DNA from: an uncultured Thermoleophilia bacterium
GTDB taxonomy: Bacteria > Actinomycetota > Thermoleophilia > UBA2241
Direction: 5' to 3'
NCBI GenBank assembly: GCA_963715985.1
Contig: CAVQSP010000003.1
Location: 1 to 64,000, forward strand
DNA length: 64,000 bases
Shown: positions 1 through 64,000 of the stretch, in pieces
How the letters are laid out: each line of letters opens with the position of its first letter
How positions within the stretch are numbered: position 1 is the first letter of the stretch
The notes under the pieces: generated by a model
The model's database searches: none
What the model saw: the letters and a program-made list of their open reading frames with translations, nothing else
Told to the model about the DNA's origin: nothing
Position numbers and translations under genes: made by a program

Positions 1-1249
1 AGCCGCGAGGTGATGACGAAGTTCACGGCAACCCCGCGGACATCCTCGGCGTCGGCCTCTGCACCATCCGCTGCTGCAAGGCCTTCCTCAAGGCCGACAG
101 CATGCTGCTCGAGCCCGTCATGAGCTGGATGGACACACGCGCCTACCAGCCCTGGCTGCCGGACGATCCCGAGCTCGCCCGCGCCACCACCTCGTCCGGC
201 TACATGACCCACCGGTTCACCGGGCGGTTCCGCGACAGTGCCGCCAACAACATCATCCTGCAGTGGCCCATCGACACCGACACGTGGCAGTGGGATCCCG
301 CGCTGTTCGAGCAGTTCAACATGCGTCCGGAGCTGCTGGTGGAGTTGCAGATGCCGGGTGACATCGCCGGCTACGTGACCGCAGACGCGGCGGCGGCGAC
401 CGGCATCCCGGAGGGCCTGCCGGTCGTGACCACCGCCAACGACAAGGCGGTCGAGGCGCTCGGCTCCGGATCACTCGACGAGCGCACGGCCCTTATCTCG
501 CTGGGCACCTACATCGCCTCCATGGTGCACGGCCACGAGAACCGCCAGGAGGCTGTGGACTTCTGGACGAACTTCGCCTGCATCCCCGGCCGCTACCTCT
601 ACGAGAGCGGCGGGGTGCGCCGCGGCATGTGGACGCTCAAGTGGTTCCTCGACCTGCTGGGGCGGAGTTCGCGGCGGCGGCGGCGAGCCAGGGCATCTCC
701 CGCGAGGAGTACCTCGAGCGCGAGGCCGAGCTGGTCCCCGCCGGGAGTTGCGGCCTCATGACGGTCCTGGACTGGCTCGCCCCCACGGACAAGCCGTTCC
801 GCAAGGGCGAGATCATCGGCTTCGACGCGCGTCACACCAGGGCCCACGTCTACCGCTCGATCCTCGAGGCCATCGCCTTGACGATGAAGCAGAACGTCGA
901 CGCCATGTGCGCCGAACTCGGCATCGACCTGCGCGAGATCGTCGTCTTCGGCGGCGGCTCCAACAGCCCCCTCTTCATGAACATCTTCTCTGACGTGTTC
1001 GGCGTGCCCGCGTCGCGCAACGTGGGCAGCAGCGGCGCGAGCCTCGGATCCGCCATCTGCGCAGCCGTGGCCACCGGTGCGTATTCCGACTTCGCGACCG
1101 CGGCCGCCGCCATGAAGCAGGGTCGCGAGTCCTTTGCTCCGAACCTGGAGAACCACGACGTCTACCTGCGCATGAACGAGAAGGTCTACCGCGCCATCCA
1201 CGGCGCTACCGACCCGATCCTCGAGCGCTCGTTCTCGATCTTCCACTGA
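1..1249 (+). CDS. ygcE: FGGY-family carbohydrate kinase, YgcE-like (5'-truncated by window edge; apparent frameshifts near 27 and 661)
   Basis: ORFs 102..761 and 629..1249 join into one FGGY kinase (GLCTIRCC, NDKAVEALG, ISLGTYIA, HTRAHVYRSILEAIA, GGGSNS). It closely resembles my recollection of E. coli YgcE and sits next to a ygcU-like gene. Confidence 0.8.
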
Positions 1250-1286
1250 TCTCGCGCCCACCCACGGAACGCAAAGGAACCCCGGC

Positions 1287-2728
1287 ATGCCACTGAGCAG
1301 AGAAGCCATCGTCGAGGGCCTGCGGCGCATCGCCAGCCCGGAGGACGTGGTCACGGACGAGCAGATCCTCGTGCAGAGCAGCGTGGACAACTTCCGCAAG
1401 CTGCAGAACATCTTCGACGTGCACACCTTGCCGGTGCCGGCCGCCATCGTCATGCCGCGCAGCACGGAGAAGGTCGCGGAGATCCTGCGCTGGGCCGACG
1501 GCAACGGGGTCAACGTCATCCCTCGTACCGGGGGCACCGCCACGGAGGGCGGGCTCGAGAGCGCCGTGCCCGACTCCGTCATCATCGACGGCTCCCACAT
1601 GAACGCGATCGTCGACGTCGACGCCTACAACATGCAGGCCACCGCGCAGTGCGGCGTACCGCTGCAGGTGCTCGAGGACCGCGTGCGCGAGCTCGGGCTC
1701 ACCACCGGCCACTCGCCGCAGTCCAAGCCGGTGGCCCACATGGGTGGCCTCGTGGCCACGCGCAGCATCGGCCAGTTCTCCACGCTGTACGGCGGCATCG
1801 AAGACATGGTGGTCGGCCTCGAGGCCGTGTTCCCCGGCGGCGAGGTCGCGCGCATCAAGAACGTGCCACGTCGCGCCGCCGGCCCGGACATCCGCCACGT
1901 GGTCATCGGCAACGAGGGCGCCCTGTGCTTCATCACCGAGGTGACGGTGAAGCTGTTCCCGTACTTCCCGGAGAACAACAGGTTCCTCGGCTGGACACTC
2001 AAGGACATGGCCACCGGCTTCGCGGTGCTGCGCGAGGTCATGGTGAACGGCTACAAGCCGTCGGTGGCGCGGGTCTACGACCCGGGTGACGCCGGCCTGC
2101 ACTTCTCGCACTTCGCCGCCGAGGACGACTGCGTGCTGCTGTTCATGGCCGAGGGCGCGGCCGGCATCGCCAAGGCCACGGCCGACGGCATCCAGGCGAT
2201 CGTCGACGCCCACCCCGAGTGCACGCAAGTGGACAGCCGCTACATCGAGACCTGTTCAACGACCTCTGCTGGGGCCCCGACAAGATCACCGCCGAGGACG
2301 AGCGCATCCGCCAGACGCGCAACGTGAACCGCACCACCGAGATCTCCGCCGACTGGAGCTCCATCAACGACATCTACCAGGCCGCGCGGGCGCGTATCCT
2401 CACCGAGATCCCCGACATCACGATGATGGGCGGGCACTCCTCGCACAGCTACATCAACGGCACCAACATGTACTTCAACTACTTCTTCAACGTGGTGGGC
2501 GTCGGGCCGGAGGAGGAGACGAGCAAGTACTACCTCCCGATCATCAGCATCATCTGCGAGGAGACGCTCAAGCGCGGCGGGTCCATCGTCCACCATCACG
2601 GGATGGGCAAGGCGCGGGCGCCGTGGGTCAAGGAAGAGTACGGTTCGTCGTACTACATCCTCGAGACGCTCAAGCCATCCTTCGACCCCAAGGGCACGAT
2701 GAACAAGGGGACGATCTTCCCGCTGTGA
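1287..2728 (+). CDS. ygcU: FAD-binding oxidoreductase, YgcU-like (FAD-linked oxidase/alkyl-DHAP synthase-like fold); frameshift near 2254
   Basis: PRTGGTATEGG, GHSPQSKP, ATRSIGQFSTLYG and KNVPRRAAGPDIRH in the first ORF. The C-terminal GGHSSHSY and VHHHGMGK lie in ORF 2219..2728. One missing G (acc tgg ttc) joins them. Confidence 0.85.
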
Positions 2729-2735
2729 CCTCCCC

Positions 2736-3563
2736 ATGAGGATCCTCGTCTGCTTCAGGACGACGCCGGACTACGAGGCGCTCAGGGCCACCGACTGGGC
2801 GGCGCTCGCGGCGGGCGGGGTGGCGGACGAGGCCACGAAGTACGTCCGCCGCGTCCTCAACTGCTTCGACGAGAGCGCGCTGGAGCTGGCCCTGCGGCTG
2901 GCGGAGGCGCGCGGCGCGCTGGGCGCGGCCACGGAGCTGGCCGCGCTCACCGTCGCCGGGCGCGAGGCCGACGCTCACCTCAAGACGCTGCGCGCCCTGG
3001 GCTTCGCAAGGGCGGCGCGGGTGGAACCGCACGCCGCCCTGGACTTCGCCCCGGCGGCCACGGCGGCGCTCATCGCCGGCTTCGCCCGCCTGGACGGCAG
3101 CGACGTGCTGCTGCTCGGCAGCCGCAGCGGTCCCGGCGACGGCGGCACCGTACCCTTCCGCGTCGCCGATGCGCTCGGCCGCCCGTGCCTCACGCAGCTC
3201 ACGGAGCTGGAGCCGTGGGGTGAGGACGGCGTGCGCGTGAGCTGCGCCGCCGACGACGCCCTCCTGCGCATCACGCTGCGCCCGCCGTGCGTGCTGGCCG
3301 TGGGCAACGCGCTGGTCTCGAACCTGCGCGTGCCGACGCTCACGGACCGGCTGGCCGTCAAGGACGAGCCGGTCACCGTGCTCTCGCCCGCCGACGTGGG
3401 TGTGGACCTGGCCGCGCAGCTCCGCGCGGAGACGTCCGCCCTCGCGAGTCTCGAGGAGATCGACCGGCGCCGTGCCGGCCTCCGCGTCGCCGGCGCCACC
3501 CCGACCGAACAGGCGAACGCCCTCTACGAGGCTCACCTGCGCGGCGTCCTGGAGGCCCAGTGA
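2736..3563 (+). CDS. etfB: Electron transfer flavoprotein beta subunit (FixA/YgcR-like)
   Basis: MRILVC start, NCFDESALELALRL and LLGSRSGPGDGGTVP motifs; its stop overlaps the etfA start (GTGA). Confidence 0.8.
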   Translation: MRILVCFRTTPDYEALRATDWAALAAGGVADEATKYVRRVLNCFDESALELALRLAEARGALGAATELAALTVAGREADAHLKTLRALGFARAARVEPHAALDFAPAATAALIAGFARLDGSDVLLLGSRSGPGDGGTVPFRVADALGRPCLTQLTELEPWGEDGVRVSCAADDALLRITLRPPCVLAVGNALVSNLRVPTLTDRLAVKDEPVTVLSPADVGVDLAAQLRAETSALASLEEIDRRRAGLRVAGATPTEQANALYEAHLRGVLEAQ

Positions 3564-4668
3564 GGATCGTCGCCGTCCTCGACGCCACGACCCGGCGGCG
3601 GCGCGGCAGGCGCGCGCCCTCGGCGCCTTCCTGCGCGAAGGGCTGCGCGGCAGCGCCGCCGGACGCGCGGCGGCCGAGACCGTCGTCTTCTGCCGCGGCG
3701 ACGACGACCGGCTACGGCTTGCGGCGCTCGCGCCCACCCGCGATGTGCGCGTGGTCGCCGTGGAGCCGCGACGGCCCGACCGGCTCGTTGCGCACCTCGC
3801 GGAGATCGCGCGCAGGGACCCGGAGTCGCTGTTCCTGTTCGCCGGCGGCACGGCGGGCACCGAGCTCGCCACGCGCCTCGCCTGCGCGGCCGGTGGCTCA
3901 GCCCTGACGGACGCGCTCGTCCTCGACGTCGAGCCGGGGCGCGTGAGCGGACGCCGGAGCGTGTACTCCGGTCACCTGACCGGCCGGTTCGATCTCACGG
4001 CGCGGCCCTGGTGCGTGAGCATCGAGGCGGGCTGGGCGGACGCACCCGCAGGCGCCGCGGGCACCGACCCCCCCGGAGCCGCCCCCGAACGCGTGATCTT
4101 GTCCGAGGAGGTCGCGGCCGACGCCGCGTCGCCGCCGTTCGACGAGGTCGAGGTGCTGGAGCAGCCGGCCGCCGGCGACCTCGAAGCCGCCACCTTCCTC
4201 GTCGTGGCCGGCGCAGGGGCCGGAAGCCGCGACGGCGTACAGCGCATCGCGGCGGCGGCGGCCAGGATGGGCGCCGCCTTCGGCGTCACCCGGCCGGTGG
4301 CGATGAACGCCTGGGCGCCGATGGACCGCCTCATCGGCGTGTCCGGCGCGCGTACGGCGCCGGCGCTCTGCATCGTCGCCGGCGCCTACGGGGCGCCCGC
4401 CTTCTACTGGGGCATCGAGCGCGCCGGGTACATCGTCGCGATCAACACCGACGACCACGCGCCCATCGTCGGCGAGGCGGACGCGACCGTCGTCGGCGAC
4501 GCCGTCGCCGTGGTCGAGGCGCTCGCCGCCCGCGTGAAGGGGCCGGACGGCCGCGTAAGGCGTCGGCCGGCCCCCTCTGACGACGAGAACGGACAATCCG
4601 GACTGTTTGGGGCCGCTTCTACGGAAGATTATTCGTCTTCCAGCTTGACTCAGCGAACATCTGGCTGA
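3560..4668 (+). CDS. etfA: Electron transfer flavoprotein alpha subunit (FixB/YgcQ-like); frameshift near 3590, true 3' end may be earlier
   Basis: GTG at 3560 (MRIVAVLD) continues in the frame of ORF 3400..4668, with FAD-binding motifs VVAGAGAG, FGVTRPVA, IGVSG and IVAINTD. Confidence 0.75.
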
Positions 4669-4709
4669 AATACTCCCCCTTGAAAGACACTCGTTGCGAG
4701 GGGGATGGT

Positions 4710-5175
4710 GTGGACGCTCTGGACCGGGAAGTCCTGCTGGCTTTGCAGGCCGACGGCCGCATGTCCAACCTCGCTCTCGCACGCTCTCTCGACCTCTCGC
4801 CGTCGGCCATGCTCGGCCGCGTGCGCCGCCTCGAAGCCGGCGGCGCCATCCGCGGCTATCGCGCCGTCATCGACCCGGCTGCCCTCGGCATCACCGTGCG
4901 GGCGCTCGTGGTGGCGCGCCTGCGCGAGCACAGCGAGCACTCCATCCAGGCGTTCGAAGACGGCATCCGCACGGTGCCCGGCGTGCGCGCCTGCTACCAC
5001 GTCACCGGGCAGTTCGACATGGTGGTCGAGCTGGCGCTGCGCGACCTCGACCACCTCGGCCAGCTCATCCGCGTGGACATCGCCCGCATCCCCGGCGTCA
5101 TGAACCTCGAGACGATGCTGATCATGGCCGAACCCGTCGAAGACCAAGGCTGGCCCAACGTCACTCGAAGGGTAG
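4710..5175 (+). CDS. Lrp/AsnC-family transcriptional regulator (3' end inferred assuming a 1-nt indel near 5155)
   Basis: LDREVLLALQADGRMSNLALARSLDLSPSAMLGRVRRLE HTH and a CYHVTGQFD RAM domain. The ORF as read runs on into panB; a TAG at 5173-5175 fits the normal length. Confidence 0.8.
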
Positions 5176-5226
5176 TCCGCGGCGCTCGCGCCGCGGCGAT
5201 CCGCACCGCACAGGAGGTCCACCCCC

Positions 5227-6080
5227 ATGCCCGCGAAGAAAGGTCTCTTCGACCTGCACGAGATGAAGCGCGCCGGCGAGCAGATCGCCTGGCTCACCGC
5301 CTACGACTACCCGACGGCGCAGTTCGAGGAGGCGGCCGGCGTCGACATGATCCTCGTCGGCGACTCGCTGGGCATGTGCGTCTACGGCTACCCCGGCACC
5401 GTGCCGGTGACGATGGAGCAGTGCATCGTCCACTCCGAGGCCGTGCGCCGCGGCGCCCCTGACACCTTCATCCTCGGCGACATGCCGCTGGGCAGCTACC
5501 AGGCCTCGGACGAGGACGCCGTGGGCAACGCCATCCGCTTCCTCAAAGAGGCCAACGTCGACGCCGTCAAGCTCGAGGGCGGCGTGCGCACGCTCTCCCG
5601 CGTGAAGGCGATCCTCGAGGCCGGCGTCGCCGTCTGCGGCCACATCGGGCTCACGCCGCAGTCCTCGGGCCAGCTCGGCGGGCACAAGGCGCAGGGGCGC
5701 ACGCTCGAGTCCGCCAAGCTCGTCGTCGAGGACGCCCGTGCCCTCTACGAGGCCGGCGTGCAGCTCCTCCTCGTCGAGGCCGTGCCCCCCGAGGTCGCCG
5801 CCTTCATCGCCCGCGAGCTGCCCATCCCCGTGCTCGGCATCGGGGCGGGGGCCAGGTCGACGGGCAGCTGCTCATCGTCAGCGACGTGCTCGGCACCTTC
5901 GCCGCCTTCACGCCCAAGTTCGTCAAGCAGTACGCCGACCTCGCCGCCGTCTCCACGGCGGCGCTGACCGAGTACGTCTCCGACGTGCGCGGCAACGCCT
6001 TCCCCGAGGAGCAGCACTGCTACCGCATGCTCGAGGGCGAGGCGGCGAAGTTCGGGGAGTGGGCCGCGGCCGGCGACTGA
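5227..6080 (+). CDS. panB: 3-methyl-2-oxobutanoate hydroxymethyltransferase (PanB family); frameshift near 5850
   Basis: LTAYDY, ILVGDSLGM, DMP, VKLEGG, CGHIGLTPQ and IGAG; DGQLLIVSDVLG..PKFVKQY continues in the frame of ORF 5886..6080. Confidence 0.9.
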
Positions 6081-6116
6081 GCCGCGACCATCCGACTCCA
6101 GGCGACAGGCTGACTC

Positions 6117-7380
6117 ATGCTGCACGAACTCGATCACCTCACCGCGCCGGGCAGCGTCCACGCCGGCTTCACGCCCGCGGAGCGCGTGGCGCGGCTCGGC
6201 ACCGAGACGGTCTTCGCCGTCTCGGCCGAGGCCGCCGCGCTCGCCGCGACGGGCAAGACCATCTACCCGTTCCACCTCGGGGACCTGAACATCCCGACGG
6301 CGGAGCCGATCGTGGAGGCCATGATCAGGGCCGTCCGCGACGGCAAGACGACGTACTGCGCCAACGCCGGCATCATGCCGTTGCGTGAGGCGCTCGCGGC
6401 CGATGTCGGCGCCGCCCGTGGCGTGACGTACACCGCCGACGACGTGTCCGTGCAGCCGGGCGGCAAGCCGGTCATCGGCAAGTTCCTCATGGCCGCCATG
6501 AACATGGGCGACGAAGTGCTGTACCCCAACCCCGGCTTCCCGATCTACGCCTCGTTCATCGAGTTCGTGGGCGGGGTCGCCGTGCCCTATGGGTACGTGG
6601 ACGCCGGCGACCGCTACACCATCGACATCGACGCCATCGAGCGGCGCATCACCCCGCGCACACGCCTGCTCATCCTCAACGACCTGCACAACCCCACGGC
6701 GGCCGAGTGCACGCCCGAGGAGCTGGATCGCATCGCCGCGATCGCCCTCGAGCACGACCTCGTCGTGCTCAGCGACGAGGCATACTTCGACGTGCGCTTC
6801 GAGGGCGCCAGCGAGTCGATCGTCTCGCGCCCGGGCATGCAGGAGCGCACCGTCATCCTCTACACGTTCAGCAAGAAGTACGCGATGACCGGCTGGCGCC
6901 TGGGCGCGGCCATCGGGCCCGCGGCCCATCATCGACATCGTCACGCGCCTCAACGTCAACGTGGAGTCGTGCCCCAACCACTTCGCCCAGTACGGCGCCC
7001 TGGCGGCGCTCACCGGCGACCAGGCGGGCCCTCGCGAGATGATGGCCCGCCTCAAGGGGAGGCGCGACGCGGCGCTCCGCCTCCTCAACGCCACGCCGGG
7101 CGTCAGCTGCCACACGCCCGGGTCCACGTTCTACCTCTACCCGGACGTCACCGGCGCCGTCCGCCTGACCGGCTGCGCCGGCCACGAGGACTTCCGCCGC
7201 CTTCTCCTCGAGCAGACCGGCGTCTCGTTCTGCACCCGGCAGCACTTCGGGAAGGCAGTCCCGGGCGAGACCGGATACCATCTCCGTCTCGCCTACTCCG
7301 GCGTCACCACCGCACAGATCGAGGAGGGCCTCGGCGCGTTCAAGGCCTTCATCGAGTCGACAGAGCCCGCAGAGTCCTAG
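6117..7380 (+). CDS. PLP-dependent aminotransferase class I/II (aspartate aminotransferase-like); frameshift near 6925
   Basis: PNPGFPIY, NDLHNPT, SDEAY and FSKKYAMTGWRLG (PLP Lys); C-terminal half in ORF 6961..7380 (GSTFYLYP, LRLAY); TAG stop. Confidence 0.85.
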
Positions 7381-7401
7381 ACCCCCCAAGGAGACACCAC
7401 G

Positions 7402-8857
7402 ATGACCGACAAGCCTGCCGCCGCGCTCGAGAGCCGCCTGAGGATGCTCTCGGACGAGAAGTGCCAGATGATCTACGACGCCGCGCTCACGATCATCGCC
7501 GACATCGGCATGACCGTGCCGCACGCCGAGGCGCGCGACATCCTCGTCAAGGGCGCCGGCGCCAGCGTCGAGGGCGAGGACCTGGTGAAGATCCCGCGCG
7601 ATGCCGTGGCCGCCGCGCGCGACTCCGTGCCGGCCATGATCCACGTCTACGACCGTAACGGCGAGCTCGCCATGCAGCTCGGCGGCTACAACTCGTACTT
7701 CGGCACGGGCTCGGACCTCATGAGCATCTACGACTTCGAGACCGCGCGAGCGCCGCCCGAGCGTGCTCGCCGACACGGCGCGCATGGCGCACCTGTGCGA
7801 CGGCCTCCCCAACATCGACTTCATCATGTCGGCCGCCCACCCGCACGACATCCAGGCGTACGCCTCCTACCTCGAGTGCTACCGCGCCATGGTGAGCAAC
7901 ACCACCAAGCCCATGGTGATGACTGCCGCGTCCAGGGACGACATCGAGGTCATGTGGAAGATCGCCTGCGCGTTCCGCGGCGGCGCCGAGGAGCTGCGCG
8001 CCAAGCCGTACTTCATCCACTACGGCGAGCCGGTGAGCCCGCTGCAGCACGCGCCCGAGGTGCTCGACAAGCTGCTCTTCTGCGCCGACTGGGGCATCCC
8101 GCTCATCTACTCGCCGGCGCCGATCGCCGGCGCCACCGCGCCCATCACCCACGCCGGCCACATCGTGCAGGCCGTGGCCGAGTCGCTGTTCGGCGTCGTC
8201 ATCCACCAGCTGCGCCGCCCCGGCTCGCCGCTGCTCACCGGCATGGGCCCGGTCAAGCTCGACATGAACACCGTGCAGGCGCTCTACAACTCGGCCGAGT
8301 ACTACACCACGTACCTCGGCATCACCGAGATGGCCAAGTGGATGGACATCCCCAACTGGGGCTACGCCGGCACCAGCGACTCGCAGTGCGTGGACGCCAA
8401 CGCCGGCATCGACATCACCGAGCTCACGCTGCTCTCCATGCAGGCCGGCTCCAACCTCAACCACGACATCGGCTACCTGGACTTCGGCCTCACCGGCGCC
8501 GGCGAGCTCGTGGTGCTCACGGACGAGGTCATCTCCATGAACCGCCGCGCCCTCGAGGGCATCGAGGTCAGCGAGGAGACGCTGGCGCTGGACACCATCG
8601 CGGCGGTAGGCCGGGGCGGCGACTTCCTGGGCCAGAAGCACACCAAGCGGCACGTGCGGGACCTGCAGTGGCGGCCCACGATCCTCAACCGCGCCACGCA
8701 GAAGAACTGGGAGGCCGAGGGCTCGCTCGACGCCACCGAGAAGGCGCACCGCAAGCTCGTGGACATCATGACGAACCACACGCCCGAGCCGCTCAGCGCC
8801 GAGATGAAGCAGACCATGGACGAACTCGTCGACGCCTACGTGGCGGCCGGCGCGTGA
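7402..8857 (+). CDS. MttB-superfamily corrinoid methyltransferase, non-pyrrolysine; frameshift near 7745
   Basis: IYDAALTIIADIG, EPVSPL, GATAPIT, GYAGTSDSQCVDANAG (Thr at the Pyl-equivalent site), HDIGYL and ETLALDTI; followed by a corrinoid protein gene. Confidence 0.85.
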
Positions 8858-8874
8858 CCCGAGGAGGACCCCCC

Positions 8875-9526
8875 ATGTCCCAGCAGCTCTACGAGCAGAT
8901 GAAGCAGAGCGTCATCGACGGCGAGGTCGAGGACGCCGAACGCCTCGCCCAGGAGGGCCTCGACGCCGGCCTGCCCGCCGGCGACATCCTCGACGCCGGT
9001 TTCGTGAAGGGCATCGAGGAGGTCGGCGAGCTCTTCGGGCGCGGCGAGTTCTTCCTCCCCGAGCTGGTGCAGGGGGCGGAGGCGATGAAGGCCGCGGTGC
9101 GCGTCCTGCAGCCCGCCCTCGACGCCTCCGGCGGCGGCAGGCAGGCGCTCGGCGTGGCCGTCGCCGGGACCGTGGCCGGCGACATCCACGAGATCGGCAA
9201 GACGATCGTCTGTTCAGATGCTCTCGGCCGCCGGCTTCACCGTCACCGACGTGGGCTGCGACGTGCCCGTCGAGACCTTCATCGCGACCTGCAAGGAGAC
9301 CAACGCCGACCTCCTCCTGCTCAGCGCCCTGCTGACCACGACGATGCCCAACCAGCAGAAGACGATCCAGGCGCTGAAAGAAGCCGGCCTGCGCGACAAG
9401 GTGAAGGTGATGATCGGCGGCGCCCCCACGACGCGGGCCTGGGCCGACGAGATCGGCGCCGACGGCTACGCCGAGGACGCCATCGAGGCGGTCGTCGCGG
9501 CGAAGGCGCTGCTGGGGGTGGAGTAG
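8875..9526 (+). CDS. Corrinoid (B12-binding) protein, MttC/MtbC-like, copy 1; +1 frameshift near 9217
   Basis: GGAGG RBS, FFLPEL cap domain, GTVAGDIHEIGK (DxHxxG), SALLTTT and IGGAP; TAG stop. Confidence 0.9.
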
Positions 9527-9539
9527 GGGCGCCGGCCCG

Positions 9540-9799
9540 TCAGAGTGGCAGTCTCACGCCGGCGCCCCGTTCCACGGCCCGCTCGTAGAGCACCTTGGCA
9601 GTGACCGCCACGTCGTCCTGCACCCAGGCAGGCATCGCGTGGATGAAGCAGTCGGGCCGCGGGTGGATGCCCGGTTTGGGAGGCATCTCCGTGGCCCGCG
9701 CCCTCGGGCGGCGAACCCGCGGTCCAGGGCCTCGAGCACATCGTGCATGGACATGCCGAGGCCCTCAACGTCCGCCCGGCTCAGGGAGATGAGTTCCAC
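9540..9799 (-). pseudogene. Internally deleted ornithine cyclodeaminase/mu-crystallin paralog
   Basis: The reverse strand reads MELISLSRADVEGLGMSM..[1-nt shift]..TEMPPKPGIHPRPDCFIHAMPAWVQ joined directly to DDVAVTAKVLYERAVERGAGVRLPL*. These match the two termini of the gene at 23801..24778. Confidence 0.8.
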
Positions 9800-9951
9800 T
9801 GCGCGCCCCTCCGGTCGCCGCCGACTTCCGCCCCGGCGACCATAGAGAGCCGTGCCGCGAACGCAGTGTCTGGCTCGGGCCAGTCCCGGTGTGACAGAGT
9901 CTCAAGCCGGCGCCGCCAGTCAGGGTGAGCGCTGGAGCAGGAGGAGGCAGC

Positions 9952-11355
9952 GTGACCGCACCAGTCCGCAGTGCGCTCGACGAAAGCACGTGCCGGCAGA
10001 TCCACGAGGCCGCCCTGAGACTGCTGCGCGAGGTGGGCTGCGACGTCCTGGACGCCGAGGCCCTCGCGCTGCTGGCCGCCCATGGGGCCTCGGTGGACGG
10101 CGTCCGCGCGCGTCTCGGCGAGGATCTGGTCGAGAGCGCCCGGGCCACCGTCCCCGCCGGCTTCACGGTGGCCGGCCGCCGGCCGGAGCTCGACCTGCGC
10201 GTGGCGCTCGACGCGCCGCCGGTGCTGGCCAGCGCCTCCGGCCCGCCGTTCGTGCTGCGCGGCGACGAGTACGTGCCCGGCGCGCTCGACGACCTGCGCA
10301 CCGCCGTCGCCCTCGCCCACCTCTCGCCCAACATCCAGGTGCTGGGCTACTCCGTCGAGCCCAACGACGTGCCCGAGGAGGTCCGCCCCCGCGTGGTGGC
10401 GCACGCCCACGTCACCGGCAGCGACAAGAGCGCGCGCTCCACCGTCACGTCGCTCGCCGAGCTGCAGGTGGCCACCGACGTGCAGGAGATCCTCTGGGGC
10501 GCGGCCTGGCACGAACGGCCACGCATCTTCTCCGTCATCAACACCACGTCACCGCTGCAGTTCTCTGAGGATGGCGCCCAGGTGCTGCTGCGCCTGGCGC
10601 GGCTCGGCCAGCCGGTGCTCGTGGCGGTCTGCGCGATGGGCGGCACCACCGCGCCCATCACGCTCGCCGGGCTGCTGGCCGTGCAGCACGCCGAACTGCT
10701 GGTCGGCCTCGTACTTACGCAGCTCGCCGCCCCCGGCGCTCTCTTCATCTACGGCGGCACGTCGTCGCTCTCGTCGATGCAGACGGGCGCACTCATGATG
10801 GGCGCCCCGGAGTACTGGGCGCTGATGGAGGCCACCGTGCAGCTCGGCCACTGGCTGGGCGTGCCGGTGCGCGCCGGCGGCTCCATCACCGACGCGCACC
10901 TGCCCGACGCCCAGGCCGGCATCGAGTCGGCTCTGGCCATGGAGACGGTGCTGCGCATGGGCGCCCAGTACGTGCTGCACTCCGCCGGCATCCTCTCGTC
11001 GTTCAACTGCTACTCGCCGGTGAAGTTCGTCATCGACGACGAGGTGCTCAGCGCGCTGCGCGTGGCCAAGCAGCCGATCGTCGTGGACGACGACACGCTG
11101 GCATTGGATGTCGTCGCCGCGGCCGGGCCCGGCGGCACGGTGCTGGGCCAGGCGCACACGCGGCGCCACGCCCGCGACGGGCGCCGCCCGTCCATCATGA
11201 ACCGCCTGCCGTATGAGACCTGGCGTGGGCAGGGAGGCGACGACCTGACGACCGTCGCCACGCGGCGCGTCGCGGAGCTGCTGGAGCACTACGAGCCGCC
11301 GGACGACCTCGACCCCGTGGTGCGACGGCAGCTCGACGAGTACTGCCTCGGGTAG
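9952..11355 (+). CDS. MttB-superfamily corrinoid methyltransferase, non-pyrrolysine
   Basis: GGAGGAGG RBS before GTG 9952; IHEAALRLLREVG, NTTSPL, MGGTTAPITLAG and RAGGSITDAHLPDAQAGIES (Ile at the Pyl site); TAG stop. Confidence 0.9.
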   Translation: MTAPVRSALDESTCRQIHEAALRLLREVGCDVLDAEALALLAAHGASVDGVRARLGEDLVESARATVPAGFTVAGRRPELDLRVALDAPPVLASASGPPFVLRGDEYVPGALDDLRTAVALAHLSPNIQVLGYSVEPNDVPEEVRPRVVAHAHVTGSDKSARSTVTSLAELQVATDVQEILWGAAWHERPRIFSVINTTSPLQFSEDGAQVLLRLARLGQPVLVAVCAMGGTTAPITLAGLLAVQHAELLVGLVLTQLAAPGALFIYGGTSSLSSMQTGALMMGAPEYWALMEATVQLGHWLGVPVRAGGSITDAHLPDAQAGIESALAMETVLRMGAQYVLHSAGILSSFNCYSPVKFVIDDEVLSALRVAKQPIVVDDDTLALDVVAAAGPGGTVLGQAHTRRHARDGRRPSIMNRLPYETWRGQGGDDLTTVATRRVAELLEHYEPPDDLDPVVRRQLDEYCLG

Positions 11356-11416
11356 CCGTGGCAGGGCCGACCGGCGGGGACTGCCATCGGGCTTCGTGGC
11401 GCCGCACAACGAAGAC

Positions 11417-11446
11417 TTGATATGCACTAGATATATCAATTACGCT
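11417..11446 (+). promoter_or_regulatory. AT-rich inverted repeat TTGATAT-N9-ATATCAA overlapping a candidate promoter; likely GntR operator
   Basis: Perfect 7-bp arms at 11417-11423 and 11433-11439; TTGATA and TACGCT (11441-11446) could be -35/-10; directly upstream of a GntR gene. Confidence 0.5.
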
Positions 11447-11511
11447 CCGGAATGCACTGGTCAACCGCGTCACTCCACGTGCGACGCGGCCCCGCGACAC
11501 GGAGCCTTGAC

Positions 11512-12198
11512 ATGCCGAGTGAGTCCGACCGGCCGGGTCTTCTCCTCTTCGACGAGCCGGCCGCGTCCCAGGCGGAACAGGCCTACAGGGAGCTGCTCGA
11601 GGAGATCGTCTCGCTGCGCTTCGCCCCCGGTGAGGTGCTCGCCGAAGACGCGCTGAGGGAGCGCCTCGCCCTGGGGCGCACACCCATCCGGGAGGCGTTG
11701 CAGCGCCTGGCCGTGCAGCGCCTCGTCACGATCATCCCGCGCCGGGGAGTGCTCGTCAGCGAGATCAACATCGGCGACCTCAGGGAGATCTTCGAGGTGA
11801 GGTCCCCACTCGAGGGCGTGGCCGCCGGGCTGGCGGCCCGGCAGTGCTCCGGTCGTGACCTGCCGGCCGGCGTCGCCGACGACCTCGCGGCCATCGCCGG
11901 CACGCAGGACTTCCTCGATCTGGTCGCCGTCGACCACCGTCTGCATCACACCATCCACCGGCTCGCGCGCAACAGCTACCTGCTGGCCACCCTGGACTGG
12001 TACCTGACGCTCTCCATCCGGCTGGTGATCGCCGCCGGTCGCCGGCTGCCCGCCCCGCCGGCGCAGGAGCTCGCCGAGACGATGCGCGACTTCGAGGCCC
12101 AGTTCGCCGCCATCGCCGCCGGCGATGCCGAGGCGGCCGCGGACCTCGCCCGCCGCCACGCCGGCTTCTCCGAGCAGCTGCTCCGCCGAGTGATGTGA
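11512..12198 (+). CDS. GntR-family regulator (FadR/FCD type)
   Basis: AYRELLEEIVSLRFAPGEVL, LGRTPIREALQRL wHTH and an FCD region DHRLHHTIHRLARN. Confidence 0.9.
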   Translation: MPSESDRPGLLLFDEPAASQAEQAYRELLEEIVSLRFAPGEVLAEDALRERLALGRTPIREALQRLAVQRLVTIIPRRGVLVSEINIGDLREIFEVRSPLEGVAAGLAARQCSGRDLPAGVADDLAAIAGTQDFLDLVAVDHRLHHTIHRLARNSYLLATLDWYLTLSIRLVIAAGRRLPAPPAQELAETMRDFEAQFAAIAAGDAEAAADLARRHAGFSEQLLRRVM

Positions 12199-12241
12199 GC
12201 ACGCCCCTCGACACCCGTCCCCCCACGCAAGGAGCCCGATC

Positions 12242-13655
12242 ATGACAGACAGCAGACTCGCCGCCTGGGACACGCGCTCCTGCGAGCGCGTCCACGAGGC
12301 CACGCTCGCCGTCCTTGCCGACCCCGGGGTGGACGTACAGCACGAGGGCGCGCGCGCCCTGCTGGCCGAAAGCGGGCGCGCAGGTGGACGGCGTGCGCGT
12401 GCGCTTCGACGCCGGCCTCGTCGAGCGCGCCCTCGCCGCGGCGCCGCGAAGCTTTTTGCTCACGTCTCGCGGCGGCCACGACGACCTGGTCGTCGAGGAC
12501 GGCCGCGTCTTCTTCGGCACCGGCGGCGACTGCCTCTACACCCACGACCTCGACAGCGGCGAGCGCCGCCGTGCTCAACTCGCCGACGTCGGCGCCTTCG
12601 CGGCCCTCGCCGAGCAGCTCCCCGACCTGGACTTCGTCATGTCCATGGCCCTGCCGCAGGACGTCCCCGAGACCGCGATCGACGTGACGGTGGTCGCCGC
12701 CATGCTGCGCGCCACGCGCAAGCCGCTGATGATCTGCGCCACGTGTGCCCCCGAGACGCTGGCCACCCTGCGGCGCATGGCGGAGCTGTGCGGCTCACCC
12801 GACTCGCTCAGCATCTACGCCATGCCGTCCCCACCGCTCAAGATCAGCGAGGGCGCGGCCGGCCGCATCATGGCGTGCGCCGAGCTCGGCCTGCCGCTGG
12901 TGTGGGCGTCCGGCCCGGGACCGGGGCTCTCGGCGCCCTGCTCGCGGGCCGGCATGGTGGTGGCCGGCAACGCCGACGTGCTCGCCGGCCTGGTGCTCCA
13001 CCAGGTGGCCCGCCCGGGCGCGCCGTTCGTGTTCGGCGGGCTGCACACGGGCCTCAACATGCAGACCGCCGCCATGACATACAGCGGCCCCGACGCCATG
13101 GCCGAGCAGCAGGCAAGCATGGAGCTCGGCCACCACTACGGCCTGCCCACGTTCGACCTTGGCGGCGTCAGCGACTCCAAGACCCTGGATGCCCAGTGGG
13201 CGGTGGAGACGGCCATGACGCTGGCGCTGGCGGCCCTGTCCGGCGGCACCCTGCTCCACGACGTGGGCTACGTGGAGTCGTCGTTCCAGGGCTCCTGGGA
13301 GTCCATCATCCTCGGGGACGAGCTCGCCCGGTACGTGCGTGCCTACCTCGCCGGCGTGTCGCTCGACGACCTCGACTTCGTCGTCGACGAGATCCGCGCC
13401 GCCGGCCCCGGCGGCACGCACCTCACCCGGCCGTACACGCGCAAGAACTACCGCTCCCTGTGGCAGCCCACCGTGATCGACCAGTGGATGCACGACCACT
13501 GGGAGGAGCACGGCGAGAAGACCCTGCTCGACCGCCTGCGCGAACGCGCCCACGAGCTGCGAGACCGTCCGCCGGCGTTCGCGCTCCCGGACGACGTGCA
13601 GGACGAGCTGGACGAGTACGTGCGTGCGGCCGGGGGGCCGGTCAGGCCGGCGTGA
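12242..13655 (+). CDS. MttB-superfamily corrinoid methyltransferase, non-pyrrolysine; frameshift near 12372
   Basis: VHEATLAVLADPGV, FGTGGD, DFVMSMALP, LGGVSDSKTLDAQW (Val at the Pyl site) and HDVGY; paralog of 26306..27694. Confidence 0.85.
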
Positions 13656-13673
13656 CTCCTCCGAGGGTGAGCG

Positions 13674-14369
13674 TCAGCGCGCGGAGGAGCTGTCGGCCGC
13701 CCGCTGCAGCTCCTCGGCCAGCGAGCGCTGCAGCATGCGGCTGAACACCCGGTACGGATTGGCGAGGTCCAGCTCGGGGTCGATGGCCGCCTGGATCGCG
13801 AGCCCGTCGATGACCGCGCTCAGCACCTGGGACAGGCCGAGGAGGTCGGGGTCCTGCAGAGCGCTGGGGCCGTCCTCGATGCCCAGCCACTCGAGCTTCA
13901 CGCTCCAGTACCAGCGGTAGAGCAGGGCGAGGCGGCGGCGCAGCACGTCGTCGCGCAGCACGTGCGGCAGCAGCTCGAAGAACACCTCGAAGTCGAGCGC
14001 CGCCGCGTCGAGACGCCTCATCTCCTCGACCAGCCACTCCAGACGCCGATCCGAAGGCACGTCCTTCATGCGGTCCAGCGAGACCAGGTACTCGTCGTGG
14101 ATCACGGAGTCGACGACGGCGGCGATCAGGCCCGCCTTGTTGTCGAAGTAGTAGGAGATCATCGCCTTGTTCTCGCCGGCGCGCTCGCTCACGGCGTTCA
14201 GCGTGAGGGCGTTGAAGCCCTCCTGGGCGACGATGTCCTTGGCCGCGACGAGCAGGTTGCGCGCCGTCTCGGGAAGTGACGAAAGCGGGTTCTCGAACGC
14301 GAACGGCGAGGCGCCGGAGGCCGGTCTGCCGCCGCTTTGACCGCCTTGACGTGCCGCGTCGTTCGCCAC
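13674..14369 (-). CDS. TetR/AcrR-family regulator
   Basis: AAKDIVAQEGFNALTLNAVSERAGENKAMISYYFDNKAGL HTH; GTG start with GGAG upstream. Confidence 0.85.
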   Translation of the reverse strand: MANDAARQGGQSGGRPASGASPFAFENPLSSLPETARNLLVAAKDIVAQEGFNALTLNAVSERAGENKAMISYYFDNKAGLIAAVVDSVIHDEYLVSLDRMKDVPSDRRLEWLVEEMRRLDAAALDFEVFFELLPHVLRDDVLRRRLALLYRWYWSVKLEWLGIEDGPSALQDPDLLGLSQVLSAVIDGLAIQAAIDPELDLANPYRVFSRMLQRSLAEELQRAADSSSAR

Positions 14370-14416
14370 GTTGCCCTCCGCTCCCGGCCGCGCCGCAGCA
14401 GACCGTCCGGGCACGG

Positions 14417-14472
14417 TTGACACCCCATCGCGCCCGATGTCCAATGGGACACTGATTGACCGGTCGATTAGT
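14417..14472 (+). promoter_or_regulatory. Promoter TTGACA-N17-TCCAAT plus imperfect palindrome ACTGATTGACCGGTCGATTAGT (putative TetR operator) upstream of aor
   Basis: -35 at 14417-14422, -10 at 14440-14445 and palindrome at 14451-14472; the same arrangement recurs at 27997-28053. Confidence 0.65.
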
Positions 14473-14526
14473 GACCGCGGCAGATTCTACCACAGGCCCT
14501 CGCGCGGAAGGCGACGGACGGCATCC

Positions 14527-16305
14527 ATGGACTTCTACACCGGCAACGTGCTCAGGCTCGACCTCACTGCGCTCACGGCGACCGTCGAGCCGCTCGACAT
14601 GGAGTGGGCGCGGCTCTACGTCGGCGGCAAGGGCCTGCTGCTGCGCTACCTCTACGACGAGCTGCCGGCCGGCACCGACGCCCTGGCCCCGGAGAACCCG
14701 CTGATCCTCGCGACGGGGCCGTTCGCCGGCACCGCCGTGGCGACGTGCTCGCGCCTGGCCGTGGGCTGCAAGAGCCCCGCCACCGGCACGCTGCTCGACT
14801 CGTATGTGGGTGGCTCCTTCGCGCCCGAGCTCAAGTTCGCGGGCTACGACGTGGTGGTGATCACCGGCGCGGCCGCGGAACCCGTACTCGTGCTCATCGA
14901 GGACGACCGCGTCGAGTTTCTCCCGGCCACAGGCCGCTTCTGGGGTCTGGAGACCTCGGCCCTCGAGCAGCTGGTACGCGAGCAGATGGGACCGTGGCAC
15001 AAGGTGCTCTCCACAGGCCCCGCCGGCGAGCGCCGGGTGCCGTACGCCTGCCTCTCCACCGACCAGTACCACAAGGCCGGCCGCGGGGGCGCCGGCGCCG
15101 TGATGGGCGCCAAGAACCTCAAGGCCGTGGTGGTGCGCGGCACGGGCAGCGTGAGCGTCGGCGACATGGCCGCCTTCTCCGCCGACGTGCTGCGCCTGCA
15201 GAACGAGCGCGTGCTCAGCGCCGACAACGCCTGGACCTACGAGGAGGGCACCCCGTTCCTGGTCGACGCCGTGGACGCGGCCGGCGCGCTGCCCACGCGC
15301 AACTGGAGCGCGGGGACGTTTGCCGGGGCCTCGACGATCAACTCCACCACCCTGCTCAAGGTCCGCACGAGACTGCGCGCCTGCACCCAGTGCCCGCTCG
15401 CCTGCCGGCAGGTGCACACCTTCGGCGAGCACACGTGTGAGGGGCCGGAGTTCGAGACCATCGGCCTCTGCGGCAGCAACTGCGGGATCGACGACATCGC
15501 GGCCGTGGCCGCGTTCAACCGGGCCTGCGACGAGCTCGGCCTGGACACCATGTCCGCGGGGTCCGTGGTCGCCCTGGCGATGGACCTCTGCGAGCGGGGC
15601 GCTGCCGACTACGGCCTCGCCTTCGGCGGCGTGGAGGACTACCTTGCAGCGCCGGGTCTCATCGCACGCCGCGAGGGCTGGGGCGCCGAGCTGGCGCTCG
15701 GCGCCCGCGACCTCGCCGCGCTCAAGGGCCGGCCGGACCTGGCCCCGGAGGTCAAGGGCCTCGAGATGCCGGCCTACGACCCGCGCGGCACCTTCGGCAT
15801 GGGGCTGGGCTACGCCACCTCCGACCGCGGCGCCTGCCACATGCGCGCCTTCTCGGCCGGCGACGACATCCTCGGCGGCTCGGGCCCGGCGCACTCGCTC
15901 GAAGGGCGGGCGCAGCTGGTCGCCGACCTCCAGGACTTCAGCGCCCTCGCCTGGACGGGCGTGTGGTGCGCCAACATGTACCTGGACACCGCCTTCATCG
16001 GCGCCCATCTGCGCCACCTGTGGCGGCGCGAGGCGAGTGAGGAGGAGATGCTGGCCACGGGCGCCCGCATCTGGAACCTCGGGCGCCTGCTCAACCTGCG
16101 TGAAGGACTGCGCCGTGAGCACGACCGCCTGCCGGCGCGCATCTTGCAGGAGCCTCATCGCGACGGGGTCTCGGCGGACCACGCCATCGGCGCCGAGGCG
16201 TTCGACGAGGCGCTCGACGAGTACTACCGGGTGCGCGGCTGGGACGCCGAGGGAGTCCCGCTGCCGCAGACGCTCGAGCGCCTGGCCGTCGACGTCGCGC
16301 CGTAG
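14527..16305 (+). CDS. aor: Aldehyde:ferredoxin oxidoreductase (W/Mo-pterin AOR family)
   Basis: LYVGGKG, KSPATG, ELKFAGYD, AGRGGAGAVMGAKNLKA, CTQCPLAC, GPEFET, GLDTMS, YDPRG, DRGACH and YYRVRGWD; TAG stop. Confidence 0.92.
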   Translation: MDFYTGNVLRLDLTALTATVEPLDMEWARLYVGGKGLLLRYLYDELPAGTDALAPENPLILATGPFAGTAVATCSRLAVGCKSPATGTLLDSYVGGSFAPELKFAGYDVVVITGAAAEPVLVLIEDDRVEFLPATGRFWGLETSALEQLVREQMGPWHKVLSTGPAGERRVPYACLSTDQYHKAGRGGAGAVMGAKNLKAVVVRGTGSVSVGDMAAFSADVLRLQNERVLSADNAWTYEEGTPFLVDAVDAAGALPTRNWSAGTFAGASTINSTTLLKVRTRLRACTQCPLACRQVHTFGEHTCEGPEFETIGLCGSNCGIDDIAAVAAFNRACDELGLDTMSAGSVVALAMDLCERGAADYGLAFGGVEDYLAAPGLIARREGWGAELALGARDLAALKGRPDLAPEVKGLEMPAYDPRGTFGMGLGYATSDRGACHMRAFSAGDDILGGSGPAHSLEGRAQLVADLQDFSALAWTGVWCANMYLDTAFIGAHLRHLWRREASEEEMLATGARIWNLGRLLNLREGLRREHDRLPARILQEPHRDGVSADHAIGAEAFDEALDEYYRVRGWDAEGVPLPQTLERLAVDVAP

Positions 16306-16512
16306 CCGGCGGGGGGATGACGCAGCCCGCCGCAGCAGAGGCGGCCGCGGCGAGGTCCTCCGCCGGGTGCTCGCCGCCGGCGTCAACGCCATCGACGTCA
16401 GCACCGCTGGGCTGGTACTCGGCGAGCATCACCGCAGACATGGACCGCGCCGCAGGGCGCGCGAGAGCGCCGGGGCGGGCCGGCGCAGGCGGACCCGCCG
16501 GTCCGGTCCGCC

Positions 16513-18243
16513 TCAGCCCGCGGCCAGCCGCACGTCTTTCACCGGCGAGCGGGCCGCGTCCGAGGCGGCGTCGTCGATCATCGTCATCGCGGCGCTCTCG
16601 GCGTCCAGCCGCGCCCGGTAGTGCGCGATCTCGCGCTCCACCGTGTCCGGGTCCCACGCCAGTGCCGACGCCATGAGGCGGGCGACGTGCTCGACGGCCA
16701 GACGTCCGCGGTCGGACGTCTCGAAGGCGATGTGGGTGCGGCGGGTGAGCACGTCGTCGACGTGCAGCGCCGCCTCGAAGAGCACTGCGTACCGCACCTC
16801 GGCGGCAAGGTACGTCTCTGCGCCCGACACCGGCTCCGCCAGGTCGGGCTCACTCACCACCAGGTCCAGGACCTTGAGCGCCAGCGTGCCGTAGCGCCTC
16901 ACCAGGTGCCGCACCTGGTGCGACGAGAGCCCGGCCGCCCCCGGATGGATACGCGCCCTGGACTCCGCGTACCGCGAACCCACGGCGCCGAGAAGCGGCA
17001 CCTCGGCCGTGCGGCTCGGCGCCACCGTGAAGGGCAGGTCGCGGGCGGCCACGTCCACGGCGTCGCGGGCCATGATCCGGTACGTCGTGTACTTGCCGCC
17101 GGCGACGCTGACGAGGCCCGGTGCGCTGCGGCGCACCACGTGCTCGCGCGAGATGTCCGCAGTGTCCCCCGACCCTTCGGCCACGAGCGGACGCAGCCCG
17201 ACGTAGACGGCGGTGATGTCGTCCTCGGTGAGCGGCTCGCGGAGGATGGCGTTGGCGTGGCCGAGCAGGTAGTCGACGTCGGCACGGGTGGCCGACGGGT
17301 GATCGAGGCCGAACTGCCAGTCCGTGTCCGTGGTCCCGATGATCCAGTGCTCGCCCCAGGGCAGCACGAACAGCACGCTCTTCTCCGTGTGGAGGATGAG
17401 CGCGCAGGACGAGTCGATGCGGGCCTTGGGGACGACGATGTGCACGCCCTTGGAAGGGCGCACGCTCAGCGGGTCCGCCACGCCGGCGAGGCGCTCCATC
17501 TCGGTGGTCCACACGCCGGTGGCGTTGATCACCACACGGGCGCGCACGTCGAGCTCGTCGCCGCGCTCGAGGTCGCGCAGGTGCGCTCCGGCGAGGCGCC
17601 CGTTGTCGTGACGGAACGAGACGACCTCCATCGCGGACACGCAGGCCGCGCCGTAGGAGAAGGCGGTGCCCGCCAGAGTGACGGCGAAGCGGGCATCGTC
17701 CACCTGTGCGTCGTAGTAGCGGATGCCGCCGGTGAGCGCGTCGTAGCGTAGCGACGGCACGGCCCGCAGGCAGGCGTCGTGTGAGAGGTGCCGGTGCCGG
17801 GGCATGGCGAGCCGCGCGCCGGCGAGGGCGTCGTACAGCATGAGGCCGGCGCCCATATAGGCGCGGTCCCGCAGGCCGTGCTGCAGCGGGAGCAGGAACG
17901 GCGTGGGGTGGACGAGATGGGGGGCGATCGTCTGCACGAGCAGCCGGCGCTCGTGGAGGGCTTCGCGCACCAGGCCGAGGTCGAAGTGCTCCAGGTAGCG
18001 CAGGCCGCCGTGGATGAGCTTGCTCGACCTGCTCGAGGTGCCGGCGGCGAAGTCGCGCTTCTCCACCAGCGCCACGGAGAGACCGCGGCTCGCCGCGTCG
18101 AGCGCCACCCCGCAGCCGGTGACTCCCCCGCCGATGACGAGCACGTCGAAGTACTCGGCGGCGAGCCGCTGGAGCTGACGTTTTCTCGTGTCTCGCGCCG
18201 CCGACCGGCGGCTCACCTTGTAACCGGGACCGATGACGGTCAT
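16513..18243 (-). CDS. glpD: FAD-dependent glycerol-3-phosphate dehydrogenase/oxidase
   Basis: VIGGGVTG, GTSSRSSKLIHGGLRYL, INATGVW, SKGVHIV, GTTDT, GLRPL and AGGKYTTYR; ATG 18243 with GGAGG RBS. Confidence 0.9.
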   Translation of the reverse strand: MTVIGPGYKVSRRSAARDTRKRQLQRLAAEYFDVLVIGGGVTGCGVALDAASRGLSVALVEKRDFAAGTSSRSSKLIHGGLRYLEHFDLGLVREALHERRLLVQTIAPHLVHPTPFLLPLQHGLRDRAYMGAGLMLYDALAGARLAMPRHRHLSHDACLRAVPSLRYDALTGGIRYYDAQVDDARFAVTLAGTAFSYGAACVSAMEVVSFRHDNGRLAGAHLRDLERGDELDVRARVVINATGVWTTEMERLAGVADPLSVRPSKGVHIVVPKARIDSSCALILHTEKSVLFVLPWGEHWIIGTTDTDWQFGLDHPSATRADVDYLLGHANAILREPLTEDDITAVYVGLRPLVAEGSGDTADISREHVVRRSAPGLVSVAGGKYTTYRIMARDAVDVAARDLPFTVAPSRTAEVPLLGAVGSRYAESRARIHPGAAGLSSHQVRHLVRRYGTLALKVLDLVVSEPDLAEPVSGAETYLAAEVRYAVLFEAALHVDDVLTRRTHIAFETSDRGRLAVEHVARLMASALAWDPDTVEREIAHYRARLDAESAAMTMIDDAASDAARSPVKDVRLAAG

Positions 18244-18265
18244 CCGGGCCCACCTCCCGCTCGCT

Positions 18266-18321
18266 TGGTATGTACCAGCTTGCTGGTATGTACCATGACC
18301 GCTGTGCGATACTGTTGTCAA
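18266..18321 (-). promoter_or_regulatory. Two tandem palindromes TGGTATGTACCA overlapping the candidate glpD promoter; HutC/GntR-type operator
   Basis: Identical 12-mers at 18266-18277 and 18284-18295; minus-strand TTGACA at 18321-18316 with a CATGGT -10 inside the second site. Confidence 0.65.
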
Positions 18322-18427
18322 GTTCCCGCGGCACGGCCGGAAGACTCGCGAACGGATCCGGCCCCCGCCTCGAGCGTCGTCATCGCGGCGCGCCTGCCAG
18401 GCGGCACGCCGCGTCACAGGAGAGCGC

Positions 18428-19786
18428 ATGAAGCACATCGCCGAAGCGGCACGGCAGATACCCGTCCTCTGGGAGACCGAGGTCCTGGTGGTGGGCGGCG
18501 GGCCCGGCGGCCTGGCGGCCGCCATCTCCGCCGCCCGCGCCGGCGCGCAGACGATGCTCGTGGACCGCTACGGGTGCTTCGGCGGCGTCATCACCCAGGT
18601 GGGCGTAGACAGCCTCGCCTGGTACCGCCACGAGGGCACCACCGACCTCGAGGGCATCGGCATCGAGTTCGAGCAGCGCGCCGCGGCCATGGGCGGCACC
18701 ATGCCCGAGTCCCAATCGCTGAGCGAGGCCCTGGATCCGGAGCTGTTCAAGGTGGTCGCCGACACGCTGATCGTGGAGGCGGGTGTGGAGCCGCTCCTGC
18801 ACTCGCTGGCCGTGGACGCCGTGGTGGACGGCGGCCTCGTGAAGGGTGTCGTCACCGAGGGCAAGTCCGGCCGCCACGCCATCCTCGCGGAGCGCGTGGT
18901 GGACGCCACCGGCGACGCCGACATCGCCTTCCGTGCCGGGGCGGCCTGCCGCCTCACGCCGGTCGAGGAGATGATGGGGGTCACCGTGATGTTCTCGTGT
19001 TCCGGCGTGGACAAGCAGCGCTTCATGGAGCACGTGGCCGCCACGGGACCCACCTATGGGGACTGGGGCGTGTGCTGGGAGGTCGAGACCACCGGCAAGG
19101 AGGACGAGCTGTTCAGCCCGTACCTGCAGGAGCCGTTCGAGAAGGCCCGGCGCGACGGTGTCATCCCCGACGAGGTCCGCAGTATCGGCGGCACCTGGGG
19201 CCGCGTCACCGACACCGGCGAGGCGACCTCGCTCAACATGGTCGTGATGCCCAGGTTCGACTGCACCGACGTGCGCGACCTCACGCGCGCCGAGATGGAG
19301 GGCCGCCGCCAGGCGCTCTACGCCATCGAGGCGCTGCGGCGCTACACGCCCGGCTTCGAGGACGCCCACCTGCGTACGTTCGGCATGACACTCGGCACGC
19401 GGGACTCGCGCAAGGTGGCCGGCCGCTACGAGCTCACCGGCGACGACGTGCGCAGCGAGGCACGCTTCGACGACGCCGTCGGCATCTTCCCCGAGTTCAT
19501 CGACGGCTACGGCATGCTGGTGCTGCCGACCACCGGCCGCTACTTCCAGGTGCCCTACGGCATCCTCGTGCCGAAGGACGTGGACAACCTGCTTGTCGCC
19601 GGCCGCTGCGTGGCCGGCGACAAGGTCTCACACGCCGCCACGCGCAACCAGATGTGCTGCGCCGTGACCGGCCAGGCGGCCGGCGCTGCCGCGGCAGTGT
19701 CGCTTCGCGACGGCCGCAGCACCGCGGACGTGGACGTGCGGCACGTGCAGGAGGAGCTGCGGCGCCAGGGCGTCAGGATCGCTTGA
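18428..19786 (+). CDS. FAD-dependent oxidoreductase (FAD_oxidored/PF12831-like), substrate unknown
   Basis: VVGGGPGGLAAAISAAR, VDATGDADIA, GTRDSRKV and YFQVPYGILVP..NLLVAGRC motifs. Confidence 0.85.
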   Translation: MKHIAEAARQIPVLWETEVLVVGGGPGGLAAAISAARAGAQTMLVDRYGCFGGVITQVGVDSLAWYRHEGTTDLEGIGIEFEQRAAAMGGTMPESQSLSEALDPELFKVVADTLIVEAGVEPLLHSLAVDAVVDGGLVKGVVTEGKSGRHAILAERVVDATGDADIAFRAGAACRLTPVEEMMGVTVMFSCSGVDKQRFMEHVAATGPTYGDWGVCWEVETTGKEDELFSPYLQEPFEKARRDGVIPDEVRSIGGTWGRVTDTGEATSLNMVVMPRFDCTDVRDLTRAEMEGRRQALYAIEALRRYTPGFEDAHLRTFGMTLGTRDSRKVAGRYELTGDDVRSEARFDDAVGIFPEFIDGYGMLVLPTTGRYFQVPYGILVPKDVDNLLVAGRCVAGDKVSHAATRNQMCCAVTGQAAGAAAAVSLRDGRSTADVDVRHVQEELRRQGVRIA

Positions 19787-20546
19787 CCACCGCGAGCGGC
19801 GCGCCGGCCACTTCCTCCACCGGCGCCGTCACCGAGAACTCGGTACGGTCGCCGCGATAGACGTCCCTGGCGAGCTCCACCACCTCATCGCGGTCGTCGA
19901 ACACCGTCCGCGTGAGGACGAGGGCCGGGCTGCCCGCCTTGACCTTGAGCGCCTCCGCCTCGGAGCGGTCGAGCGTCACGGCCACCACCCGCGCGTCGGC
20001 CTTCATCGGATGCACGTCGTAGCGGGCACTGAGCAGCGCCCACAGCGAGCCCGTGAGATCGTGCTCCAGCAGATCGGGGAACCGCGCGGCCGACACCTGG
20101 ATGTTCTCGATGGCCACCGGCTCGCCCGCGGCCGTCCGCAGGCGGCGCAGGAGGTGCACTCGTCCCCCGGCCGGGATGCCCAGCAGCTCCGCCGCCGCCG
20201 GGTCCGGGGCGAGCGTGGTGGCGGCGAGCACCTCCGTGCCCGGCGTCCTGTCGGCCGCGCTCATGTTGCGCGTGAAGCTGCCCACGCTGAAGCGCAGCCG
20301 GGGCTCGGACACGAAGGTACCGCGGCGCGGGCTGCGATACAGGTAGCCCTCGCGCTCCAGCGTCTCGAGGGCGTGGCGCGCGGTCATGCGGCTCACCCGG
20401 TGCTGCTCGCTGAGGGCGCGCTCCGAGGGCACCGGGCGGTGTGGGTCGAGATGTCCGGCCTCGATCTCGTCGCGCAGGAGCGCGGCGAGCCACAGGTAGA
20501 GCGGGCTCGAACGATCGGGCGACTGCACAGCGCGCGCCACCGGCAC
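19773..20546 (-). CDS. GntR-family regulator, HutC/UTRA type (start approximate)
   Basis: PLYLWLAALLRDEI, VPSERAL, VSRMTARHAL, RRGTFV and a UTRA domain ending DVYRGDR. Confidence 0.88.
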   Translation of the reverse strand: MPVARAVQSPDRSSPLYLWLAALLRDEIEAGHLDPHRPVPSERALSEQHRVSRMTARHALETLEREGYLYRSPRRGTFVSEPRLRFSVGSFTRNMSAADRTPGTEVLAATTLAPDPAAAELLGIPAGGRVHLLRRLRTAAGEPVAIENIQVSAARFPDLLEHDLTGSLWALLSARYDVHPMKADARVVAVTLDRSEAEALKVKAGSPALVLTRTVFDDRDEVVELARDVYRGDRTEFSVTAPVEEVAGAPLAVVKRS

Positions 20547-20754
20547 CACTCTCCTCGCCGGACCGGACCGTTCCGCGGCTGACGGGCGGGACGGCTCTTG
20601 CAGGTCGCCGGAAGCGTACCACACGCTCCCCAGGGACATACCACACCGCTCTCCGCGCAGCTGACGCGCTGCCGCCGGAGTGACGCCGTGCCCGTACTTG
20701 CCGCAGTTGCCCGCCCTGCAGATACCTGTCCTGACTGGCCATTCGCGTACTTGC

Positions 20755-20784
20755 TTGACTGACTCTTCCGCGACCCCGTATCGT
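20755..20784 (+). promoter_or_regulatory. Candidate sigma70-type promoter TTGACT-N18-TATCGT for corrinoid protein copy 2
   Basis: Hexamers at 20755-20760 and 20779-20784, about 80 nt upstream of ATG 20862. Confidence 0.4.
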
Positions 20785-20861
20785 TCTCGGTCAGCCAGAG
20801 CCGCGCCGCGCTCTATCTTTGGACGCACGGGCGAGATGCGTCGCTACAGGGAGGACCCCCC

Positions 20862-21513
20862 ATGTCCCAGCAGCTCTACGAGCAGATGAAGCAGAGCGTC
20901 ATCGACGGCGAGGTCGAGGACGCCGAACGCCTCGCCCAGGAGGGCCTCGACGCCGGCCTACCCGCCGGCGACATCCTCGACGCCGGTTTCGTGAAGGGCA
21001 TCGAGGAGGTCGGCGAGCTCTTCGGGCGCGGCGAGTTCTTCCTCCCCGAGCTCGTGCAGGGGGCGGAGGCGATGAAGGCCGCGGTGCGCGTCCTGCAGCC
21101 CGCCCTCGACGCCTCCGGCGGCGGCAGGCAGGCGCTCGGCGTGGCCGTCGCCGGGACCGTGGCCGGCGACATCCACGAGATCGGCAAGACGATCGTCTGC
21201 TCAATGCTCTCGCGCCGCGGGCTTCACCGTCACCGACGTGGGCTGCGACGTGCCCGTCGAGACCTTCATCGCGACCTGCAAGGAGACGAACGCCGACCTC
21301 CTCCTGCTCAGCGCCCTGCTGACCACGACGATGCCCAACCAGCAGAAGACGATCCAGGCGCTGAAAGAAGCCGGTCTGCGCGACAAGGTGAAGGTGATGA
21401 TCGGCGGCGCCCCCACGACGCGGGCCTGGGCCGACGAGATCGGCGCCGACGGCTACGCCGAGGACGCCATCGAGGCGGTCGTCGCGGCGAAGGCGCTGCT
21501 GGGGGTGGAGTAG
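20862..21513 (+). CDS. Corrinoid protein, copy 2 (near-identical to 8875..9526); +1 frameshift near 21210
   Basis: Same protein (MSQQLYEQMK..GDIHEIGK..AKALLGVE) with only a few nucleotide differences; TAG stop. Confidence 0.9.
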
Positions 21514-21550
21514 CACTTCACGGGGCAGCGGACCTGAAGGGACGTCCGAG

Positions 21551-21583
21551 GGGGCGGCGGCGCGGGAGCGCCGCCGCCCCTTT
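21551..21583 (+). terminator. Intrinsic terminator-like hairpin after corrinoid gene copy 2
   Basis: Perfect 13-bp stem GGGGCGGCGGCGC / GCGCCGCCGCCCC with a GGGA loop, followed by TTT. Confidence 0.7.
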
Positions 21584-21718
21584 CCCGTTGCTGCGGTGCG
21601 CGCCTTGGCTTTGGAGGAGCCGCCGCGTGGTAGTCTGCGGCGAGCTCACTGCGGGGGTACGTCGCCCCTCGGCTCGAGGGACGCTCGAGCTGCGACGACC
21701 GCGTCAGAGGTGCATGAA

Positions 21719-22606
21719 GTGACCATCGGAGCCCCACAGCTGCGCCGCGAGTTCTGGCAGGCGTTCAAGCAGCACGCGGAGGAGACGAGCAGCATCGGCT
21801 GCTCGCGGGTGTCCTCCGACGGCTGGATGTGGCACGCCGCGGACCTGTCTTCCGGATACCTTGCCTCGATCCTGAACGTGCGCGTCCGCGAGATGGGCGT
21901 CAGGTACAGGCTCAACGAGACCAACGCCGACACAGTGTTCTCCTTCTTGCAGGCACACCGGCCCGAGATCGACGCGGCGTTCGAGACGCCGCTTTCCTGG
22001 CGTCCCGGCGACGGCGGCTCGCACGTCATCGAGGCGATGTGCCCGGCGGACGTCGACGACCGGGTGGCGTGGCCCGAGCACATGGGCTGGCTGATGCGGC
22101 AGCTCGAAGCCTTCCGGCGCGTCCTCTGGCCTCTCGTCGGGCGAGTGCCGCCGCCGCGCGAGCGCCGGCTCTGGGACGAGCCGCTCTTCTTTCGCGAGCT
22201 ATCCGCATGGAACCCGGCCGGCCTCGGTCCCGCGGCTGCCATTCTGCACTGGGCGCAGAGCCGCGGAGATCCCCTGCAATGGGGCCGCGGAGGGCAGTCC
22301 GGATCCTTCACGCCGGCGGTCGCACGCCAAGGGATCGCGTACCAGCTCGTCAGCGTCAGGACCGACGGCACTCTTCAGCTGCTGTTCGCGCGCCTGAAGG
22401 AGTCGCAGCTCTTCGCGGATCGTGCGCGCCGGCTCGAGCTGCTCGCGCAGGTCAACCGGGTGAGGCACCTGTGTCTGCCGGCCGAGGCGGTCGACCAGCG
22501 CCCGTCCGTACCGCTCGCGATGTTCGGCGACCCCGACGCGGGCGCTCAGCTCATCGCCCTGCTCGACGCCTTTCACGCCGGCGTGAAAGCCGGGCAGCCT
22601 GGCTGA
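21719..22606 (+). CDS. DUF4268-like domain protein with a C-terminal extension
   Basis: LRREFWQAF..FSFLQAHRPEIDAAFETPLSW..WPEHMGWL pattern resembles DUF4268; family call is from memory only. Confidence 0.55.
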   Translation: MTIGAPQLRREFWQAFKQHAEETSSIGCSRVSSDGWMWHAADLSSGYLASILNVRVREMGVRYRLNETNADTVFSFLQAHRPEIDAAFETPLSWRPGDGGSHVIEAMCPADVDDRVAWPEHMGWLMRQLEAFRRVLWPLVGRVPPPRERRLWDEPLFFRELSAWNPAGLGPAAAILHWAQSRGDPLQWGRGGQSGSFTPAVARQGIAYQLVSVRTDGTLQLLFARLKESQLFADRARRLELLAQVNRVRHLCLPAEAVDQRPSVPLAMFGDPDAGAQLIALLDAFHAGVKAGQPG

Positions 22607-22624
22607 ATGCGCGCCTCCGCGGTT

Positions 22625-23470
22625 TCACCCCAGTGCCAGGCAGATCACTCCGGCCAGCACGAGCGTCGCGGCGAACCACTGCAGCGGGCGCAGGCGCTCG
22701 CGCAGCAGGGCCTGCGCCCAGAACACCGTTACCGCCGGGCTCAGCCAGCCGAGGACGGCCACCACGCTCAGCAGGCCGATCGTCGTCGCGACCGTGAAGA
22801 GCACGTTGGCCGAAACGAGGAACACGCCCAGCAGGATGCTGGCGGGGATGGACCTCGCGCTGAGGTGCACGCCGGGCCTGCGGACGAGCAAGGCGACCCC
22901 CAGCGTCGCGAGCGCCGAGCCGCGCGCGATGGCGACCGTCCAGTAGGGCTCGGCGTCTCCGCCGAAGTCGTAGGCGACCAGGACCACGCCGATCATGATG
23001 GCCGCGAACACCGCAAGGAGGATGCCGAGGCGGCTCGTGCGGGCCGCCGTCGCGGGCTTGTCGGACTCCGGCCGCGAGATCAGCACGATGCCGCCGATGG
23101 TCAGCGCCATGCCGGCGATCTGGACGACCCCCGGCCGGTCGCCGAGGGCGAGACCCCACGCCACGGGGACGATCGCGGCCCCTGCGAAGATCGGCGCGAC
23201 GACGCTCATCTCGGCGAGCTCCATCGCCCGGTATTCGGCCAGGGCGCTGAGCGTGATGGCGATCCCCGCGACGATGGGCGCGATGAGCTCGGCGGAGGTC
23301 GGGCCGGCCGGCGCGGCGACGGCCAGGATGACCAGGCCCGTGACCAACGCCACCACTTGGCTGACCAGCGCGACGGCCCAGACGGTCGAGCGCCGCGACT
23401 CGTATCCGCCGATGAAGTCGGAGGTGCCCCACAGGAAGCTCGCCGTCAGGGCGAGGAGGGCGGCGAGCAT
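22625..23470 (-). CDS. EamA/DMT-family membrane transporter
   Basis: About 10 hydrophobic segments; ASFLWGTSDF, SVVAPI and LLRERLRPLQW motifs. Confidence 0.85.
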   Translation of the reverse strand: MLAALLALTASFLWGTSDFIGGYESRRSTVWAVALVSQVVALVTGLVILAVAAPAGPTSAELIAPIVAGIAITLSALAEYRAMELAEMSVVAPIFAGAAIVPVAWGLALGDRPGVVQIAGMALTIGGIVLISRPESDKPATAARTSRLGILLAVFAAIMIGVVLVAYDFGGDAEPYWTVAIARGSALATLGVALLVRRPGVHLSARSIPASILLGVFLVSANVLFTVATTIGLLSVVAVLGWLSPAVTVFWAQALLRERLRPLQWFAATLVLAGVICLALG

Positions 23471-23800
23471 GGCTTGGCACACCTCCGGCGGCGCGGGTCG
23501 GGTGAGATCGCGGTCGCGCGTCCATCTGCCCGACCTGCTTCGTTGGATCGTTCCTCATCATAGAGCTCCCTCGGCCGGCGCGGGAACGCAGTGAGACGAG
23601 GTCCCTGACCAGAGCCCGGCCGGACGAGCGCCCGGCCGGACGAGCGCGGCCGGCTTCGCCGGCCGTGTCCCGAGGCGCGTGCCGGCGTTCTCTCGAGCCT
23701 GCCGCGCGTGCTGTTGCGTTGGCAGCGGGTCTGTGTAATGTCGCCGCAGTGGCGGGCGGACCGCACCCGCGAGGAGAGGCGACCCAGCAGGAGGCGTGAG

Positions 23801-24778
23801 GTGGAACTTGTCTATCTGAGCCAGGCCGACGTGGAGGGCCTGGGCATGTCCATGAGAGAAGTGCTCGACGCGCTCGATCTGGGCTTCGCCGCCAAGGGAC
23901 GCGGCAACACGGAGATGCCTCCTAAGCCCGGCATCCACACGCGGCCCGACTGCTTCATCCACGCGATGCCCGCCTATGTGCAGGAGCTCGAGGTCGCCGG
24001 CCTCAAATGGGTCTCCGGCTACCCTCCCAACCCCGCCAAGGGCCTGCCCTACATCACCGGGCTGCTGGTCCTCAACGACTGCGAGACCGGCGTACCGCTG
24101 GCCGTGATGGATTGCGCCTGGATCACCGCCATGCGTACCGGCGCGAGCGCCGGGATCTCGGCCAGGTACCTGGCCCGTGGGGGCAGCGAGTGCGCGGCCA
24201 TCGTCGGCTGCGGCGTGCAGGCGCGCACCAGCCTCATGGCGCTGGTGGAGGAACTGCCGGCGCTCACCGAGGTGCGCTGCTACGACCTGTTCCCCGAAGC
24301 CACGCAGCGCTTCATCGCCGACATGGCGGCGCGGTTCCCGGCACTGCGTTTCGAGACGTGCGCGTCGGCGCCCGAAGCCGCGCGCCCGGCCGACGTGGTG
24401 GTCACGGCCGTGCCGATCGTCGTGGACCCGGAGCCCGACCTCGACGCCGGCATGCTCAAAGAGGGCGGCCTCGCCGTCTCGCTCGACTACGACTCCGCCT
24501 GGACCGGCGCGGCCATGCAGGAGTGCGACAAGTTCTGCTCCGACGACATCGGTCAGCTGCTCTCCACCAAAGAGCATGGGGTGTACTTCGGCGGGATCCC
24601 CGCGGCCATCAGCGCCGATCTCGGCGAGCTGGCCGCGGGTCTCAAGCCCGGCCGCGAGAACGAGCGCGAGCGCATCTTCTCGATGAACATGGGCATCGCC
24701 GTCGACGACATGGTCACGGCCAAGGTGCTCTACGAGCGCGCCCTCGAGCGGGGCGCGGGCGTGCGCCTGCCGCTCTGA
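23801..24778 (+). CDS. Ornithine cyclodeaminase/mu-crystallin family protein
   Basis: MPPK, HAMPA, GLKWVSGYP.NP, ITAMRTGA, IVGCGVQA, ADLGEL and GIAVDDMVTA. Confidence 0.9.
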   Translation: MELVYLSQADVEGLGMSMREVLDALDLGFAAKGRGNTEMPPKPGIHTRPDCFIHAMPAYVQELEVAGLKWVSGYPPNPAKGLPYITGLLVLNDCETGVPLAVMDCAWITAMRTGASAGISARYLARGGSECAAIVGCGVQARTSLMALVEELPALTEVRCYDLFPEATQRFIADMAARFPALRFETCASAPEAARPADVVVTAVPIVVDPEPDLDAGMLKEGGLAVSLDYDSAWTGAAMQECDKFCSDDIGQLLSTKEHGVYFGGIPAAISADLGELAAGLKPGRENERERIFSMNMGIAVDDMVTAKVLYERALERGAGVRLPL

Positions 24779-24795
24779 CGCAGAAGGAGACGACC

Positions 24796-26221
24796 ATGCT
24801 GAGAAAGAGCAACCTGGGCTTCCGCGTCCTCAGCGACGCGCAACGTGCGGAGCTCCACTCCGCCGCCCTGGAGGTCCTCGCGCGCGTCGGCGTCGAGATC
24901 CACGGCGAGCAGGCGCTCGAGGTGGCGAGGCAGGCCGGCGCCTACGTCGAGGGCAGCCGTGCGAGGTTCCCGGCGGCGCTGGTCGAGAAGTGCATCCGCA
25001 GCGCCCCCTCCCGGGTCGTCCTCTGCGACCGCTACGGGAACCGCACGATGATGCTCGAGGGCGAGCGCTTCTACTACGGCGCCGGCCCCACGGCGATCTA
25101 CACCATCGACCCGTTCACGGGGGAGCGCAGGATCCCCGGCATCGAAGACACGCGCCGCGCCGCGCGCGTGATGGACGCGCTGCCGAACATCGACTTCCAG
25201 ATGGACTTCGGCAGCGTCGGGGACGTCGATCCCAGGTTCATGGACGTCCACGCCTTCGAGGCCATGCTGAGCAACTCGACCAAGCCGATCGTCCACTGGG
25301 CCTACACGCACGCAGAACTGCCGGGCGATGATCGACATGGCGGCCGAGGTCGCCGGAGGGGCCGCCAAGCTGCGCGCGAACCCGTCCTTCGCGATCTACT
25401 CCGAGCCCGTCAGCCCGCTGATGCACGAGGCCGAGGCGCTCGACGTCGCCATGCTCATGGCCGAGAACGGCCTGCCGGCCATCTACACGCCGGCGCCTCT
25501 GGGCGGAGCCACCGCGCCTGCGACCCTGGCCGGCATCATCGTGATCTCCCTGTGTGAGTCGCTCAGCGGGCTGGTGTTGCACCAGACCGTCAGGGAGGGC
25601 GCCCCGTTCATCATGGGCGGCGTGATCACGATCCTCGACATGGCGGCCATGCAGATCACCTACGGTTCGCCGGAGTTCATGCTGATGGCCGCGGGGCTCG
25701 CCGAGATGGCGCGCTACTACCAGATCCCCTCGTTCAGCACCGGCGGGTGCTCCGACGCCAAGAGCTGCGACGGCCAGCACGCCGCCGAGATCTCGCAGAA
25801 CCTGCTCATGGCCGCGATGAGCGGCGGCAACCTCATCCACGACTCCGGCTATATGGAGTCGGGCAACTGCACTTCGCTGCAGTCGCTGGTGATCGCCGAC
25901 GAGCTCATCGGCCAGGTGAAGCGGCTGGTGAGGGGCATCGAGGTCTCGCAAGAGACCCTTGCTCTCGACGTCATCGCCGCCGCGGGCCCCGGCGGCAACT
26001 TCATGACGCAGCGGCACACCAAGAAGCACTTCCGGGACGAGTGGTTCTTCCCCACGCTCTTCAATCGGCGCGGGTACCAGGAGTGGGAGGACTCCGGCAG
26101 ACCCGATCTGGCGGCCAGGGCGCAGGCCAAGCTCCTCGGCATCATCGAAAGCCACCAGCCTCCACAGCTGGGCGACGAGACCAAGCAGAGGATCCGCGCT
26201 ATCGTCGATGGGCTGGAGTGA
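24796..26221 (+). CDS. MttB-superfamily corrinoid methyltransferase, non-pyrrolysine; frameshift near 25315
   Basis: LHSAALEVLARVGV, DALPNIDF, EPVSPL, GGATAPATLAG, STGGCSDAKSCDGQ (Cys at the Pyl site) and HDSGYMESG. Confidence 0.88.
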
Positions 26222-26305
26222 CCTCATGTCGCGCGGCGAGCCGTGTGATGGAAGAAGCGCCGCCCAGCCATCGGCGGGCGGCCACGACCAGCAAGGAGCA
26301 CGCTC

Positions 26306-27694
26306 ATGACGGACAGCAGACTCGCGACCTGGGACGAATCCGTGTGCGCTCGTGTCCACGAGGCCACGCTCGCCGTGCTCGCCGACCCCGGCGTGGACGT
26401 GCGCCATGAAGGCGCCCGCGAGCTCCTTGCATCTGCGGGCGCCCGGGTGCACGGCGTCCGCGTGCGCTTCGGCGCGCAGCTCGTCGAGCAGGCGCTCGCC
26501 GCAGCTCCCCGCAGCTTCACCATGCCGGCGCGTGGAGGTCACGAGCCGCTGGTGGTGGAGGACGGACGCGTGCACTTCGGCACTGGTGGCGACTGTCTGT
26601 ACACCCGTGACCTGGAGACCGGCGAGCGCCGGCGCTCGCGCCTCACTGACGTGGCGGCACTGGCGTCGCTGGCGGAGCGGCTGTCCCACGTCGACTTCGT
26701 CATGTCGATGGCGCTGCCCGAGGACGTTCCAGAGACGGACATCGATGTCGTCGTCGTGGGCGAGATGCTGCGTGCCACGCGCAAGCCTCTGATGGTGTGC
26801 GCCACGTGCCCGCCCGAGACCCTTGCGGTGCTGCAGCGGATGACGGCGGCGTGCGGGGAGCCCGACTCGCTGATCGTCTACGCCATGCCGTCGCCGCCGC
26901 TCTCGATGAGCGACGGCGCGGCCGGCCGCATCATCGCCTGCGCGCAGCTTGGCCTGCCGCTCGTGTATGCCTCATCGAGCGCCTTGGGCGTGTCCGCGCC
27001 CATGTCGCGGTCGGGCAGCGTCGTCGCCGCCAACGCCGACGTTCTGGCGGGCCTGGTCCTGCACCAGCTCGCCGGCGCCGGGGCTCCGTTCGTCTTCGGC
27101 GGCCAGCACGTCGGCATCAGCATGCACACCTCGGCGATGACGTACTGCGCCCCCGAGACGATGGCTCTGCAGCAGGCTCACACCGAGCTGGGCCGTCACT
27201 ACGGCTTGCCGACCTTCACCTTCGGGGGCTGCAGCGACGCCAAAGCACTCGACGGTCAGTGGGCGGCCGAGTCGGCTCTGTCCCTGGCCCTGGCGGCGCT
27301 CAGCGGCAGCACCTTCGTCCATGACGTCGGCTACTTCGAGTCGTCATTCCAGAGCTCTCACGAATCGGTCGTCCTCGCCGACGAGCTTGCCGGCTACGTG
27401 CGGACCTATCTCGGCGGTGTGCCGGTCGGCGACCTGGACGTCGTGGTCGACGAGATCCGCGCCGTCGGCCCCGGCGGAGACCACCTGCCGCGGGCCTTGA
27501 CGCGCCTTCATCATCGCGAGCTGTGGCTGCCGACCGTGTTCGACCAGTGGATGCACGATCACTGGGCGGCAGGGGGAGAGCTGGACCTGCTCGAACGCCT
27601 GAGCGCACGAGCGCGGGAGCTCGCCGCACAGCCGCCGGCGTTCGAGCTGCCGCCGGAGGTGGAGATGGAGCTGCGGCGGCTCGCCGCTACCTGA
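26306..27694 (+). CDS. MttB-superfamily corrinoid methyltransferase, non-pyrrolysine
   Basis: Intact 462-aa ORF; FGGCSDAKALDGQW (Cys at the Pyl site); close paralog of 12242..13655. Confidence 0.9.
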   Translation: MTDSRLATWDESVCARVHEATLAVLADPGVDVRHEGARELLASAGARVHGVRVRFGAQLVEQALAAAPRSFTMPARGGHEPLVVEDGRVHFGTGGDCLYTRDLETGERRRSRLTDVAALASLAERLSHVDFVMSMALPEDVPETDIDVVVVGEMLRATRKPLMVCATCPPETLAVLQRMTAACGEPDSLIVYAMPSPPLSMSDGAAGRIIACAQLGLPLVYASSSALGVSAPMSRSGSVVAANADVLAGLVLHQLAGAGAPFVFGGQHVGISMHTSAMTYCAPETMALQQAHTELGRHYGLPTFTFGGCSDAKALDGQWAAESALSLALAALSGSTFVHDVGYFESSFQSSHESVVLADELAGYVRTYLGGVPVGDLDVVVDEIRAVGPGGDHLPRALTRLHHRELWLPTVFDQWMHDHWAAGGELDLLERLSARARELAAQPPAFELPPEVEMELRRLAAT

Positions 27695-27695
27695 G

Positions 27696-27920
27696 TCAGG
27701 GCGGACCGCCGCGGCGGCCGATGTTCTCGCCGGACGCCGCGGAGACCGCGTTGAGGGTGAGGGCGCTGAAGCCGTCTGTCTCGATGATGTCCTTGGCCGC
27801 CAACAGCAGTCGCTGGGCCGAGTCGGGTAGCGCGGAAAGGGGGTCGTCGAAGGCGAGGCGCGCGTGCCCCCCTCGTCCGGCGACTGCTGGCCGCCGGCCG
27901 GCCTCTCCCTCGGAACTCAC
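27696..27920 (-). pseudogene. Truncated TetR-family regulator (N-terminal HTH fragment), paralog of 13674..14369
   Basis: FDDPLSALPDSAQRLLLAAKDIIETDGFSALTLNAVSAASGEN matches the intact TetR, then homology stops abruptly. Confidence 0.75.
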
Positions 27921-27996
27921 AGCCGTGCCGGCTCTCCGAGCCGTCCGGAAGATCTGCGCGCTGTCTTCAGGCATCTCGAGGAGGCGCTCGACGGGC

Positions 27997-28053
27997 TTGA
28001 CATCGCTTGCCCTCACCTGTCCAATTGGGGGACTGACTGACCGGTCGGTTAAC
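27997..28053 (+). promoter_or_regulatory. Promoter TTGACA-N17-TCCAAT plus palindrome ACTGACTGACCGGTCGGTTAAC (second copy of the putative TetR operator)
   Basis: Same hexamers, spacing and GACCGGTC core as 14417-14472. Confidence 0.65.
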
Positions 28054-28131
28054 CCACGACGGCGATTCTCGCAGACAGGTCAATGCCGCGGCTGACGGCG
28101 CGGGCGGTCTCGCTTCGAAAGGAGCGGTGTG

Positions 28132-29082
28132 ATGAAGATCGGATGCATAGGGCTCGGGCACATCGGCTACCACTTCGCCGCCAACCTCCAGCGGGCGGGG
28201 CACGAGGTCACCGTCCACGACATCGACAAGGCGAAGGCCGCAGGCTTGCTCGCCGCCGGCGCATCGTGGGCGGCATCTCCCGCGGAGACCGCGCGCGCCT
28301 GCGAGGCGGTCATCACGTGTCTCCCGTCCGTTCCCGTGACCACCTACGTGGTGGAAGGCGAGAACGGCTTGCTGGACGGGTTCTCCGCGGGCGACGCGTG
28401 GATCGACATGAGCACGAACGATCTGAGCGAGACTCAGCGCCTCGCAGGCCTGCTCGCCGAGAAGGGCGTGCAGACGCTCGAGGCGCCGGTCACGGGTGGC
28501 GTCCACAATGCTTCCTCCGGCACCATCACCGTGCTGGTCTCGGGTGACGAGGCGACCTTCGAGAAGTTCCGCGGGGTCTTCGAGATCCTCGGCGGTCGCG
28601 TGTTCTACTTCGGGGCGCTGGGCAAGGCTCACGTCATCAAGGTCCTCAGCAACATGCTGGCGTTCATCCACATCGCCGCCTCGGCCGAGGCGTTCATGCT
28701 TGCGAAGCGCAGCGGCATCGACCTTAGGCTCGCCTGGGAGGCTCTGACCAAGAGCTCTGGCAACAGCTTCATCCTCGAGACGGAGAGCACGACGATCCTC
28801 AGCGGCAGCTACGACGTCGGCTTCACGTTCGATCTCTGCCTGAAGGACATGGGATTCGCCGTGCAGCTCGGCCGCGAGACCGACGTGCCGCTCGACATCG
28901 CGGGCACGGTGGAGCAGATGTTCATCCGCGGCGCGGCGCACTACGGCCACGATGCGGAGTACGCCATGGTCGGGAAGCTCCTCGAGGAGGCCTGCGGGAC
29001 CGACCTGCGCGCCCCGGGGTTCCCTGAGACGCTCGAGGAGTACCTGGCGACGATGCCGCGCAACGTCGTGCCCGAGGACTAA
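28132..29082 (+). CDS. NAD(P)-dependent beta-hydroxyacid dehydrogenase (3-hydroxyisobutyrate dehydrogenase family)
   Basis: KIGCIGLGHIG, WIDMSTN, LEAPVTGG, KVLSNM (catalytic Lys) and LKDMG. Confidence 0.85.
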   Translation: MKIGCIGLGHIGYHFAANLQRAGHEVTVHDIDKAKAAGLLAAGASWAASPAETARACEAVITCLPSVPVTTYVVEGENGLLDGFSAGDAWIDMSTNDLSETQRLAGLLAEKGVQTLEAPVTGGVHNASSGTITVLVSGDEATFEKFRGVFEILGGRVFYFGALGKAHVIKVLSNMLAFIHIAASAEAFMLAKRSGIDLRLAWEALTKSSGNSFILETESTTILSGSYDVGFTFDLCLKDMGFAVQLGRETDVPLDIAGTVEQMFIRGAAHYGHDAEYAMVGKLLEEACGTDLRAPGFPETLEEYLATMPRNVVPED

Positions 29083-29308
29083 CGCCCGTAGGCGACGCAG
29101 CCGCCGTAGTGTTGTTGAGCGCCGAGCGGCCCGACAGGGCCCCGCGAGAGGCGGACTAGTCGCCGGCAGCGGGTGCGAGCTCCGGCGGCGCGGCTTTGAC
29201 AACGTCGTGAGGGCTGCCGTAGTGTGCCCTATCCGCGCGGGCTCGCGGTCGTCGGGCGATCCCGATCGAGCGTGTGCACCGCGGCCTCGGATCTGAAGGT
29301 CCCACTGC

Positions 29309-30853
<1,545 letters not shown>

Positions 30854-30872
30854 AGCGCAGGCCCGTTGCCGC

Positions 30873-35049
<4,177 letters not shown>

Positions 35050-35053
<4 letters not shown>

Positions 35054-36060
35054 GCCCGCCGCCGGCTGGGCCGAAGCTCCCTTCGCCGCACCACGAGCTC
35101 GTCCGGGGAGTGTGCGGCGGGAGCCGCCGCGCGCTGGCCAAGGCCATCACCCTGGTCGAGTCGACGCGCGCGGACGACCTGCGTGCGGCCGACGCCCTGC
35201 TCGACGCCCTGCACCCGCATACGGGGGGGGCGCTTCGCATCGGGCTCTCGGGTGCGCCGGGCGCCGGCAAGTCGACGCTCGTCGAGGCGCTCGGTCTGCA
35301 CATCGTCGCCGAAGGTCACAGGCCGGCCGTGCTGGCGGTCGACCCGTCGTCGTCCCTCTCGGGGGGATCGGTGCTCGGCGACAAGACGCGCATGGAGCGT
35401 CTCTCCCGCGAGGAGGCCGCGTTCATCCGGCCGTCTCCGTCGGCCGGCGCCCCCGGCGGCGTGGCGGCGCGCACGCCCGAGGCCATCGAGGTGTGCGAGG
35501 CAGCCGGGTTCGACGTCGTGATCGTGGAGACCGTGGGAGTCGGCCAGGCCGAGATCGAGGTCGCGGGAATGACCGACGTGTTCGTGCTGCTGGAGCTGCC
35601 GTTCGCCGGCGACGGCCTGCAGGCGATCAAGAGGGGGAGCACGGAGCTGGCCGACCTCGTCGTCTACGCGAAGGCCGATCTCGACGAGGTCGCAGCGGAG
35701 GCGGCGTGCGCGCGCATGAGCGACGCGCTCGGCCTGCTGCACCCTCCGTCGCCTGCTTGGCGGCCGCGCGCCCTGACGGTGAGCGCCCTCACCGGGCGGG
35801 GTATCGCCGAGCTCTGGGCGACGCTGGAAGAAGCCCGGGATTCTCTGGTCGCGGCGGGGGCGGTCACGGCCCGGCGGCGGCGTCAGAGCGTCGCCCGCAT
35901 GTGGCGTCTCATCGACGCCGAACTACGGGCGGGCTTCGCGAGTGACGCCGCCGTGAAGGCCCGGCTCGCCGAGGTCCAGGAGGCGGTCGCGCGCGGCGAG
36001 ATGACTGCGGCGGCGGCGGCGGGCGAACTGCTGCTGCTTGCCGGCCGCCGAGCGCGATAG
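35050..36060 (+). CDS. meaB: Methylmalonyl-CoA mutase-associated GTPase
   Basis: [33 protein letters not shown] and VETVGVGQ; TAG stop. Confidence 0.92.
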
Positions 36061-36106
36061 CGAGCGCGCGGGGGCCCTCCGGGGCCGTGGCCCGCGGGCA
36101 CCCCGC

Positions 36107-36580
36107 TCAGTCCGCGCGGCCCAGCGCGTCGATGACCGCAGGGGGCGCCTGAACGAGCTCGATGAGCACGCCCTCGCCCCCGATCGGCGACGCCTCGTCG
36201 CCCTTCGGGTGGATGAAGCAGACGTCGTGCCCGGCCGCACCCTTGCGGATGCCTCCCGGCGTGAAGCGCACGCCCCTCGCCCTCAGCCACTCGTAGGCGG
36301 CCGCGAGATCGTCCACCCACAGCCCCATGTGGTTGAGGGCGGGTTCGTCCACGCGAGGCTTCGCCGCGGGGTCAACGGGCTGCATCAGGTCGATCTCACA
36401 GTGCTGCCGTCCGCGGCCCACCGACACGATGTCTTCGTCCACGTTCTCCGCGGTGCACCGGTAGCTGCCGGTGAGCGTCAAGCCGAGGATCTCGATCCAG
36501 AGCCCCGTGAGGCGACCCTTGTCGGGCGCGCCGATCGCGACCTGTTGGATCCCCAGGACCACGAACGGTCGCTCGGGCAT
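36107..36580 (-). CDS. VOC-family protein, probable methylmalonyl-CoA epimerase
   Basis: [30 protein letters not shown] and GVLIELVQ; adjacent to the mutase operon. Confidence 0.75.
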
Positions 36581-36893
36581 CGTCACGCTCCCTTTGCGGG
36601 TCATCTGCGCGCCTGCCGTGGCATCCCTCGCGAGTCGGCCCGGCCGGCCGCGCGCGGACGATTCTATCGCCAAGTGGACGACGCAGGTCCTCCAGCCCGT
36701 GGTTGAGTCCCTCATCCTGCAAGCGGACGGCGGGCAACGGGCTCACGTCCGCCGGTCTGGGGCAGCCGACCCGGGTCGGTGCCGGCGGCGAGCCGATCCC
36801 CTGCCCCGCCTTCGTCGACCGCCTGCGCCTCGTCCTCCCCCCGTGGGGGGACGATTGCGTCCCAGCACACGCCTTCCGGCGCGTGCCTTGTTG

Positions 36894-36932
36894 TTGACAG
36901 ACGTCAGCCCAGTGCCTATGGTGACCACCATA
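36894..36932 (+). promoter_or_regulatory. Promoter TTGACA-N17-TATGGT with overlapping inverted repeat TATGGT-GACC-ACCATA upstream of the amidase
   Basis: -35 at 36894-36899 and -10 at 36917-36922; the palindrome at 36917-36932 resembles FadR/GntR TGGT-n-ACCA sites. Confidence 0.6.
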
Positions 36933-37077
36933 CGTGTGGTGCAGAGGCGGGCGCAGCTTCGCTGTTGCCGGCCGCCGGCACGACGTTGCAGGACACCACG
37001 ACACATGAACAACGGCGTGCGACCGAGACGTGCTCAGTACGGACGGTCGCCGTCGAAGCCGGCGGGGAGGCGACACC

Positions 37078-38535
37078 ATGTTGGATCCGGTCGAGTACGC
37101 GACGTTCGACGGTCTCGGGCTGGCAGCGCTCGTCGAGAGCGGCGAGGTCTCGGCGGCCGAGACTGCGACCGCCGCGCTCGCCGCGAACGACATCGTCGAC
37201 CGGCAGCTTCGCGCGGTTGTGGAGACCTACGAGGAGGCGCGGCACAGCACTCCCGCGGACCTCGGCGACGGGCCGTTCCGGGGCGTGCCCTTCCTGATCA
37301 AGGACATGGGCCCGCACTTCGGGGGCCTCAAGCTGGAGTTCGGCAGCCGCCTCTGTGAGGGATACACGCCGGCCGAGGACGACTTCTTCGCACGACTCGT
37401 GAAGGAGTCCGGAGTGTCCCTCGTCGGTCGCTCGAACACGCCCGAGTTCTCCATGGCGCTCTGCGCGGACAACCTACTGTACGGGGCCACGTCCAACCCG
37501 TGGCGGGCCGGCTACTCGACCAGCGGGTCGTCCGGCGGCGCGGCGGCTGCGGTCGCCGCCGGCATCGTGCCGGTCGCGCACGGCTCCGATCTGGGCGGGT
37601 CGATCCGCGGCCCGGCCGCCTGGTGCGGCACGGTAGGCCTGCAGCCCTCCCGCGGCCGCGTCTCCTGCGGTCCCGCCGTCGCCGAGTCGGGCAACGGCAT
37701 GTCGCAGAACTTCGTCCTCACGCGGTCCGTCCGTGACACCGCCGCGATGCTGGACTGCCTGGGCCGACCTCAAGCCGGCGACCCGTTCGTCATCCCCCGG
37801 CCCGAGCGGCCCTACCTGGACTACGTCTCGGGCCTGCGCGAGCGCCGGCGCATCGCCTGGTCGGCCGCTCCCCTCATGGACGCGCCTGTCGATCCGGAGG
37901 TCGCGACCGCAGTGGAGCGCGTGGCCGGCGTGTTGCAGGAACTCGGTCACGAGGTCGTCGAGGACGCCCCGGACATCGATCTGCCGGCGCTCGACCGCGC
38001 CCTCTTCGAGGTCTGGTACTTTCGCTTCGACAAACGGCTCGACGAGCTGGCGGCGTCGGTCGGGCGGGCGGTCGGACCCGAGACCGTCGGGCGGGCGACG
38101 CTACGCTTCTACGAGTTCGCGCGCCGCCAGGACCCGGAGCGCTTCTACGCGGCTCTGGACGCGCTCAACTCCGCGCGACGCGCCTTCGGGCCCTTCTTCA
38201 CAGACTACGACGTGTGGCTCTCCCCGACCTGCGCCCAGGTCGCCCAGCCCAACGGGGTGTATGGGATGGACCTCGACCTGCAGCCCGAGGAGTTCCTCCA
38301 GCACGAGCAGCGTCCGTGCCAGTACATGGTCGTGTACAACATGGCCGGCACGCCGGCGATCTCGCTGCCGCTCGAGCAGCACAGCGGCGGGCTCCCCATC
38401 GGCGTCCAGCTGGGCGCGGGTCCCGCACGCGAGCACGTGCTCATCGGGCTGGCGGGGGAGCTGGAGGAGGCGCTCCCGTGGGCGGCAAGAGTGCCGCCCC
38501 TGCACGTCACCAGGCTCCAAGGCGCGACGACCTGA
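37078..38535 (+). CDS. Amidase-signature family amidase (NylA-like)
   Basis: GVPFLIKD, SNTPEF, TSNPW, GSSGGAAAAVA and GSDLGGSIRGPA (Ser-cisSer-Lys triad). Confidence 0.9.
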   Translation: MLDPVEYATFDGLGLAALVESGEVSAAETATAALAANDIVDRQLRAVVETYEEARHSTPADLGDGPFRGVPFLIKDMGPHFGGLKLEFGSRLCEGYTPAEDDFFARLVKESGVSLVGRSNTPEFSMALCADNLLYGATSNPWRAGYSTSGSSGGAAAAVAAGIVPVAHGSDLGGSIRGPAAWCGTVGLQPSRGRVSCGPAVAESGNGMSQNFVLTRSVRDTAAMLDCLGRPQAGDPFVIPRPERPYLDYVSGLRERRRIAWSAAPLMDAPVDPEVATAVERVAGVLQELGHEVVEDAPDIDLPALDRALFEVWYFRFDKRLDELAASVGRAVGPETVGRATLRFYEFARRQDPERFYAALDALNSARRAFGPFFTDYDVWLSPTCAQVAQPNGVYGMDLDLQPEEFLQHEQRPCQYMVVYNMAGTPAISLPLEQHSGGLPIGVQLGAGPAREHVLIGLAGELEEALPWAARVPPLHVTRLQGATT

Positions 38536-38575
38536 CGCTGCCGGTCGCGAGCGGCCGCCGGCCGGCGGCCGCTCG

Positions 38576-39727
38576 TCATCGGGCGCCCGGGCGACCCAGA
38601 CGCTTGGGCGACCTCAGCCCGTACTCGTCCAAGACGGCGCGCAGCCGTTTACCGTCGAGTGCATGGGCGATGACGCCGTCGCGACCCTCCATGGTCTCCG
38701 CCTGCAGCAACGCGTTCAGGACGGCCTCCGCGGTCACCTCGGCGGCGGCCTGCAGGAGGGCGTCGATGTGCGGCAATGAGACCCACTCGGCGCTCAGACG
38801 AACCGGGCCCCCGACGCCGTAGTCCTGGCGCGGTATGCCCTGATCCGCCGTGCTGAAGGCGAAGAAGATGTCACCGGAGTAGTGGTCGCCGTAGGCGCCG
38901 AGGAACGCCAGTCCAAGGCCGGCCCGCTGCGCCACGCGCCGGAGTTGCGTCGGCAGGAGAGGCGCGTCGGTGGCCAGCACGACGATGATGGAGCCGGCTC
39001 GCACCGGACCACGCTCTTCGGGCAGTACCGGCAGCGGGACCACGCTGTCGTCCAGGATCTGGCCGACGGGGACGCCGTTCACGGCGAAGACCTCGCGCGA
39101 GGAGTGGTTGGCCTGCACGAGCGCGCCTATCGTGAATTGTTCGCCGGGCAGCTCGACGGTACGTGAGGCACTGCCCGTGCCGCCTTTGAAGCCGTGGCAC
39201 ACCATGCCGGTGCCGCCGCCGACGTTGCCTTCAGGCACCGGCCCGTCCGCCGCCCGCGCGAGCGCCTCGACTACGTGCTCGGCGCGCACGTGCTGCCCAC
39301 CGATGTCGTTCAGGACACCGTCCCACGTCTCGGCCACGTGCGGCATGCTCCAGTAGAGCTTGCCCGGGCCGCGCGCCTCGACCTCACGGCGCACGAGGGC
39401 GTCGCGCACGACGCCGACGCTATGCGTGTTGGTGAGGGCGATCGGCGACATCAAGAGGCCGCTCTCACGCACCCACTCGAGGCCGGTGAACTCGCCGTTG
39501 CCATTGAGCGTGTGGCACCCGGCGAACAGCGGCTGCTCGCTGATCTCGCCATCGCGCGGCACCACGACGGTAACGCCGGTGCGCACCGGCCCCCGGCCGA
39601 CCACCAGGGCTCCCGCGCCCTCCACCAGGGTAACGCAGCCGACACGCACACCGGGCACGTCGGTGATGGCGTTCCCGGGCCCCGGAACGCCCAGGCCGAT
39701 CTCGATGCCAAGGTCTCTGGCTCGCAT
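38576..39727 (-). CDS. dmpA: DmpA/peptidase S58 (P1) family Ntn aminopeptidase
   Basis: NAITDVPGVRVG, RTGVT, NGNGEFTG, EGNVGGGTGM, the GS-IIVVLATDAP autocleavage site and SGDIFFAFST. Confidence 0.9.
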   Translation of the reverse strand: MRARDLGIEIGLGVPGPGNAITDVPGVRVGCVTLVEGAGALVVGRGPVRTGVTVVVPRDGEISEQPLFAGCHTLNGNGEFTGLEWVRESGLLMSPIALTNTHSVGVVRDALVRREVEARGPGKLYWSMPHVAETWDGVLNDIGGQHVRAEHVVEALARAADGPVPEGNVGGGTGMVCHGFKGGTGSASRTVELPGEQFTIGALVQANHSSREVFAVNGVPVGQILDDSVVPLPVLPEERGPVRAGSIIVVLATDAPLLPTQLRRVAQRAGLGLAFLGAYGDHYSGDIFFAFSTADQGIPRQDYGVGGPVRLSAEWVSLPHIDALLQAAAEVTAEAVLNALLQAETMEGRDGVIAHALDGKRLRAVLDEYGLRSPKRLGRPGAR

Positions 39728-39761
39728 CAGGGCCTCCCCGCGCGGATTCGCGCGCGAGCGC

Positions 39762-40992
39762 TCATGAGGCGCCGGCCAGCGTCGCGGCGATCGCGTCGAA
39801 CATGGCGACGTGGTCCAGCCACAGATCGTCGTCGAGCGCCATCGGCAGCGTGGACAGCTTCACGATCACCACCTGCGCCGGCACGTTGACATAGACGAAC
39901 TGGCCGTGGATCCCGGAAGCCATGTAGACGCCCTCGTCGGGGCGGATGACCCACCACTGATTGCGATAGAAGGCGAGAGGATACCGGTCGTGCTGTTCGG
40001 AGCCGGCGAAGGCGGCCAGCGAGTCGGGGCCACCGAGACGCGTGTCGTGGACCCACTCGGCGGGGACGATCTGCCGGTCGTTGAAGAAGCCGCCGTCAAG
40101 ATGCATCTGGCCGAATCGCGCCATGTCGCGCAGTGTCGCGCAGATGCCGCCGTCGACCCACGGTCCCCCGTGGTGGTCGACGGTGATCTCGGCGTCTTCC
40201 TGGGCGCCCAAGGGAGCCCAGACAGCCTCGCTCAGCAGGTCCGCCACCGATGCGTCGGCGGCGCGCGCGAGTACCCATCCCAGCACGTCGGTGAGGATCG
40301 ATCGATACTCGAAGGTGCCCCCGTGTGCGCGGTCGTTCGACAGCGTGGGCACGTACCCGTAGAGACCGGGTGAGACCTGGCCGGGCGGCGGCGGTCCCCA
40401 GTCCGCGACCCAATCGAGCATGCCCGCGTCCGACGACGGATCCTCGTAATCCTCGATGAAGTGCGTGCCCGTACGCATGTCGAGGAGGTGGCGCACCGTC
40501 GCCCCTTCGAAGGAGGTGCCGCGCAACTCCGTGAGCACATCGATGACGAGGTCGTCGGGCGTGAGTTGGCCGCGGCCGATGACGACGCCCGCCAGGGTGC
40601 CGATGACCGATTTGGAGACCGACATGAGCAGGTGGCGTGTCGCGGGCGTCATGGCGTTGAAGTAGCGTTCGGTCGCCACGCGGCCGTGGTGCAGCGCCAG
40701 AAGCCCATCCGTGTAGGTGCGCCCGAGCTGCTCCGGTACGGTCACGACCTCGCCCTGCGTTGTGAGAGACGTGACGGCGTCGAGATCGACGGGAGCGGGT
40801 TCCAGGCTGCTCACGGGTCCGTCCCCACGCCACACCCGTGCCGCCGGCACGAGCTCACCGACGTGCTGGAACGACCAGCGGTGGAACGGAGCCTTCTCCC
40901 AGTTCCAGAATGTGACCTCTTTGTCGGTGGGAGGAGGGGAGCCTTTGCATGAGCCCCAATTCGGCGGCGGTCTGGGGTGCCTCGCTCGTCAT
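39762..40992 (-). CDS. Beta-lactamase-fold serine hydrolase, NylB (6-aminohexanoate-dimer hydrolase)-like; frameshift near 40945
   Basis: HLLMSVSKS (SxxK), HLLDMRTG, FEYRSILTDVLG and SGIHGQ. The N-terminus MTSEAPQTAAELGLMQ..NWEKAPFHRWSFQHV is recovered by removing one base. Confidence 0.85.
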
Positions 40993-41117
40993 GATGTCTC
41001 TCCTTTGTCCGGCACGGGTGTCGGCCGACCTCCGTTCTCCCACGAGGTGCGGGCGCGGCGGGCCGGTCGACCGGTGGTGAAGGTCAGTCCAGTCCGTCGC
41101 GGTCGCGGGGCACGTCT

Positions 41118-42221
41118 TCAGGGTCGATCGCTTCGCCGCGCATCACCGCCGCCACCGTCCCAGCCCCTTCTCCGTAGGCCTGCGCCGTGTCCGCGCCCGC
41201 CGACGGGCTCGAACACAGTGTGCCGATCCTCGAACCCTTTGGCGACCGGCAGCGCGTCGAGCGGCAGGTGGCAGGCGCGGCGCGTCCCTCCGTCCGGCGT
41301 TTGCAGCATCTCGGGCGCGGACTGCTCGCAGACGTTCATGCGATAGGCGCAGCGCGGATGGAAGCGGCACCCGGGCGGCGGATCCACGGCGCTGGGCACG
41401 TCGCCGGGCAGCACGCCGAGCGCGCTGCGCTGGTCGGGGTCGGGCGACGGCACGCTCGCAAGCAGCGCGACCGTGTACGGATGACGAGGCCGGCGGAAGA
41501 GCTCGGCGGCCGGCCCCTCCTCGACGATCTTGCCCAGGTACATCACGGCGACCTTGTCGGCCACAGACTCGACCACGGCGAGGTCGTGGGCCACCAGCAG
41601 GTACGACAGACCGAGACGTTCCTTGAGCTCCTGCAACAGGACGAGGATGCGCGCCTGCACCGACACGTCGAGCGCCGACGTGGGCTCGTCCAGCACCACC
41701 ACGTCGGGCTCGAGGGCGATGGCGCGCGCGATGGCGATGCGCTGGCACTGCCCGCCGCTGAACTCATGCGAGCGGCGCCAGAGATGCTGCGTACCCAGAC
41801 CGACCATCTCGAGCAACGCCACGACGCGCTCCTCGAGCTGCTTGCCGCTCATGTGCCCGTGCGCCCGCAGGGGCTCGGCTACGAGGTCGTGAACCGTCAT
41901 CCTCGGATCGAGCGAGGAGTACGGATCCTGGAAGACGATCTGCACACGGCGCTTCATGTCGCGCCGCTCCCGCGCGCTGTGCTCGGTCACGCCGCGGCCT
42001 TCGAAGCAGACGCGGCCGGAGGTCGGCTTGTTCAGCTGCAGCAGCGCCTCCGCGACCGTGGTCTTGCCCGAACCAGACTCGCCGACCAGCGCCAGGGTCT
42101 CGCCGGCCTCGATGCCGAACGAGACGTCGTCGACTGCGTGCACCACCAGCATCGACTTGCGCGACAGGCCGCGGCGGACCTTGAAGTGCACCGTGAGGCC
42201 CTCCACAGACAGCAGGCTCAC
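41118..42221 (-). CDS. Oligopeptide/dipeptide ABC transporter ATP-binding protein (OppF/DppF-like)
   Basis: GESGSGKT, VFQDPYSSL, FSGGQCQRI, LDEPTSALD, HPYT and GCRFHPRC. Confidence 0.92.
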   Translation of the reverse strand: MSLLSVEGLTVHFKVRRGLSRKSMLVVHAVDDVSFGIEAGETLALVGESGSGKTTVAEALLQLNKPTSGRVCFEGRGVTEHSARERRDMKRRVQIVFQDPYSSLDPRMTVHDLVAEPLRAHGHMSGKQLEERVVALLEMVGLGTQHLWRRSHEFSGGQCQRIAIARAIALEPDVVVLDEPTSALDVSVQARILVLLQELKERLGLSYLLVAHDLAVVESVADKVAVMYLGKIVEEGPAAELFRRPRHPYTVALLASVPSPDPDQRSALGVLPGDVPSAVDPPPGCRFHPRCAYRMNVCEQSAPEMLQTPDGGTRRACHLPLDALPVAKGFEDRHTVFEPVGGRGHGAGLRRRGWDGGGGDARRSDRP

Positions 42222-43216
42222 GCCGTCACCGTCAATTGCGTCGCGTCGAGGCGCTCTGCCACGTAGTGGCATGACACCCAGTGTTCGTCCGAGATGGGCG
42301 TCGGCTGCGGCTTCTCGCCGACGCAGCGGTCCATGGCGTGCTTGCAGCGTGGGTGGTAGCGGCAGCCGGACGGCGGATCGATGAGGTCAGGCACCGAGCC
42401 GGGGATGGTCGACAGCTCGCCGGCTTTCTTGCCGTGGGGCAGGCACTCGTAGAGCGCCACGGTGTAGGGGTGTTGCGGGTGTTTCATCACGTCGCTCGTG
42501 CGCCCTTGTTCGACGACGGTTCCGGCGTACATCACCGCGACCCGGTCGGTGGTCTGCGCTGCGACGCCGACGTTGTGCGTGATGAGGATCTGCGCGACTC
42601 CGAGCTCTTGCCGCAGGTCGAGCAGGAGCTGAAGGATCTGCGACTGGATGGTCACGTCGAGAGCCGTCGTCGGCTCGTCGGCGATGAGCAGGGGCGAGCC
42701 ACACGAGATCGCCATGGCCATGCAGGCACGCTGGCGCATGCCGCCGCTCAGCTGGTGCGGATACGAGTCCAGGATGGTGTCCGTCGTCGGCAGCCCTGTG
42801 GCCGCCAGTGCGCGCCTCGTGGCCTCCCGCGCTTCCTTCGCCGGCACGCGTTTGTGCGTGCGGATGACCCGGGTGATCTGCTCGCCGATCGTGAACACAG
42901 GGTTCAGGGATGCGAGTGGGTCCTGAAACACCATGGAGATGACCTTGCCACGGATGAGCTGCATCTCCTCGTCGCTCTTTGCGAGGAGGCTCTCGCCACG
43001 AAAGAGGATGTCGCCGCTGGTGATACGCACCTGCTGCTTGGGCAGGAGGCCGAGCACCGCGAAGCCGGTGACGGTCTTGCCGCACCCGGATTCGCCTACG
43101 AGCCCGAGGATCTCGCGCTCGCGCACGGTCAGGTTGACGCCGTCGAGCGCCTTCACGACGCCGCGCAGACTGACGAACTCAAGGTGCAGATCGCGGATCT
43201 CGAGGAGGTCGCCCAT
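42218..43216 (-). CDS. Oligopeptide/dipeptide ABC transporter ATP-binding protein (OppD/DppD-like)
   Basis: GESGCGKT, YPHQLSGGMRQR and IADEPTTALDV. Confidence 0.93.
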   Translation of the reverse strand: MGDLLEIRDLHLEFVSLRGVVKALDGVNLTVREREILGLVGESGCGKTVTGFAVLGLLPKQQVRITSGDILFRGESLLAKSDEEMQLIRGKVISMVFQDPLASLNPVFTIGEQITRVIRTHKRVPAKEAREATRRALAATGLPTTDTILDSYPHQLSGGMRQRACMAMAISCGSPLLIADEPTTALDVTIQSQILQLLLDLRQELGVAQILITHNVGVAAQTTDRVAVMYAGTVVEQGRTSDVMKHPQHPYTVALYECLPHGKKAGELSTIPGSVPDLIDPPSGCRYHPRCKHAMDRCVGEKPQPTPISDEHWVSCHYVAERLDATQLTVTA

Positions 43217-43219
43217 CGC

Positions 43220-44140
43220 CTACCGCCGGGTGCGCGGGTCGAGCACGTCGCGCAAGCCGTCGCCGACGAAGTTGAAGGCAAGGACGAGCATGAAGATGGC
43301 GAGGCCGGCAAAGACCGCCATCCACCACTGCGACAGGATGTAGAGACGGCCTTCGGAGATCATGAGTCCCCAGTCCGGGGTGGGAGGCTGGGCGCCGAGG
43401 CCGATGAAGCTGAGCCCCGCAACGGCGAGGATGACGGTGCCGATGTCGAGCGTGAGCTGCACGATCACGGGCCCCATGGCGTTCGGCAGAATGTGGCTCC
43501 AGATGACTTTGTGGCTGCTCACGCCCATGGTCCTGGCGGCCTTCACATACGGGCGCTGGCGCAACGACACGGCGATGCCGCGCACGAGGCGCGCGTACCA
43601 CGGCCACCAGGTGACTACCAGCGCGATGGCGACGTTACGCAGCCCGGGTCCCGAGAGCGCGACCAGCGCCATGGCCAGGATGAGACTGGGGAACGCCAGG
43701 ATGAGGTCGGTGACTCGCATGATGACCTCGTCGATCCAGCCGCCGAAGTAGCCGGCGACGCCGCCCAGAGGCACGCCGATGAGGATGACGCCGACCGCCA
43801 CAGCGGCGGCGACGGTGAGCGAGACGCGCGCGCCGTAGATGACGCGGCTCAGCACGTCGCGCCCCAGGTTGTCGTTGCCGAACGGGTACTCGGCCGACGG
43901 CGGATGCAGCCGCTCCTTCAGGTTCGATTTGCCTTGGCCCTGGTCGGGGTATGGGGCGACGACGGGGGCGAAGATCGCGACCACGACGACGAAGATGATG
44001 AACGCCAGCCCGACCACGGCCAGCTTGTCCTTGAAGAAGATGCGTACGCTGTGCCGCATCTCGCTGAGTCGCGCCTGGTGACGCAGCCGCCAGTCGGCCA
44101 GGAACCCCGACGGTGTCTGTGCCGGTATCGAACTCGCCAC
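43220..44140 (-). CDS. ABC transporter permease (OppC/DppC-like)
   Basis: FGNDNLGRDVLSRVIYGARVSL, HILPN and FNFVGDGLRDVLDP; TAG stop. Confidence 0.93.
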   Translation of the reverse strand: MASSIPAQTPSGFLADWRLRHQARLSEMRHSVRIFFKDKLAVVGLAFIIFVVVVAIFAPVVAPYPDQGQGKSNLKERLHPPSAEYPFGNDNLGRDVLSRVIYGARVSLTVAAAVAVGVILIGVPLGGVAGYFGGWIDEVIMRVTDLILAFPSLILAMALVALSGPGLRNVAIALVVTWWPWYARLVRGIAVSLRQRPYVKAARTMGVSSHKVIWSHILPNAMGPVIVQLTLDIGTVILAVAGLSFIGLGAQPPTPDWGLMISEGRLYILSQWWMAVFAGLAIFMLVLAFNFVGDGLRDVLDPRTRR

Positions 44141-44150
44141 GTAGCCCTCC

Positions 44151-45173
44151 CTAGTTCAATACCACGCGCGGGTCGATCCAGATGAGCATGAGGTCGACTG
44201 CGAGGTTGACGAAGACGTACACGAGTGCGACGAGCAGGGTCACGCCCATGATGGCGGGGTAGTCCAGCGCGAGCATGGCGTCGGTCGCATACCGGCCGAT
44301 GCCTGGCCAGTTGAAGATGAGCTCGATGAAGAACGCGCCGATGATCGAGTAGGCGAACAGCAACCCCGTCACGGTGAGGACGGGAGCGAGCGCGTTCTTC
44401 AGCGCGTAGCGGTACACGATGACGCGCCTGGGCACACCCATGGCGCGAGCCATGCGGATGTGGTCTTGCTCCATCGATTCGAGCATGGCCGATCGCGTCA
44501 TCCGCATCACGACTCCCGTGGGGTAGGCCGCAAGGGCCAGCACCGGCAGCACGAGGTAGCGCAGGCTCTCTGTGAGGGCCGAGAAGTTGCCCGTGATGAG
44601 CGCGTCGACGAGAGGCATGTGCGTCACCGGGTGGATAGGGTTGCTCTGCATCGTCTCGATGCTCAGCATGTTCGCCACCGGGAACAGGTTGAGGATGCGG
44701 AAGAAGAAGACCTGGAAGAGCAGAGCGATGAAGAACGAGGGGAGCGACACGCCGCCCACGGCGAAGATGCGCATCACGAAGTCGATGAACTTGCCCTTGC
44801 GTTCAGCCGTGAGCGCGCCCAGCGCTACGCCGGCGGGGATCGCGATGAGCATCGAGATGATCACGAGCTGCAGGGTCACCGGCAGGAAGAGCATCATGTC
44901 GCCGAGCACCGGGCGCTTCGTGCGGAGCGACGTGCCCCAGTCGCCCTTCACCAGACCGCTCATGTAGCTCAAGTACTGCTCGTAGAGCGGCCGGTCCAGC
45001 TTGAGGATGCGGCGTGCCTCCTCAAGCGCCGGGCCGCGGGCCATGGGCCCGGCGTAGACGACGGCCGGGTCGGTGGGAATGACGCGCGCGACCGCGAAGG
45101 TGATGACCGAGATGCCGAGCACCACGAACGCCACGAGGGCGAGGCGTCTGACGAGATAGTAGCGAATCGTCAA
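44151..45173 (-). CDS. ABC transporter permease (OppB/DppB-like)
   Basis: TTG start with AGGAGG; YYLVRRL, GDWGTS, ARAMG, YALKNA, IFNWPGIG and DLMLIWIDPRV; TAG stop. Confidence 0.9.
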   Translation of the reverse strand: MTIRYYLVRRLALVAFVVLGISVITFAVARVIPTDPAVVYAGPMARGPALEEARRILKLDRPLYEQYLSYMSGLVKGDWGTSLRTKRPVLGDMMLFLPVTLQLVIISMLIAIPAGVALGALTAERKGKFIDFVMRIFAVGGVSLPSFFIALLFQVFFFRILNLFPVANMLSIETMQSNPIHPVTHMPLVDALITGNFSALTESLRYLVLPVLALAAYPTGVVMRMTRSAMLESMEQDHIRMARAMGVPRRVIVYRYALKNALAPVLTVTGLLFAYSIIGAFFIELIFNWPGIGRYATDAMLALDYPAIMGVTLLVALVYVFVNLAVDLMLIWIDPRVVLN

Positions 45174-45256
45174 CTCGGCCGGCCTCCTGTTCGGTGTTCT
45201 GTCGCGGGGCGAAGCAGGAATACGGTGAGGTCCGGGCTTCTGCTGCAGTATCGAAG

Positions 45257-45294
45257 CGAGGCGCGGCGACCGCTCGAGCGGCCGCCGCGCCTCG
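45257..45294. other. GC-rich inverted repeat between the binding-protein and permease genes (mRNA-stabilising or attenuating hairpin)
   Basis: CGAGGCGCGGCG..CGCCGCGCCTCG near-perfect palindrome. Confidence 0.5.
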
Positions 45295-45304
45295 CACCGA
45301 CTGA

Positions 45305-46927
45305 CTACTTGAGCGTCAGGTAGTAGAACAGCGTGGCGTTGGGGTAGAACGGGTTGGTCACCCACGGGTCGACGTTCAATTTGGAGCTGCAGACGGTGAC
45401 CCGCTGGGTGTCCCAGATGGTCAGCATCGGGGCTTCGTCGTAGATCATCTGCTGCGCCTGGTCGTAGGCCGCCTTGGCGCCCGTGGGGTCGGTGGACTCG
45501 GTGGTCCAGCCAGTCTTGATGAGCTTGTCGAACTCGGGGCTGTACCAGTAGCTCAGGTTCCACACGCCCTTGGACTCAGTGGCGAGGGCAGTGCGCATGC
45601 TGTCGTAGCCGTTCGCAAACGCGGGATACCAGGTCACGGTCCACGCGTCCATGGCGTCCTGCGGGTTGCCGCGAGCGCGCTCGAGGACGGTGGTGAACAG
45701 CTCGCCCTTGACTGTCACGTTCACGCCGATCTCCGCGTAGGATTCCTTCATCAGCGTGGTGCCGGTCTTCATGTAGGGCTCTTCCGTGATGTAGTCGAGC
45801 TCCATGTCGAAGCCGTCCGGGTATCCGGCCTGAGCGAGGAGCTCCTTGGCCTTCTCGAGGTCGTAGGGGTAGGGCTGGATCGCGTCGTTGTGCGGCCAGA
45901 GGCCGACCGGGATCAGGCCGGCTGACGGGGTACCGAAACCGTTGATACACGCCGCGATCATGTCCTCGGTCGGCGTGGCATAGGAGAGCGCCTGGCGGAC
46001 CAGCGGGTCGGACAGTGGTTTCTTCGCGCAGTTCAGGTAGGCGATCATGGTGACGAGGGACCTCCAGGTCTGGACCTGGAGGTCCGGGTTCGCCTTGAGC
46101 GCGTCGATCTGGTCATAAGGGATGACCCCGAGCCAGTCGAGCTGACCGGCCTCGAGCATCTGCTGGCCCGTGTTGGCCTCCGTGATGACCTGCGAGACGA
46201 TGGTCTTGTACTGGTTGTCTTTCCAGCCCCCCCAGTAGTCCGGGTAGGCGCTCATGACGATCTCCTGCTGCGGCTTGTAGCTCTCCAGCATGTAGGGGCC
46301 GGTGCCGGCGTCCTTGCCCTCGTCCCACCACTTCGTCGACTTGCCCTTGGTCGCCGGGCTGAAGATCCAGGCGCCGTACTCCGACGAGGCGATGTCGAGC
46401 AGCGGGATGCTGTCCTTGAGGAAGAACTTCACCGTGTAGTCGTCGACGACCTCGATGCGGTCGAGGTCGCCCCACAGGTAGGCGTAGCCCTGCCCCAGCT
46501 CGATGATCGCGTCGATCGAGTACTTGACGGCGTCGGCGTTGAAGGGAGTGCCGTCGTGGAAGGTCACGCCCTGCCGCAGCGTGAACGTGTACTCGAGACC
46601 GTCGGGCGAGACCTCCCAGGACTCCGCGAGCCCGGGCGCGTAGCGCGCGTCACCCTCGCCGCCCTCGGGCTTCGCCCACACGAGGGGCTCGTACATGTTG
46701 ACCATGAACTGGACCTCGCCCGAGCCGGTCACGCGCGGGTCCCAGGTGGAGACGAGGCCGTCGTCGCTGGCGCGCAGGACGTCGGCCACGGGCATCGCGC
46801 TCGACGACGGGCTCGCGCTGCTGCTGCCGTCGCCACTCTCACCGCAGCCTGTAACGACCACCCCCAGACCAGCAGCGAGCACGGCCACCGCGAGCAGGAC
46901 CGCGATTCCGAGATACTTGCGTGGCAC
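45305..46927 (-). CDS. ABC transporter substrate-binding lipoprotein, family 5 (OppA/DppA-like)
   Basis: Signal peptide with VVTGC lipobox, Ser-rich linker, LAESWEVSPDG..FHDGTPFNADAVKYS and GTGPY; TAG stop. Confidence 0.92.
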   Translation of the reverse strand: MPRKYLGIAVLLAVAVLAAGLGVVVTGCGESGDGSSSASPSSSAMPVADVLRASDDGLVSTWDPRVTGSGEVQFMVNMYEPLVWAKPEGGEGDARYAPGLAESWEVSPDGLEYTFTLRQGVTFHDGTPFNADAVKYSIDAIIELGQGYAYLWGDLDRIEVVDDYTVKFFLKDSIPLLDIASSEYGAWIFSPATKGKSTKWWDEGKDAGTGPYMLESYKPQQEIVMSAYPDYWGGWKDNQYKTIVSQVITEANTGQQMLEAGQLDWLGVIPYDQIDALKANPDLQVQTWRSLVTMIAYLNCAKKPLSDPLVRQALSYATPTEDMIAACINGFGTPSAGLIPVGLWPHNDAIQPYPYDLEKAKELLAQAGYPDGFDMELDYITEEPYMKTGTTLMKESYAEIGVNVTVKGELFTTVLERARGNPQDAMDAWTVTWYPAFANGYDSMRTALATESKGVWNLSYWYSPEFDKLIKTGWTTESTDPTGAKAAYDQAQQMIYDEAPMLTIWDTQRVTVCSSKLNVDPWVTNPFYPNATLFYYLTLK

Positions 46928-46995
46928 TCACCATCATTGCCGACCTCCGTTCCCCCTGTGTGACGTGCCGGGCGGTGTCGCCCGGCCGCCTTACG

Positions 46996-47059
46996 CACCA
47001 TCCGATGGTGATGCACCATTCGGATGGTGGGAGTGTAGCATCGCGCCGAGGGGAGTCAA
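46996..47059 (-). promoter_or_regulatory. oppA promoter TTGACT-N16-TACACT with two downstream palindromes CACCAT..ATGGTG
   Basis: -35 at 47059-47054 and extended -10 TGC-TACACT ending at 47032; palindromes at 47014-47029 and 46996-47010. Confidence 0.7.
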
Positions 47060-47476
47060 CGTCGGGCGAGCGAGGAACGTGGCGCCAGGGCATCACCGCC
47101 GGTCTGGGACAGGTTCCTCGACCACGTTCATGAGGCCGGGCGCAGCTGCGGCGCCCTCGGACACGGGCATCGACGATGCCCCCGATCAGGGCGCCTCGCA
47201 TTCTGCCGCCAGGCCGTCCGAACCGGCGACGGGAGCGGATCCCTGACGAAGATCCATCGGTCCGTTGAGGCTTTCGTTCCGCGTCCTGTCTCCTGCGACC
47301 CGCGGATCACCGGCGTGAACGGCAAGGGGGAACGCTACCGGCTCACCGGCCAGCCCAAGTCCCGCACGCTGCGCGGGCCCCGTCGCGGGGAGGAAGGCCT
47401 CGCTCCCCGCGAGGGGTCGAACGAGGAGACGGCCACAGGGGCCTGGGTCAAGCGATGTGGGGACGGTCGCGCTGGG

Positions 47477-48136
47477 TCAAACGCCGTCGGCAGCGCGCGA
47501 GCAGGCCCAGGTCGTGAGGATCTGGGCCAACAGGTCGAGGGCGGCGTCCGGGGGAAAGCGCTCGGGGGAGATCATACGCTGCGCGCCGAGGCCGTCGACG
47601 ACGGCGAAAAGGAGCTGGGCGAAGCCTCTGACCTGGTCGTCGTCCAGACCGGGAAGGCTCGAGGCGAACAAGCGCGCGTACACGCGCGTGGCAAATTCGT
47701 ACATCTCCTCGAGGCGGCTGTTGTTGCGCCCGTCGCGCGTCGCTGCCGGGATCAGTTCGAAGAAGGCGACGTACGTCTCCGTGTCTTTGATCATCTCCAG
47801 CTTCGCCTGCATGAAAGCCCGCAGGCTGTCCTTATCGCGGAGAACGGGCTCGGACGGGATGGAGAAGAGCGAAAGAAGACGCCGATTGTTGTCGTAGATC
47901 CAGGAGTCGACGACCAACTCGATGAGCCCGGCCTTGTTGCCGAAGTAGTAGCGGACGGCCGTCTTGTTGAGCTGACACTCGTTGGCGATGTTCTCGATGC
48001 TCAGGTAGCTGTATCCCCTGTCGACGAGCAGTCGGCGCGTCGTTACGACGATTCGCCTTGCTGTATCGGTGAGGGCTTCCAGCGGGTCAGGCATCGGCAG
48101 TTCGACTGCCACATCCATCGGCGGATCGACTGCCAA
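47477..48136 (-). CDS. TetR/AcrR-family regulator
   Basis: DPLEALTDTARRI..GYSYLSIENIANECQLNKTAVRYYFGNKAGL; TTG start after GAGGAGG; paralog of the TetRs at 13674 and 53694. Confidence 0.85.
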   Translation of the reverse strand: MAVDPPMDVAVELPMPDPLEALTDTARRIVVTTRRLLVDRGYSYLSIENIANECQLNKTAVRYYFGNKAGLIELVVDSWIYDNNRRLLSLFSIPSEPVLRDKDSLRAFMQAKLEMIKDTETYVAFFELIPAATRDGRNNSRLEEMYEFATRVYARLFASSLPGLDDDQVRGFAQLLFAVVDGLGAQRMISPERFPPDAALDLLAQILTTWACSRAADGV

Positions 48137-48336
48137 ATCCCCTCCTCGCTTGTGAATCCGCTTCGTGGGCGCCCGCCAGGCGGCAAGACACCGCGTCTTC
48201 CCGTGGCCTTTTTCCAGACTACCAACGGGTGGTGCATCCCGCAACAACGACGGTTCGCGGCGTGAACTTCCGCGCCACCTTCGAGGGATGCAGCGAGGGC
48301 CGTTCGACCGCGGGTACCACGAGGCACCGTGGCCGC

Positions 48337-48383
48337 TTGACTCTCCTCGACAAGGTGCTAGGCTGCCCACCAACCGTGTGGTG
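48337..48383 (+). promoter_or_regulatory. mtmB-operon promoter TTGACT-N16-TAGGCT with palindrome CACCAACCGTGTGGTG
   Basis: -35 at 48337-48342, extended -10 at 48359-48364 and operator at 48368-48383; a related site TACCAACGGGTGGTG lies at 48220-48234. Confidence 0.7.
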
Positions 48384-48505
48384 TACAGCATCTCAGCCGT
48401 CTGCCGGAGTCGTCGGTCGCAGAGGGGAGACCAGTAGGGCGGCCGGTGTTCTTCGACGATTCGGAGTGTCACGACACTTCGGACGAAGCAGGGGAGGCAC
48501 GCATC

Positions 48506-49876
48506 GTGATCAGGTATCTCGAGGTGGTCGATCGGGCCATGACAGGGCAGTACCGCAAGGAGATGGACTTCACCATGAAGGTGCTGGTCCCGAAGCTCAA
48601 GCAGTTGGTCGTGAAGCACGGCATCAAGTACGACCCCGACATCCCGGTGCCGTATGACGACGATCTTGCCGACCGCGTGTTCCAGGCGGGATTCGAACTG
48701 TATCGGGACGTCGGGCTGTACTGCCCGGACTCGCAGCGCATCATGAGGTTCACGGAGGAGGAGCTGCTGCAGGCGCTCAAGGACTCCCCGGCCGAGACTG
48801 TCCTCGGGGAGGGCAAGCAGCAGCGCACCCTTGCGCCCCGGCAGCCGGACTCGGACGTCCCGCCGTGGTGCTGGCTCGGCGCCCTCGGCGCCGCGGTCTC
48901 CAACGAGGAGTTCTACTCCAGCATCATGGAGGCCTACGCCACCTACCTGCCTCTGGCCGACTCGATCACCGCGCCGAGCCTGGCGAGCTTCAATGGGCGA
49001 ACGGTGCGGACCGGCACTCCCCTGGAGGTGATCGCCGCGATGCGGGTCACCAGCCTGGGAAAGGACGCCCTGCGCCGGGGCAACCGGCCGGGGCTTCCCA
49101 TCATGAACTCCATTGCCACGGCCGGTTCCGACGTCGCGAAGATCGCCGGCAGCTCCTTCGGGCTGCAGACCTGGGACACGTGGGTCGTCGGCCACACCGC
49201 CGAATTCAAGCTCGGCTTCGAGCGACTCAACGAGATCGCCTGGATCATCGGCACCGGGGGAGGACTCATCGCCGAGTGCGCCCCGATCCTCGGCGGCTAC
49301 TGCGGGGGGCCGGAGGGCGTCGCGGTGGCCAATGCAGCCTACCTTCTCAGCGGCATCATCGCGATGCAGGCCGACGCCTTGCTCACCTTCCCGACCCATT
49401 TCAACCTCGGGTGCACCACCGAACGCTCTGTGATCTGGGCGAAGTCGGTGAGCGTGCAGGCCATGACCCGCAACAGCCACTTCCCCGTCTTCGTGGATCA
49501 CTACACCGCCCACGGCCCCATGACGGAGATGTTCTTCTACGAGAATGCCGCCGACGTGATCGCCTCGGTGGTCTCCGGCGGCCATGTCACCGCCACGGGC
49601 TCCGCCAAAGGCACGCACATGGACCACTTCACGCCCATGGAGCCTCGGTTCTCTGGCGAGGTGGCGCACGGCTCCGCGGGCATGACCCGAGAAGAGGCCA
49701 ACGAGATCGTCAAGCGCCTGCTCGAGCGGTACGAGAGCACGCTGGCCCAGGCCTCCCCCGGGCAGACGTACGAAGAGTGCTGGGACACCCGCCGCAAGGA
49801 GCCGAACCCCGAGTACGTCGAGCTCTACGAGTCGGTGACGAAGGACCTCGCGAGTCTGGGGGTCCGGCTCGTCTGA
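48506..49876 (+). CDS. mtmB: Monomethylamine:corrinoid methyltransferase (MtmB) family protein lacking pyrrolysine
   Basis: DRAMTG, FQAGFEL, GLYCPDSQRIMRFTEEE, PILGGYCGG, GPMTEM, SAKG, TPMEPRF.GEVA and GQTYEECWD match the MtmB pattern. RPGLPI-M-NS has ATG (49103-49105) where MtmB has RPGMGV-O-GP. Confidence 0.88.
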   Translation: MIRYLEVVDRAMTGQYRKEMDFTMKVLVPKLKQLVVKHGIKYDPDIPVPYDDDLADRVFQAGFELYRDVGLYCPDSQRIMRFTEEELLQALKDSPAETVLGEGKQQRTLAPRQPDSDVPPWCWLGALGAAVSNEEFYSSIMEAYATYLPLADSITAPSLASFNGRTVRTGTPLEVIAAMRVTSLGKDALRRGNRPGLPIMNSIATAGSDVAKIAGSSFGLQTWDTWVVGHTAEFKLGFERLNEIAWIIGTGGGLIAECAPILGGYCGGPEGVAVANAAYLLSGIIAMQADALLTFPTHFNLGCTTERSVIWAKSVSVQAMTRNSHFPVFVDHYTAHGPMTEMFFYENAADVIASVVSGGHVTATGSAKGTHMDHFTPMEPRFSGEVAHGSAGMTREEANEIVKRLLERYESTLAQASPGQTYEECWDTRRKEPNPEYVELYESVTKDLASLGVRLV

Positions 49877-49970
49877 GCCCGGCAGACACGGCGGGGCGCC
49901 GGGCCCGGCTGGCGGGCGCGCCGGGTTCGCGTCCGCGGTGGCGAGCACAACTGGCAAGAGGGAGAGTGCG

Positions 49971-50636
49971 ATGGAACGGCTCTTTGCAGAACTCAAGCAA
50001 GCGGTCATCACCGCTGACGAAGGGCTCGCGAGCGAGGCCGCGAGGCAGGTCGTGGCCCAGAGCGACGATCTTCTCGCTGCCGTTGAGCAGGGTCTGTCAG
50101 CGGGGATGACGGTCATCGGACAGGACTTCGAGAGGGGTGAGTGCTTCCTCCCCGAGCTCATCGGCGCCTCCCAGGCGTTCAACGCCGCCATGAAGGTCCT
50201 GGAGCCGGAGATCGACAAGGCCGGTGGAGACTTGAAGCGCCCCGGCGTCGCGGTGGTGGGCACCGTGGCGGGCGACGTGCACAACATCGGCAAGGACATC
50301 TTCGCCATGCTGCTGAAGGTCCGCGGCTTCGAGGTCCACGACCTCGGCGCGGACGTCTCCATGGGGAGCTACGTGGAGGCGGTGGAGGAGGTCGGTGCGG
50401 ACCTGATCGGAATGTCCGCGCTGCTCACGACCACCATGCCGAGCCAGAAAGAGGTCATCGACATGCTCGGCGAACTGGGCATGCGTGACAGGTATGTCGT
50501 CATGGTCGGCGGCGGTCCGGTGTCCCAGCAATGGGCCGACCAGATCGGTGCGGACGGCTACGCCGACACGGCGGAGGAGGGCGCTGAGCTCGCCCTCAAG
50601 CTGGTCGCCGAGAAGAAGGCGAAGACGACCGCTTGA
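49971..50636 (+). CDS. Corrinoid protein (MtmC/MttC-like), copy 3
   Basis: CFLPEL, GTVAGDVHNIGK (DxHxxG), SALLTTT and VGGGP. Confidence 0.92.
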   Translation: MERLFAELKQAVITADEGLASEAARQVVAQSDDLLAAVEQGLSAGMTVIGQDFERGECFLPELIGASQAFNAAMKVLEPEIDKAGGDLKRPGVAVVGTVAGDVHNIGKDIFAMLLKVRGFEVHDLGADVSMGSYVEAVEEVGADLIGMSALLTTTMPSQKEVIDMLGELGMRDRYVVMVGGGPVSQQWADQIGADGYADTAEEGAELALKLVAEKKAKTTA

Positions 50637-50697
50637 ACCGAAGGGAATCACGGGGGTCGGGGCGAGGTGCGCCGGCCCTGGAATCTAGGAGGAAGCG

Positions 50698-52056
50698 ATG
50701 ACAATGACTGAGTTTGGGCCCTATCTCAAGGTGAACGAAGGAGGGCAGCTCGAGATCGAAGGGCTCTCGGTGGTCGACCTCGCAGAACAGTACGGCACAC
50801 CGCTCTTCGTCATCTCGGAGAACACCATCCGGGCCCGCATCCGCCGGATGCAGAAGGCGTTCACCGACCACTACCCCAACGAGATGATCATCTGCGTCGG
50901 CATGAAGGCCCAATGGGGCCTGGCCGTGCGCCGGGTCGTGGTCAAGGAGGGGGCCGGCGGCGACGCCTTCGGTCTGGGTGAGCTGACCGTCGCGATGATG
51001 GCCGGCTCTGACCCGAGGAAGATCGTCCTCAACGGGGCGAACAAGGCCGAGGATGCTCTGCGCGCTGCCATCGACACGGGCATCCTGATCCAGGTCGACC
51101 ACGAGGACGAGCTCGAGGCGGTCGAGAGGCTGGCCGGCGAGATGGGCAAGACGGCCCGGGTGTCACTGCGGATCCGCCTGCCGCTCAACGCCATCGAGGA
51201 GGTCGTCTACGTCGACCCGCGCTACCCCGAAGGCATCAGCCCCACCTACTGGGAGCGGACCTTCAAGTTCGGTCTGGACCCCGAGAACTACTTCGCGGAG
51301 GTCGAGCGGGCCCTGGCGCTGAAGAACATCTCCCTTGAAGGCGTCATGTACCACGGCGGTATCCCGCGTCGCGCGGGGTACTTCCGCGAAGAGACCGAGG
51401 AACTGGTCGACATGATCGGCCAGATCAAGGCGAAGTTCGGGTGGTCACCCCAGTACCTCAACATCGGCGGCGGCTTCGTGCCCGAGCGGGTGGGACAGGA
51501 GATCCCCCCGTCGATCGAGGAGTACGCCGAGGTCATCAGCAAGGCCATCGTCTCCAAGTGCGAGGAGCACGGTCTCCCGGTGCCGGTGCTTCTGGCCGAG
51601 CCGGGACGCTACTGCGTGGACAGCGCAGGCATCTGGGTCGTCAAGGTCGGCAGCCTCAAGGACGACCGCAATCTGGCGAAGAAGAAGTGGGTCTACGTAG
51701 ACGGCAACACCAACGAGATGGGCGACCCCTTCGACCCGTACAATCGCGTCCACCACGTCGTCATCGCCAACGACCCGTACCGGGAGGGCACCGAGGTCGT
51801 CGAGATCGCCGGCCAGACGTGCAACGCGGCGGACGTCCTCGTCAAGGACCGCGAGCTTGCCAAGATGCGGGTGGGCGACACCCTCGCCTTCCTCGAGATG
51901 GGAGCCTACAACGAGGGCTTTGCCTGCCAGTCCAACGCCATCCCCAGGTCGGCCACGGTGATGGTGTGCGACGGGCGCGCGGCGGTCGTTCGGCGCAGAG
52001 AGACCGTGTCGGACGTACTCGCTCGCGAGAGCGTGCCGCCATGGCTGATGACCTGA
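50698..52056 (+). CDS. PLP-dependent fold-type III decarboxylase, divergent diaminopimelate decarboxylase (LysA)-like
   Basis: LAEQYGTPLFV, GMKAQ (PLP Lys), LNGANK, KFG, LNIGGGF, AEPGRY, GQTCNAADV and MGAY. Confidence 0.82.
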   Translation: MTMTEFGPYLKVNEGGQLEIEGLSVVDLAEQYGTPLFVISENTIRARIRRMQKAFTDHYPNEMIICVGMKAQWGLAVRRVVVKEGAGGDAFGLGELTVAMMAGSDPRKIVLNGANKAEDALRAAIDTGILIQVDHEDELEAVERLAGEMGKTARVSLRIRLPLNAIEEVVYVDPRYPEGISPTYWERTFKFGLDPENYFAEVERALALKNISLEGVMYHGGIPRRAGYFREETEELVDMIGQIKAKFGWSPQYLNIGGGFVPERVGQEIPPSIEEYAEVISKAIVSKCEEHGLPVPVLLAEPGRYCVDSAGIWVVKVGSLKDDRNLAKKKWVYVDGNTNEMGDPFDPYNRVHHVVIANDPYREGTEVVEIAGQTCNAADVLVKDRELAKMRVGDTLAFLEMGAYNEGFACQSNAIPRSATVMVCDGRAAVVRRRETVSDVLARESVPPWLMT

Positions 52057-52105
52057 ACGGCTCTTCGCACCTTGTGACGCGTCCGGACAAAAGGAGGCGA
52101 CCGGA

Positions 52106-53573
52106 GTGAAACGTAATGTGCATGCGGGACATCGCATGAGCGGCGGCTTGCGCCTCGAAGTATTCACGCCCGACGAGCTCCAGGACATCCATCTGGGGAC
52201 ACTCGATGTGCTCGAGCGGACCGGCGTCTACGTCGAGAGCGAGGAGGCCCAGGAGATCTTCGCGGGGGCCGGCGCGCGGGTCGGGGCCGACGGCGTCGTG
52301 AGGATCCCCGGGTCACGTCGTCGAGGAGGCCATCCGCTCCACGCCGTCGCAGCTTGCGATGTACGGACGGGATCCCAAGCACGACGTCGTCCTCGAGGAC
52401 GGACGCGTCAACTTCCTCAACTTCGGTGAGGCCGTCTTCGTCGCCGATCCCGAGACCGGAGAGCTGCGGCAGACGTTGAAGCAGGACGTCGCCGACATCT
52501 CGCGGGTCATCGACGCGCTGCCCCAGATCGACGCGATCCTGCGGCCGGCCGGCGCCCACGACGTGCCCGAGCCGGTGGGCCCGCTCCACAACGCTGAGGC
52601 GATCTTCACGAACTGCTCCAAACACGCCATCATCGGCCCCCTGACCGGCTACCTGGCGCGGCGCATGCGCGAGATGGCGGCGGCGCTCGTGGGCGGGGCG
52701 GAGCAGCTGCGTGAGCGCCCCATCTTCTCCTACGTGGTCTGTCCGGTCAGCCCTCTCAATCTGCCGAAGGACGTGAGCGACGTCATCGTCGAGGGCGCGC
52801 GCGAGGCGGTGCCGACATCCGTCGTGTCGATGGCGCTGGCGGGGGGCTCCGCGCCTGTGAACCTGGCGGGCGCAGTCATCGTGCACAACGCAGAGGTGCT
52901 CTCCGCCCTCACCCTGGCGCAGCTGACCAGGCGTGGCGCCTCGATGATCTACGGGAGCTCGACGACCGCGCTCGACCTGCGCTACGCGGTCGCCACGGTG
53001 GGCAGCCCCGAGTGCGGGCTCATCAACGCCGCCATCGCCTGCCTCGCGCGTCACTACGGCCTGCCCAGCTGGGTCGCCGGCTTGTAGGGCGACTCCAAAG
53101 TGGTGGACGCGCAGTCCGGCCACGAGAAGACCCTCACCGGTCTGCTGACGGCGTTGGCAGGTGCCAACCTCATCTACGGTGCGGGGATGCTCGACACGGC
53201 CATGACCATCGATTACGGCCAGCTGGTGCTGGACGCCGAGTTCGCCGAGCTCATCAAGTGCTGCGTCAACGGGGTGCCCGTGAACGACGAGACGCTCTCG
53301 CTCGACGTGATCAACGACGTCGGCCCCTTCCACGACTTCCTCAGCCACGCCGACACCCTGCGCCACATGCGCATCCAGTCGCAGCCCATGTTGGTCGACC
53401 GCCGCGTCCGCGAGGAGTGGAGCGCCAACGGGTCGACGGACATCGCCGAGCGCGCCACCGCCAGGGCCCGCGAGATCCTTGCGACGCACGTGCCCACGCC
53501 GCTCCCGGAGGGTGCGGCGGAGGAGATGCGGGCCATCATCAGGAACGCGGAGCGCGAACTCGGGTGCACGTGA
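52106..53573 (+). CDS. mttB: Pyrrolysine-containing MttB-family methyltransferase, copy 1 (in-frame TAG 53085-53087; +1 frameshift near 52312)
   Basis: ORFs 52106, 52359..53087 and 53100..53573 form one MttB. LPSWVAGL-TAG-GDSKVVDAQSGHEKT aligns to the Pyl motif AGT-O-SDAK..AGHEK. Confidence 0.9.
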
Positions 53574-53693
53574 GGGTTGCCGGTGGCGCGGAAGAGGCAC
53601 GCCGGCTTGGAGCAGCGCAGGGCCGGAGGATGAGCCGGGAAGGCTCCTGGAGCACCGGCGATCCGTCTCTCGTCGCCGGGTCAGGGTGAGGCG

Positions 53694-54386
53694 TCAGGCC
53701 GCCGACCCGGCTCCCGGGTGGGTGGCTCGGCCGGCGCCGCCGGCCGACTCGGTGGCCGCGCCCGCGGTCCTTCGCGTCGAGATCCACACGTCGAGGATCG
53801 ACTCGAGCATGTCGTAGGCCTCGCCGGTGTCGAGTTTCTCCGGGTCCATCGCATATTGCACAGCCAGCCCGTCGACCACGGCGATGATCAGCCTCGTGAA
53901 ACCGCGCATCTCGCGCGGTGTCAGGTCGGGGAGGTCGTCCGCGAGGATGCGGCTGTAGGTCTCCATGGCCCACTCGTACAGTGCCGTGATGCGCGCGTTG
54001 TGGCGTTCGTCGCGCAGGATCTCCGGGAGCAACTCGAGGAACGCGAGGTAGAGATCCGTGTTCTCGCTCATCTGCTGCTTGGCCTCGCGGAACGCGTGGA
54101 GCCGCTCCTCGGCCGGTCGCGCGACGAGCCCCGGGAGGACGAGGCCGATGTTCTCGTGGACCCAGGTGTCCACCACCGCCTCCATGAGGCCGGCCTTGTT
54201 CCCGAAGTAGTACCGGATCGCCGTCTTGTCGAGCCCGCAGGCGCTCGAGACACTCTCCAGGGTGAGCGATGGATAGCCCTTCTGGATGAGGAGGCGCAGC
54301 GACTCTTCGACGATCCGCTGTGCGGTCGGGGGCAGCTCGGCGAGAGGATCACGCTGAGCGACTGAGGCTTTGGCTCCCACTCCCAC
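53694..54386 (-). CDS. TetR/AcrR-family regulator
   Basis: DPLAELPPTAQRI..GYPSLTLESVSSACGLDKTAIRYYFGNKAGL; AAGGAGG RBS. Confidence 0.87.
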   Translation of the reverse strand: MGVGAKASVAQRDPLAELPPTAQRIVEESLRLLIQKGYPSLTLESVSSACGLDKTAIRYYFGNKAGLMEAVVDTWVHENIGLVLPGLVARPAEERLHAFREAKQQMSENTDLYLAFLELLPEILRDERHNARITALYEWAMETYSRILADDLPDLTPREMRGFTRLIIAVVDGLAVQYAMDPEKLDTGEAYDMLESILDVWISTRRTAGAATESAGGAGRATHPGAGSAA

Positions 54387-54453
54387 TCGTCCTCCTTGGC
54401 GGATGGCTGGCACGGGAGCGCCTGATGCCGGAGATCGGCGGGTGCTTCCGCGA

Positions 54454-54515
54454 TTGACACGGTCCCAAGTGATGCTACAGTCTACACCCACCGGTGGGTG
54501 GCCACCACGCGGTGG
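54454..54515 (+). promoter_or_regulatory. prpE-mttB operon promoter TTGACA-N16-TACAGT with perfect palindrome CACCCACCGGTGGGTG
   Basis: -35 at 54454-54459, extended -10 at 54476-54481, palindrome at 54485-54500 and a weaker second site at 54503-54515. Confidence 0.72.
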
Positions 54516-54553
54516 ACTCAATCGTCTCGCCGCCGCCCGATGCGAGGAGCTAC

Positions 54554-56458
54554 ATGAGTGAAGCATACGAAGCGGCCTACCAGGCGTCCATCCTGCGGCC
54601 GGAGAGCTTCTGGGCCGAGGCCGCCGAGGGCATCGAGTGGACGCGGCGCTGGGACGCGGTCCTCGACCGCAGCGCCGCTCCCGCCCCGCGCTGGTTCGCC
54701 GGCGGCAGCCTCAACACCTGCTACAACGCCATCGACCGTCACGTCCTCGCCGGCAGGGGGGAGGCCGCCGCGGTCATCTACGACAGCCCGGTGACGGGCG
54801 CGAACGCGCGCCTCACCTACGCCGAGCTCCTCGAGGAGGTCTCGCGCTTCGCCGGCGGCCTGCGCGATCTTGGCGTGGAGCGCGGCGACCGTGTCGTCAT
54901 CTACATGCCGATGATCCCGCAGACGCTCGTCGCCATGCTCGCCTGCGCGCGCCTCGGCGCGGTGCACTCCGTGGTCTTCGGCGGTTTCGCCGCGCAGGAG
55001 CTCGCGACCCGCGTCGACGACGCCGAGCCCAAGGTCATCGTGTGGGCCTCGTGTGGGATCGAGGGCAGCCGGGTCATCCCCTACAAGCCGCTGCTCGACC
55101 GCGCCATTGAGCTGGCGCAGCGGCCGCCGGCGGCTACGGTCGTCTTCCAGCGCGAGCAGCAGCTCGCGCCGCTCGTCGACGGCAGGGACCACGACTGGGG
55201 CGAACTGAGGCGGGCCGCGCCGGCCGCCTGCGTCTCCGTCGCGGCCACGGACCCCCTCTACATCCTCTATACGTCGGGGACGACCGGCAAACCGAAGGGC
55301 GTGGTCCGGGACCACGGCGGCCACGCCGTCGCCCTGCTCTGGTCGATGAGGAACCTCTACGACGTCGGCCCCGGCGAGGTCTTTTGGGCCGCCTCCGACA
55401 TGGGTTGGGTGGTCGGCCACTCCTACATCGTCTACGCGCCGCTGCTGGCCGGCGCCACCACCGTCGTCTACGAAGGCAAGCCGGTGGGCACGCCGGACGC
55501 CGGCGCCTTCTGGCGCGTCATCGCCGAGCACCGCGTCAAGGCGCTCTTCACGGCCCCGACCGCGATCCGCGCGATCCGCCGCGAGGACCCGCAGGGCGAG
55601 CTCGTGAAGAGCTACGACACGAGCTCCCTGGAGGCGCTCTACCTGGCCGGGGAGCGTCTCGACCCCGACACCTACCACTGGGCCGGCGAGGTCCTCGGCG
55701 TGCCGGTGGTCGACCACTGGTGGCAGACCGAGACCGGCTGGGCGATCTGCGCCAACTGCCGGGGCCTCGAGGAGCTGCCCATGAAGGCGGGCTCGCCGAC
55801 AAGGCCGGTGCCGGGCTTCGACCTCGTGGTGCTGGATGCGTCCGGCGAGCCGCTGGAGCCGCCGGCGGAAGGCACCCTGGCCTTGCGCCTGCCCTTGCCC
55901 CCCGGCGCGCTGCCGACGCTGTGGCACAACGACGAGGGCTTCGTGACCACCTATCTGGCGCCGTTCCCCGGCTACTACTTCACCGGCGACAGCGGCAGCA
56001 TCGACGCGGACGGCTACGTCTTCGTCATGGGTCGCGTCGACGACATCATCAACGTCGCCGGTCACCGGCTTTCGACGGGGCGCATGGAGGAGGTCCTCGC
56101 CGCCCATCCTGACGTCGCCGAGTGCGCCGTGGTCGGTGCTGCCGACGACCTCAAGGGTCAGATCCCGCTGGGGCTCGTGGTGCTCAAGGAGGGAGCCGCC
56201 CGCGAGCCCGAGGATGTCACCGCCGAGCTCGTGCGTATGGTGCGCGAGCAGGTCGGGCCGGTGGCTGCCTTCAAGCGCGCGCTGGTCGTCCAGCGTCTGC
56301 CCAAGACGCGCTCCGGCAAGATCCTGCGCAGCGCCATCCGCAAGCTCGCCGACGGCGTCGAGTTCGCGACGCCGGCGACCATCGAGGACGCCTCCGTCAT
56401 CGAGGACCTGCGGATCGCCTTGGGTCATGACCAGCGCACGCAATCGCCGACCGGCTGA
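54554..56458 (+). CDS. prpE: Propionyl-CoA synthetase / short-chain acyl-CoA ligase
   Basis: LNTCYNAIDRH, HSVVFGGFA, YTSGTTGKPKG, VDHWWQTETG, YFTGD, NVAGHRLSTG and PKTRSGKILR. Confidence 0.9.
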   Translation: MSEAYEAAYQASILRPESFWAEAAEGIEWTRRWDAVLDRSAAPAPRWFAGGSLNTCYNAIDRHVLAGRGEAAAVIYDSPVTGANARLTYAELLEEVSRFAGGLRDLGVERGDRVVIYMPMIPQTLVAMLACARLGAVHSVVFGGFAAQELATRVDDAEPKVIVWASCGIEGSRVIPYKPLLDRAIELAQRPPAATVVFQREQQLAPLVDGRDHDWGELRRAAPAACVSVAATDPLYILYTSGTTGKPKGVVRDHGGHAVALLWSMRNLYDVGPGEVFWAASDMGWVVGHSYIVYAPLLAGATTVVYEGKPVGTPDAGAFWRVIAEHRVKALFTAPTAIRAIRREDPQGELVKSYDTSSLEALYLAGERLDPDTYHWAGEVLGVPVVDHWWQTETGWAICANCRGLEELPMKAGSPTRPVPGFDLVVLDASGEPLEPPAEGTLALRLPLPPGALPTLWHNDEGFVTTYLAPFPGYYFTGDSGSIDADGYVFVMGRVDDIINVAGHRLSTGRMEEVLAAHPDVAECAVVGAADDLKGQIPLGLVVLKEGAAREPEDVTAELVRMVREQVGPVAAFKRALVVQRLPKTRSGKILRSAIRKLADGVEFATPATIEDASVIEDLRIALGHDQRTQSPTG

Positions 56459-56508
56459 CAGGCACGAGCCCGGCCCCCTCACGGGCCCCCGAGGAAGGTA
56501 GGACAGCA

Positions 56509-57981
56509 GTGAAACGCAATCTCCATGCCGGCCGCCGCCGCAGCGGCGGCCTGCGCCTCGACGTCTTCACCGACGACGAGCTCTCCGACATCCATCTGGC
56601 GACGCTGGACGTGCTCGAGCGCACCGGGGTCGGCGTCGAGAGCGAGGAGGCGCAGGAGATCTTCGCCGGGGCCGGCGCCCGCGTGCAGAGCGACGGGATC
56701 GTCAAGATCCCCGGCCACGTCGTCGAGGAGGCGATCGCCAGCACTCCGTCGCGGCTCGTCTGCTACGGGCGCGACCCCAAGCACGACATCGTGCTCGAGG
56801 ACGGGCGCGTCGGCTTCACCAACTTCGGCGAGGGCATCCAGGTCATCGATCCCTACACCGGCGAGCTGCGCCAGACCGGCAAGCAGGACGTCGCCGACTG
56901 CTCGCGGATCATCGACGCACTGCCCGAGATCGACGTCATCGAGCGGCCGCTGGGGGCGCACGACGTGCCGGAGGCCACCGGTCCGCTTCACAACGCCGAC
57001 GCCATCATGACCAACTGCTCGAAGCACGCCTTCATCGGCCCCCTGACCGGCTACCTCGCGAGCCGCATGCGCGAGATGGCAGCCGCCATCGCCGGCGGCG
57101 CCGAGAAGCTGCGCGAGCGGCCGATCCTCTCGTACGTGATCTGTCCGGTGGCGCCGCTCGGGATGATCCGCGACGTCTGCGACATCATCATCGACGGCGC
57201 CCGCAACCACGTGCCTATCACGCCGGTCTCGATCGTCATGGCCGGCGGCTCCTCGCCCATGAACCTGGCGGGCGCCGTGGTCACGACCAACGCCGAGATC
57301 CTGGGCTGCCTGACGCTGGCCCAGCTGACCCGCAAGGGGACGCCGGTCGTGTACGGAAGCTCATCGTCCTCGATGGACCTCCGCTACGCCTCCGCCTCCG
57401 TGGGCAGCCCCGAGTGCGGCCTCATCAACGCCGCCATCGCCTGTATGGCGCGCGCCTACCTCCTGCCCAGCTGGGTCGCGGGGCAGTAGGGCGACTCCAA
57501 AGTGGTGGATGCCCAGTCCGGCCACGAGAAGACCCTCACCGGTCTGCTGACGGCGTTGGCAGGTGCCAACCTCATCTACGGTGCGGGGATGCTCGAGAGC
57601 GGCATGACCATCGATTACGGCCAGCTCGTCATGGACGCCGAGTTCGCGCGTCTCATCAAGTACACGGTCGCCGGCGTGCCGGTCAGCGACGAGACGCTCT
57701 CGCTCGACGTGATCAACGACGTCGGCCCCTTCCACGACTTCCTCAGCCACGCCGACACCCTGCGCCACATGCGCACCCAGAGCCAGCCCACGCTCATCGA
57801 CCGCCGCGTCCGCGAGGAGTGGAGCGCCGACGGTTCGACGACCATCCACGAGCGTGCCACGGCCCGCGCCCGCGAGATCCTCGAGACCCACGTGCCCACG
57901 CCGCTGCCCGAGGGCGCCGCCGCCGAGATGGCCGCCATCATCGCCGACGCAGAGCGGCACCTGGGGGTGACGAAAGCATGA
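56509..57981 (+). CDS. mttB: Pyrrolysine-containing MttB-family methyltransferase, copy 2 (in-frame TAG 57487-57489, codon 327 of 490)
   Basis: ORFs 56509..57489 and 57502..57981 are in the same frame and separated only by TAG-GGC-GAC-TCC-AAA; WVAGQ-O-GDSKVVDAQSGHEK. Confidence 0.95.
57376..57972 (+). repeat. About 600-bp direct repeat, apparently identical to 62409..63005 (3' halves of mttB copies 2 and 3)
   Basis: Constant offset of 5033 nt; sequences matched wherever compared by eye and the translated C-termini are identical up to HLGVT. Confidence 0.85.
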
Positions 57982-59370
57982 ACGACATGACGCACATCGA
58001 GCCCGACCCTGCTCGGGAGCAGCGCATCCGCGACCTCGACCGCGAGTACGTCCTGCACTCCTGGTCCGTGCAGTCGCAGATCAGGCCGCTGCCTGTGGCC
58101 GGCGCCGACGGGCGCTACTTCTGGGACTACGAGGGCAAGCGCTATCTCGACTTCTCGTCTCAGCTCGTCAACGTCAACATCGGGCATCAGCACGCCAAGG
58201 TGGTCGAGGCGATCGTGGAGCAGGCGCGCACGCTCTGCACGATCGCGCCCTCCGTGGCGAACGAGAAGCGCTCGGAGCTCGCCCGGCTGCTGGCCGAAGT
58301 CACGCCGGGCAACCTCAAAGCGTCCTTCTTCACCAACGGCGGCGCGGAGGCCAACGAGAACGCCATCAAGCTCGCCCGCTGGTACACGGGCAGGCAGAAG
58401 ATCATCGCCCGCTACCGCTCGTACCACGGGGCCACGGCCGGCGCCATCGCGCTGACCGGCGACCCCCGTCGCTGGCCCGCCGAGCCGAGCATCCCGGGCG
58501 TGGTGCGCATGTTCGACCCCTACACCTACCGCTGCTCGGCCGGGCGACGGGGCGAGACCGTGGCCGAGCACGTGGCCGCCTGCCCCGTGTGCGCGGGCGG
58601 CCCTCACCTGGAGGAGATCCTCCAGTACGAGGGGCCGCACACGGTGGCCGCGGTGATCCTCGAAACGGTCACCGGCACCAACGGCATCATCGTCCCGCCG
58701 GACGGTTACCTGCAGTCGATGCGCGAGGTGTGCGACCGCCACGGCGTCCTGCTCATCCTCGACGAGGTCATGGCCGGCTTCGGGCGCACCGGCACGCTGG
58801 TTCGCCTGCGACCACTGGGACGTCATGCCCGACATCATGACGGTAGCCAAGGGCATCAACTCAGGCTACGTACCGCTCGGGGCGATGGTCGTCAGCGAGC
58901 CCATCGCCGAGTGGCTGCAGGACAAGTACCTCGCCGGCGGTCTCACGTACAGCGGGCACCCGCTGGCCTGTGCCTCGGCCGTGGCCTCCATCGAGGCGTT
59001 TCGTGAGGAGGGCATCGTCGAGAACGCCGCGGCGATGGGCGACGTCCTGGCGGTCGAGACGGCGGCGCTGGCCGCCCGGCATCCGTCGGTCGGTGAAGTG
59101 CGCGGCCTGGGCCTCTTCTGGGGTCTCGAGCTGGTGCGCGACCGGGAGACGCGCGAGCCCCTGGTGCCCTTCAACGCTGCCGGCGACGCAGCCGCGCCGA
59201 TGGCGCGCCTGGGGAAGGCGGCCATGGAGCGTGGCCTCCTCCTGATGACTCACTTCAACGTCCTCGTGATCTGCCCGCCTCTCACCATCACGCGCGAAGA
59301 GCTCGCGGAGGGTCTGGCCGTGATAGACGAGGTTCTCACGCTCTCCGACCTGGAGTGCGCCCAGCCATGA
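57978..59370 (+). CDS. Class III PLP aminotransferase (omega-amino acid/beta-alanine/taurine:pyruvate type); frameshift near 58797
   Basis: YLDFSSQLVNVNIGH, TNGGAEANENA, RSYHGAT, ILDEVMAGFGRTG, AKGINSGY (PLP Lys) and GLTYSGHP; ATGA overlap with mttB copy 2. Confidence 0.9.
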
Positions 59371-59434
59371 CCGCCCACTCCGCGCGACGAGGGATCAGCA
59401 CAGCACGGGCCCTGGCCCCGACGAAAGGATCGAC

Positions 59435-60934
59435 ATGAGCGTCGCACCCCCTGTGACTTTCAACCTCCTGGAGCCGCCGAAGCAGCACTACGGCGTGCTG
59501 CGCAACTTCATCGGTGGCAAGTGGGTGGACGTCGAGACCGACCGCGTCGTCGACGTGGACGACCCCGCAAGCGGCAAGGTCATCGCCCAGGTCCCCATCA
59601 GCACCACAGACCAGGTCAACGACGCCATCCAGGCAGCCCAGGACGGCTACCAGACCTGGCGCCGGACGCCCCCGGGGGACCGCGGCCGCTTCATGTTCGA
59701 GATCCGTGCGGCGATGCAGCGGCACGCGGAGGAGCTGTCCCGCCTGGTCACTCAAGAGAACGGCAAGGTCATCGCCGAGGGCCGCGGCGAGGCTATGCGG
59801 ACGATCGAAGCGGTCGAGACCGCCGCCGCCATCACGAGCCTCATGGGCGGCTATCAGCTCGAGGACGGCGCCGCCCGCAACATCGACGAGATGGTCGTGC
59901 GCCAGCCGCTCGGCGTCTGCGCCTGCATCACGCCGTTCAACTTCCCGATCATGATGACCGGCTTCTGGTGGCCTTACGCCATAGCCGCCGGCAACACCTT
60001 CGTGGTGAATCAGTCGAAACAAACGCCTATCACCATCACGCGCGTCTTCGAGATCATCGAGGAAGTGGGCCTTCCCGCCGGCGTCATGAACCTCGTGCAG
60101 GGCGACCGCACCGCCTCCGCGGCCTTCATGGACTCTCCGCAGATCAAGGCGGTCGGCTTCATCGGTTCGACCCCGGTCGCCAAGGAGATCTACCGCCGGG
60201 CCGGCGAGACCGGCAAGCGCTGCGTGGCCAACGGCGGCGCCAAGAACTTCGCCGTGTTCATGCCGGACGCCGACGTCGACCGCAACATGGGCAACCTGAT
60301 CACGAGCTTCTTCGGCTGCACGGGTCAGCGCTGCCTGGCCACCGCGGTGGTGCTGGCGGTCGGCGACGTCTACGACGAGCTCGTCGAGAAGTTCGTGGCC
60401 GCGACGCGGGCACTCAAGGTCGGCCCCGGGCTCGACGAGAGCGTCCACATCGGCCCCGTCATCTCGGCAGCGGCAAACGCCCGCATCCGCGACTACATCC
60501 AGAGCGGCATCGATCAAGGCGCCGAGCTTCTGGTGGACGGGCGCGACGTCGAAGTTCCGGGCTATGAGGGCGGCCACTATGTCGGGCCCACCATCTTCGA
60601 CAACTGCACCCCGGACATGACGATCTGTCAGGACGAGATATTCGGCCCCGTGGCGGCGATCGTGCGCGTCAAGGACCTCGACGAGGCGCTCGCCATCACC
60701 AACGCCTCCCCTTACGGCAATCAGGCCGTGATCTACACGAGCAACGGGGGCCATGCGCGCCGCTTCTGGTACGAGGTCGAGGCCGGAAACATCGGCGTGA
60801 ACATCGGCGTGGCCGCTCCGGTGGCGTATTACCCGTTCGCCGGCATGAAGGACTCACACTACGGCAACGGCTACGCGATGCGCGATTCGTTCGACCTGTT
60901 CACCGAGAAGAAAGTCGTCATCACCCGCTGGTAG
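59435..60934 (+). CDS. mmsA: CoA-acylating (methyl)malonate-semialdehyde dehydrogenase
   Basis: ITPFNFP, FIGSTPVA, GGAKNF, GCTGQRCLA, EIFGPV, YGNQAVIYT, GVNIGVAAP and KVVITRW; TAG stop. Confidence 0.88.
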   Translation: MSVAPPVTFNLLEPPKQHYGVLRNFIGGKWVDVETDRVVDVDDPASGKVIAQVPISTTDQVNDAIQAAQDGYQTWRRTPPGDRGRFMFEIRAAMQRHAEELSRLVTQENGKVIAEGRGEAMRTIEAVETAAAITSLMGGYQLEDGAARNIDEMVVRQPLGVCACITPFNFPIMMTGFWWPYAIAAGNTFVVNQSKQTPITITRVFEIIEEVGLPAGVMNLVQGDRTASAAFMDSPQIKAVGFIGSTPVAKEIYRRAGETGKRCVANGGAKNFAVFMPDADVDRNMGNLITSFFGCTGQRCLATAVVLAVGDVYDELVEKFVAATRALKVGPGLDESVHIGPVISAAANARIRDYIQSGIDQGAELLVDGRDVEVPGYEGGHYVGPTIFDNCTPDMTICQDEIFGPVAAIVRVKDLDEALAITNASPYGNQAVIYTSNGGHARRFWYEVEAGNIGVNIGVAAPVAYYPFAGMKDSHYGNGYAMRDSFDLFTEKKVVITRW

Positions 60935-60991
60935 GACTGGGCGCCGTTCGCCGGCGCCCGATCTCCGCGAGCGCGAGCTGGAGGAGTTTGG

Positions 60992-61348
60992 ATGGACAAG
61001 GACGCGATCCTCATCAAGAGCGGCGACGTCGCCCCCATCGTGCCGCCGAAGCACAGGAACACGGACACCTGGGTCATGGTGCGTCCGGCCACGACGGGCA
61101 ACACGCAGTGCGAGTTCTTCGTCACGGAGATGCGGCAGGGCGGCGGCGCCGACTGGGACACCCACCCGGGCTGCGAGCACATCTACTTCGTGATGGCCGG
61201 CCGCGCCAAGATGTGGGTGGAGGAAGAAGAGTTCGATCTGGAGCCCGGTGACTGTCTCCTGATGCGCGAGGGCGTCCGCCACAAGGTCGATGTGGTCGGC
61301 AGCGAGACCTTTCGCATCGGGGTGGTCTTCGCGCCGGGGCGCGTGTGA
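60992..61348 (+). CDS. Cupin-domain protein
   Basis: THPGCEHIYFVMAG and GVRHKV metal-binding cupin motifs; GGAGGAG RBS. Confidence 0.85.
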   Translation: MDKDAILIKSGDVAPIVPPKHRNTDTWVMVRPATTGNTQCEFFVTEMRQGGGADWDTHPGCEHIYFVMAGRAKMWVEEEEFDLEPGDCLLMREGVRHKVDVVGSETFRIGVVFAPGRV

Positions 61349-61541
61349 AGAGCTGCCGACAGACGCGATGCGCGCGCCGGGCGCTGAGCAAGGGAGCGGG
61401 CGGGACCGCTTGCGAACCGGACGTAACGGTGGTGAGCTTGAGCGAAGCGCGGCAAGGTCCACCGCCGCGGTCGGGCGCTTCAAGCAGCTCACGGGTATGG
61501 CCACCGTCGTCTGACGGGGCTCCGAGGAAGCGAGGACAGCA

Positions 61542-63014
61542 GTGAAACGCAATCTCCATGCCGGCCGCCGCCGCAGCGGCGGCCTGCGCCTCGACGTGTT
61601 CACCGACGACGAGCTCTCCGACATCCATCTCGGCACCCTCGACGTGCTCGAGCGCACCGGGGTCTACGTCGAGAGCGAGGAGGCCCAGGAGATCTTCGCC
61701 GGGGCCGGCGCCCGCGTCGGCGCGGACGGGGTCGTGAGGATCCCCGGCCACGTCGTCGAGGAGGCGATCGCCAGCACGCCCTCGCGGCTCGTCTGCTACG
61801 GCCGCGACCCCAAGCACGACGTCGTGCTCGAGGACGGGCGCGTGGGCTTCACCAACTTCGGCGAGGGCATCAACGTCGTCGACCCCTACACCGGCGAGCT
61901 GCGCCAGACCGTGAAGCAGGACGTCGCCGACTGCTCGCGGATCATCGACGCACTGCCCGAGATCGACGTCATCGAGCGGCCTCTGGGGGCGCACGACGTG
62001 CCCCAGGAGACGCAGCCTCTGCACAACGCCGAGGCGATCCTCACAAGCTGCTCGAAGCACGCCTTCATCGGCCCCATGACCGGCTACCTCGCGAGCCGCA
62101 TGCGCGAGATGGCGGCCGCCATCGCCGGCGGCGCCGAGAAGCTGCGCGAGCGGCCGATCCTCTCGTACATCACGTGTCCCATCAGCCCCCTCAAGATGGT
62201 GCAGGACGTCTGCGACATCGTCATGGAGGGCGCCCGCTCCGGCGTTCCCGTCAACGTCGTGTCCATGGCCATGGCCGGGGCGTCGTCCCCGGTGAACCTG
62301 GCCGGGACGTGCGTGTCACACAACGCCGAAGTGCTCTCCTGCCTCACGCTCGCCCAGCTCACGCAGAAGGGCGCGCCCATGGTCTACGGCAGTTCGACCA
62401 CGGGCATCGACCTCCGCTACGCCTCCGCCTCCGTGGGCAGCCCCGAGTGCGGCCTCATCAACGCCGCCATCGCCTGTATGGCGCGCGCCTACCTCCTGCC
62501 CAGCTGGGTCGCGGGGCAGTAGGGCGACTCCAAAGTGGTGGATGCCCAGTCCGGCCACGAGAAGACCCTCACCGGTCTGCTGACGGCGTTGGCAGGTGCC
62601 AACCTCATCTACGGTGCGGGGATGCTCGAGAGCGGCATGACCATCGATTACGGCCAGCTCGTCATGGACGCCGAGTTCGCGCGTCTCATCAAGTACACGG
62701 TCGCCGGCGTGCCGGTCAGCGACGAGACGCTCTCGCTCGACGTGATCAACGACGTCGGCCCCTTCCACGACTTCCTCAGCCACGCCGACACCCTGCGCCA
62801 CATGCGCACCCAGAGCCAGCCCACGCTCATCGACCGCCGCGTCCGCGAGGAGTGGAGCGCCGACGGTTCGACGACCATCCACGAGCGTGCCACGGCCCGC
62901 GCCCGCGAGATCCTCGAGACCCACGTGCCCACGCCGCTGCCCGAGGGCGCCGCCGCCGAGATGGCCGCCATCATCGCCGACGCAGAGCGGCACCTGGGGG
63001 TGACGGGGACATGA
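61542..63014 (+). CDS. mttB: Pyrrolysine-containing MttB-family methyltransferase, copy 3 (in-frame TAG 62520-62522, codon 327 of 490)
   Basis: ORFs 61542..62522 and 62535..63014 are in the same frame; WVAGQ-O-GDSKVVDAQSGHEK. Confidence 0.95.
62409..63005 (+). repeat. Second copy of the roughly 600-bp direct repeat (see 57376..57972)
   Basis: Apparently identical sequence at offset 5033. Confidence 0.85.
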
Positions 63015-63039
63015 CAGGGCGCCGCGGGAGGCAGGAGAC

Positions 63040-64000
63040 GTGAGGCGCAACGCCGCCACGGAGCGCCGGCCTCTCGTCGGCGTGAGCATGCAGGTGCTGA
63101 GCCAGGACGGCATCGACGACATCCACCTCGCGACGCTCGAGGTCCTGGCGCAGGCAGGAGTGTTCGTCGAATCCGACGATGCCCTGGATGTGCTGGCCGA
63201 CGGCGGCTGCCGGGTGGACAAGGCGACGAAGATGGTGCGCATACCGCCCCACGTCGTCGAGGACGCGGTTCGCTCGGCGCCCCCGACGCTCGTCCTGCAC
63301 GGACGAGACCGCGCACGCGACGTGGTCGTCGAGCGGGGGCGGGGTGTCTTCACGAGCTTCGGCGAGGGCATCTTCGTCATCGACCCCTTCACCGGCGAGC
63401 GCCGCGAGCCGCGCAAGGATGATGTCGCGGCCTCCGCCGCCGCGGTCGATGCCCTCGATGAGCTCGGCATCTGCAACCGTGCGCTCGGCGCCCACGACGT
63501 CCCCCAGGCGGTCGCCGCCCTGCATACGGCCGACGCGATCCTGCGCAACACGACCAAGCACGTCTTTCTCGGCCCGCAGCGCGGCTTCCTCGCGGAGAGT
63601 ATCGTGGGTCTGCAGGCGGTCATCCTGGGGTCCGCGGACGCCGTCCGCGAGCGTCCCCTGGTCACCTTCACCGCGTGCCCCGTGAGCCCACTCAAGCTGG
63701 CCCGTGACTGCTGCGAGGTCATCCTGGTGGCCGCTCGCAGCGGTGTCGGCGTCAACGTGGCCTCCATGGCCATGGCCGGCGGCTCATCGCCGATCACACT
63801 CGCCGGCACGCTGGTGACGCACAATGCCGAGGTGCTGGCCGGCATCACGCTCGCCCAGCTCGCCGAGCGGGGCGCGCCGGTGATCTACGGCAGCGTGAGC
63901 ACCGGCATGGACCTGCGCCTGGCGTCGGCGAGCGTCGGCTCACCCGAGCTCGCCCTCATCACCGCCGCGGTGGCGCAGCTGGCCCAGCACTACCGCCTGC
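63040..64000 (+). CDS. mttB: MttB-family methyltransferase of the same clade, copy 4 (3'-truncated by the window just before the Pyl position)
   Basis: GTG 63040 after AGGAG; frame open to the edge: IHLATLEVLAQAGV, FTSFGEG, CPVSPL, SMAMAGGSSPITLAG, VGSPE and LAQHYRL. Absent from the ORF track because it has no stop in the window. Confidence 0.88.
   Translation, partial: MRRNAATERRPLVGVSMQVLSQDGIDDIHLATLEVLAQAGVFVESDDALDVLADGGCRVDKATKMVRIPPHVVEDAVRSAPPTLVLHGRDRARDVVVERGRGVFTSFGEGIFVIDPFTGERREPRKDDVAASAAAVDALDELGICNRALGAHDVPQAVAALHTADAILRNTTKHVFLGPQRGFLAESIVGLQAVILGSADAVRERPLVTFTACPVSPLKLARDCCEVILVAARSGVGVNVASMAMAGGSSPITLAGTLVTHNAEVLAGITLAQLAERGAPVIYGSVSTGMDLRLASASVGSPELALITAAVAQLAQHYRL

Follow-up and report, generated by a model that had tools for sequence, protein, structure and literature searches.

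Three mttB genes with an in-frame TAG

The window analysed here, a 64,000-nucleotide stretch at the start of contig C3 of an uncultured Thermoleophilia bacterium, carries three Pyl-type mttB genes on the plus strand (copy 1, 52106–53573; copy 2, 56509–57981; copy 3, 61542–63014), each of which starts with GTG and contains one in-frame TAG (53085–53087, 57487–57489 and 62520–62522, respectively). Copies 2 and 3 have 490 codons, in which the TAG is codon 327 and is followed by 163 further codons until TGA. The frame of copy 1 is split near 52310 by one surplus base in a CCCCGGG run, and once this base was removed its TAG also became codon 327; a contig of run X2, from a related strain, has one base fewer at 52310, by which ...IPGHVVEE... 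is restored in copy 1. The PF06253 profile gave full-length MTTB family matches over the three copies (296.3, 307.8 and 243.6 bits; 296 for copy 2), and the part of copy 1 at 52359–53573 matched with E = 3e-72. The window copies share the motif LPSWVAG[L/Q]-TAG-GDSKVVDAQSGHEKT, and the approximately 160 codons downstream of the TAG in each copy have a GC3 of 0.92–0.95, equal to that of the upstream part. The positions of the three TAGs, their codon number (in copy 1 after indel correction), the motif and the frame open for about 160 codons had all been described in the first-pass annotation and were found as claimed. Its statement that Pyl-MttBs have been amplified agrees with the gene tree, where the three window copies group together as one subclade within a Pyl clade and represent a local amplification there. 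Copies 2 and 3 have been homogenised by gene conversion, with 100% identity over gene nucleotides 868–1464 and 72% over nucleotides 601–867; since the identical tract includes the TAG, their two TAGs are not independent observations.

Upstream of copy 1 on the plus strand lie an MtmB-family homolog without TAG (48446–49876; Met at the Pyl202 position), a gene for a corrinoid (B12-binding) protein with PF02310 and PF02607 (49938–50636) and, directly adjacent, a PLP-dependent decarboxylase gene of the Orn/DAP/Arg type (50698–52056). The corrinoid gene, two genes upstream of copy 1, encodes the sole candidate for a methyl acceptor in the vicinity of the three copies, and the neighbourhood annotation of the window has no corrinoid gene beside copies 2 and 3. 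Copies 1 and 2 are separated by a TetR/BetI-type regulator gene on the minus strand (53694–54566) and, directly upstream of copy 2, an AMP-forming acetyl/acyl-CoA synthetase-like gene on the plus strand (54494–56458). Between copies 2 and 3, a plus-strand block (58825–61348) holds a class-III aminotransferase fragment (58825–59370), an aldehyde dehydrogenase gene that ends in TAG (59435–60934) and a cupin gene (60992–61348).

Alignment of the TAG with Pyl334 of MttB

The likeness to Methanosarcina barkeri MttB (Pyl334; PDB 7XCL, 7XCM, 7XCN) extends over a full-length alignment (residues 2–483, E ~1e-108) with the UAG in the Pyl334 column, as had been predicted; for copy 2 against chain 7xcl_A (E = 9e-108), the TAG, translated as K, was aligned to X334, the pyrrolysine. 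The archaeal motif given on first pass as VAGT-O-SDAK was slightly off, this chain having VAGS-X-SDAK. Differences from the M. barkeri protein are the bacterial host with 70% GC, Glu in place of Thr111 in all Pyl-clade copies here, Ile in place of Met249 in copy 2, the presence of 10 copies in one genome, and the absence of a directly adjoining mttC at copies 2 and 3. In all 10 TAG-bearing MttB-family genes of the genome the TAG falls in one shared alignment column, with the common motif AGx-TAG-xDxK; together with the TAG in 148 of the 150 mttB matches listed in related genomes, this exceeds what chance would give.

Gly110 and Tyr364 have been reported as fully conserved in Pyl-MttBs, in a source from which the residue roles are also taken (PMC9842639). 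The equivalents of Gly110, Tyr364 and Gly372 are kept in the window copies, and that of Tyr364 in all 10 TAG-bearing copies; Gly110 is replaced in two TAG copies elsewhere (contigs C10 and C14) among the eight covered there by the alignment. On the other hand, the one MttB paralog that is nested in the Pyl clade but has no TAG, on the plus strand at 63040–64000 and continuing beyond the window to about 64506 of the contig, carries Leu (CTC) in the Pyl column, and its Tyr364 is replaced by Ala; the clade members with a sense codon instead of TAG have likewise lost the Tyr. From this joint loss of TAG and Tyr, the TAG-bearing copies can be argued to depend on Pyl chemistry. The genome also encodes approximately 35 non-Pyl paralogs of the MttB superfamily, several of them inside the window; such members (MtgB of Desulfitobacterium hafniense, PDB 2QNE; quaternary-amine methyltransferases) belong to the same fold family as the window copies, but in them the Pyl column is occupied by a sense codon, the LIYG Tyr is missing and the clades are separate.

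Pyrrolysine machinery and other Pyl-site genes

Regarding the pyl genes on which the first-pass claim of Pyl decoding depends, tRNA-Pyl(CUA), pylSc, pylSn, pylC and pylD were found above curated cut-offs, whereas pylB was found but split by a frameshift. The pyl genes lie on contig C13 and not on C3, both contigs having 70–71% GC. Scores were 316.5 bits for PylSc (TIGR02367, cut-off 178), 124.6 for PylSn, encoded by a separate gene (TIGR03912, cut-off 51), 317.9 for PylC (TIGR03909, cut-off 248) and 199.5 for PylD (TIGR03911, cut-off 150). PylB matched TIGR03910 at positions 5–252 and 240–347 in two frames (303.8 bits for the first part and 125.8 for the second, neither reaching the cut-off of 348.2), and the break is a one-base shift near C13:552660 in an indel-prone assembly. 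Along C13 the genes follow one another as pylB-C-D-pylT ... pylSn ... corrinoid ... pylSc, the last of them being encoded on the opposite strand. ARAGORN placed tRNA-Pyl at L003:5127–5199, with a D-loop of 5 nt and a short variable loop; it is the sole CUA-anticodon tRNA among the 54 tRNAs of the genome, which also include tRNA-Sec. Separate PylSn and PylSc, pylBCD and pylT, retention of TAG as a stop, several mtbB and mttB copies and tRNA-Sec are likewise described for the bacterial split-PylS systems of D. hafniense and the Olavius algarvensis delta-1 symbiont (PMC1976440, PMC9630628), from which the present one differs in its phylum, Actinomycetota, and in its gene order, including the opposite strand of pylSc.

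The frameshifted pylB bears on the alternative that UAG is read through by a standard amino acid, through near-cognate decoding or another suppressor, since pyrrolysine synthesis could be lost with this gene. We consider this very improbable: the break is a single-base shift, PylS, PylC and PylD are intact, no CUA tRNA other than tRNA-Pyl is present, and the clade members with a sense codon are also without the Pyl-activating Tyr.

Approximately 23 genes of the 4.35-Mb genome (70% GC) have a TAG at the Pyl site, namely 10 mttB, 11 mtbB and 2 mtmB, compared to eight Pyl proteins reported for the delta-1 symbiont; the bin is 88.8% complete and 7.3% contaminated, some contigs are seemingly duplicated, and this count may be too high. 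The mtmB TAG was aligned to the Pyl position of 1l2q, and contig C14 holds the canonical pairs mtmB-mtmC, mtbB-mtbC and mttC-mttB. Copy 1 and three of the seven Pyl-site mttB genes outside the window are split by indels, and some of these could be real pseudogenes instead of assembly errors. The 10 mttB and 11 mtbB paralogs have genes for a decarboxylase, an aminotransferase, an aldehyde dehydrogenase and an acyl-CoA synthetase as neighbours; in a speculative reading, the substrates of some of them might be tertiary or secondary amines different from trimethylamine and dimethylamine.

Distribution in the lineage

PylSc was found in 83 of 401 genomes of the class Thermoleophilia and in 73 of the 79 sampled genomes of the organism's own family, and TAG-bearing Pyl-clade mttB in 57 of 61 family genomes. 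Among the matches listed in related genomes, TAG was present in 148/150 mttB (down to 52% identity) and 150/150 mtbB, and tRNA-Pyl adjoins pylSc in 17 of 20 loci of relatives. The hosts of the nearest PylSc are labelled Actinomycetota, class Thermoleophilia, in line with the earlier impression that this DNA looks actinobacterial. Judged from these sequences, pyrrolysine is a trait of the lineage.

We also considered an artefact, in which sequencing errors have produced the TAGs or a pyl cluster of another organism has been mis-binned. The assembly does contain errors (in copy 1, pylB and the split MttB genes), the pyl cluster is on a different contig from the mttB copies, and the contamination is 7.3%. 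However, the errors found are indels and not substitutions, as the first-pass annotation had maintained, and contigs of three other DNA runs span the TAG sites in copies 1 and 2, neither of which is altered among the differences listed, although a synonymous change occurs 9 nt past the TAG in copy 1. Over the site in copy 3 lies one contig of an RNA library, whose likeness is 95% and which may derive from DNA. C3 and C13 are alike in GC content, and PylSc and TAG-mttB co-occur in most family genomes, including some that are 97–100% complete with 1–2% contamination. We therefore give an artefact very little weight.

The sequencing runs in which this DNA occurs carry the labels wetland metagenome and soil metagenome. 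Expressed Pyl-mttB and Pyl-mtbB have been reported in Actinobacteriota MAGs from Stordalen Mire (mSystems 2023, PMC10805028) and PylRS in two Actinobacteria (JBC 2022, PMC9630628), which share with the present case the phylum, the gene families and a wetland or soil habitat. Pyrrolysine in Actinobacteria is thus not new, and the first-pass annotation overstated the novelty of Pyl decoding in this group. In the available excerpts, each of the two papers devotes one sentence to the trait, with no gene counts, family-wide distribution or RNA element.

TAG remains in use as a stop codon

TAG ends 509 of 2397 coding-like ORFs (~21%), and prfA, encoding RF1, was detected at 479.7 bits (cut-off 423). 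No surplus of back-up stops was observed after TAG, the median distance to the next TGA or TAA being 91 codons versus 68.5 after TGA. Since TAG still ends about a fifth of the coding-like ORFs and RF1 is present, the case is one of local recoding and not of a new code, so that the 'genetic-code expansion' of the first-pass annotation was too wide in scope.

The same two observations, together with the indels that break several MttB-family genes of the assembly, would fit TAGs that are true stops, the genes being pseudogenes or yielding only truncated 326-residue proteins with decaying remnants downstream. Against this, the codons past the TAG keep the GC3 of the upstream part, the equivalents of Tyr364 and Gly372, both downstream of the TAG, are conserved, the TAG with an open downstream frame recurs in nearly all listed homologs, and the genome has the full pyl gene set, with pylB in two frames; true stops are accordingly most unlikely. 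Reassignment of every TAG to pyrrolysine has recently been reported for some archaea. Here, such a total reassignment would accommodate the roughly 23 Pyl genes and the lack of a surplus of back-up stops, but it is practically negligible in view of the 509 ORFs ended by TAG, the RF1 gene and the aldehyde dehydrogenase at 59435–60934, whose Pfam domain ends at its TAG with the separate cupin gene following in the same frame.

Proposed reading of UAG

The three genes very probably encode pyrrolysine-dependent trimethylamine:corrinoid methyltransferases (MttB) in which the single UAG would be read as pyrrolysine; the pyl genes, the alignment of the TAG with Pyl334 and the family-wide conservation all support this claim of the first-pass annotation at the level of sequence. 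Points that weigh against it are the frameshifted pylB, the mttB genes split by indels, the fifth of coding-like ORFs ended by TAG with no surplus of back-up stops, and the lack of a corrinoid gene beside copies 2 and 3. In the proposed mechanism, PylB, PylC and PylD would convert lysine to pyrrolysine, with which the split synthetase PylSn and PylSc would charge the only CUA-anticodon tRNA of the genome. The charged tRNA-Pyl would then compete with RF1 at UAG, and read-through would give a 490-residue MttB, whose pyrroline ring, helped by the Tyr364 equivalent, presumably activates a methylamine. The methyl group would be passed to a Co(I) corrinoid protein and from there likely to tetrahydrofolate, followed by oxidation or acetyl-CoA synthesis.

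A whole family of Thermoleophilia appears to use pyrrolysine, with many mttB and mtbB copies per genome. If so, these bacteria are likely to compete with methylotrophic methanogens for methylamines. Gene callers cut every such gene in two, so that methylamine metabolism is wrongly annotated in a lineage widespread in wetlands and soils. By what means bacteria distinguish a UAG for pyrrolysine from one that terminates is an old question, for which this genome is a good natural system because it has kept RF1, uses TAG for about one fifth of its stops and shows no back-up stops.

RNA element and hairpin downstream of the TAG

Matches to PYLIS_3 (Rfam RF02510) begin exactly at each of the three TAGs and cover the TAG and the next 97 nt on the plus strand, at 53085–53184 in copy 1 (73.9 bits), 57487–57586 in copy 2 (77.6 bits) and 62520–62619 in copy 3 (77.6 bits), where the gathering score is 38, although the conserved coding sequence may supply much of the match score. 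PYLIS_3 and PYLIS_2 represent the 100 nt that follow the UAG in mttB and mtbB, respectively, and the mtbB sites of this genome correspondingly matched PYLIS_2 (RF02509) above its gathering score.

Within these matches, a 6-bp hairpin (GUUGGC-AGGU-GCCAAC) that encodes part of ALAGAN begins 66 nt past the TAG in copy 1 (53153–53168), and the same hairpin is present in copy 2 (57555–57570) and copy 3 (62588–62603), all on the plus strand. It is absent from the PYLIS_3 consensus structure, whereas mtbB has a longer hairpin at nearly the same distance from the UAG, the inner stem of which is the stem of the PYLIS_2 consensus. The mttB and mtbB hairpins might act in cis as a signal that aids the reading of UAG as pyrrolysine while RF1 ends the approximately 500 ordinary TAG stops, a suggestion that we regard as tentative and rather unlikely. 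Thirty-two distinct sequences retain the mttB stem, with 99% pairing and compensatory changes at three of the six pairs; this stem is made of two rare codons, TTG (3.4% of Leu codons) and GCA (3.6% of Ala codons). In the three clade members with a sense codon replacing the TAG, the stem is down to 4–5 of the 6 pairs.

Three mttB genes with TAG at the pyrrolysine position

Translation of the window region with table 11 gave three same-frame ORF pairs, each joined by a TAG codon. When TAG was read through, mttB copy 2 (56509–57981, + strand) and copy 3 (61542–63014, + strand) each formed a frame of 490 codons with TAG at codon 327. Copy 1 (52106–53573, + strand) has a GTG start at 52106, and a surplus base in the run CCCCGGG near 52310 interrupts its frame; once this base was removed, the TAG at 53085 was codon 327 as well. 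The three mttB paralogs with an in-frame amber codon at the pyrrolysine (Pyl) position that the first-pass annotation had described, and the correction of one indel in copy 1 on which that description relied, were thus borne out. In a related-strain contig from another sequencing run, X2, one base fewer at 52310 restored IPGHVVEE, indicating that the break in copy 1 is either a homopolymer error or strain-specific.

All three copies gave full-length matches to PF06253. In a search of solved structures, residues 2–483 of copy 2 aligned with Methanosarcina barkeri MttB (7xcl_A and 7xcm_A, E about 1e-108), and TAG fell on X334 of 7xcl_A, which is pyrrolysine, so that the proposed equivalence of TAG with Pyl334 was confirmed. 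The equivalents of Gly110, Tyr364 and Gly372, which lie around Pyl according to PMC9842639, are retained in all three copies, whereas Thr111 is replaced by Glu and, in copy 2, Met249 by Ile. In addition, matches to the Rfam family PYLIS_3 (RF02510), which represents 100 nt from the UAG of mttB, began exactly at each TAG and scored between 73.9 and 77.6 bits (gathering score 38).

Copies 2 and 3 do not differ at all over 597 nt (gene nt 868–1464, TAG included), but over the adjoining gene nt 601–867 they are only 72% alike. This sharp mosaic boundary points to gene conversion, with an artefact of assembly or polishing as the other possibility. Because the identical tract spans TAG, their two TAG codons are not independent observations. 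Contigs of other runs also covered the sites: those of X1 and X2 over the TAG of copy 1 (52625–53141) showed 4 differences and that of X11 over the TAG of copy 2 (57044–57543) showed 3, none of them at TAG among the differences listed; a further 381 differences lay outside that listing. The change 53096 C>A in the run contigs is synonymous. A 587-nt contig of the RNA-library run X19 over the copy 3 site had 28 differences; it belongs to a relative, could stem from DNA and was not taken as evidence of expression. At least half of the words sampled from 52000–58000 were present in each of 18 DNA runs that carry the label wetland or soil metagenome.

The genes ahead of copy 1 encode an MtmB homolog of non-Pyl type, a corrinoid protein and a PLP-dependent decarboxylase. 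The MtmB-family gene (48446–49876), directly upstream of the corrinoid protein, lacks TAG; Met occupies its position equivalent to Pyl202, and its product shares about 30% identity with M. barkeri MtmB. Copy 2 is preceded by genes for a TetR regulator and a protein resembling acyl-CoA synthetases, and the stretch between copies 2 and 3 contains part of an aminotransferase gene followed by genes for an aldehyde dehydrogenase and a cupin. Elsewhere, the window has another five MttB genes or gene fragments of non-Pyl type, together with corrinoid fragments and genes of amine or acid catabolism. Judged from this neighbourhood, some of the paralogs may take other amines. Split or truncated genes for MttB paralogs, corrinoid proteins and aminotransferase were seen at 7432–8857, 9218–9526, 21238–21513, 24742–26221 and 57981–59370, and so many split genes fit an assembly in which single-base indels are common errors; at 58794 or 58797, contigs of other runs lacked one base.

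Pyl machinery encoded in the genome

The genome that contains the window (contig C3) comprises 4.35 Mb in 22 contigs, with 70% GC, 88.8% completeness and 7.3% contamination. The first-pass annotation had pointed to a genome-wide search for the Pyl machinery, and contig C13 was found to carry pylB, pylC, pylD and tRNA-Pyl(CUA) in this order, followed about 1 kb on by pylSn, a corrinoid protein gene and pylSc on the opposite strand. tRNA-Pyl, pylSc, pylSn, pylC and pylD all exceeded their curated cut-offs; pylB was likewise present, but a one-base shift near C13:552660 divides its match over two frames, and each part stayed below the cut-off. ARAGORN detected 54 tRNAs in the genome, just one of them with a CUA anticodon, and its cloverleaf fold has a 5-nt D-loop and a short variable loop, which we take to be hallmarks of tRNA-Pyl. 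The same program found a tRNA-Sec (UCA) at 139538–139635 of one contig, so this genome probably uses selenocysteine as well as pyrrolysine.

Organisms that use Pyl are, as a rule, described as anaerobic. C13, the 676-kb contig with the pyl cluster, also has a gene for heme-copper oxidase subunit I at 213624–214964. The family carries this gene unevenly (18 of 41 sampled genomes), and its presence does not show an aerobic life style. A gene for acetyl-CoA synthase (CdhC) was found on contig C11.

Pyl-site genes across the genome

PF06253 gave 89 matches in the genome, corresponding to roughly 45 genes, ten of which have TAG in a common column and motif. PF09505 gave 15 matches, counted as 11 mtbB genes (8 intact and 3 split) with TAG in each, and PF05369 revealed 2 mtmB genes with TAG, aligned to the Pyl position of 1l2q/1tv2, along with about 5 homologs without it. 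The total thus came to about 23 Pyl-site genes, a count possibly inflated by duplicated contigs, and frames were otherwise intact in 16. On contig C14, mtmB-mtmC (twice), mtbB-mtbC and mttC-mttB occur as canonical pairs. One mtbB gene on contig C4 (L073:5562–8306) has a second in-frame TAG soon after the end of the Pfam match, with an MFS transporter gene next in the same frame; if this TAG is the gene's stop, read-through would fuse the mtbB product to the transporter.

In a FastTree tree of 38 full-length MttB paralogs, from which 7 rows under 400 residues were left out, the 8 included TAG genes fell into one clade (99% support), within which the three window copies formed a subclade (100% support) and one non-TAG member was nested. 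This member, at 63040–64000 of the window and extending to about 64506 of the contig, carries Leu (CTC) in the Pyl column, and its Tyr364 equivalent is Ala; two relatives possess similar genes with Ala or Val there. By its sequence, the 63040 paralog appears to be a former Pyl enzyme that has dispensed with pyrrolysine, loss of Pyl being accompanied by loss of the activating Tyr.

Probable recoding of particular UAG codons

We then considered a genome-wide change of the code. Of the ORFs that look coding (GC3 of 0.85 or more; 2397 in all), TGA terminates 1806, TAG 509 and TAA 82, and prfA is present above its cut-off. Back-up stops are not enriched behind ordinary TAG-ended genes: the next TGA or TAA follows at a median of 91 codons after TAG, versus 68.5 after TGA. 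With TAG common as a stop and prfA present, a new genetic code was rejected; the organism most probably recodes particular UAG codons, as in other Pyl bacteria. The earlier interpretation that UAG is decoded as Pyl in these MttBs is supported at the level of sequence.

In-frame pairs of coding-like ORFs joined by TAG numbered 70 in the genome, with high GC3 directly after TAG in 36; apart from mttB, mtbB and mtmB, these look like neighbouring genes or antisense frames, though other Pyl proteins may be among them. The aldehyde dehydrogenase gene of the window (59435–60934, TAG stop) was rejected as a Pyl gene despite a 637-codon in-frame read into the cupin gene, because the Aldedh domain extends to residue 495 of its 499 residues and the cupin forms a domain of its own.

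Distribution among relatives

The closest PylSc loci in GTDB species genomes (33 loci, 68–79% identity) were labelled Thermoleophilia in 29 cases, Actinomycetes in 2, Actinomycetota in 1 and Deltaproteobacteria in 1, which agrees with the actinobacterial host proposed earlier. PylSc was found in 83 of 401 sampled genomes of the class, namely in 73 of 79 of the window's family, 9 of 61 of one other family and 0 of 260 of ten further families; in a phylum sample of 401 genomes it occurred only in genome G000 and one genome of the second PylSc-bearing Thermoleophilia family. tRNA-Pyl lay near pylSc at 17 of 20 loci of relatives. Within the window's family, Pyl-clade mttB (E at most 1e-100) was present in 57 of 61 genomes, with TAG in 148 of 150 among the matches listed (identity down to 52%; 88 more matches were not listed), and mtbB in 38 of 41 genomes, with TAG in 150 of 150 among the matches listed.

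PylRS has been reported in 81 bacterial genomes, 'two Actinobacteria' among them (PMC9630628), and at Stordalen Mire some Actinobacteriota MAGs express Pyl-encoding mttB and mtbB, the genus RBG-16-64-13 being named (PMC10805028). The 8 Pyl proteins of the delta-1 symbiont of Olavius were described as the largest bacterial set known in 2007 (PMC1976440), and the Pyl passages of PMC13695967 deal solely with the archaeal code. Supplements and trees aside, we found no family-wide distribution or gene counts like the present ones in the literature. This is a well-supplied Pyl-decoding Thermoleophilia genome, and the trait itself is of a known kind.

Hairpins downstream of TAG

The main remaining interest lies in how a Pyl UAG is told from a stop UAG, and in a conserved hairpin downstream. 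In mttB, a 6-bp hairpin, GUUGGC-AGGN-GCCAAC, begins 66 nt past TAG (53153–53168 in copy 1, 57555–57570 in copy 2 and 62588–62603 in copy 3), which is too far to touch the ribosome decoding UAG. Across 32 distinct sequences, of which this genome contributes 8 and relatives 24, 99% of cells were paired, compensatory changes occurred in 3 of the 6 pairs (one sequence each), and the observed score was reached by 0 of 500 shuffles. Its codons TTG and GCA are rare in the genome (3.4% of Leu and 3.6% of Ala codons, respectively), and in the three members of the clade whose Pyl site holds a sense codon, only 4–5 of the 6 pairs were left, with TTG changed to CTC or CTG. As most of the stem columns barely vary and the peptide motif is conserved, these observations are suggestive, not proof, of a conserved RNA element. 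The consensus structure of PYLIS_3 does not include this hairpin.

A longer hairpin of 13–14 bp was found in mtbB at +66 to +99 relative to TAG, a spacing close to that in mttB (L074:3002–3121 on contig C11 and L073:6621–6740 on contig C4). It was 91.8% paired, with both-side changes in 3 pairs (12 cells) and covariation of the outer stem from ATG/CGC to ATC/AGG; its inner stem corresponds to the consensus stem of PYLIS_2, the Rfam family for 100 nt from the UAG of mtbB.

Follow-up and report, generated by a model that had tools for sequence, protein, structure and literature searches.

The window analysed here, 64,000 nucleotides in length, comes from an uncultured wetland Thermoleophilia (actinobacterium). 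The operon near its right end is, judged by sequence, one of beta-alanine-type breakdown with authentic Pyl-type mttB genes within it. The original prediction described a co-oriented run of a prpE-like ligase, mttB, class III aminotransferase, (methyl)malonate-semialdehyde dehydrogenase (MMSDH), cupin, mttB, and mttB, and this run is present, on the plus strand throughout. It begins with a PrpE/Acs-family short-chain acyl-CoA ligase (54494..56458) that matches the Pfam ACAS_N, AMP-binding, and AMP-binding_C domains. This is followed by mttB1 (56509..57981, TAG at 57487-57489), a class III omega-aminotransferase (57978..59370, PF00202), a CoA-acylating MMSDH (59435..60934), a small cupin (60992..61348, PF07883), mttB2 (61542..63014, TAG at 62520-62522), and mttB3 (63040..64000, continuing to C3:64506 on contig C3). 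An MDR-type oxidoreductase (C3:64507-65772) lies directly after mttB3. The MMSDH passes its TIGR01722 cut-off (498.1 against 448.5 bits). The cupin is conserved alongside the operon, with 81-88% identity across six relatives, and had no informative match in PDB or Atlas searches. A coding signal (GC3 of 0.84-0.95) spans all genes.

Divergent from the operon, on the minus strand, is a TetR/BetI-like regulator (53694..54566, PF00440 and TetR_C_6). Its counterpart in a relative, genome G064, is 91% identical, and it is also found on the metagenome contigs L166 and L195. Just 5' of prpE is a sigma-70-like promoter match on the plus strand (54454..54481, TTGACA-16-TACAGT, 10 of 12 positions). It is the only such match between 48000 and 64000, where 0.7 would be expected by chance, and is therefore weak evidence.

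Upstream of the run, also on the plus strand, is a module that opens with an MtmB-family gene (48446..49876, PF05369 300.7 bits) and is kept in a second relative, G056. This gene has no TAG and carries Met at the Pyl202 position when aligned with M. barkeri MtmB. Next is a corrinoid (B12-binding) protein gene (49938..50636, PF02310 and PF02607), the sole one near the mttB genes within the window, which scores 203.7 bits with TIGR02370 (cut-off 215.3) and 214.9 bits with MtgC. It is followed by a LysA-like PLP decarboxylase (50698..52056, Pfam Orn_Arg_deC_N, 296.9 bits with TIGR01048, whose cut-off is 297.9) and by a fourth Pyl-type mttB, mttB0 (52106..53573, TAG at 53085-53087), in which the N-terminal ~68 codons are frame-shifted by one extra T near 52310.

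The proposed ATGA coupling of mttB to the aminotransferase is found at the mttB1 stop, which the aminotransferase start at 57978 overlaps. In the window assembly a single additional base near 58794-58797 splits the aminotransferase over two frames, 57978 to ~58796 and then to 59370, and PF00202 matches it in two pieces (profile positions 10-242 and 252-403). The gene is uninterrupted and in a single frame in G064 and on metagenome contig L117, and contigs crossing 58794-58797 are one base shorter in all four public runs examined. The frameshift is confined to the window assembly. The best PDB match of the aminotransferase is 6JIX (E 9e-116), a taurine:2-oxoglutarate aminotransferase, so that any amine substrate named for it is putative.

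The ligase falls below both PrpE equivalog cut-offs (TIGR02316 and NF007815; 711.1 against 827.4 bits and 753.6 against 955 bits) and narrowly passes the acs subfamily model (659.6 against 657 bits). It is filed here as PrpE/Acs-family only, with its putative substrate range left wide. Its best PDB match, at 880 bits, is 5GXD, which we take to be an acrylate/propionate-CoA ligase. Models of acryloyl-CoA reductase and crotonyl-CoA reductase match the MDR reductase weakly.

All four mttB genes exceed the curated equivalog cut-off of 525 bits for TIGR02369 (trimeth_pyl, PF06253 family), with 580.6 bits for mttB0, 680.6 for mttB1, 704.7 for mttB2, and 655.6 for mttB3. The in-frame amber codons claimed for two of these genes are at codon 327 of mttB1 and of mttB2, aligned with Pyl334 of M. 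barkeri MttB, and the TAG of mttB0 also lies at the Pyl position. On this evidence the window mttB genes, except mttB3, are genuine Pyl-type MttB. The genome has TAG decoding capacity, with pylB, pylC, pylD, tRNA-Pyl(CUA), pylSn, and pylSc grouped at C13:551100-560600; the PylB piece, a partial frame, reaches 304.8 of the 348.2 bits that its cut-off requires. The genome, referred to as G000, is a metagenome-assembled genome that is 88.8% complete with 7.3% contamination. It contains 91 MttB-family matches, many of them split copies, and its full-length genes include eight Pyl-mttB and eight Pyl-mtbB. A canonical mtmB-mtbB-mttB cluster is present on contig C14, and genes for RamA-like activases and pterin methyltransferases lie in other parts of the genome.

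The catalytic residues of the window mttB clade are canonical, with Pyl, Tyr357, and Gly107 each present in 8 of 8 rows. Five changes are fixed clade-wide, and all are conservative. The M. barkeri Pyl-MttB/MttC system (PDB 7XCL, 7XCM, and 7XCN) belongs to the same family (367 bits), and its Gly110 and Tyr364, fully conserved among Pyl-MttBs (PMC9842639), are kept in the window enzymes. A corrinoid partner gene is likewise nearby in the window and adjacent in G064. The window enzymes differ from M. barkeri MttB in being bacterial, in presumably passing the methyl group to tetrahydrofolate, in having Glu for Thr111 (as in 32 of 32 Pyl rows examined), and in being encoded inside a C3-catabolism operon that lacks an mtbB neighbour.

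The mttB1 coupled to the aminotransferase forms a derived subtype with the changes S215A, M242I, A243V, H260T, V264I, T286S, and T287S, all at columns where 90% or more of the other Pyl rows agree. One of these is Met249 of M. barkeri MttB, which lines the trimethylamine (TMA) site (PMC9842639). This position is Ile in the mttB1 subtype of G000, G064, and G056. In mttB2 and mttB0 it is Met, as it is in 29 of the 31 remaining rows set as Pyl; one of those 31 (P0117) is actually non-Pyl. By residues, mttB2, which has family-consensus pocket residues, and mttB0 would be trimethylamine-type, and the mttB1 subtype may have a slightly different substrate. Its signature is retained in G000, G064, G056, L117, L121, and L175, spared by gene conversion. 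The last ~580 nucleotides of mttB1 and mttB2 are identical DNA in G000, and the two genes of G064 are identical over nucleotides 1-450 and 900-1350. These identical stretches, with the same modules arranged in differing order across G000, G064, and G056, point to repeat-driven shuffling.

The third mttB of the run is present as predicted and carries no TAG. It has Leu at the Pyl position and Ala at Tyr364, and for that reason it is not classed among the Pyl enzymes. It is 55% identical to the neighbouring Pyl mttB genes, against ~30% for ordinary non-Pyl MttBs, from which it also differs in scoring above the Pyl-family cut-off. Since mttB3 lacks Pyl chemistry, it is expected to act on a quaternary amine, which is most likely where its methyl group comes from. 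MtgB of D. hafniense (PDB 2QNE and 9YCE) shares Leu at the Pyl position in the alignment, and its Arg312 binds carboxylate through a salt bridge (PMC13080624). However, Y97, R312, H348, and F356 of MtgB are E, F, A, and G in mttB3, and across a 13-row mttB3 clade Arg312 is replaced by Phe or Met and His348 by Ala, Phe, or Tyr. The window mttB clade has no Arg or Lys equivalent of Arg312 (Trp322 in 8 of 8 rows), His348 maps to Tyr357 (8 of 8 rows), and no basic residue was gained in the alignment of clade rows.

Beta-alanine and 3-aminoisobutyrate are catabolised by an omega-aminotransferase and a CoA-acylating (methyl)malonate-semialdehyde dehydrogenase. The window resembles this pathway in placing a class III aminotransferase beside a TIGR01722 MMSDH, and differs in that the pair is bracketed by Pyl-methyltransferase genes and that the nearest solved aminotransferase acts on taurine.

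The neighbourhood survey, which the original prediction had set as the test of linkage between the two sets of genes, gave a mixed result. The layout of mttB1 subtype, aminotransferase, and MMSDH also occurs in two other species genomes (G064 and G056) and one metagenome contig (L117). On the other side, the prpE to MMSDH-cupin operon is present in 6 of 53 other congeners, two with mttB and four without any, the latter either with the aminotransferase (G015 and G019) or with prpE, MMSDH, and cupin only (G055 and G046). Among 80 loci with aminotransferase relatives, 78 have no mttB inside 10 kb. Contig L166 carries the regulator, prpE remnants, mttC, mttB, mttB3, and the reductase, while aminotransferase, MMSDH, and cupin are all missing from it. 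On L119 and L175 the same mttB clade occurs as mttB-mttB3-reductase, with aminotransferase and MMSDH absent, and mttB1-subtype genes lack the aminotransferase in L175 and L121. The linkage of mttB to the aminotransferase and MMSDH is facultative.

No MtbB gene was found near any of the eight window-clade mttB genes in G000, G064, and G056, or on ten metagenome contigs, and PF09505 (secondary-amine MtbB) has no match on contig C3. Of the two sister clades, one has an MtbB neighbour at 9 of 11 loci and the other at 7 of 9, and among other metagenome loci the figure is 39 of 70. From these neighbourhoods, the window mttB clade has changed partners, having lost its usual mtbB neighbour.

The best reading, put forward tentatively at a little under an even chance, is a composite operon built by recombination and carrying TMA-type enzymes. 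The operon is real and probably co-transcribed. Recombination among the mttB repeats would have fused two separable units. The first would be a corrinoid methyl-transfer module of TetR/BetI-like regulator, PrpE-like ligase, MttC, Pyl-MttB, Pyl-less MttB3, and MDR-type reductase, with MttC lost from its position in the window genome. The second would be a C3 branch of omega-aminotransferase, MMSDH, and cupin which, going by established family roles, would convert beta-alanine or 3-aminoisobutyrate, via the semialdehyde, into acetyl-CoA or propionyl-CoA. The Pyl enzymes would act like MttB, with the amine lone pair attacking the pyrroline imine of Pyl327, Tyr357 and Gly107 being in place, and the methyl group would pass first to the Co(I) corrinoid protein, then to tetrahydrofolate. 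On the same tentative footing, the methyltransferases would need neither aminotransferase nor MMSDH. Several points count against this composite: the loss of the mtbB partner, the mttB1 signature, RNA-library contigs that bridge the mttB1/aminotransferase, aminotransferase/MMSDH, and MMSDH/cupin junctions, a GABA-type parallel, and the Pyl gene counts, which seem to exceed simple methylamine needs. The parallel is a second, diverse lineage in which a GABA-type aminotransferase (TIGR00700 535-575 bits, cut-off 506.65; mutual identity 62-100%) lies inside Pyl mttB/mtbB clusters at 10 loci.

The same points, gene counts aside, favour the pathway first proposed, as do the ATGA overlap and the layout kept in G064, G056, and L117. 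In that pathway at least the mttB1 subtype would use Pyl chemistry to strip methyl groups from an N,N-dimethyl or N-methyl omega-amino compound (for example, dimethyl-beta-alanine), perhaps after mttB3 had demethylated the quaternary form; the primary amine set free would then be transaminated and the semialdehyde oxidised by MMSDH. We consider it unlikely. Its two halves are each found alone, mttB1-subtype genes occur without the aminotransferase, and prpE, cupin, and reductase are left without a role. Because MtbB is absent from the cluster, the local genes do not cover the predicted stepwise demethylation down to a primary amine. Pyl catalysis beyond simple methylamines gains from the coupling, the derived subtype, and the mtbB loss, and loses by the facultative linkage and the lack of a basic residue at the MtgB site. 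With the halves occurring apart in relatives, a new Pyl substrate is a possibility; given the facultative linkage, Trp at the MtgB site, and no MtbB, the beta-amino-acid route stays hypothetical.

A single parent compound, a quaternary or tertiary amine on a C3 acid or alcohol skeleton (for example, beta-alanine betaine or homocholine), could instead feed both halves. Activated by the ligase, it would yield TMA for the Pyl-MttBs and an acryloyl or malonate-semialdehyde unit for the MDR reductase or MMSDH. Elimination from gamma-butyrobetaine-CoA and homocholine degradation are precedents. PrpE and the MDR reductase flank the methyltransferases even where aminotransferase and MMSDH are missing (L166 and L119), and the closeness of the ligase to 5GXD, the reductase model matches, the TMA-type residues of mttB2 and mttB0, and the BetI-like regulator all fit. 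We nevertheless hold this to be improbable: among the genes identified none is a lyase or an eliminating enzyme, comparison with solved lyases gave no detectable similarity for the cupin, and in L166 and L195 prpE survives only as remnants beside intact methyltransferase genes. No pathway paper on beta-alanine betaine degradation was found in the literature searched, as far as the sources were available.

An assembly chimera or a functionless, decaying locus, which the metagenomic origin, the frameshifts in the aminotransferase and mttB0, the split MttB copies, and the identical repeats inside 5 kb might suggest, is very improbable given the matching order in G064, G056, and L117, all assembled independently, the aminotransferase frameshift missing from the contigs of the public runs, the coding signal across all genes, and rpoB and rpoC each in one open frame.

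Returning to the composite operon, two other systems bear comparison. Actinobacteriota genomes from a thawing permafrost mire express Pyl-encoding mttB and mtbB and share phylum and habitat type with the window organism, and gene calls truncate both genes at the amber codon (PMC10805028). That report differs in assigning the genes to tri- and dimethylamine, and in its available part an aminotransferase/MMSDH link is not described. MtqB of Methanococcoides methylutens Q3c, a non-Pyl MtmB homolog, demethylates tetramethylammonium and choline (PMC13044021). The MtmB-family gene at 48446-49876 is likened to it at the family level, being a non-Pyl homolog beside a corrinoid gene and a Pyl-mttB, and its module differs in including the LysA-like decarboxylase.

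The GC content across 48-64 kb of the window is 0.66-0.72, and the GC3 filter gives one clear coding frame for each gene. Profile searches confirm the run of genes in the original prediction, all on the forward strand. It begins with a PrpE/Acs-family ligase gene (prpE, 54494-56458), followed by mttB1 (56509-57981), a class III aminotransferase gene (from 57978), a gene for a CoA-acylating (methyl)malonate-semialdehyde dehydrogenase (MMSDH, 59435-60934; TIGR01722, 498 bits against a cut-off of 448.5), a gene for a 118-residue cupin (60992-61348), mttB2 (61542-63014), and mttB3, which starts at 63040 and runs past the window end. The ATGA coupling of mttB to the aminotransferase held as well, the aminotransferase ATG overlapping the mttB1 stop. 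mttB1 and mttB2 are each interrupted in frame by one TAG, at codon 327, and in an alignment with the solved M. barkeri enzyme both TAGs fall at Pyl334. mttB3 lacks a TAG and has Leu at the Pyl position and Ala at the Tyr364 position; it still scores 655.6 bits with the Pyl-family model TIGR02369.

A fourth Pyl-type copy, mttB0 (52106-53573), lies upstream of the operon; one extra T shifts the frame of its first ~68 codons. It closes a module (48446-53573) composed of a non-Pyl MtmB homolog (Met at the Pyl202 position), a corrinoid protein, a LysA-like PLP decarboxylase, and mttB0, which the congener genome G056 retains as a unit at 73-88% identity. A non-Pyl MtmB is described in PMC13044021 as demethylating tetramethylammonium and choline; by analogy, an activity of this kind would supply a tertiary amine to the adjoining Pyl-MttB. 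Further upstream (37030-46927) are an amidase, a family S58 (DmpA-type) peptidase, a beta-lactamase-fold protein, and an oligopeptide-type ABC transporter, in whose genes TAG is an ordinary stop. The ~18 kb block to which these genes belong, between the glyoxalase gene and prpE, is absent from a second congener, G064.

The cupin was considered as a DMSP-lyase-like eliminating enzyme and rejected, since no solved structure of that kind matched it, its best solved-structure matches being a glyoxylate-induced protein and generic cupins. An Atlas search with the cupin returned generic cupin clusters only. A scan for promoters and terminators gave one weak promoter-like site, before prpE, and three terminator-like sites; with 0.7 and 3.8 expected, respectively, the transcript is not definable from the scan. 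Contigs from an RNA library match the window at 93-95% identity and span three junctions (mttB1/aminotransferase, aminotransferase/MMSDH, and MMSDH/cupin), with DNA carry-over possible.

The MAG is 4.35 Mb in 22 contigs (88.8% complete, 7.3% contamination), and the runs containing this stretch are labeled wetland and freshwater-sediment metagenomes. pylB, pylC, pylD, pylSn, pylSc, and a tRNA-Pyl with anticodon CTA lie within ~10 kb on contig C13; the genome can therefore decode TAG. The methyltransferase complement is very large. The MttB model matches 91 times, with nine matches above the Pyl-family cut-off and eight of these nine with one TAG. Many MttB-family copies are in pieces (for example, C9:152877-155765 and C12:13840-15808). 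Pyl-type mtbB has eight full-length and three broken copies, and mtmB has two copies with TAG and five non-Pyl homologs, one of which is in two pieces. A canonical mtmB-mtbB-mttB cluster is present at C14:682-698 kb, and genes for RamA-like activases and pterin-binding methyltransferases lie at other sites. According to PMC10805028, Actinobacteriota MAGs of a mire express Pyl-type mttB and mtbB. In the literature searched, pyrrolysine and Thermoleophilia come together in one incidental paper.

Synteny was compared among 54 genomes of the genus. Close MMSDH relatives are present in eight of the 53 other genomes. The arrangement in G064 reads regulator, prpE, mttC, mttB1 (95%), aminotransferase, MMSDH, cupin, mttB2 (97%), mttB3 (94%), and a reductase (an MDR-type oxidoreductase). 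G056 contains prpE, mttB1 (81%), aminotransferase, MMSDH, cupin, and an mttB3-like gene (68%). G015 and G019 have prpE, aminotransferase, MMSDH, and cupin without mttB; G055 and G046 have prpE, MMSDH, and cupin; and G012 and G042 have MMSDH alone, on short contigs. Among the other congeners, only G064 and G056 yielded mttB genes of the window clade (at least 72% identity). The nearest mttB genes after these show 65-71% identity, and none of their 20 loci (19 from other genomes and one own paralog on contig C4) has prpE, the aminotransferase, or the cupin within 10 kb. Likewise, no mttB was found within 10 kb in 78 of 80 loci of aminotransferase relatives (70-100% identity), the other two being the G064 locus and the G019 operon.

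Window-clade members make up 10 of the 80 metagenome contigs fetched with mttB1 as the query. One of them, L117, reads prpE-mttC-mttB1-aminotransferase-MMSDH. L166 has a regulator, prpE remnants only, mttC, mttB, mttB3, and the reductase, and lacks the aminotransferase, MMSDH, and cupin. L195 has prpE remnants, L119 and L175 contain mttB-mttB3-reductase, and L121 has mttB followed by a cupin fragment. The neighborhood survey proposed in the original prediction thus came out both ways: the layout is kept in G064, G056, and L117, but the halves also occur apart (G015, G019, L166). Because each half stands alone in congeners or on metagenome contigs, the methyltransferase half and the C3 half are separable in both directions. 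The same modules occur in differing orders among the window genome (G000), G064, and G056. In G000, mttB1 and mttB2 do not differ over their last ~580 nucleotides; in G064, the two are identical at nucleotides 1-450 and 900-1350 and differ in the center. The mttB repeats probably drive the separation and joining of the halves. The pattern in both pairs (56509-57981 and 61542-63014; L025 7052-8521 and 12035-13504) is one of mosaic gene conversion, with identical flanks around a distinct central ~450 nucleotides that hold a seven-residue signature.

The operon is quite possibly a composite, in which a TMA-type Pyl module has been joined to a separable C3 branch. Even on this ordinary reading, the locus documents a soil and wetland actinobacterial lineage whose Pyl proteome is large, with eight Pyl-mttB and eight Pyl-mtbB of full length and two Pyl-mtmB, and whose genes for it are being shuffled by recombination.

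A quick maximum-likelihood tree built from 60 rows unites the eight window-clade genes (SH-aLRT 100), with the 11-row clade of 71% copies as their sister. Pyl-mtbB stands beside mttB in nine of the 11 loci of that clade and in seven of nine loci of a second sister clade (C4 type). It is found beside none of the eight window-clade genes in G000, G064, and G056, on none of the 10 window-clade metagenome contigs, and at 39 of the 70 other metagenome loci. The recurrent neighbors of the window clade in place of mtbB are mttB3 and the reductase (G000, G064, G056, L119, L166, L175). The quick tree places Pyl-less clades inside the Pyl clade. Repeated loss of Pyl was not upheld, since an AU test (32 versus 28 rows) did not reject a single Pyl clade (p 0.126). 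Many full-length TAG-free relatives from metagenomes (proteins P0022-P0117) are 47-58% identical to mttB1; in these the residue aligned with Pyl is Leu, Trp, Val, His, or Thr.

All eight window-clade rows retain Pyl, Tyr357 (Tyr364 in M. barkeri), and Gly107. The clade has fixed A79T, T170C, L240V, I390V, V470A, and Gln or Leu before Pyl, and no other changes; the comparison set of other Pyl rows, here and in the residue comparisons that follow, included one non-Pyl row, P0117, leaving 24 true ones. Glu at the Thr111 position was discarded as a mark of specificity, being present in 32 of 32 Pyl rows and 13 of 13 mttB3-clade rows. The glycine-betaine-binding residues described for MtgB in PMC13080624 (Y97, R312, H348, and F356) align with E108, W322, Y357, and G365 of the window clade, and none of the 8 window-clade rows, 24 other Pyl rows, and 13 mttB3-clade rows has Arg at the R312 position. 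By analogy only, the comparison speaks against a carboxylate substrate held in the manner of MtgB.

The mttB1 copies of G000, G064, and G056 share S215A, M242I, A243V, H260T, V264I, T286S, and T287S at columns where conservation in the other rows is 90% or more. This signature is also present in L117, L121, and L175, while mttB2 deviates at just two such columns. M242 corresponds to Met249 of M. barkeri, which according to PMC9842639 moves and opens the TMA site; in mttB1 it is Ile.

The pathway originally predicted, acting on N-methylated omega-amino compounds, is unlikely to operate here, the case being put for mttB1 at least. Its wider form, in which Pyl chemistry extends beyond tri-, di-, and monomethylamine, mttB1 demethylates a skeleton-bearing tertiary amine, and the product passes to the coupled omega-aminotransferase and MMSDH, with the same logic in a second lineage, is similarly doubtful. 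On that reading, mttB1 would be a derived MttB subtype, with Ile for Met249 and six other fixed changes.

The second lineage accounts for 10 of the 11 loci with a class III aminotransferase among the 70 other metagenome loci (L126, L133, L136, L137, L144, L146, L147, L162, L186, and L191; GC 46-59%). Its aminotransferases are 62-100% identical to one another and GABA-type in the two scanned (TIGR00700, 535 and 575 bits against 506.65). They are set among non-Pyl mttB, two Pyl-mttB, mttC, a methyl-THF methyltransferase, and Pyl-mtbB, and L137 also contains pylSc. In this lineage, Pyl-methyltransferases are independently associated with an omega-aminotransferase. If the same reading applied, a betaine such as gamma-butyrobetaine would be demethylated stepwise to a transaminable amino acid. 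No publication joining pyrrolysine, mttB, and aminobutyrate was found in the literature searched. The L146 cluster adds a dimethylglycine-dehydrogenase-like DAO+GCV_T protein and a GntR regulator.

To our knowledge, the 22nd amino acid has just three known substrates. A larger tertiary amine as the substrate of any Pyl-MttB paralog would, if true, widen Pyl catalysis. Amber-interrupted mttB genes of wetland metagenomes, now counted as trimethylamine consumers competing with methanogens, would then be read differently. The locus offers objects for such a test: two sibling enzymes differing at seven near-invariant positions, an adjoining Pyl-less sibling, and natural deletion variants.

That a single parent compound yields both TMA and the C3 unit is also improbable, and a small share of the probability falls to none of the explanations considered. 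A search for beta-alanine betaine, degradation, and trimethylamine found no pathway publication by title or abstract.

It is very improbable that the locus is an artefact or in decay. The frame shift in the aminotransferase is private to the G000 assembly. One extra base near 58794-58797 splits the gene into two frames; the ortholog is in a single frame in G064 and L117, and contigs crossing the site (six) are one base shorter in four of four runs examined. Three bridging pieces, among the matches listed, have one gap each. The shift is either an error or a strain mutation. rpoB and rpoC, the sole two genes checked for the genome-wide frameshift rate, are both intact.

Past the window end, a family-5 solute-binding protein gene (L003 3096-4920; C3:66096-67920) is in two overlapping frames. 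The split recurs in G064, G056, and a paralog; possible explanations are a frameshift common to all of them, a systematic error of sequencing, and a frame-calling artefact. In the window, matches to two more non-Pyl MttB-family genes (7435-8833 and 24817-26209) each come as two adjoining pieces, a pattern suggestive of frame breaks.
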